Shown piece after piece: positions 1 through 38,218 of a stretch of DNA of 38,218 nt. How positions within the stretch are numbered: the stretch's first letter is position 1; the number at the start of each line of letters is the position of its first letter. A program made the position numbers and the translations under genes. The DNA comes from Perkinsus chesapeaki ATCC PRA-425 (lineage: Eukaryota; Protista; Perkinsozoa), in assembly GCA_013115145.1 (NCBI GenBank), contig JAAPAO010000338.1, forward strand, positions 1 through 38,218, read 5' to 3'. The notes below the pieces were generated by a model, which made no database searches, was not told the DNA's origin, and saw nothing but the letters and a program-made list of their open reading frames with translations.

Positions 1-770
1 ACTTGTGTCAATGGTACGACGAACTGCAGTACGAATTGTCTCAATGGAACGAGGTGTATCAGCGACTGCCTGGGATGTCCGGCGAACTGCACTATCGCAT
101 CGTCTAAATCCGAATCGTGCATAACTCAGTGCCTAAACAGCACGAACTGCACAACTGTGTGCGCCAATGGAACGACTTGTGAAGATACTTGTTTGAACGG
201 ATCGTGCACAAGCTCCTGCAAAAACATTCGGCATGCTATCGATTGTACCACAGAATGTCGCAATTCCAGTCTAGCTGGAGTACTCAACTGCTCCCAGGCT
301 TGCACGAATGGTACATATTGTGTTGCCACTTATGCGAACGGTACGGAGCACGTTCAAAACTGCTCGGAGGGACCGCACTGTCGCAGTCTCAGCTGTGAAG
401 GCGTAGATTGCATGGTGCCTTGTAACTCAAGTTACTGCACAAGCCCATCTAACTGCTCAAATTGCAACTACACATGTTCGGCGCCGCAAGACATTTGTAT
501 TACGAGATGTGAATCCGGCGTTTGTACTACATCGTGTACGAATGGCACACATTGTAGCGATAACTGTACCTTGAACTCTCTGGGGTGTGAGCTGATATGC
601 ACCATGTTCGATCCAATGACAATTTGTGCTAGCGAAGGAGTAAACGGAACTCCAGACTACAAATATGCTTGTACGAATGGCACGTACTGCATCTCTACAT
701 GTTTATCCGATGGTAACAACTGCACTATAGCCTGCTGTGATGGCAGTGACTCTCCGTGTGGTGAATCTAG
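1..770 (+). other. Cys-rich ectodomain region with recurrent C-x-N-G-T-x-C motifs (part of the giant gene)
   Basis: Translation shows CVNGTTNC, CLNGTRC, CANGTTC, CLNGSC, CTNGTYC, CTNGTHC, CTNGTYC. Very high Cys content and dense N-glycosylation sequons. Confidence 0.8.
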
Positions 771-3700
771 CATTCCGGGTCCCATCAATGAGACCCTGAG
801 GCGCCTTACCGTCCCAGGTAGTTACTCTGATGGAGGGGGACATCGGCGGTTGACCCAGCTTGTTTCACTGGCCGGTGAGGAGCGGTATGCCATAAACTTA
901 ACCCATATGAATGATACTTTGCTGAACAGCGCTCGTTTAAGCGTCGCGGTTATCGAGCCAGCGATTGGCTCAGACAAGCACGTTCTCGTGGCGAGCATAT
1001 TCTCCAAGTCCTTGGAAATATGGAATATATCACGTGTCGCTGGCACGACGAGGCTTTGGGGCATAATTGATGGTATGCCTCACGTAACAGCTCTCTTTGT
1101 GCAAGGTAACTCTGCATACGTTGCGGAGGCTGGAACTCATAGTGTATTCAAATTCCTTGTGAAGAGTGAGTCTGGATCGGTGCTCGGGCTTGGGGACATG
1201 AAGAACTCGACGACGTTGGTGGCTGGTGGTTCGGGCGTTGGTCGGAGACCTGATCAGCTGTTCTTTCCCATGGGACTCCATGTTGACGAAAGGGAGAATC
1301 TTTTCGTCGCCGATACCTATAACCACCGTGTAGTGATGTACGGCCGAGCGCCTAATTCTAAACCTCTTGTCCTGCTGGCGGATGGCATTCGATTCCCTAT
1401 GGATGTTACGCTGAGCTCACATGGGGAGCTCTATGTGGCCGATGCACACAATCACCGAGTACTGCAATACCAAACTCGCCCAGCGCCTACGGTAGCCCAG
1501 TGCATCCTCGGGTACAGATGCTCTATCGTTCTTAATCCTAGACTACTAATCTCAACGCCTACGACCTCTCTGTTCATCATTCATAATACCAGCAGTTGCC
1601 GGAATGTTACTGACCAAGATCTCGTCTCATTCTGGAACACCACGGGACATAAGCTCGCTAATCCAGGTTATCCCCGTCCTCTACTGGACGCAGATGAATA
1701 CAGCTTTGGGGTTATCTCGCACGCGGTCCGAGAGACCAACTACTCCCTCTGTTGGTCTCATCATTTCACATCGGGCATTGCGAGCCATGACTTATACGCT
1801 GCCGGCAAACTCTCCATTATTGGTCCTATGCCTAGCTCGTTCGAGTGTACATTATCTGTAAGATGCCTAATTGATATACGTGGCATGCATATCGATGCAA
1901 CGGGCTCTCTCAGTGTAGTCGAGCTGAACATCTCGGCTATCAATCAGCAAGACCACGCAAACTCCGCCTCTATCATTCGGGGTTGTCGACAACCGGGTGT
2001 TAGAGCAGCCAACTGGCTTGGGCTCGTGAACCCAGCTATTATCTCCGGCAATGCGACAGCATTTGATCTCGGAGTTCCAATTGGCGGGCCAGTTGGAATG
2101 CATCACGCTGTTTGCTGGGATGATGTGGCAAGTAAATCTCCAGGGGCACTAGGAGGAAGAGAGAAGTTACATGTTGGGAACTTCACATTATACGGTAAGT
2201 GAAGCCATATAAAATTCAACCTTGGTTGACACACTGCATGACTATTCCCCTCAGGCCCTCGCCAAGGACATAACTCTCATTGTGTAATCGGTAAGTGGTG
2301 CAACATCACGATATCTATGGTTGTACCCAATATGTCGAGCTCGCTGGTGATTAAACAGAAAGAGTCTCCCTGTGCGGAACCAACGGCAGGCTCCTTCGTC
2401 ACGTGGAACACCACTGTCGGAGACACTACGTATGGCACCAAACCTATCACCAATCTTCTTACATGTGGCGCCTTGAACCATAACAACCAAGTGCGCAACT
2501 GCACCTTTCCCCTTGGCCCGCTTCAAGGAGGTTATCCTGGGCTGAATTATCGCATGTGTTGGTGGGCCGGTGATAGGCCCACTCATCCCGTAGATGTCGG
2601 GAGACTTGCGATTCATGGCCCGCGTCCAGTAGGGCATGTCTACTGTCTTGCCGGCGCTACCTGTAAGGTCCATTTGGTCGGATTCGGCTTGGCTGGTGCA
2701 AGTAGATTGGCACTCGTGTCCTCCAACTTACCGTGCCACCTCGCTGAAGGCGCGCTGGAAATCAGCGGCACGTATCCGAGTATAGTTTCTAGTTCATCAT
2801 TCGAAGGCAATGTTACGTATGACCTCGGCACACTCTTGCCTTCCCGGACTATCACGGGGAGGCTTTGCTGGGCTTCTGGCGCAGACAGTGATGTTCGCTT
2901 CGAATCCTTCAGCGAAGTTGGTTTTTTAACTGTCACCCGACCTGATCCTGTATCGGCTGAGTGCGTGGTTGGATCGAACTGTACTGTGGTGCTTACTGGA
3001 AAAGGCCTTCTATCATCGAACCACCTTCTCGTGACAGCAGGCATGCATTGTGGTGCCTCGGAACAGATTACGGCGGCACCGTATAACAATATGTCAAATC
3101 CAGTACGGGTTTCAATCTCCGGCCGGAATGACACGTTCGAGTTCGGCATTGCCACAAATAGGCTAGGCGGGTCAATAATGAAGCTATGCTGGTCTCCTCA
3201 AGAGCCTCCTACTGGTGACCTCTCCAGCTTCGTTGTCGATGTCGGCAACTTTACAATGCACGGCCCTGATCACAAGGATTCGTCTTGCATTCTCGGTGAA
3301 GAATGTTCGGTTCGCCTCACTGGGAGTGGATTGAATGAGACTAACAGGATACTTCTGGTCGATCGAACACGATCGGCTACGGGTGGACCTGCAAAATGCG
3401 GAAGCCGTCATCTGGTGACGACTGGTTTCACCTCAAGCATTGTGTGGTTCAACGAGAGATCGGCAACAGGCCTGAACGGGCGCAAGTCTCAGAATTTTGT
3501 CTTGGGCATTCCTATGGGTGGAAAACCGGCGCTTGAGAATTATGATATGTGTTGGGCACCAGAACGGCGAGTTGCTGGGGCCTACTCTGATTTTGTTTAT
3601 CCTGTTGGCCGTTTTGTGATGAGCGGGCCCTTCCGGAGGGTATCCTATTGTATGATTCGACAAGCATGCAATATATCACTTGAAGGTATCGGATTGACTA

Positions 3701-6700
3701 GTACGAACCGTATATTAGTTATCCGTGACACCTACCGATGTGGGCAAGCTGTTCCCTTCAGTGGAGTTTTATCTACCGAAGGACTGGTGGTCCCCGCTAA
3801 TGTGACTCGTGGAAAAGACGGAAACTGGACTCACTACTCTTTGGGATCGCCAATGGTGGGAGATCTCAATACTTATCGGGTATGCTGGTCGCATGACCCT
3901 GACTCCGTGCTTCTGCCTGGATCAAGCAGAGCGTACCACGCTCTCTTCAGAGTAGAACTCGGCACGTTCCACGTCGTCTCTGTTGCTGCAAATACGTCCG
4001 TCTGTATAGTCGGCCAGGAGTGTGTTATCGACGTTTATGGTGTAGCTTTCCGTGACAGCAACATGGTCACTGTCGTTGCTGCCCGCACCAACAACTATGC
4101 CGAAGTTGCTTGTGGTCCCGGCAGTGAAGCCGCCGGTCCAAGACTTGTCAGTAACATCTCGGTCCCAGCTAATTCTTCTAACTTTGGCAGCAACAATGGA
4201 ACGTATAGGAACTACTCACTCGGAGTTATAATGCAAAGGCCAATGGGGTATCTTTTGCGCGTTTGTTGGGCTTTCCACCCAACCAGCTCGGAGCCTTCCG
4301 AATTCCGTGAGGATGCAGGAAACCTCATTCTCATCGGTCCTGACCATGTTGATACCCAGTGTGTGCTCGGCGAACCTTGTAATATCATCCTCAGAGGAGT
4401 TGGCTTGCGGCCGTCGAATCTGATTCGGGTCATTCGACCGACACTTAAAGATGAAACTGAAAGAGGTGCACGTCCTGATGTGCACTACCAGACTTCTTGC
4501 GACTCGCCATACGCTGACCCTGCCCAATGGCAGGGAATGTTATCCTACTCGAACACCTCTAGTTTGACGAACAGTGATTATGTCTACCGAATGGGAACCC
4601 CAACGGACGGTGATCCAGCCAATACGAGCTACATACTCTGTTGGCAATTCGCGAAGGATGCGAGCCGTGGTATGTTCAGGTCTATCATGGTGGGTAGGTT
4701 TATCATGGCTGGTCCGAATATTGGTATTTATGAAGCTGACACGAACCATACTGGCAAGTTGGTGGTCCGAGGGATAGGCCTTCGGCCAAGCGACCGACTC
4801 ATCATCGTCAAGGCCACGGATAGGCTCATGAATCCATGCGGTCGAGTGAGCGAACCGCTAATGTCAGAAACAGATGTCTGGGTCGACAACGGTACGTGGG
4901 TCTCAGACTCCCAGATAGTATTCCGTGCAAGGCTGGCGAATGCGGGTGACACTTATGCCGCATGTTGGAAGCATGGCCCCGTTGGAGAGTGGACAGCGCA
5001 GAGCTTCGCAATATTATCTACTGTTATCGTGGTTTATGGCCCGCGACCGACATCTTTGAAATGCCGCCTCAACGGAGCCTGTGGAATCTCTCTGCAAGAT
5101 GGAGCATTTGATATCACGAGCAACAGGCTCCTAGTCTCCGCCGATCCTGACTCGTGTAATGGTACCGCTATAGCACAGTGGAAGCTGAAAGCGGCCGCGG
5201 CAGAACACAGTAATCGTAGGTTTGATCTTGGCCGCCAATACTACAATAACATCATCACTGATGCTATAAGAGTTCGCCATACTCCAGGGACGTACTCCCT
5301 CTGTTGGGCTGGCTCCTCACGCCTTGACTCGTACAAGTACCGGGCTGGAGAGTTCCGTCTGCAGGGGCCTATGCCAGAACAGCGTTTCGTTGTTGAAACT
5401 AACCAGAGCACGTCCCTCATGGTGCGCGGATTCGAGCTCACAAACTCTAGCCGCCTGATAGTGCTCAGGGGTAATATCTCTTGCAATGGGACGTACAGGA
5501 AAAGTGGTTCAGAGGTCGCTGAGCTCAACCCTGTACCTATCATACATCACGGCGAGGTTAATGGCCACAACACAGCTGAGTTTTTCCCGTTCCGAATCTC
5601 ATCAGTCTCTGGTATATACACCGTTTGTTGGACTGATAGAGATTCCAATCCATTTGATGTCCGAGTTGGTTCTGTCACGGTAGAAGGGCCGGATAGGCGG
5701 CGGGATTTCCTTACAAATGTACAAGAGCTGGGCAACTACACTATTACAGGCTACCATATGTCCCTGAGAGATCGCATCTGGTTGGAATTCGCTACACCGT
5801 GCACTTCGTCATCAGAAACCCTGGACGTTGCATTCTCCATCAGAAGCTTCTCCAATGTATCTGAGGCCACATATGGTACGAGCGCCATTTTAATGAACAT
5901 CCGCTTGTGGAATCTAGGCCGATGGCACTTGTGTTGGAGGCGCAACGGGACGCAGCCGTTTGCGTTTGGCTCAATCGTGGCTCGCGGTCCGCGAACTAAA
6001 ACCTATGTCGGCGTTGCCGCGTCGGCGTTTCTGCTTGAGTTAACTGGAACCGCGCTGAGTCCTTCCAATACCGTTATCATCACGTCTCGGAATACGCAGT
6101 GTGGGGCCAGTACTTTACCTCCTGGAACGTTCACTCGGGCACTAGCCTCGAGGGATCCCTACAGTAGCAGTGGTTCAGTATCCCGGTATCTTGTTGATGA
6201 TATCCAGAAAACTGGTGACTATCGAGTGTGCTGGTCCCATGAAAACCGCGATGATATCGTTCAATCGGTCGAGTATTATCGTCATGATGCAGGCTTGCTT
6301 AGAGTCGCCGGGCCTGCCTTGGCATCAGAAGATTCCTCTTTATCCTATCGTGTGGGACAATCGAACAGGCTCCTCGTTCGTGGATACTTTCCCGAGCCAG
6401 TCGCGAGCACTATGCGTATTGTGGTGTCTGAATATCCTTGTGGCCAGAGATCGACGACAATGACGGAGTATCTAGCTTACGTAGGGACGCCTGCGGCCGA
6501 TGCCGATATTAAACACTTGGTGAATGCTACTTGGAGCTCTGTACAGCTCATTCGCAGTGGCTCGTACTATGTGTGTTGGTGTGCCGGTTTTGATGGTGTG
6601 GAGTCTATTCCCTGTGAAAGCCGCGACGGAGGCGAAAGCTATGCGAAGCATGTCCTCAGTATCAAGGCGACCGTGGATACCCTCCCACCGCCAAATATCA

Positions 6701-9700
6701 TTTCCGCGGAGTTCATCTTGCAATTCACCAGAGTTGTTATACTATTCGATGCTGCTATCCAGGTGGTCGGCTGCGTAGCCCCTACACGGAGCATCGGTTT
6801 CTGCGAGTGCGTGCTGGACACGGCTACACTTGAGGCCCTTGGCGAGCCTACTCAAGCTTCGTGCGAGATCGGACGGAATGACTTTGCTCTACTGGTGACC
6901 TTAGGTTCAGAAAGCCTTCTTTCGCTACCAGGCGTACTAGCCAGCGGTCGCGTAGACCAAGTTACAAAAGTTGGTATAATGGGTGGTCGGCTTCGGCGCA
7001 AGACTGAAAGTGGCTCGAACTATGCTTCTGCGCAGGAGATTGCTCTATCCACGTCAGAGCCGCTTCCGAAGGTTGGCCTGAAACTTATCGTTTCATCGCC
7101 TATCGGGCCTTGTTCGGAGCTCGTGTCTTCTACTATAGGCAGCGTGGGTGATGCTGGTCGAGACTTCGTGTATCGCTGGTCCGTCGAGTGCGAGATCGCT
7201 GCATTCTGCAGTGGCATTTCTGCGTACTTCGATGCTTCCAACGACGGCCTGGTGACTATACCTAAGATCGGCATTTTCCGAGCCTGGGGAGCACTCACTG
7301 GACCACAGCGGGACCAGACTCAATGGGTTCGTGTCAGCGTTACAGTGTCGAACTTTTGGGGTTCCTCCTCGACGGCAACGGAAGAGACTCTCCTCATCGG
7401 TGGAGATGTGATCATCCCTGCTATCTCTCCGTTGACACCTGAGATTGTCCGAGCATCACGGCAGGCTATGCTGGAGGTCGCGGTTGCTGTCCGCGCTGGG
7501 CAAAGCCAGTCCCAATGTACCAGTGGTTCTCCAAGGTTCGGGGAACTTCCCACGGTTTCATGGTACATCAGTGGGCCGGTGAGTGGCTCCGACCCGTCCA
7601 TTATTGACTCTGTTCGAAAACAACCGGTGAGCACAGGCGTTGAGGGGTTTCCTGGTTGGATCGACAGAAGCCCCAATCCCGCCGTACTAATGATACCGGC
7701 ATCAGTTTTCCAGTATAACACGACGTATAAGCTACTTGCTGTGGGATACGCCCCGTCCAAGCCAATGTACAATGTCTCCAAGGTGTTTGTGATACAGATA
7801 GCACCCCAAAAGAAGCCAATAGCCGTCGTTACCACAAGCCGGTATGTAAAACAAGCGTGTGGCTTTGTGGTTTCTGCATGTGAAAGCTACGATCCCAATG
7901 GTGTGGTTGGAGAGCTGGGCAGAGTTAGTCCTCTGGAGTACAGCTTACCCTGTTTCATCACGGGAACCGAGCTTCCCTGTCTTCCGATAGAGTCAAGCGG
8001 CACCTCCAACGAGACTACGGCATACAATAGAGCAGCCGCGGTGATGACCGGTAACTTCTCTGGAACGTGTGATGTGGCCGTGCCTCCGAAGGCCTTGCTC
8101 CCTGGCTCCTATACAGTTAACGCTCACGTAAGGATCCCTGCTGGATTGAATACTTCCTTACACCTCGTCAGCGAAAGGCAGACCGCTGTGGTGACTGTAG
8201 AAACAGAGAGCTTGCCTCCAGTCGCCGTGAGTCACCTTAAGGAGAGATATTCCCCACAGCAAAACTTCAGTGCAGTCGCTAATATGAGAGTCGAGGGGGC
8301 AGGATGCTCTTCAGGAGGTCGAGTCCAAGCATTATGTTTGGTCGTGAAATTCTCTGAGGAAATAAGCGGTTCGCTGATTGGTGATAAAAGGCGGTTTCCC
8401 GCCAGGCCGGGACAGGTGATTACGATGGCCTCCTTGGAAACCACTAACACAGCCGAAGGACAAGCTTACGCTTGTAAATGCGACCTTACTTGCAGAGGTG
8501 TCCTAGAAGAGGGTGAAAGTTACGCATTTGTCTTCGTCGTGAGCCCAACAGATGATGCTCTCGACGAGTTCCGCGAAGGGCCCATCGGACTTGAGAGCAT
8601 TCTTGCTGGGGAGTGCGTCACTTCACTAGGCATCCCATGTACTTCGGTGACGATGGAATCTCCAGTTGAGGCCCACACTTCTACACCGTTCACGATCGAC
8701 GCTGTTCCCAAATCCGGGAAGGTGGAGATCACACCTGCTGTGGGTGAAGAGTTCACGACATCGTTCAACATATGGACTGGCGGATGGGTGGACGAGGCGC
8801 CCGAAGATCTCGAGTTGCGCCTCGAATACGCTCGAGTCAACCGTACTGGATCTGACGAGTTGGCAGTCGGATCGAAGTGGAGACGGCTGACTGACTGGCA
8901 GAAGTCTTCAGCTTCGTACAACAACCTTTTCTTGCCTGCTGGGGAATATGTCTTCCGGGCCTGGGCATTGGACTTACACGGGAGCTCTGCCAAAGCACAG
9001 GTGCGGCTCACAGTGAACAAGGTCTCCAATCTACAAGTTGGCGTACTCAACGGAGTTCTGAGTCAGGCCATAGCAGGTTTGCTGCTGCATTAGTTTAACT
9101 CGGACTGCTCCCCCAGGTACTGATACAAGTGCAACCTTGAACACTGTGCAGGCGCTATCACTCGCGGACACCTCCTCGGCAGGTATTGCAGGCAAATATT
9201 GGCTCGGCCATCTCCCTGTGTTTCCCGAAGATACTGAGGAAGCCAAGGAGCTCACTACGGCAATGCTGAGTGCAACGGCTGGTGTGCTGGAGCTTATGGC
9301 TATGAACGACAACGAAGCGGCTCGAGCAGCAGAGACCCTTCTGACTGTGGTTACTTCAAAAGCACCCAGAAAACGAGGTGAAAAGCCACGACAGCAAGGG
9401 AAGTTCCTTTAGAAAACGTGTCATGTCATGCAGGCTCGATCCGCCCCACTGCCATGAGCAAGAATGACTTGTCGAGTACCACACGAATGCTCGGCACAAT
9501 CTTCCAAAAAGCGCGAGCTAATGCTAATAGCCTGTCAGAGGGAACAATTAGTTCTGGATTCAGCGCACTGGTAACCTCAGTCGGACGTATTTGTGGAGCC
9601 CAGTCTTGATGTTACTCAAGGTTCATACCAGCGCTGGCTCAGTGGCTATCTCGGATGATACTGCTTCTAGTGTCACCGAGGCCATGGATCTAGACAACCG

Positions 9701-12700
9701 CATTCGTGATGTCGTAGACTCCTGTGCAGTTGCGGCGGTCGACATGATTTCACGCTCGGTAGCTCTTCGAGATGTACGTATGCTCTCTTAAGCGTTATGA
9801 TCAGGGTACGCGGAGATCGCGTATCAAAAGCGAAGACGGCGATAACGAGCTGGAGGTGGCACTGTTCGACACCGCTAATGCCAGCAGTGTTCTCTCTACG
9901 ACGGGAGACGGTAGAAGGCGCCTTCAAACAGGGCTGCTCAACGCTACGTCATCGCGATACAATTACACTGAATGTTCCAGTGGTGTCTACACTAAGAACA
10001 TAATTTACGGCACTAATCGTTACTATGACCTCTTCGGCTTATCCGACGAGCCTGGTATATCGGAGAACACGATCCTTGCTGACTTTGCTGTCCACTGTTC
10101 GGCCCAAGGCACAAGCGATGTGATGGCTCTGGGCAGCGAAGAAGAAGTCATGGTCAGGGTACCTCTAAGAGTGGAAGAGGACAAAAACGTTTACCTTTGC
10201 ACGAGACTGGACGAAGAGGCCCGGACCTTCGTATACGAAGGTGTTTCAACATCATCGTGTTCCACGGATCCTGAAGATTCTTACTGTATATGCGCAACGC
10301 AAGGATACGGCGTCCTAGCCGTAGCGGTGCTTGCTTCCAGCACTGATGCTTTCATCGTGGAGACCCTTCATGATGCTTACACGGATGATATCCTCGTCGT
10401 TATTGCAACTGACTACACGGTGCCGATGATAGCCATCTGTGGAGTTTCCTTTGTATTATCAGTTGTGGCTATGCTATACGCTGTCAACAAGGACCAACCC
10501 AGTAGTGCAACAATCAGCGATCGCGACAGGTTTGAGTTCCTGTCATTATGTGCATCCGACTCGGCCTCGTCGAAACACTCTCAGAACAGGAATAAGAACG
10601 ACGTCCTAGCGTTTGGTCAGTTAACTGGAGGCACGCCGGAAAACGCAAGCCGTCCTGCAAGCCAGCCAAGAGTTCAACAAGCCGAGCGATCGGACTCGGA
10701 CGATGAAAAGAACCACATATCCAGCCAAGAGAGCCTTTACAGAAGGGCGATTCCTAGGGAAGCAGGGGTTTTCGGCTTCTGGTGGGATCTTTTGCTTCGA
10801 GAGCATCCCCTCTGGTCATGGTTGTATCCCAAGATTTCCTTCACACACTCTACCACGGCTGGATTGATCTCCATACGGTTTTGGTTAATGGTGAGTTGTT
10901 AATATTTCGACAGGCCTTAGACCTCCACTTTCTCTACATAGGTACTCCTGATTTGGGGATGGTATCAAGGGCGCTATCGCGTGTCCACATATAAGGATGG
11001 CCTGTTCGATGGGCAGTGTTGGTGGACCCCCTACCCTCAGCCAGAAACGTGGGAAGACCGCTGCCTTTTACGCATGAGCGCCCTCGCAAACAATGAACAG
11101 CGAAGCATGGCTGCCTTGTCGGATGTGGAACGTGCGAACTACATATCGCTGCTTCAAGTTGAAGACGATCTGCTGGAGCAGGCGTGGTCTACCACTAGCC
11201 ACTCGAGTGCCTGGTCTAAGATCGCTAATAGCTCAGTTGACCAAGGCTTCACCGACTGGCTGTCCATGCCTATATCGACGCGTCGAGTTGCAGCAGCTCT
11301 TGGGTATGGTGAGGATGTGTGGAGAAACTGTGATTCTAGCATCGTAAACTCAAATGACTGTGTGGCCCGATTTAACGCGCTACAGCTGATGCAGACCCGA
11401 AGCGATTGGACTAGAATGAACGCCTCTGAACGAGCGCCTTGGATGAGCCTAGGCTACAGTACCTACGCTGAGTGGACGATGTCTGAGCGGCCCCAACTGT
11501 GGAGAGAATCTCTCTGGTATAACTTGACTACTTCTCAGCAGGCTTCCGCTCGCGTTATTGGATACAGCGAAGATACGTGGGATCGATGCGGCCATAAACA
11601 AGCCGACGGAGTCGCGGGCTTCACAAGACCGTTGAAGATCGAGGACACGTGCGCTGGCGCATTCCTTCTAATGATTAACTCCGCCGAAACCGTGCTCGTC
11701 GCTATAGGCGCGGAACTGGTGGCAGTGTTGGTAGCTAATCTTGTCGCATCGAGCGTCGCATGGAAGCGTCCCCTCACATATTCAAGCACCGACCCCGACG
11801 AGAAGCGTCGCCAGCGGCGTTCCATGCTGAAGCGCATTGCGCGAACTGGCACTATAATGAGAGCTGTGTCCTTTATATTCACGCTCCTAGCGGCACAGAG
11901 TATTCTCTTGCTCGCCATATTGGGGATCGGTACCGACAAGCCGAATGACCGTACTGTTAACGGCACTGTCGACCCGCAGCTACATTCCCATTTCATATCT
12001 TCCTCGTTGATTGCCATGACAATACTATCTATGAGGCCTCTTCTCTCTTCATTCGTTATTGCTCTATGTTGGGTCACTATGTGCTCGAATGAAGACCATT
12101 CTCGTCGGCGTCGTGCCGGGCTAGTGGATATGCTAGTTCGACGTATAGCTGACCCAGTTCAGGTGAGCTTTCAGAGGAGCGGTTTTATTTTGGAGTAAGA
12201 TCGTTTGGTTATGGAATCAGGTCATCAGCCTTGCCAAGGCTGAAAAGCAAGCGCAGGACGAGCGGAGACGAGCAAAGAAGCGGCGAGAAGCTGAAGAGAA
12301 GGAAGAACTCAGGCGAGAAATCGAGCGCACTCTAGCGGCCGCCGTCGGTGAAAGGCAGCGCTTAGAGCTGAACCGGGTATGTTCACGAGACGAGGGGTCC
12401 CGAATCCCTCGCTTATTATTGGTTAATGATGCTTTACTCCTCAGCCTCAGCCGCCTCCTTTACCACCCCACGTAGCTGCTCGAGATATTAGCTTAGATGA
12501 TACCAGTTCACCCTGGATGAGCGTGACTCAGACAGGAGGCCTCCCCCCTTTACCGCCTCCGCTGCGCGACTATAGGTGGGCGTGATGACTCTCTTACGGG
12601 TAGGTTATTGCACAGGCATGGACCACCGCGTACAGCGGACTTGGACCCTTACCGGTATGCGAAGGATCGAGAACGAAGAGAAAAAGAACGAGATAGGCGT

Positions 12701-12837
12701 GCTAGGAAACGCTTGGCTCGACAAGCCGAGGTAAACTTGCAGGGGAAACTGATGGGGACGTGAGAGCCTTGCAGATACCGGGTGCCGCGAGAGCCAACAG
12801 CCGGAGCGCTAGCCCCTCCAAGCCCCCATCTGGGTAA
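1..12837 (+). CDS. Giant multi-exon polycystin-1/REJ-like membrane protein (~4000 aa visible, 5' end outside the window, 3' end uncertain at 12837-13137)
   Basis: Frame is open from base 1 (TCVNGTTNC...). Hand-spliced GT-AG introns restore the frame: 2195-2254, 9077-9116, 9378-9412, 9571-9620, 9774-9804, 10891-10941, 12163-12220, 12377-12444, 12576-12615, 12731-12774. These join ORFs 157..2202, 2317..9093, 9137, 9418, 9591, 9772..10902 and 10981..12198. REJ-type motifs: IGPCSEL..S.GDAGRDFVYRW and VPKSGKVEITPAVGEEFTTSFNIWTGGWVD. GPS-like Cys cluster, about 5 hydrophobic helices, and the polycystin-1-like EHPLWSWLYPKISFT..T motif. Family call is from remembered motifs. Confidence 0.75.
1078..1470 (+). 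other. NHL-repeat (beta-propeller) region of the giant gene
   Basis: VAGGSGVGRRPDQLFFPMGLHVDERENLFVADTYNHRV and FPMDVTLSSHGELYVADAHNHRVLQY match the NHL consensus P.G+.VD..G.LYVAD..NHRI. Confidence 0.85.
1490..6670 (+). repeat. Protein-level tandem array of 15 modules of ~110-140 aa (CxxGxxC...YxxCW...GxLxxxGP) in the giant gene
   Basis: Fifteen 'xxCW' cores (YSLCW, HAVCW, YRMCW, GRLCW, MKLCW, YDMCW, YRVCW, LRVCW, YILCW, YAACW, YSLCW, YTVCW, WHLCW, YRVCW, YYVCW). Most are followed by G-x-F/L-x-x-x-G-P. No obvious nucleotide-level identity between units. Confidence 0.85.
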
Positions 12838-13398
12838 GGCCCCAGCGGCGCTGGAGGAACTGACCCCTCAGAGAACCGACCCCTACGTTCTGGCTTCAGG
12901 CGTAGCTCCCCACCCAAAGTCCCCCCGGTGCCTCTTGTTTTACCCCGTTACGAAGAATCAGGGCTAAGAAGCGTCCCATCCGCCCAGGTTTGTTGAGTCT
13001 GCCCGGCTGGTGTAAGCGTGTGAGTGTTTTAGGAAGCCCAGGGAAATACACGGAGTAAGCGGCATGTATCCCGAGATCGAACAACCACAGCGGCCAAAGC
13101 GAAAGAGATTGATCCCAAGGATGTGGTCAATGTGTGAAGTCTCGTGTTCGGTACGATCATGCTCAGATGGCATATTTCTGCCGTATCTTACTCGCCTTTG
13201 GGTCTTTGGGTTTGCTGGGACTTGTGCACGGTTTTCTCCGAACGCGCAAGACGGACTCTCGCTCGCCCAAACCGTTTCATGTCAGCCGCGATGCCCCCCG
13301 CCTTGGACAATCATTCGCTCGGTTCAGTCTCCTTCTCATTATTAGCCATTACTTCAGTGCTATCTTTGTTAGGCTCCTTTTTAATTACTTCTTTAGCT

Positions 13399-14007
13399 AT
13401 GAGCGCAACTGTTACCACTCAGCAAGTCCCCGCTTCTTATACTCAAGGCAATATCACTTACTCCTACGCTCAGCCTGCTACTACCTCTTCTATTGCTCCC
13501 CCTTCTGGCCCCATGATCGACGAGAAAATCGTTATGAAGCAGAAGGACAAAGCTCTCCGTGAATTGGAGTCCCGAGTCAAGCTAGCCCTTCAGCAACATG
13601 ATCAGATGTATCAGCTTCAGAAGTCGCACATCAACGCCGATCATGATAGGCAAATGGAGTACACCAAGGCTACTATCGAGAAGGAGCGTCAAGCCGCTCT
13701 CTTTGACCTTGAGGGCCAGTACCAGACTAACAACAGAGGTCTGGAGCAGTCAGCAATTCAGCAGCGTATGCAGATTGAGACTACGGCTATGCAGCTTGAT
13801 ATCCAAGCTCATCAGCAGAAGATGATTCAAGAGCATCAGAAGCGTGAGCGCAAGTGGACTGGTCAGGTCGCTGGTATGCCTCCTTCGGTCTACCCTACTG
13901 CTTCGGTTACCTATAACCAGCCCTACACAGTTCAGCAGCCGGGTACTGTTGTTTACACCAGCTCTGTCCAGCACTCGATCGCTGGCGCCTCTCCTTCCGC
14001 TCAGTGA
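13399..14007 (+). CDS. Gln-rich coiled-coil protein, tandem copy 1 (202 aa, intronless)
   Basis: ATG 13399 to TGA 14007. The start was chosen because similarity to copy 2 begins just upstream and a pyrimidine-rich AG (13371-13372) precedes it. Helical Q/E/K/M-rich core with S/T/P/Y/Q-rich ends. Confidence 0.8.
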   Translation: MSATVTTQQVPASYTQGNITYSYAQPATTSSIAPPSGPMIDEKIVMKQKDKALRELESRVKLALQQHDQMYQLQKSHINADHDRQMEYTKATIEKERQAALFDLEGQYQTNNRGLEQSAIQQRMQIETTAMQLDIQAHQQKMIQEHQKRERKWTGQVAGMPPSVYPTASVTYNQPYTVQQPGTVVYTSSVQHSIAGASPSAQ

Positions 14008-14233
14008 ATGTGCTGAGCGTCGCTGTTATTGTAAGGTCTAAGAAGTCTTTGCTTGTTACCTGTAACTTGTCAAAGCTAGACTCATACATAACGTTGAATT
14101 TCAGCATGATCTTTTGGTGAGTTGCGTCGGTAGAGGGGCAACTAACGTTAGTGGATCAAACTCTGCATTGGCAGCGAATCCTGCGTTCCCCATCGTGCTT
14201 TTTTCAGGCTCCTTCTTAATTACTTCTTTATCT

Positions 14234-14842
14234 ATGAGCGCTTCTGTTACCACTCAGCAAGCTCCTACCTCCTACACTCAAGGTGCCGTGACCTACTCCT
14301 ACACTCAGCCAGCTACTACCTCCTCTATTGCTCCCCCTTCTGGCCCCATGATCGACGAGAAGATCGTCATGAAGCAGAAGGACAAAGCTCTCCGTGAATT
14401 GGAGTCCAGAGTCAAGCTAGCCCTTCAGCAACATGATCAGATGTATCAGCTTCAGAAGTCGCACATCAACGCCGATCATGATAGGCAAATGGAGTACACC
14501 AAGGCTACTATCGAGAAGGAGCGTCAAGCCGCTCTCTTTGACCTTGAGGGCCAGTACCAGACTAACAACAGAGGTTTGGAGCAGTCAGCAATTCAGCAGC
14601 GTATGCAGATTGAGACTACGGCTATGCAGCTTGATATCCAAGCTCATCAGCAGAAGATGATTCAAGAGCATCAGGAGCGTGAGCGCAAGTGGACTGGTCA
14701 GGTCGCTGGTATGCCTCCTTCGGTCTACCCTAGTGCCCCGATGACTTACAACCAGCCCTACACAATTCAACAACCGGGTACCGTTGTCTATAGCAGCACT
14801 GTGCAGCAAACGAGCGCTGGTGCATCTCCTACCGCTCAGTAG
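14234..14842 (+). CDS. Gln-rich coiled-coil protein, tandem copy 2 (202 aa, intronless)
   Basis: ATG 14234 to TAG 14842, the same length as copy 1 and offset by 835 nt. The core protein differs only by K to E near the end. Confidence 0.8.
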   Translation: MSASVTTQQAPTSYTQGAVTYSYTQPATTSSIAPPSGPMIDEKIVMKQKDKALRELESRVKLALQQHDQMYQLQKSHINADHDRQMEYTKATIEKERQAALFDLEGQYQTNNRGLEQSAIQQRMQIETTAMQLDIQAHQQKMIQEHQERERKWTGQVAGMPPSVYPSAPMTYNQPYTIQQPGTVVYSSTVQQTSAGASPTAQ

Positions 14843-15828
14843 ATGAGCACTGATTCCCACTGTTAATTTAAGGTCGAAGAAGTCTTTGCTTGTGATTCTT
14901 AACTTGTCAAAGCCAGACCCCACATAACGGTAAATTTCAGCATGAACCTCTCCGCGTTGTGTTATTTATTGCGGCGGCTAAGTTTGCCGAGCCGAGGCTC
15001 ACGACAGCAAGACCTATTATTCCACTGTTAAGGGTCGGGCATTCAATGCGAATCCTATGATTCATTACTGTATAAGGGTGCCATTAGCACTTCGTGGTTC
15101 TGACCTACCCAGCAGTCGCTTTTAAGAAACAAAGTGGACACCAGGTCAAGCCTCTGAAGATTCCGACAACTCTCAGATTTGGCAATGATTTATTGCCAAG
15201 AAGTATACGTAGCGTCATGTAGGCAATGCGCGTTTCGTGAAGCTACTGTTATTCATTTTACCACGAGTAGTCATACCTTATATAGTTTCCGGCATAGATC
15301 GGGAGCGGCGAGGCTGCACTGGTTTTCCATCGGCACCTTGTGGGATTAGAGTGGTTTGGCTTCACTTTGTGACTACTGCATTGCGGGCGGCGGGTAAGAC
15401 CAGACTTAGTCAGTGGGGATAAACAGGCCTCGAAGTAAAGCTTAAGAATTGTATATAATATTCGATGATTCGATTTCCTTGGAGTTTACTAATTGATTTG
15501 CTTAGAAGTGATAATTCAGGTGAACTACCAAGAGATATGGCCGTGTAGTGCTAAGCTTCCCAATGAGATAATCCGTACAAAAGAGGCTGCGCATATTGCG
15601 AACTCTGTTTTGGGCCGAAAAGATTCTTGCTCGATCGAGAGCTCGCAGGTTCGTTCGCCCCGAATTATATCACCATGTGTTTTTAGGGATGTTATCACTG
15701 AGGCTAATGGATTGCTTAAGCGCTTGTGAGGCATTGTACTATAAGCGCAAAACTTCACTGGCTATAGAAACTCCTCTACCATGCCAATAATAAAAAACGG
15801 CTAGTGACAAATTTCCAACCGCAACGAG

Positions 15829-17816
15829 TTAAGCAGGAGTCGGGCGAGTCCATCCTTCGGGCACCGGGCCGTCATCATGGATTATCTCGCGGTGACAACT
15901 CCAGACGAGTTTGATGGCCTCCGGTGTACCGATTCCAGCAGCTCTCGGGTCACCAGCTGGTCCAAACCAATGATTCTGCGGAGCTCCGGTCGTTCTAGCT
16001 CTCACGCCAGCATAGGTGGTGCCATTGACAGTTACTCCAAGAACAGCGTTCTTCACTTGGGGATCATCGGAAATTACGGCGGCGGTGAGATGGGCGCTCA
16101 TCCTCTCAGTGGCATCCAAGACAAGCTGCAACTGATCATCCTTCCACTCTGTGCACACTTGGAAGGGCCCGAAAATCTCCCTCGTGCAGGTACCGAAGTT
16201 CTCGGGCTTAATAAGTTCCTCAAGTGGAACGAATACGGCAGTAGGTTCGTAGGCACCGTAGCATTCAGGGATAGTATGACCGGTAAGGGGCTTGCCACCA
16301 AACAGAACCTTCGCACCCGGGATCTTAAGTAGCTTTTCCTGATGGCCTTGTATGTCAGCCGTGGTATGGCTGAGAACAGGTCCGATGGTGAGATTGCTGA
16401 GGGACCTTTCCCCAGCAATCTGCCCCATCTTGTCGAAAATGCCAGCATTGACCCAATCGCTGTGGGCGAAGAGAATGCTCTGGGCTGAACACTTCTGACC
16501 GGTGTGAGCGTAAGCATCCTGGTCGCAGGTCCATGCGATGTGCTCCAATTGAGAGGCAAGGTTGCGAACAGGGCCGAGAATTTTCCAGTCAAAACCGGCA
16601 TCCTCGATCTTGATACGACCAGCTGTTACCTATAGGAGATATCATAACAGATTAGTACAACACCTCAAGACGCACTTTTGCCAGCCTTTCAGCCACACCG
16701 CTGGAGCCAGTGAAGAGTGTGAGACGAGGCTTGCCTTCAACGAGGAGGGCTTCAGCGACCTTCCCACCACAGTGGATCATATTGACATCGTTCGGCGGAG
16801 CTCCGACCTACAGACAATGTTACTAGGCCTACGAGAATAGTCAGTGGCGGTTTGCCTTATGCATGAGCCTCAGCCATTCTTCCATCACCATAGATGTCAT
16901 CGAAGCACATTTTAATGTAACGTGGTTGCCCATGTACAATGCTCCCATCAATTGCAGGACAGGGATTTCCAAGGGAAAGTTGAAAGGAGCGATAAGAGCT
17001 GAGGCAACACCCTACAGGCCGTCAGACACAGTGGCGAACTATACCTGTTGGACCGTAAGGCCACCTATAGCCTTGGCTTTGCTGGCCGTCCCTATCGCCA
17101 GAGACCATGAATCCCCGAGCCAAGAACCGTACCTGCCATCGCTGATAGCAGCTGAGGCGCTCGTGCACTCACCTGGTCCCCAGAAAAGTTCTCCAAAAAG
17201 ATACGGACAATGTCGACTTCGGCAACACTTTGGGCCCAACTCTTAGGAGCAACACGTTGAATGCATCTGAGTAAAATACGATCTCTTATGTCTCATCAAA
17301 GACGCGACCGTTTACTTTGCGAAGTGTTCTAAAACTTCTTTCTTCCTAAGCTCTGCGGCAAGCCTGTGTGAGATGTCACCATACATCCGATACCTCTCCA
17401 CGTTGCGCTGAGGAAAACACTCCAAGAGCATTTAAGACACTTCCCTCACCAGCGGGTTGTGAAGTCCGCTTTTAGGTACCGCTTGCATCGACTTCACGAA
17501 GGGGTCGAGCTCGCTGGTACTGGTGTCCGGCATTCTCAACATCGGCTTCCCAGTGAGGGGATCAACGATCTCTGTGGTCTTGGCAGCTGACACCCATTGG
17601 CCGTTCAAAAAATTGTGACTGACATGCGTTGTCAACGCGGAGGCACCGAGGTCCCGAGGGGAACACTTACAGGTTCACTGGCTCGCAGTCCTTCTTATTC
17701 GGATCAAAATTGATGAAGTCTAGGCTTCCAGCTACGGTGGATGTGAAAGTCCTAGAAAAGCGAGCCATCGCCCCGGCTGTCACCGGAACAAATCTTCTCG
17801 CGGGCGAAGACAGCAT
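15829..17816 (-). CDS. ALDH12: Delta-1-pyrroline-5-carboxylate / glutamate-semialdehyde dehydrogenase, ALDH12 type, multi-exon, probable mitochondrial presequence
   Basis: N-terminus MLSSPARRFVPVTAGAMARFSRTF (ATG at 17816), then HNFLNGQW...DPLTGKP...DPFVKSMQAVPKSGLHNPL. Catalytic GQKCSAQS. C-terminus GTTYAGVRARTTGAPQNHWFGPAGDPRAAGIGTPEAIKLVWSCHREII closely resembles plant ALDH12A1. Confidence 0.92.
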
Positions 17817-17926
17817 AATGAATATATAAGAATGCTGAGTGGAGGCTAGAACGAAGTGCAGCTCAACGACGGTATGCAGTCACGAAACTGGAACAACGCT
17901 TCAAATTAAAAGCCAATATAGCAGAC

Positions 17927-19524
17927 TCAGGTCGGAAGGGAATCAACGGTGGCGTGCAGGCTCTTCCAGCCATAGTTCCCCACGTCAACATCAGAAACAC
18001 GTTCGTTATTCTTAGATTTATCTACATTAATACCAGTTCCATCGCTACTGACCAATTCTCGATACGCGGCACGAGCCTGCGTCTCCGTCAGATAGCGCCC
18101 CAAACAGTAGTGGAGCCCAGAGCCAAACGACAAGGAGTTCACTTCCGTTTTCCTACTGGGCTTGAACTCGGCCGCGTCCTCCCCGAACGCGTTCTTGTCA
18201 ATATTTGCCGCGCCAATCATTATCAATAGCAGGCTGCCCTTTGGGATATCCACTCCTCCGATGGTCGCTCCTTCCTTTATAACACAGCGTGGATTCCGCA
18301 TCAGCGCTGGCTCGAGCCTCATGGACTCCTTGCAGAACTGAACGACACCTTCTTCATCATCCGGCTTCGGTAGTGTAGGTGAGTTGGATATCCTATAGGC
18401 CAAGTTAAGCATACCATTGGCAGCTGTCATGTTGACCATCAGCTGCACCATCACTATCAAGGCCTCCGCAGTCGATATCGTGCCCAGAAGCACCGCCGCC
18501 TTCAGCGACTCCGCCGGCGTACCGGGCATTGGGGACTGCAACGCCTCGTTGAGGGCTAGGAAGTACTCGGGCGCCTGTGCTAGGAGATGCGGGTACTCCC
18601 ACACGTGCATATAAGGACGCAATGTGGGCATCAGCGACAGATCTGGTCGGAGAATCTGTAGAGTTGGCCATAGACCAATCTCCATCACCATACGGAGTGT
18701 GGGACGAACACTGGCCACCAACCCTTTGATAAAATTCAGCACGGTTGTTGATGAGAGCTCTGGTCGGTGGCCGATGCCGCCAAGCGGGGAAACCAGTCGA
18801 ACTGCGACGTCATTATATCGGATGAATCTAACAGGGAGCTGTTGGCTGTATGGTAGTCGATAACATACCTATCAATAAGGTCCGGTTTTGGGTCCATGGC
18901 AATTCCAGCAATGCACAGAGATGTATACATATGCACCCGCTTGGCCCATTGGACTAAATCCCCACTAGCATGAAGTAAGGCACGATTGGCAGTGAACGCT
19001 CGATCTATCACTTCAGCATAGTTGTTCTTAACCCTCGAGGCAGCATAGAATCTGAAAGCGTGGTGGACTGTTGGTAAGCATCTCTGTACCTTTTAACTGT
19101 CTTAGCCACGCGGTCGTGGTCCTCTTTGTTCATTGTATTGAGGGCCACTAGCCTGCCGTCCACCCACGGGTTGCTGGAGAAGTACTCCGACTTGGCCGTC
19201 ACTTCCATTGCTGCCTCCATGGTGTGGACTAGATAGAAGTTGGGCTCGCTGCCTGTGACCTGACCAAGGGCCAAGTGAAGTACAATTTAACACTGCGAAG
19301 GTTACAGGAATAACAGGCTGGCCTGGAAAATCTTTATGAAGCTGCTTGTTGAACTCGACGTGATCCTTGCGAACTTCCGCGGACAGGAGCTTCTCGATTG
19401 GCACGCCTTTCGTATGTTTCGGGCCCTCTATTCGGCTGTGGTTGGATAGGAAGCGTCTGACTGTGTAAGCCAGGACTAGGGTGAGGAAAATAATTGGGAT
19501 CGTGAAGCCATCGAAGGTTATCAT
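17927..19524 (-). CDS. Cytochrome P450 with N-terminal membrane anchor, multi-exon (3 introns modelled)
   Basis: Heme motif FGSGLHYCLG, ExxR (ESMR), IGAANID...FGEDAAEFKPSR meander, hydrophobic N-terminus (FTIPIIFLTLVLAYTV). Splicing joins ORFs 19102..19524, 19008..19274, 18736..19011 and 17927..18742. Confidence 0.92.
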
Positions 19525-19727
19525 TGCAGGAGCCTGAGAAAGAGGAGCCTTGGACCACCCTACATACGGATCTTGCTGTGTACAATGACGAGAGCGAGAA
19601 GGGCGGAGCGAAGCACCGAAAATTTGATGCTTGGCGGAGCGACGCGGTCGATTTTCGATTCGTCAGCGGAGCGATGCAGAACCTTCGTGCGAGGACCAGC
19701 GGAGTCTTTTACACATCTTTGATAGAG

Positions 19728-21000
19728 ATGCAACCATCATTAGTCAAGTACAGCACTCCGATATCCATTGCTAACATTGGAGCATCTAAAGGTGGCAAGA
19801 AGGTAGCTGCCTTGTAAAGCGACTACCAAATTGGTTGCAGGGGTCCAAGACGAGCCCAAAGGCCTCCGTGGCATCGCAGGGAATACCGGGAATGACTCAG
19901 ACTGAGGATATCCTTAATTCGATATTACCGCCTAGGGAGTGGACCGATGAAGACAGGCTATGGGTGAGAGGGGACGCTTGATCGTTAAGGGCCGTGGAAT
20001 GGCACTTGAGAAATTGGGGATTTCCAATCACTCGGTCGAATTGGCCCATTGGGGTTTCCAGTTCCGTAGAATCACTTCGACGCATACGATTGTGAGAGCA
20101 ATGATATCCCGCTCGATCGGTTAGAGCACCTGGCAAGCAACGCATTCCAACGCTTTTCTAAAAGTCTTTTATAGCATTGAAAAGTGAGCTGAGCTTGGGA
20201 GTTGAGTCCTCCTTGAAATCCTCTTCAATTTCTGTTTTGCTACATAAACAGTTAAAGTGGGAATGGCGGTATGGCCAGCATATAGAACTAGCAGAGCATT
20301 GCTCTGAAACTTTGATAATAAGTATGATGATGCCACAAGGTTCAATATGTATCCTCGACCCCAGCAACTAGAGTGGACGTAGTGGCCCTGCAAGAGGAAC
20401 TGGACAAGAGGCTACAGGAGAGGCAAGCCAGAGAGACCGGCATTTGCCCCGTTCGAGAAGAGCTCTACGGACAAGCTTTCGATGAGCTGATTCGACAGGT
20501 ACTTTTGAACTGGGTTTTTGATCTCGTCATTTGGTCTGTTATTAGATTACCATTATCTGCGCCGAGCGAGGCCTATTGGCCCTCCGAGTGCGGGATGAAA
20601 TACGTATGACCGTTTCAGCTTATCAATCTCTCTATGAGTCATCTATTGCCTTTGGGATACGTAAGGCTTTGATGGCAGAGCAACGCCGGTATAATGAGAA
20701 GCGTGAAACGGAGGAGCTCACTGCTGAAATTGAGCGGCTAGAGGTACCTATAGAGTGGCACTATGTGGGAATGGGTTGTGGTAGAAAGCTGTTAAAGACA
20801 TGGAACAGAAGATAGTAGATATACAAGAGGGAGGCAAAGCGAGACGTAGTGAGAACGAGAAGAAGCATGACGAGGAGGTAGAGGCTGACGGTATCTTGTT
20901 GAGCGCATGGGGTCTATTGGGATAGGTTGATCGCCTACGTAAGGAGAACAATCAGTTCAAGGAGCAGCTGGAGGCCCTTTTGTCGGTGCCGAAGAAGTAG
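19728..21000 (+). CDS. DNALI1: Axonemal inner-arm dynein light chain p28 (DNALI1/IDA4), multi-exon
   Basis: MQPSLVKYSTP start, TEDILNSILPPREWTDEDRLW|VQYVSSTPATRVDVVALQEELDKRLQERQARETGICPVREELYGQAFDELIRQV, LRVRDEIRMTVSAYQSLYESSIAFGIRKAL. Ends QLEALLSVPKK* (TAG 20998-21000). Confidence 0.95.
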
Positions 21001-21118
21001 CTATGAGCTCCCATGATCAATATTGTCATCCGTACGATGTTATAATACACTGTGGTGTTGGTAGTGCTTAATTTGAGTTAGCCGTGGCTTTCCGGTAGTC
21101 GAGCTTTTTTCCTAACCC

Positions 21119-22939
21119 ATGCCAGCCAAGCGTCATTCGAATTCTCCGGCTCAATCAGCTACAGTGGGAGCGAAGAAGGCCAAGGTGTCTAACGGGCAGA
21201 AGAAAGTATCCTCGAGCGGCTTCAAGTTCCCTTTGGGAGCAACTGCTACGAGTTGCAGCGAAAAGCTGTTCGCCTGGCTCATTCATCCGGTCACTGTAGA
21301 AGAGTTCTTCGAGGAGTACTGGGAGCAGAAGCCCCTTCATGTGAAGCGACCGAGCAATAGAGACTACTACTCGGGGATCTGGACCAAAGCCATGGCAGAG
21401 AAGACCCTAGACAAGCACGATTGCTGCTTCGGTCAGACGGTCAATTTCGCTCGAGTGGAGGACGGCGAAAAGGTTATGTATAACGGGGAGGAGGGGACCA
21501 AGGCTACACCGGAGTACATGAAGGAGCGGTTTGATGAGGGGGTGAGCTGCCAGTTCATGCAGCCTCAGCGGTTCAGCAAACCGTGTCATGCTATGATGGA
21601 GCGATTGGAGAATTACTTCGGAACACTGTGGGGCGCTAACTCGTATCTGACGCCGGCCAACTCTATCGGCTTCGCTCCTCATTATGATGATGTTGAGGTG
21701 TTCATGCTGCAAACGGAAGGTAGCAAGCGATGGAGGCTTTACGACTCGCCTGATGATGACGGCCCGTTGCCGATGGAATATAGCAGGTGGAAGAAGAGGG
21801 TTGGTGATAGACTGATGAATGCATTTAGGGACTACAAGGAGGAAGAGCTTGGCCTTCCCTACTTTGATGAGGTTATTGACCAGGGAGATCTCTTGTACAT
21901 ACCCAGAGGTAGTAGTGCGGGGCTCTCCAGGTGCGTATGTGATGCTGCCATCGGATAGGCACCGTTCATTCCGGCTGTGTGTCTCCTGAGGGTTATTCCC
22001 ATCACCTCACCGTTAGCACATATTATCATAACTCTTGGGGAGAGCTCCTTCAGAATGTCCTTATACCGGGGGCATTGGGTAAGGCTATGAAGGAGGATCT
22101 GGAGTTCCGAAAGGGAGTGCCGGTTAATTGGACAAGGTAGTTCGGGTGTAGAAGGCTGGGAATTGAAGTGTTCTTGGTAGGTATATGGGCCGATTGATGG
22201 CACCAGTAACGGCGGAAAAGGCTGCGTTAGATGAAGGTGGTGACGATGACAATGCTAGTGATGATACCTCATCTGAGGAAGAGCTGCAAGGGGAGGAGAG
22301 CAGCAGCTCGGTTGATGATGATGAAGAGATAGAGAAGGACATAGAGGCGGCCAAGAAGCCGCCACAAGGGGAGACTCAGGCGGATCCGGAGGCGTTGATG
22401 CGTGCGAGGAAGGCTTTCAAGATTCATGTGAAGGAGCTCATTGCTAAACTAAGCGAGTTTGTGGACGAGGATGACGCTGCTGACCAGACCGCGGTGAGAC
22501 CTCTCGTCATGGTTATGAAGTTTGGATCTCCTTGCTTTAGGTGGATTTCATAGCCCTGCGAACACCGCCAGCTCCCAGGGCAGGCGAGGTAAAAACGCAT
22601 GGTCCGAGCCCGGCGGCTCAGAGCAACCTATTGGTGAGGTGGCGGAATCCGGCCTGGGTACGGATAGCTGTAGAGAGCAACGTTGACACTTTGGAGTCAA
22701 CCACGCTTATCTTCCACTGTGGGGATAATAAGGTGTCTCAACACATGATGTCGGATGATGCGAGCCAGAGGACACCCGGCACGCTAGAGCTGGAGGGGGT
22801 GGACAAGGTGGCTGCCCTCTCGGAAATGTATAGGGTTTGGCCGGATTGGACGGACATGCAGAAACTGGGCCAGAGCTTGACCACTAGCCTTTGGGAGGAG
22901 GGAATAGTTCAGACCAAGGTTCCCACTGAGTTGAAGTAG
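21119..22939 (+). CDS. RIOX1: JmjC ribosomal oxygenase / demethylase NO66-like, multi-exon
   Basis: FAWLIHPVTVEEFFEEYWEQKPLHVKR, GANSYLTPANSIGFAPHYDDVEVFMLQTEGSKRWRLY (HxD), GDLLYIPRG|TVH (third Fe ligand in the next exon). Basic N-terminus and acidic insert. Confidence 0.9.
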
Positions 22940-23063
22940 TTTACCGTTATATAGCGACTGTCTGTTTCTCACTGCACGTTTTGTGCTGTACGTTGACTTC
23001 GAGCCATGAGGAGTTGTGTTGTAGCCGTGTCAATTGATGAATAGAAATAATAAGAACTTTGGT

Positions 23064-26000
23064 ATGTCTTCGAAAAGAGATGCACTTCGACAGCTACGTG
23101 AGCTGCGTGCTGGTGGGGTAAAGAGATCCGAGCAGTACGAAGTTAGGGACAGCGGTGCAATAGTTGAGGAGGTAGAGCATGCTGGGCTGTGCTCGGTAAG
23201 GGACTGGCGGCTTAGGTGGATGAGGAGGAGTATCGTAAGCTATGCAAGGCTAGAAGGAACGATAACTTTGTGGTGGATGACCAGGGCGGCGATGGGGGAG
23301 GGTATATAGATGATGGTCAGGAGCTGTGGGACGATCAGGTGGGTTGAAAGATACGCGTAGAGGTAGGATGAGGTTAGGAGGAGTATGACTCGGAGCTGGA
23401 GAAGCTGGATGACGAGGAGGAAGCCGGCGGATCTAAGAATGTGCGGATCTTCGGCTATAGATTGTGGGAGCTTTGGTGACAGGCTCGCAAGATGTTGGAG
23501 AGGGCTCGCCGACAGAGGAAGGCAGAGAGAGAGGCTGCAGCTAGGAGAATGCAAGATAGGGAAAAGGGACAAAGAGGAATTGCACAATTCTTCAAGGTGA
23601 TCTGCTTGTTATTACGTTTCACATCATCACCATAATAATTAATGATGATTGCGTCTAATAGCGTGTCACATAAGTAAGGTATTTCAGCATGCTCTGTTTG
23701 CTGGATAGGGAAAGGACCAAGCTCTCGGTCTCGTATGGGTGGCCAAACGGCTGTTTGTTGTGTAGGGTGGAACCAGAAGTAAGCCAGCAGCATCCCGAGC
23801 TAAGGAGGAAGAGTCAGCTCCTGTGGACACTGCAGCTGTAGATGACATGCTTGATGGCTTTGAGGATGAACTCATGGCGATGGACGAAGCAGGGCCTGTT
23901 GAGACTGTTCCCCGCAAAGTGATGCTTATCAAGGATTATAGGGAATTGTCGGAACCCTTTTATGAGCAGGTCACCACCAGCGTTGCTGCAAGCATAGCAA
24001 GTAGGAAGCGACCGGTGGAGGACTGTGAAGTGGCTGACACTACTGGTGTGAAGATTGAAGAGGATAAGCTTCCTGTTGGCGAGGCACAGGAGGTAGCCCG
24101 GGGTTGCTGGGAGAATCTGGTCAGATATTGCATGGTCCTCCAGGCAACTAGCACTGTTGAGTTGCAGAATGAAGCGATCAAGAGGCGTCGGACAAGCATG
24201 GATGATGACTCTGACGAGGTGGCAAAGGAAGCCAGTCATCCCGTTGAGGCCAAGCTTGAGACGAGTCCCTCTGGACATGAGGCGAAGAAAGGTGCGGCTA
24301 GTGGCATTGGGGGGAGGTAACTGTGAGCTTTAGGTTCCACTGCTGCGGCAAAGGGTGCTCCGAGTGAGCCTACGGTAAAGTTCAACGACTCTCCTCAGAA
24401 AGTTGTAGATTTTGGCGACTCGTGGCTGATCACAGACGAAGTTGAGGATGCAGCAGCTGAGGCCACCTCTAGCCCTCGAGGTGGTTCTCACATCGTTTGG
24501 CGTGTTGTAATTCCTCTCTGTCAGGAGCATCTGCGGAAGACCGAGGCCTGGACGCAGTTAAGGAGGAGGATGGCTCGCTGATGATGTGATTGGAAGCATT
24601 TTAGCGTGTCCTATAGTTCATCGATCAGGTATCTTTTGGACGTCTATGAGGGCACCCTACCGGACAAGTCTCCAGCACTGTTCCTCTTTGGTGAGACTAT
24701 TGCAGGCTTAGAAGGGTCAGGGAAATCTTAGGCAAAACGAGGCGAAAGGAGAGCAAGCCGGCGAAGCAGCAGCAACAGTTCGAGTCCTGTTGCATGGTCG
24801 TTAGCAATATCATGCGGAACTGCTTTTTCCTGCCGGTAAGGGGTGACGTTTGTGCTGGGCGTAGCGCGGGTGGACTTCAGCGACAGCAATTTGAGGACGA
24901 AGGGGAATGCAGGAAAGAATGCTTCTCCATTATGCAAGAAGTAGGCAACGAAGAGGGAGGCTGTTCACAAATGAGTTATCGTGCTGCTACTCAGTTTGAA
25001 GCATTGCGTAAGAAAAGTGGAGGAGCATTGGCTGCGGTTAACAAATATAAATGCAAAGTTGTGTGGCGAAACTATTGCTTTGATCAAGTCCATGGTATCC
25101 CACATGGCCGTCTAGGGTAAGTGGCATCTGTGGTGCTTTGACCCTGGCCATACCGTAGTGCTTTAGGTTTCTGAAACTGGTTTACTCCTCTTCATTACCT
25201 CCACTACCAGCAGGGTTAGAAGGCGAGTCCTTCTCTCACGTATTTGGTACCAATACTTCCCTCACTGAGCTCTTCCTAGTCAAGCGTCGAATCATGGGCC
25301 CATGCTGGATTCAAGTAGATGCAGGTGCTTATGAGCCCTCCACTGGTAAGCTCTTTAATGATGTTCCTGGTGAACGGTTATACTTTCTTATTTCAGCATT
25401 GGGCAAGCTGTCATGGTGCGCCCGTGAAGTTCGAGTTACCTCTGGGACAAAGCAGATATCTGTGGTGAGCATCTTGCCCTGGTTCTGCTATGATATTGGA
25501 TGTAGGTTTCTGCTGATGCGATGCCATTGCCGCCACCACTTTCTATAATGAGCTTATCGATCAAGACCAATACGGTTAAACCTACTAAGTCTTCCGCAGC
25601 CAAAGGTAAGCCTGACCTCTGGTCAGAGTCCAGCTAGGTATGTAGCGCGGTAATAGGTAAAGGGTCGGCAGCCCAGCAGCAACATGAGATAGCAGTTGCA
25701 GCCTATTACCACAACCCCAGTCTTGATATAGACGAGGCCAGTGAGGAGTGTCTCAGGAGAGGTGGGCGACGACGTTGAGTGCAGAAAAACACTCAGACGC
25801 TCACGGCCTCTTTGAAGGTATGCAGACCTTCATGGCAGTCACAAAGATAGAAGGCGTACCGTTTCCCAAGGGCCCTCTGGCTAAAGTAAGGATAGTTCTT
25901 TGGATTACTCCTAAGAAGCTACACTCAGAATGTCGTGGTGGAATCAAGCGAGCGTGCTCTACTGAATCATCTGGCAGCAATGGTCACCAGGGCCGATCCG

Positions 26001-29000
26001 GATATCATATTGGGCCATAATATGTGAACAGTTCCTCTGGCGATTCGGAGATTTCATGACATTTGTGTAGCTTCGGATTTGGCCTGGATATCTTAGCTCA
26101 GCGAATGCAGCACCACAAGCTCCCGGCGTGGCATAAATTCAGTCGGCTTAAGAGGTACACCGCGTCAGCGCCCGTTGGAAAGAAACTTGACGTTTGCTAA
26201 GGCAATCTGGCGTTCTGCCATTTGGTCAAAGTGGGAAGAAGCGTGATTGCAACAGCCATACTGGTGGCGGGAGCATGTGGCTTGGGCGCAGCCTTACAGC
26301 CGGCCGGCTGGTGTGTGACACATACTTGAGCGCTCGGGAGTATGTGAAGATGACCACATACGATCTGGGAAGCCTGTCGATGAGTCTGCTGAAGGTGAGC
26401 CATCCGCACTGGTCCAGTCCAAGCAGTGTTTGTGGAGTCACATTCTTCAGACTCCTCGGGCGCCGGTCTCGTTGGATTCGTTGGTCAAGTTCTACGAGGA
26501 TCCGAGAGCTTTGTCGGCTCTGGCCGAGCATACCCTTACCGATGCCGTGTTGCAGCTGCGTGTTGGATGGGCATTGCAGGTGGGTTGGAGAGGGAATGTC
26601 GGAGTGGTGCAGATGATGGTGTAGGTCCTATCTTTAACGCGGCAATTGACCAACTTGGCAGGGAATCTTTGGAGTCACTCGCTGCAGAATAAGCGAGCTG
26701 AGAGGAACGAGATACTTCTGGTCCATGAATTCCATAGGTAGGGTATTCCCAGCAGGTGCTTCTTAGGGATGGATTTGATAGGAAAAAGTTTATAGTGCCA
26801 GACAAGGAGAGACCTGGTGACCGACGAGGCCAAGCAAAGGGTGACGTCTTCGATGAGGACGGTGGTGATGCTCATAGCAAGCCAGCGGCTGGGCCTCGGA
26901 GGAAGAAGGCTGCGTAGCCTGACATATCTACTAAAGTGGTAACCCCTGTCTTCCAGGTATGCCGGTGGTTTGGTGTTGGAGCCCAAAGCTGGCCTTTACG
27001 ATAAATTGGTGTTACTGTTGGATTTCAACTCACTTTATCCATCAATCATACGAGAGTATAATATCTGCTTCACCACCGTTGACAGGTGAGAGGTGGGCAT
27101 TAAGATTGTTTCTATTTGGGTGTCCTTAGATTGGATGCCCATGATTCGGCCCTAGAGGGGAACGAAGGGGTTATTCCGGAGCTGCCATCCCGAGCACCGG
27201 GCGAGCGCGATGCTATCCTGCCGCAGGTCATCACACGGTTGGTGGAGAGCAGGAAGGATGTGAAGAAGTTATTGAGGACATGTAAGCCTGTCTTGGCGGA
27301 TCTGGTAGAATGAGCGAACACACAGGTAACAATTCGAAGTCGGCAAATCAGCTAGATATCCGACAGAAGGCGTTGAAGCTCACAGCCAACAGCATGTACG
27401 GGTGCCTTGGATTTTCCAATAGTCGCTTCTACGCGAAGCCGATCGCCGCTTTGATTACACGAACTGGCCGAGAGACGTTGCAGGTGGGCGACGAGCTCTG
27501 TTCATGGAGACTACCTTCTTTGCTTCCAGGCCACGGTTGACATAGTGGAAAATCATCTTCGCTTCGATGTTGTTTACGGTGATACAGATTCTATATTCGT
27601 GCACACGGGTAAGCCTGTCAAAGGAGCCTGCTCCGGTTACCACAGCTCGGTTGCCAGGTACGGAGGCGTTTGACCAGGCAATGCGAGTTGGTGGTCAAAT
27701 CATGGCGGAAGTGAATAAGCGATACAAGAAGCTTGAACTAGATATTGATGGCGTTTTCAAGAGGCTTCTGCTGTTAAAGAAAAAGAAGTATGTTCAAATT
27801 GGCCGGGAATCTCTGTTCGATCAGTCACGCTCGTTAATAGGTACGCAGGAGTGAAGGTTATCGACTGGGCGAAAGGTATTGCTGAGAAAGAGTACAAGGG
27901 TCTCGACCTCGTCCGCCGTGATTGGTGTCCGCTGTCCAAAAAGATGGGAGATGAGGTGCACCACTTCACTGCTTGCTGTTGATGGACCTTTTAGGTCCTA
28001 CGTTGCCTGCTAGGCTTAAGCGCAGAGTCGCAGGCTCCGGCTTCATCCGAAATTGGCCCTGCTGATGTCGATAGATCTGCCCAGGAAGCTGAACGAGTAG
28101 TGGAATGGCTTCACGACTACGTCAAAAGTGTGAGCCTTAAAATGGACAATGGGGAGGTGAGTCTTACCTATGCGTTTCCGTGGTGTGTTCAACACACTGT
28201 GTTGGCATGTCTACTGTTATAGATACCTCTCGAAGATTATGTTATCACCAAAGCGTTGACGAAGATGCCGGCTGATTACCCAGATGCCAAGAGCCAGGTA
28301 ACCTTTCATGCTTGTAGCTTGTCTCGTGCGCATGCGTGCAAAGTTTTTGACCGCATTTTCTATCTTATAGGCGCACGTGATGGTGGCCAAGCGGATGATG
28401 GATGAAGGACATGTTATTCGACCTGGTAACGAGATCCCTTATGTCATTACACTACCAGTGGATCCCGACGCCAAAGAAGATGATGGTGCTGACTCGAAGC
28501 CGGCAGCAGTGGTGGGGACAGGTTTGTATATGTTAGCAAGTCCGGCAGTTATCATTCTTCTCACCAGATTCTCAATCTGTAGCTGCTAGAGCTCGGAGTA
28601 TCGACGAGGTCAGGAAGATGGGCCCGTCACGTCTGCCTATTGACACGCAATGGTAAGTTCTCTCAATACTCGTTACAAGATTCGGAGGGAGTATATTTTC
28701 GGGAAAGTGGATACGATTACACTTTCCTTATTCATCATTAACATTATCGTCAACAAGTATTTTCGAAGCGGCTAAGCTAATATGCAGGAGCATCTGTATT
28801 TATCAGGTACAAGACTCACCAGATCCACCCACCACTGGTTCGTATTTGTGCTCCTGTGAGTGGGACTGATGCAGCTCATCTTGCCGAATGCTTGGGTCTA
28901 GATCCCAGCAAGTTTGCCGCTATCGGGATCAATAATAATGGTAAGCATTGACTTCACGTTTGGCCAGACTCTCTGTGGGATAGGAGCTGATGATGGCGAT

Positions 29001-29710
29001 GATATTGAAGCGGTGATGGCATCTCTATCACAAAAGATTGATATTGATACCAAGTATTCGGATGCCAGGAAGTTCTTAGCAGGATCTGATCGACAGTTCA
29101 AATGCCATAAATGCAAAACAGGTGAACCCTTACGGGCTGCTACTTGCTCCCCATCGACTCGGCTTGCTTAGCCTGCCATATAGCGGACGCAATAAAGCAG
29201 AAGGAGTGCATCAAGTGCTCGGCAGAGATATCCAGCGCTTTGCTGCGCAACCTTCTCACAATGGTGAGTGGAGAGCTGGAAGCCGCAAGGAATCGCGTGT
29301 ATCTCGCTTCAGGTTCTCCGGAAGGTAACACGAGAGGCCGGTGCAGGTTGGGTTCGCTGTGACGATGAAGGATGTGGGAGGGCTACTCGTCAATTGCCTC
29401 TTGGTAAGCTTGAAACATTCGGATATCTAGGAGCATGCGACCTCTCAGGGACTTCGCGATGCCCGTTTGGTGGTTGCCGTGGGAGACTCCAGCAGTTGCC
29501 CGGTCATACCAACAGGGCACTACATCAGGTGAGTTTTATAGCGGCTGAGTCACTTATCATTCGCCGTTTCAGATCCTGTCCTATCTTCGTGAGTTGACAG
29601 CTAAGCATCGCCCTGAATGTGAAGATATTCCGTCACAGTATTTATCTATGAATGCTTATGATGTCGTAAATAAGACAATCCTGTTCTCTATGTTCGTTAG
29701 AGGAGGCTAA
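23064..29710 (+). CDS. POLA1: DNA polymerase alpha catalytic subunit, many short exons
   Basis: N-terminal [20 protein letters not shown]|[16 protein letters not shown]-family motifs [94 protein letters not shown]-terminal Cys zinc fingers. Likely stop TAA 29708-29710. Confidence 0.95.
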
Positions 29711-30290
29711 CCCCTCTCTCATTACTAATAGAAGTCTTCATGGTTTCCTACAGTATCAATACCGTGCATGCTAAACTCCTCCCGTCTTGTGTTCATTAGC
29801 CTATGCCAGTTGCAGTGGCGTTCCGAGGGTTTCCGCTAGCACGAGAGGTCTAAAAGGGATTCGCGGTACGAGCGTATGGGTTAGTCACACCGTGGTATCA
29901 TCCACTCGCCTATTTCTGTATGTTGGACACTTCAAATTTGGTGGTCCTGCTCTTTGGCGTGTGCCCTAGCGTCGTGTTCGAATTGTTGTAGTCAGTCGAC
30001 AGTTCATAGGGAAGGTGTTGCCCATCATCCACGAATATGCTTCAACCAAAATTACTCAAAGACACTTCTCTCATGGTCGAACCTCTCATGGTCGGTTGTT
30101 CTCAATAGTAGAAACCGCCGGTAGCGAGCAGGGGCTTTCCCTAAAGAATTGCTAGCAGCGTGGCAACCCAAATTCAACTTTACTGATCTATCTACTGTAT
30201 GTCGAAGGTACCTTTTTTGTATTGTTTGTATCATCGCGGTGTATCAAGTAATTTATGATTTATTCAGTTGAACGTTCCATTTTACCTCCT

Positions 30291-33200
30291 ATGGAACTAC
30301 GCAGCTACCAGCTGGAGGTCCTCGGCAAAATCCGCGAGCACAAGTCTACCGTAGCCTTCATGCCGACAGGATCTGGCAAGACGCTCGTCGCTGTTTGGGT
30401 GCTCAGAGAGCGCCTCGCCCTGATTGAGAGGAATGTTGCCAATGGGCAGCCTAAGAGGCTCTGTGTCTTCAGCGCTCCCAACAAGGTTCTTTGTCTTCAG
30501 CAGGCTGACTACATTGCCAGTAACATTGGTGACGACCAGCGGTGTCGCATTCGTGTTTTGACGGGTGAAACCCCTGGCATAGACAACTGGCTCACGAGAG
30601 ACTGGAAAGAGGAGTTTAACAAGACAGAGGTCATCGTCTGCGTTCCTGAGATCCTTCGTCGAGCCCTTGCTTCGAATTTCGTGGCATCTGACCTCATCGA
30701 CACTTTAATTTTCGATGAGTGCCACCACTGTGTATCGAAGAAGGGCGCCAACAGCGGCCATCCCTTTTGCCAGCTCGCACAGCTGGCCAGAGGGGCCGAG
30801 AAGTTTGTAGGGCTCACCGCTAGCCCTATCAACTGCAAGAAGATTGATGTGTTGAAGAATATGCAGCAGCTGAAAAACGTGCTGTCTTTAAACGGCGAGT
30901 GTGAGATTGTTAGACCGACAGCCTCGCATGCTGAGTTAATGAATCACGTATACACACCAGAGCCCGTGCTTAAGACCCACGCCTCCGCTAGCTACCAGCC
31001 CAACTGTGACCGTTTCGATGACTGTGAGTTTCCGAACCAACGCATACACAAGCTCATGTGTGGTGCTTACAAGAGACTGTCTTGGCTGGAGGAGTACTGC
31101 GCAATACGTAAATCTATGAGGCACATAGACGCGGACTACTCTGAGATCGTGCAGCTGGTTAGCGCCAACCTAATGGATCTCCCTCACAGTGAGATGTCCT
31201 ATTACTGCGAGCTGGTTGGGCAGTTGGGAAAGGTGCTCCATGAGGTACTTTACCATCGCTTGAGAGGTTCGATTATGTGTTCCATTTAGGGTGGCAGCCG
31301 AGCTGCGTTACACGCCTTAAAGTATATCTGTCGCACTAATGATGAGATCCGAGAGGACTGTGCTATTCCTGAGTTCTACAACCAGGCGGAGGCAAAGATC
31401 GAACCCGGCCGTCTCAAGGTGAGCTTCATTGTGCTCTGCGCGGTTGCTTTGATGATTCTATCCCTTCAGTTCCGGGTCAAGCGACTTGAAGAGCACATTG
31501 CCGAGTTCCCTCTTTGGCCCGGAACGATGGCCAACGCTGTGAGACAGTCCCTGTGGGAGACTTGCGAAGCCGTGTGCCTGCATGCTGGTCTCGAGCTGGT
31601 GGAAGTCGCCGAGAACATCGACATTCCTGGAGCATCTTTAGAAGATTTGAAGCGCTATATAACCACCACTTTTGTGCCACAACTCCTCCCGCTTGCTGTT
31701 GACGCTGACAAGCTCCTCACCCTTCGTTCGGTACTCGGCTTGGATGACTTGGCGCATTCAAAGTACTCGGCTACGATAGTCTTTGTTGGTGAGCGCCTTA
31801 TGGCTCGAGCTCTTGCAGCTACCCTCAGCTTACATTACTGTGTGGGTGGTAACAGTGAGCGAGTGAGCAAGCAAACTAAAGCCTTGGAACGCTTCAAGGA
31901 CATAGCAGAGGAGGGCAGAGAGCACGCAGTCCTCATTGCCACGTCGGTGTGTGACGAGGGCGTTGATGTGCCAATATGTGATTGTGTGCTGATGTGGGAT
32001 GTCCCCCCGAATGTCCGTAGCTTCATCCAACGTCGTGGTAGAGCGAGGAAGTTCTATCCTAAAAAATCCGAGCTCCTTGTTCTTGTTGAGGCCGCTAATA
32101 AGGCGCTTGCCAAAGCAAACGATGCGCTGCGAAAATACGATTTACAAGAGAAACAGATGGCTAGCTTGGCCGATTGTTGGCAGGATGGGGCCAGCTCTGA
32201 TGATGACGACTCTGATACCGAGATCGACCCGAAAGTGGTTGTTGGCCGTGAAGGTGTTAGAATATCTTGTCGGCATGCCAAGGGCACTCTTCACGAGTTT
32301 ACATCCTCACTGAGGGCCACCGATGAGTTCTTTACTCCAGCTCCAAGGTTCTTCTGTGAAAAGCGAGATGAGCGCTTTCGGACTACTGTGATGCTTCCAT
32401 CATCCGTTCACCCACCCATAGCACGGTGGGCGATGAGCAGGTGGCATTCAACCAAGGCCCGAGCCAACCGTGAAGCCAGCGCCCGTCAGCTGCAGAAACT
32501 AACCATGCTTCCTTGGGTCACGCCTCAGTTCAAAAACAAGTATGCAGCGGGCAAGGCTGACGGTGTTAACGAGGAACTTGTTCCTCCTCCCGATCTCCTG
32601 GACTTGGCCATACAGCAACTCAACCAGCGACAGTCCAATCCCGCCCCGGCATTCGTGAAGCCAGTTGACGACGTCTCCGTTATGTATGCGTATCGTTTGG
32701 GTGCTCAATGGCATCAAACCGGAATTGATCTCCCGGAGCGGCTCGCTCGGTGGAAGGAGCTAACTCGAAAGCGTGTTGACACTTTGGGTGAACTCTGCAT
32801 TCTCACTCCTGACCGCCTGCCTCAACTGGTCATCGAAGCCGTTAAAGAGATACCGATTTCTGCCAGTGGTCTGGGCAGGACGGATGCCAGGCTTGGTACG
32901 GTGAAGATAACTCTCACACCCGAGGGATCTGCAACCGACGGCAGCGGCGCAATGGGAGTTAACAGGGACCTTATGGACAAGCTCTGGGGCTTTTACCGTC
33001 AAATTTTCTCCCACGCAGAAGGTGGTCAAGTCATAGAGGGCTGGACAGGGTGCGATGCTGCCGAGCCCTTCTATATGATAGTTCCCAGCGGCACCAGTGG
33101 TATGGTTGAAATGGCACGTATCCTTGATGCATTTTACGATGACCCGAGGCTCCTGGTTGTGTCATACGGCGTGTACTATAGTGTGCCTGCAAACGTTCCT

Positions 33201-33398
33201 TTTTTCATCATAGTGGTCCTTGAGTTTAGTTATTCCTTTGTACGACTGTGTTCATCATCGTCTCATCGTGGCGTGTCGATGTTAATCAGCCCTTAGCATG
33301 ACCAGCGTGAAGACGCGGCGTTCCGTATCCCTTGCTACCTCTGTCATCTTGTACTTCTCGAACGCAACAAACCACACTGTGAACCGGGTCTCATTTAA
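30291..33398 (+). CDS. Dicer-like protein N-terminal half: DExD/H helicase + DUF283 + platform-like segment; no PAZ or RNase III detected (3' end 33296-33405 uncertain)
   Basis: LRSYQLE, MPTGSGKT, IFDECHH, GLTASP, LIATSVCDEGVDVPICDCV, SFIQRRGRAR. DUF283-like AKGTLHEFTSSLRATDEFFTPAPRF...FRTTVMLPSS...TKARANREASARQLQKL. Platform-like LCILTPDRLP...GTVKITL...FYRQIFSH...FYMIVP. Introns 31245-31289 and 31419-31469. Confidence 0.85.
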
Positions 33399-33692
33399 GA
33401 AATGATTCGGTTTTGTCAGCGTATGATACGCTGCCTATCCAACCTGAAGGTTATTAAACTTGAGAGTCTCAAGTCGAAAAGATTAAGAAAGCCGTAAAAA
33501 AGTCATCCTTTTTGGATGGCTTAGTAGTACGAAATAACAGTAACATAGAGAGAAAAGTAAGTGCCTGGTCTGGCTCAAGAGTTACGCACACTGTGTACTG
33601 TATTATACACGGGACAAATAATGATCAGGGCCGAGCTAGGACAGCCTCGATACGGAGTGGGCTACGAAATTCGAGAAAAATTGGTGACTGAG

Positions 33693-35456
33693 TTAATCAC
33701 GTAAACACAGCCACGCTATAGTGTGCACCGTGAAACCGCTGCCGAAAGTTACTTGGACCAATGCTTGGCCAGGACGAAGGTCACCTGTCTGTTCAATGAA
33801 CCTCGTTGTTACCAAATAGAGCTGGCAATAGTATTACCATAGTGGTAAAGAGTTAGTCTAGAAGGCAACATATCACGGTCAGATAGATTGAGGTTAGACT
33901 GCACCCTGTCTAGAATCTTGCGCCCACGCGTATGGATAGCGAAATGCTGAAACAAGTTCTTCAAGTTGGGCGCATTTCCATCAATGCCGATGATCTTGTC
34001 AATGTATACAGAAGGAGTTATATATCTCACCAGGCGACGGAAATTCTGTACCATGGTCTTGGATGCGATATCTGCTAGTGTCTTATCAATTCGGACTCCG
34101 TGGCAGCCATTATCGTCCTCATCTTCGTATACACAGTCATACTCTGCATCACCAGGGTCCTGATGCCTCACCATTTCAATAAGCTTATACTTGGCGCGTT
34201 TGTCTTGCTTATTGGTCAAGAGCACAGCCGCGGCACCGCAGCGGAAAATTGCGTTGCCCACGAGGAAGGCTCGCTCATTTCCTTCATAGACACCAAGGGT
34301 CATACATTCAAGGGCGATAACGACACAATTGCTGTCTTTAGGAGTCTGCAATAGTCGAATAGCTAGATCAGTTCCAACACCGTTGGCACTGCAACCAGTA
34401 CCTACAACACAACATCCGTTCAGTCCCTCTACATCTGGCACTTAGGATTACCCGCGATATTGTAGGTAATAATGTCAGACCTCAGTTTGAACTTGTTGCA
34501 CAGCATCGCGCAAAGCGTCGGGGTCGGCGAAAAAATAGAGCAAGTAATAACGAGCATCTGACAAGAGACGACGTAACGAGGTATCCAAATGGCATCAGCC
34601 AAGCCCTACGTCAATATCATGCGGTTTCAAGCCTGTCTTATCGAGGAGTCCTTGAAAGACAGTCGTTAAGGTGACATCTGCCTCATGTCGAGCATCAGCC
34701 ATAGTGTGAGTCCACATCTTGCCAGTTTTCAGCGTTTTCACCTGGAATACCGTAATAAACATATACAAAGGGATCAGTAGAAGTTCGATTATAGGACTAC
34801 AGTGTAACCTTACCACGCAGGGAGGCCATGCCGTGCTATCGCCGATATCCGCTTTCTCCAGCAATCTTGACATGAAATCACGGCTTTCCTTTGTACAGTT
34901 TGGGTTGTTGTGCATAATCTTGATGACGTCATCCTTCGAGATACGCCAGGACTGATCATAAACAGAAGTCATAGGATCAACTTTACCTGGGGAGGTGATG
35001 TCAGTGGGGGTCTTACCTGTGGTGGCTCGAATTCGTAATGATCGATACAAAAAGCGTCACGAATCCGCTCAGAACTAAGTCTCCGACGGAGGACCACCAG
35101 AATTGCTGTACAGGAGCATAATATCGAAGCTGAGCAGCGGTTTGTTAGAGCCTTAAAGCTTACTATCCCCCGGTACCTTGGATAGCTGAAAATATCCAGC
35201 AGTAGGACAGAAATGCGATGAAGGATGCGACTATTATGTAGCTTGTCGCTCCATCAAAATTAGTAATGAGCCTAAGACAATGTCGTCGTTTGCAAGAACT
35301 CCACGTACATGGGACTCACCTATGTTTCATTAGGTTATAGAAGTTGTTGAGCTTGACCCCACGAACGACTTCATCGTACAGCTGCTGGTCCGTCGATGGC
35401 TCGGCTGATAGGGAAATGGCAATATTTTGCGGCTTGATTAGATCCTCACCGGCCAT
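33693..35456 (-). pseudogene. Plant-type FAE1/3-ketoacyl-CoA synthase (type III PKS fold) with premature stop and 1-nt frameshift near the 3' end (pseudogene or sequence error)
   Basis: ATG 35456 (MAGEDLIK...), two N-terminal hydrophobic segments, LVITCSIFSPTPTLCAMLCNKFKLRSD, YNIAG|TGCSA (catalytic Cys), NAIFRCGAAAVLLTNK, HFAIH (His), LYHYGNT (Asn). Then TAA at 33809-33811. The expected tail RFIEQTGDLRPGQALVQVTFGSGFTVHTIAW continues in a shifted frame to TAA 33693-33695. Confidence 0.75.
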
Positions 35457-35643
35457 AGGTACAGGGCTGAACAGGAAAACTTAAACTGATAACCCCAACC
35501 AACGCGCTCTGACATCAATCATAACCCAGAGGAGGAACTGAACTGACTTCGGCGTGCGTAGCCTCGGCTGTGTATATCTGGAAGCAACCTGTCACAACCT
35601 GGAAGTAGGTCACTGGTTTCGATTTTCCTTTCCTTGTGAAAAC

Positions 35644-35666
35644 TAATAGTAATAGTAATAGTAATA
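35644..35666. repeat. Short microsatellite (TAATAG) x ~3.8
   Basis: taatagtaatagtaatagtaata read directly. Confidence 0.7.
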
Positions 35667-36406
35667 ATGTATACTGATAATACCGATTTGAGAGTCTTGC
35701 GACCTAATATAGTGCCCGAGCCCCCAATGGTTCAGCTGAGCTGAATCAACTCTACGCTATTGCACGCGCTGAGGCGGTGCCTTGAATGCTGTGCGTCAAT
35801 GCAGTGTACTTGTGAGCCCCGCAGTTGAAGAAGCTGCCATTCCTCATAAGAGCTCGACAAGCAGTAGCTTGATGATTAGCTTTTTCATTACCGAGGTATA
35901 AATACATGCCGTTGAAGCCTCGGTGTCCGAGTGGCACGCGTGGACACTGTCCACGCGTGTAGGTGGCCATCGCTCGTGGAGAAGGAGGGTCCTGGAAAGT
36001 TTATTTGCATATCAACTTTCGAAATTCACCTGCCCAACAGTCATGGACATTCCTCACACATCATGTACACTGGCAACTTATTGTTTCTAACTGCCATTAT
36101 CAGAGGCGTTCAGATCCTGTTATTCTCCTCGATAGACTCTGTGTGAGAGCTATGAGGCACGCAAGAGCTCACACTGTGGGAGCTAGGACTTTTTAATCAT
36201 ATTATCAGCACCGTTGATATATTGTTGTCGATCCGACAGCAATATTTGACTACAATCATTCGACTTGTTATTCACTGTAAGGTCGTTATCTGCAAACAGT
36301 TGGCAACTGGCATTCGCAACTTGCCTGTATGTGATCAATCCCTCTGTACCCAAAGGACTTGGCGAGCGGAAGGGTTACTTGTGATGGCCCCTAAAGACCT
36401 GCCTGG

Positions 36407-38218
36407 TTATTCGATGAAGCGTGATGTTAACGATTGCGGATTGTGGACTGTTCGGAAAGCTCGGATCTTAACGATTGTATCTGGTAGTTCCGAGGCGCTA
36501 CTGGAAGGTTGTTCCATTACGAGATCACTCCTCGATAACGTGTCAGCAAACCAAGAAGTAGGAGAAGCTCCATCGTACAGAATCCCACCAACACCGAATG
36601 GGGAAGCGTCGACTACGATAGACCAACGGGAAGACGACCACGATGCACAGGGAAATACCCTGGAATAGAACGATGATGATGATGAATCGAAGTGAACGTC
36701 GATAAACGCCTTCAACCAAACCAAACTGCGCCTAATTTGGTTAACGTGGATCCAAGACCAGTTGCAACGCTCAGCTACCCCCAGAGCACCCCAGAGGGGG
36801 GATACAAAGGCGCACACGTACGGGACGATTTGACCAATCCAAGCGAACTTGCCGCAGACCTTACGGAGGAGCTTCACCGGAATACGGACCTTGGCCAACG
36901 ATGTCTCGACCAGCGCTAAGGCTGACCTGAGCTTCTCGTCGGGAACATGTAAAATAATACCAGCAGGATGAATATCAAAAATAACTCCAATCCACTTGAT
37001 AGGGAAGGGATATTGCCTCTTGGCAACAGCAAGTCTGAAACCGAGTGCTATCCACAAAACGAGAGGAAGACACAGCACCAGACGAGCATAGCGAGAAGAA
37101 GGAGCCCGAGCTTGCGCAAAAGGGTCGTCGACAAAAACATTCAGAGAAAAAGATGACTTGGAGCTCTCAGGATGGTCGGACGGGGCTTGACACAGACCAG
37201 AGGCGAGCCTCGAAATAAGAGCTGCCTCCCTTCCCCAAATCAAGGGAGAAGATCGGACCCCGAACAGTAAAGTGTTATATGCATACCAACGACCATCAAA
37301 AAATACTACATGGAACGGTTTCTCGCGCTCCATAAGCGGCACCAACTTGAAAGCATTAGAAAAATCGACCGAGATAGCTTGTAAAGAACCACCAATAGAC
37401 AACTGTTCCTCCCGCAAAGAAAGAAGAGAGTCAATTGCATCGGACACGCGAGGCAAAACAAGATGCTCAGGAAGCGCAATAGAGGCGTTTAAGTCATTTT
37501 CCGAGGCGTCACAAATCAGACGAAACTGGTCAGTACCTTTTTTGGGTACCAAGCCCAGCTTAGTGCAAACTACACGCGAACAATCAAGAAAAGATAGCAG
37601 ATCTGAGATGCTGCTGAAATCCTTGCAAAAACCCTCATCAACCTCTTTAGCCAGGAGACTCTGGGTTACCACTGGCATGGATTCGGCACTCTGATAATTA
37701 GAAAGAGACGAAGGATCAGTGAAATAATCGGAGAATTCAAGAGTTGAACACTCAAAACAATCCACAGAATTACTCACACCATCGCGTGATGGGAAAACAT
37801 TGCAACACGGGATCGGACAAGCAATGCCAACGGGGGCGCCACTTGTAAACCACTCAGCGGCTATACAATCAGGATCGCGAGTAGAGCGACAAAGAGCAGA
37901 CAACAGCCGCCCCAAAACAGGCGAGCAACTATGAGACGGCTGCAAGCAAGAACTATCACAATGAAGAATTTGAGCAAGCCCTTCTCGGGCCGCAGTGATA
38001 ACAGAGACTACAGATGGCAACTCGAGGGGACTAGGCGCAGTAAGCAAGGCGTCAACTACGGAAGGCTGAGACAAAAGAAGAGACTCCAATAAATTTCGAA
38101 TAGATGAAAAGACTCTGATAGCTTGTTCATCGAACAGAGACGCAGTGACAAGTCGGAACGCCGCAAGCCACCGACTGGTTCACTCGACAAGCCAGACGTG
38201 GGGCGACGAGTCTGACCG
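36407..38218 (-). mobile_element. DIRS-like (tyrosine-recombinase-class) retrotransposon fragment: RT plus partial RNase H; probably extends beyond the window end
   Basis: Intronless 560-aa ORF with DPD..AEWFTSGAPVGI, LGLVPKKGTDQFRLICDAS, SVDFSNAFKLVP, LLFGVRSSPLIW, catalytic FVDD, WIGVIFD and RNase H start IVVDASPFGVGG. Strong A-rich skew on the + strand unlike neighbouring genes. No integrase or recombinase seen in the window. Confidence 0.85.

What the first reader, a model, noticed from the sequence alone, without database searches (positions are those of the whole stretch)
30291..33700. Stand-alone 'half-Dicer': intact helicase, DUF283 and platform, but no PAZ or RNase III - possible split Dicer system
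Seen: all helicase motifs are intact (PTGSGKT, DECHH, TAS, QRRGRAR). They are followed by a DUF283-like block (~32260-32520) and a segment resembling the Dicer platform (LCILT..LP...GTVKITL...FYRQIFSH...FYMIVP, ~32790-33090; human Dicer as I recall has FGILT..P...GEVTISI...LHQYIFSH...YCVLP). All three frames hit a stop by ~33405, and only ~300 nt of AT-rich DNA remain before the convergent KCS 3' end at 33693, too little for two RNase III domains. Established: canonical Dicer is helicase-DUF283-platform-PAZ-RNaseIIIa/b; helicase-less Dicers exist (Giardia, trypanosomes, ciliate DCLs), and RIG-I-like DRH helicases lack DUF283 and platform. Inference: this lineage may encode the Dicer motor and dsRNA-binding half separately from a nuclease half, or use it as a nuclease-free dsRNA sensor.
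Basis: partly seen in the sequence, partly recalled or inferred. Interest (0 to 1): 0.75.

Follow-up and report, generated by a model that had tools for sequence, protein, structure and literature searches.

The report
Truncated Perkinsus Dicer-like gene
This is the front two-thirds of a Dicer-like gene that is full-length, with its RNA-cutting domains, in two sister Perkinsus species. Here it is cut off mid-exon at a chromosome breakpoint, so it is a truncated Dicer and not an ancient two-piece Dicer system.

Summary
A three-exon gene (30291-33296, +) encodes a 969-aa protein with an intact DExD/H helicase, a DUF283 domain (Pfam above cut-off) and a platform-like fold (weak model). It has no PAZ or RNase III domain.

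The "split Dicer lineage" reading does not hold. Orthologs in P. marinus and P. olseni (74-77% identical, same flanking genes upstream, same intron positions) run on in the same uninterrupted exon into RNase IIIa and IIIb. A tandem paralog, DCL2, follows them.

In the window, homology stops at nt 33159/33160. What follows is the unique 3' flank of a convergent KCS gene. The missing ~6.5 kb (DCL1 3' half plus DCL2) appears nowhere in the 41.7-Mb assembly. The genes that follow DCL2 in P. marinus lie inverted inside another contig, between unrelated genes.

The retained part shows no faster protein evolution than its orthologs. The truncation is therefore recent, or the remnant is still under selection, or the join is an assembly error. 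Reads were not available to decide.

My odds:
- Real but recent or non-maintained truncation: about 0.45.
- Assembly artefact: about 0.3.
- Functional nuclease-free half-Dicer: about 0.2.

Earlier scan notes report separate RNase III-like genes elsewhere in this genome. I did not test them.

The parts
30291..31244 (+). Exon 1: start codon and Hel1 of the Dicer-type helicase (motifs I PTGSGKT, II DECHH, III TAS)
   Evidence: Pfam DEAD E 4e-15 and ResIII E 3e-12. It is 79% identical to P. marinus DCL1 exon 1. The exon ends at a GT donor that is conserved in P. marinus.
31245..31289 (+). Intron 1 (45 nt, GT..AG)
   Evidence: Read directly from the sequence. P. marinus DCL1 and DCL2 have an intron at the same position.
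31290..31418 (+). Exon 2 (43 codons, start of Hel2i)
   Evidence: 80% identical to the matching P. marinus DCL1 exon; the frame was checked.
31419..31469 (+). Intron 2 (51 nt, GT..AG, in frame and free of stops)
   Evidence: P. marinus DCL1 has a 46-nt intron at the same position.
31470..33159 (+). Homologous part of exon 3: Hel2i/Hel2 (motif VI QRRGRAR), DUF283 and the platform-like domain
   Evidence: 75% identical over 563 aa to P. marinus DCL1. Pfam Helicase_C E 9e-13. The best PDB sequence matches are Dicer helicase-DUF283 constructs and full Dicers, ahead of RIG-I.
32277..32504 (+). DUF283 / Dicer dimerisation domain
   Evidence: PF03368 scores 36-40 bits against a cut-off of 23.7. It is the only such hit in the whole assembly.
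32670..33158 (+). Platform-like domain (predicted fold only, weak model)
   Evidence: AF2 model residues 141-303 align to the platform-PAZ-connector region of eight different Dicers, Z 4.7-7.7. No non-Dicer hit covers this part in the top 50. There is no HMM support.
33159..33160 (.). Breakpoint where homology to every ortholog and paralog ends, inside what is one continuous exon in P. marinus and P. olseni
   Evidence: tblastn matches to four comparators all stop at 33158. The nucleotide alignment loses identity after 33159. The orthologs continue with 'EIGLTV...' and the RNase III domains.
33160..33296 (+). Read-through tail of 45 non-homologous codons plus a TAG stop
   Evidence: It matches nothing in P. 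marinus.
33160..33692 (.). Unique, AT-richer spacer: the 3' flank of the convergent KCS gene
   Evidence: The query 33120-33700, which spans this spacer, is single copy in the assembly. GC is 41-47%.
33693..35050 (-). Convergent 3-ketoacyl-CoA synthase (FAE1/KCS-type) gene; not syntenic with the Dicer locus of P. marinus
   Evidence: PF08392 E 6e-37 and E 6e-10 on two exon ORFs. It is absent from the 23-kb P. marinus locus.
36410..38089 (-). Reverse-transcriptase-like ORF of a repeated retroelement at the contig end
   Evidence: RVT_1 E 3e-4, below the Pfam cut-off. Copies lie on contigs C72, C480 and C2925.
21119..29707 (+). Upstream JmjC and DNA polymerase alpha genes, collinear with the P. 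marinus Dicer locus
   Evidence: tblastn collinearity with L008 12-8734; Pfam labels of the P. marinus genes come.

Best explanation
The locus is this species' ortholog of Perkinsus Dicer-like 1 (DCL1). The genus is confirmed here; earlier scan notes call the species P. chesapeaki. In sister species DCL1 is a PAZ-less Dicer: Hel1-Hel2i-Hel2, DUF283, a platform-like domain, RNase IIIa and RNase IIIb. It is the first of a tandem DCL1-DCL2 pair lying between the DNA polymerase alpha and Y-family polymerase genes.

In this genome a rearrangement cut the gene at nt 33159/33160, right after the platform-like domain, and joined it to the 3' flank of an unrelated convergent KCS gene. The DCL1 3' half and all of DCL2 were removed from the locus.

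Shown: orthology, the breakpoint, the absence of the nuclease half from the assembly, and rearrangement of the neighbouring block.

Inferred: the junction is real in the DNA, and the event is recent or confined to one allele. This fits an intact remnant that shows no excess protein change.

As encoded, the 969-aa product could still bind dsRNA and hydrolyse ATP, because isolated Dicer helicase-DUF283 fragments do so in vitro. It cannot cut RNA. I do not think it is a maintained, separately evolved half of a two-gene Dicer.
For: Orthology: The gene is 74-77% identical to P. olseni FOZ62_027803 and to P. marinus DCL1, against 45-53% to DCL2. The upstream JmjC and Pol alpha genes are collinear. 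Both intron positions are conserved.

Full-length orthologs: They carry PF00636/PF14622 RNase III domains after the same '...ILDAFYDDPRLLV' sequence, without an intron.

Sharp break: tblastn to four comparators ends at 33158, and nucleotide identity ends after 33159.

Nuclease half absent from the assembly: PF00636 and PF14622 find nothing at E<=1. P. marinus DCL1 and DCL2 proteins match only 31512-33173. A filter-free profile search of the window and C3282:1-28000 finds no remnants.

Junction DNA: It is single copy, without Ns or repeats.

Neighbouring block: The three genes downstream of DCL2 in P. marinus sit on contig C3282 at 498-8171. They are inverted relative to the next syntenic block at 17645-19959. 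Within that one contig they are bounded on both sides by unrelated genes. The ancestral DCL2-g1 adjacency is thus also broken in a contig interior.

No sign of decay: Tajima relative-rate counts are 17 vs 24, 11 vs 16 and 16 vs 21, none significant. There are no stops or frameshifts in 924 codons. dN is 0.16 with dS saturated.
Against: Complete lack of decay also fits an assembly error or continued selection.

The cut falls at a predicted domain boundary, which is what a functional truncation would look like.

Argonaute/Piwi genes are still present, so the organism presumably still needs a dicing activity.

At least two or three rearrangement steps are needed to explain both contigs.
Confidence: 0.45

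Rival explanations
1. Assembly artefact. The organism has a normal full-length DCL1 and probably DCL2. Contig C2605 is a false join at 33159/33160, and the real continuation of about 6.5 kb or more was not assembled, or was discarded with a purged haplotig.
For: The break is mid-exon and the gene is otherwise pristine and evolving at the ortholog rate. This locus is badly assembled in other Perkinsus genomes too. The GenBank P. marinus copy lacks the equivalent of window 30758-32004 compared with a Logan assembly of the same species. The P. olseni pieces sit on contigs of 3.5-3.8 kb. The assembly is fragmented, with 3544 contigs in 41.7 Mb. Argonaute genes are retained.
Against: The junction is unique sequence with no repeat or N, which is not where false joins usually arise. 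A displaced unique 6.5 kb should turn up on some other contig, but it is nowhere in the assembly. The far side of the missing segment is also broken inside a long contig: g1 abuts unrelated sequence, and the polymerase-Y gene abuts another gene. Real rearrangement has therefore occurred here.
Confidence: 0.3
2. Functional stand-alone half-Dicer, the reader's idea restricted to this species. After losing the nuclease halves of both DCL genes, the species keeps the helicase-DUF283-platform protein under selection. It would act as a nuclease-free dsRNA-binding ATPase or sensor, perhaps together with a separately encoded RNase III protein.
For: The ORF, splice sites and all ATPase motifs are intact, and there is no rate acceleration. 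The cut lies at the end of the predicted platform-like domain, so only whole domains remain. Isolated Dicer HEL-DUF283 constructs bind dsRNA at nanomolar Kd and hydrolyse ATP (PMC10159624). Their sequence is the best PDB match to this protein (9mw6, E 4e-21). Earlier scan notes report a conserved 449-aa PAZ-plus-one-RNase-III gene and other cryptic RNase III-like genes in this genome; I did not test these.
Against: Sister species have the fused enzyme, so any split would be young and specific to this lineage. The new C-terminus is 45 codons of read-through from intergenic DNA. No expression or population data exist. By its own note, the separate PAZ-RNase III gene is conserved within Perkinsus, so it did not arise to complement this truncation. 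Lack of decay is explained equally well by a recent event or by an artefact.
Confidence: 0.2
3. The gene continues through a new intron that starts near 33157-33160 and leads to distant RNase III exons.
For: GT dinucleotides occur at 33157 and 33160.
Against: Introns in this gene are 45-51 nt. The orthologs have no intron at this point. No RNase III-coding sequence exists on the contig or anywhere in the assembly.
Confidence: 0.03

Closest known systems
Perkinsus DCL1: P. marinus PMAR007697 with its upstream exons, and P. olseni FOZ62_027803
   Same: It is the same gene by descent: 74-77% identity, the same upstream neighbours, the same two intron positions, and the same helicase, DUF283 and platform-like region.
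   Different: The orthologs continue for about 470 aa with RNase IIIa (degenerate signature) and RNase IIIb, and a tandem DCL2 follows them. The window copy stops at the platform-like domain and is followed by a KCS gene.
Canonical Dicer / Dicer-like enzymes (human Dicer, Drosophila Dcr-2, Arabidopsis DCL1-4)
   Same: It has the Dicer-type helicase and DUF283, and its best PDB sequence matches are Dicers, ahead of RIG-I. The platform-like fold sits at the correct position.
   Different: It has no PAZ by Pfam, here or in the orthologs. This copy has no RNase III domains and no C-terminal dsRBD.
Engineered Dicer HEL-DUF283 fragments (AncD1D2, PDB 9mw6; PMC10159624)
   Same: They have nearly the same domain content as the encoded product and are its best solved-structure sequence match (E 4e-21). 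They show that such a fragment binds dsRNA and hydrolyses ATP on its own.
   Different: They are laboratory constructs of animal ancestral sequences, not natural genes, and they lack the platform-like domain.
RIG-I-like receptors and Dicer-related helicases (RIG-I, MDA5, C. elegans DRH-1/DRH-3)
   Same: They are nuclease-free dsRNA-dependent ATPases of the same helicase clade, and they match Hel2 at E 1e-7 to 1e-4.
   Different: From general knowledge, they have a C-terminal regulatory domain and no DUF283 or platform. No such C-terminal domain was found here at E<=1. This gene descends from a Dicer, not from that branch.
Helicase-less minimal Dicers (Giardia Dicer, PDB 2FFL)
   Same: The Giardia platform-PAZ region aligns weakly to the platform-like model (Z 4.9).
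   Different: The architecture is complementary: Giardia keeps platform, PAZ and RNase IIIa/b and lacks the helicase, whereas this copy keeps the helicase and lacks the nuclease.

Membership tests
Dicer / Dicer-like enzyme | Dicer/RIG-I-type DExD/H helicase (Hel1, Hel2i, Hel2) with motifs I, II, III and VI | tested here: met
   Pfam DEAD, ResIII and Helicase_C all score above their cut-offs. The motifs were located. The top PDB sequence matches are Dicers.
Dicer / Dicer-like enzyme | DUF283 / Dicer dimerisation domain after the helicase | tested here: met
   PF03368 scores 36.3 bits (hmmscan) and 40.1 bits (six-frame search) against a cut-off of 23.7.
Dicer / Dicer-like enzyme | Platform domain | tested here: inconclusive
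   There is no HMM or sequence match. A weak AF2 model (pLDDT 52) aligns to Dicer platform regions only, Z 4.7-7.7.
Dicer / Dicer-like enzyme | PAZ domain | tested here: not met
   PF02170 gives no hit in the gene or in its full-length orthologs. The only PAZ hit in the assembly is on the Argonaute contig C255. Only about 130 of about 280 platform-PAZ residues align structurally.
Dicer / Dicer-like enzyme | Two RNase III domains forming the dicing centre | tested here: not met
   None was found in the window or the assembly. They are present in the orthologs.
Perkinsus DCL1 orthologous group (membership by descent) | Highest identity to DCL1 rather than DCL2, with shared synteny and intron positions | tested here: met
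   Identity is 74-77% to DCL1 against 45-53% to DCL2. The upstream genes are collinear. The intron positions are conserved.
RIG-I-like receptor / Dicer-related helicase | C-terminal RNA-end-recognition (regulatory) domain and absence of DUF283 | tested here: not met
   No other Pfam family was found at E<=1 beyond the helicase and DUF283, and DUF283 is present.
Natural split (two-gene) Dicer system | Motor half and nuclease half encoded separately as a conserved arrangement in related species | tested here: not met
   P. marinus and P. olseni encode the fused enzyme in one exon.
Natural split (two-gene) Dicer system | Physical or functional partnership with a separate RNase III protein | not testable with these tools
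   This needs co-IP or genetics. The candidate genes come only from earlier scan notes.

The most novel reading that the evidence does not exclude
This Perkinsus species has truly lost the RNase III halves of both tandem Dicer-like genes. It keeps the helicase-DUF283-platform remnant under purifying selection as a natural nuclease-free dsRNA motor or sensor. The remnant may feed a separately encoded PAZ-RNase III protein and the retained Argonautes. That would be a Dicer caught in the act of splitting into two genes.
Probability: 0.2. Interest if true: 0.75.

Novelty: new member of a known kind. Interest (0 to 1): 0.3.

Why it matters
If the junction is real, one Perkinsus species lacks both canonical Dicer nuclease modules while keeping its Argonautes. 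That would raise the question of what makes its small RNAs. It would also offer a natural test of what a Dicer helicase-DUF283-platform module does alone. If the junction is an artefact, the finding only flags a misassembled locus.

Either way, the comparison shows that Perkinsus Dicer-likes are a tandem pair of PAZ-less, helicase-bearing enzymes. It also shows that published gene models for them are fragmented. This is useful for annotating RNAi in the sister lineage of dinoflagellates.

Tried and rejected
- **Remnants of the nuclease half.** I looked on this contig and on the syntenic contig with tblastn and with a filter-free HMM. Nothing scored below E 0.99.
- **Repeat at the junction.** I tested whether the junction lies in a repeat. 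It is single copy.
- **Linking the two contigs.** I tested whether the right end of C2605 (retroelement) abuts the left end of C3282. There is no DNA or protein similarity between them.
- **Independent data for this species.** Exact-sequence look-ups of four ORF versions returned nothing. A word search with the P. marinus RNase III half found only P. marinus and P. olseni. A JGI metagenome scan found nothing.
- **dN/dS.** Synonymous sites are saturated, so no ratio could be computed.
- **Intron-to-distant-exon model.** Rejected, because no RNase III exon exists in the assembly.
- **RIG-I/DRH membership.** Rejected on the presence of DUF283 and on orthology.
- **Searches I chose not to run.** The joined 969-aa spliced protein was not sent to any search or folding tool. 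Exons were searched by reference, and the joined CDS was used only inside local scripts for alignment and counting. The large representative-protein search was not used, because family and orthologs were already clear.


Full report
**What is there**

The + strand between 30291 and 33296 carries a three-exon gene:
- exon 1: 30291-31244
- exon 2: 31290-31418
- exon 3: 31470-33296

The two GT..AG introns are 45 and 51 nt. The spliced model has 969 codons and contains PTGSGKT, DECHH, TAS and QRRGRAR.

I searched the exons one by one by reference. Pfam gives DEAD (E 4e-15) and ResIII on exon 1. On exon 3 it gives Helicase_C (E 9e-13) and Dicer_dimer/DUF283 (E 6e-9, 36 bits against a cut-off of 23.7). 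In a six-frame search of the whole assembly, this is the only DUF283 locus. The best sequence matches among solved structures are Dicer helicase-DUF283 constructs (AncD1D2, 9mw6, E 4e-21), Arabidopsis DCL4 and mouse and human Dicer. All of these rank ahead of RIG-I.

Beyond DUF283 nothing matches by sequence. A five-sequence AlphaFold model of 32250-33158 is weak (mean pLDDT 52; residues 141-250 reach 60-76). Its residues 136-303 nevertheless align only to the platform-PAZ-connector part of Dicers:
- Among Foldseek's top 1000 chains, the 20 best are all Dicers, Z 5.0-7.7.
- In an unfiltered comparison with 48,161 PDB representatives, the top four are Dcr-2, human Dicer platform-PAZ cassette, mouse Dicer and Dcr-1. 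DCL3, DCL4, Giardia Dicer and DCL1 rank lower. No non-Dicer chain covers that part.

Only about 130 of about 280 chain residues align, so PAZ is largely missing. The platform rests on a weak model.

**The orthologs are full-length Dicers**

A word search with exon 3 found P. olseni FOZ62_027803 (74% identity), P. marinus PMAR007697 (69%) and a Logan contig that proved to be P. marinus. All of them carry RNase III domains (PF00636/PF14622, E 1e-10 to 1e-22) after DUF283.

The P. marinus locus runs in this order: JmjC, DNA polymerase alpha, DCL1, DCL2, two small genes, Y-family polymerase (IMS). DCL2 is a tandem paralog, 42-53% identical to DCL1.

Three lines of evidence make the window gene the DCL1 ortholog:
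- Window 21119-29707 is collinear with the JmjC and polymerase alpha genes.
- Window 30291-33158 matches DCL1 at 75-79% identity.
- Both intron positions are shared with P. marinus DCL1 and DCL2.

Dicer-like proteins in P. marinus have been noted before from BLAST (PMC6027434). Earlier notes of this scan name the genome as Perkinsus chesapeaki. I confirmed the genus only.

**The break**

In P. marinus and P. olseni the sequence '...ILDAFYDDPRLLV' runs straight on, in the same exon, into 'EIGLTV...', RNase IIIa and RNase IIIb. In the window, tblastn matches to all four comparators stop at 33158. Nucleotide identity ends after 33159.

After the break come 45 non-homologous codons and a TAG stop at 33294. 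The other two frames stop at 33179 and 33211. The stretch from 33160 to 33692 is AT-richer DNA, and the region 33120-33700 is single copy in the assembly. It ends at the stop of a convergent FAE1/KCS gene. The contig then ends in a retroelement that has copies on three other contigs.

**Where the rest went**

The nuclease half is not found anywhere in the assembly:
- The 41.7-Mb assembly gives no hit to PF00636 or PF14622 at E<=1.
- P. marinus DCL1 and DCL2 proteins match only the window gene, up to 33173.
- A filter-free profile of four RNase III halves finds no remnant in the window or in C3282:1-28000.

The three genes that follow DCL2 in P. marinus lie on the 88-kb contig C3282 at 498-8171. 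They are inverted relative to the next syntenic block at 17645-19959. A 9.5-kb stretch with ankyrin and LRR ORFs separates the two blocks. On the other side, the block is flanked by the start of an unrelated gene at C3282:1-232.

So about 6.5 kb, the DCL1 3' half plus DCL2, is missing. Both of its ancestral neighbours are joined to other, unique sequence inside contigs.

**Is the remnant decaying?**

It is not. There are no stops or frameshifts in 924 homologous codons. Tajima relative-rate counts against a DCL2 outgroup give:
- 17 window-specific vs 24 P. marinus-specific changes
- 11 window-specific vs 16 P. olseni-specific changes
- 16 vs 21 in the N-terminal half

None of these is significant. 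dN to P. marinus is 0.16, and synonymous sites are saturated. With that much neutral divergence available, even a short period of unconstrained evolution would show. The truncation is therefore very recent, or the remnant is still constrained, or the junction is not real.

**Weighing the explanations**

The points below favour a real junction:
- It is unique sequence, with no repeat and no N.
- The displaced 6.5 kb is not on any other contig.
- The far side of the deletion is also rearranged within a long contig.

The points below favour an artefact or an unassembled intact allele:
- The gene is in pristine condition.
- The cut is mid-exon.
- The assembly is fragmented.
- The locus is also mis-assembled or mis-modelled in P. 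marinus and P. olseni.
- Argonaute and PAZ/Piwi genes are retained.

The points below favour a functional remnant:
- The cut leaves only whole predicted domains.
- Isolated Dicer helicase-DUF283 fragments are active dsRNA-binding ATPases (PMC10159624).
- Earlier scan notes report a conserved PAZ-plus-one-RNase-III gene elsewhere in this genome. I did not test this.

My odds are about 0.45 for a real but recent or non-maintained truncation, about 0.3 for an assembly artefact, about 0.2 for a functional nuclease-free half-Dicer, and about 0.03 for a hidden intron.

**Limits**

I therefore could not fetch P. olseni DNA or the KCS neighbourhood in other species.
- No data of this species were found in the protein collection or the metagenomes.
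- The joined spliced protein was not sent to any search or fold tool. It was used only in local scripts.

**Verdict**

The split-Dicer lineage interpretation is not supported. The feature is a truncated member of a known family. Interest is modest unless read-level data show that the junction is real and the remnant is expressed.

Noticed in passing
L008 9265-12397 compared with L009 3916-8168 (both P. marinus DCL1): The GenBank P. marinus assembly lacks the equivalent of window 30758-32004, which is present in a Logan assembly of the same species. The annotated PMAR007697 (798 aa) is therefore an N-terminally truncated model of a protein of about 1388 aa, and the 182-aa gene upstream of it is its first exon.
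   Followed up: partly
P0001 (P. olseni FOZ62_027803, 1027 aa): This partial gene model reads from the DCL1 helicase through RNase IIIb and on into the start of DCL2 ('MKLREYQTEV...'). It fuses two tandem genes.
   Followed up: no
P0001, P0002 and P0003: RNase IIIa signature region (alignment): In the full-length Perkinsus DCLs, the first RNase III domain has 'EKHEPLGC' (DCL1) or 'ERYEYLGN' (DCL2) where the canonical signature ends in LGD. The second domain has the canonical 'NERLEWIGDAVLG'. RNase IIIa may be catalytically impaired. Pfam finds no PAZ and no C-terminal dsRBD in any of them.
   Followed up: no
G000 contig C3282:1-19959 (L013-L015): The block of the Y-family polymerase gene and two small genes is inverted relative to P. 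marinus. A 9.5-kb insert with ankyrin-repeat and LRR ORFs separates it from the next syntenic block.
   Followed up: partly
window 36410-38218: A reverse-transcriptase-like ORF (RVT_1 E 3e-4, below cut-off) lies on the minus strand at the contig end. Copies on C72 are 96% identical, on C480 65-69%, and at the start of C2925 99%.
   Followed up: partly
G000 C3210:7802-8153 and C255:875-4067: Two loci have Piwi domain hits above the Pfam cut-off, and one of them also has PAZ. Argonaute genes therefore persist in an assembly with no Pfam-detectable RNase III domain.
   Followed up: no
whole assembly G000: Neither RNase III Pfam model gives any six-frame hit at E<=1 in 41.7 Mb. The assembly thus shows neither a Dicer-type nuclease domain nor any other recognisable RNase III, such as an Rnt1/Drosha-type enzyme. 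This could reflect search sensitivity, assembly incompleteness or real loss.
   Followed up: no
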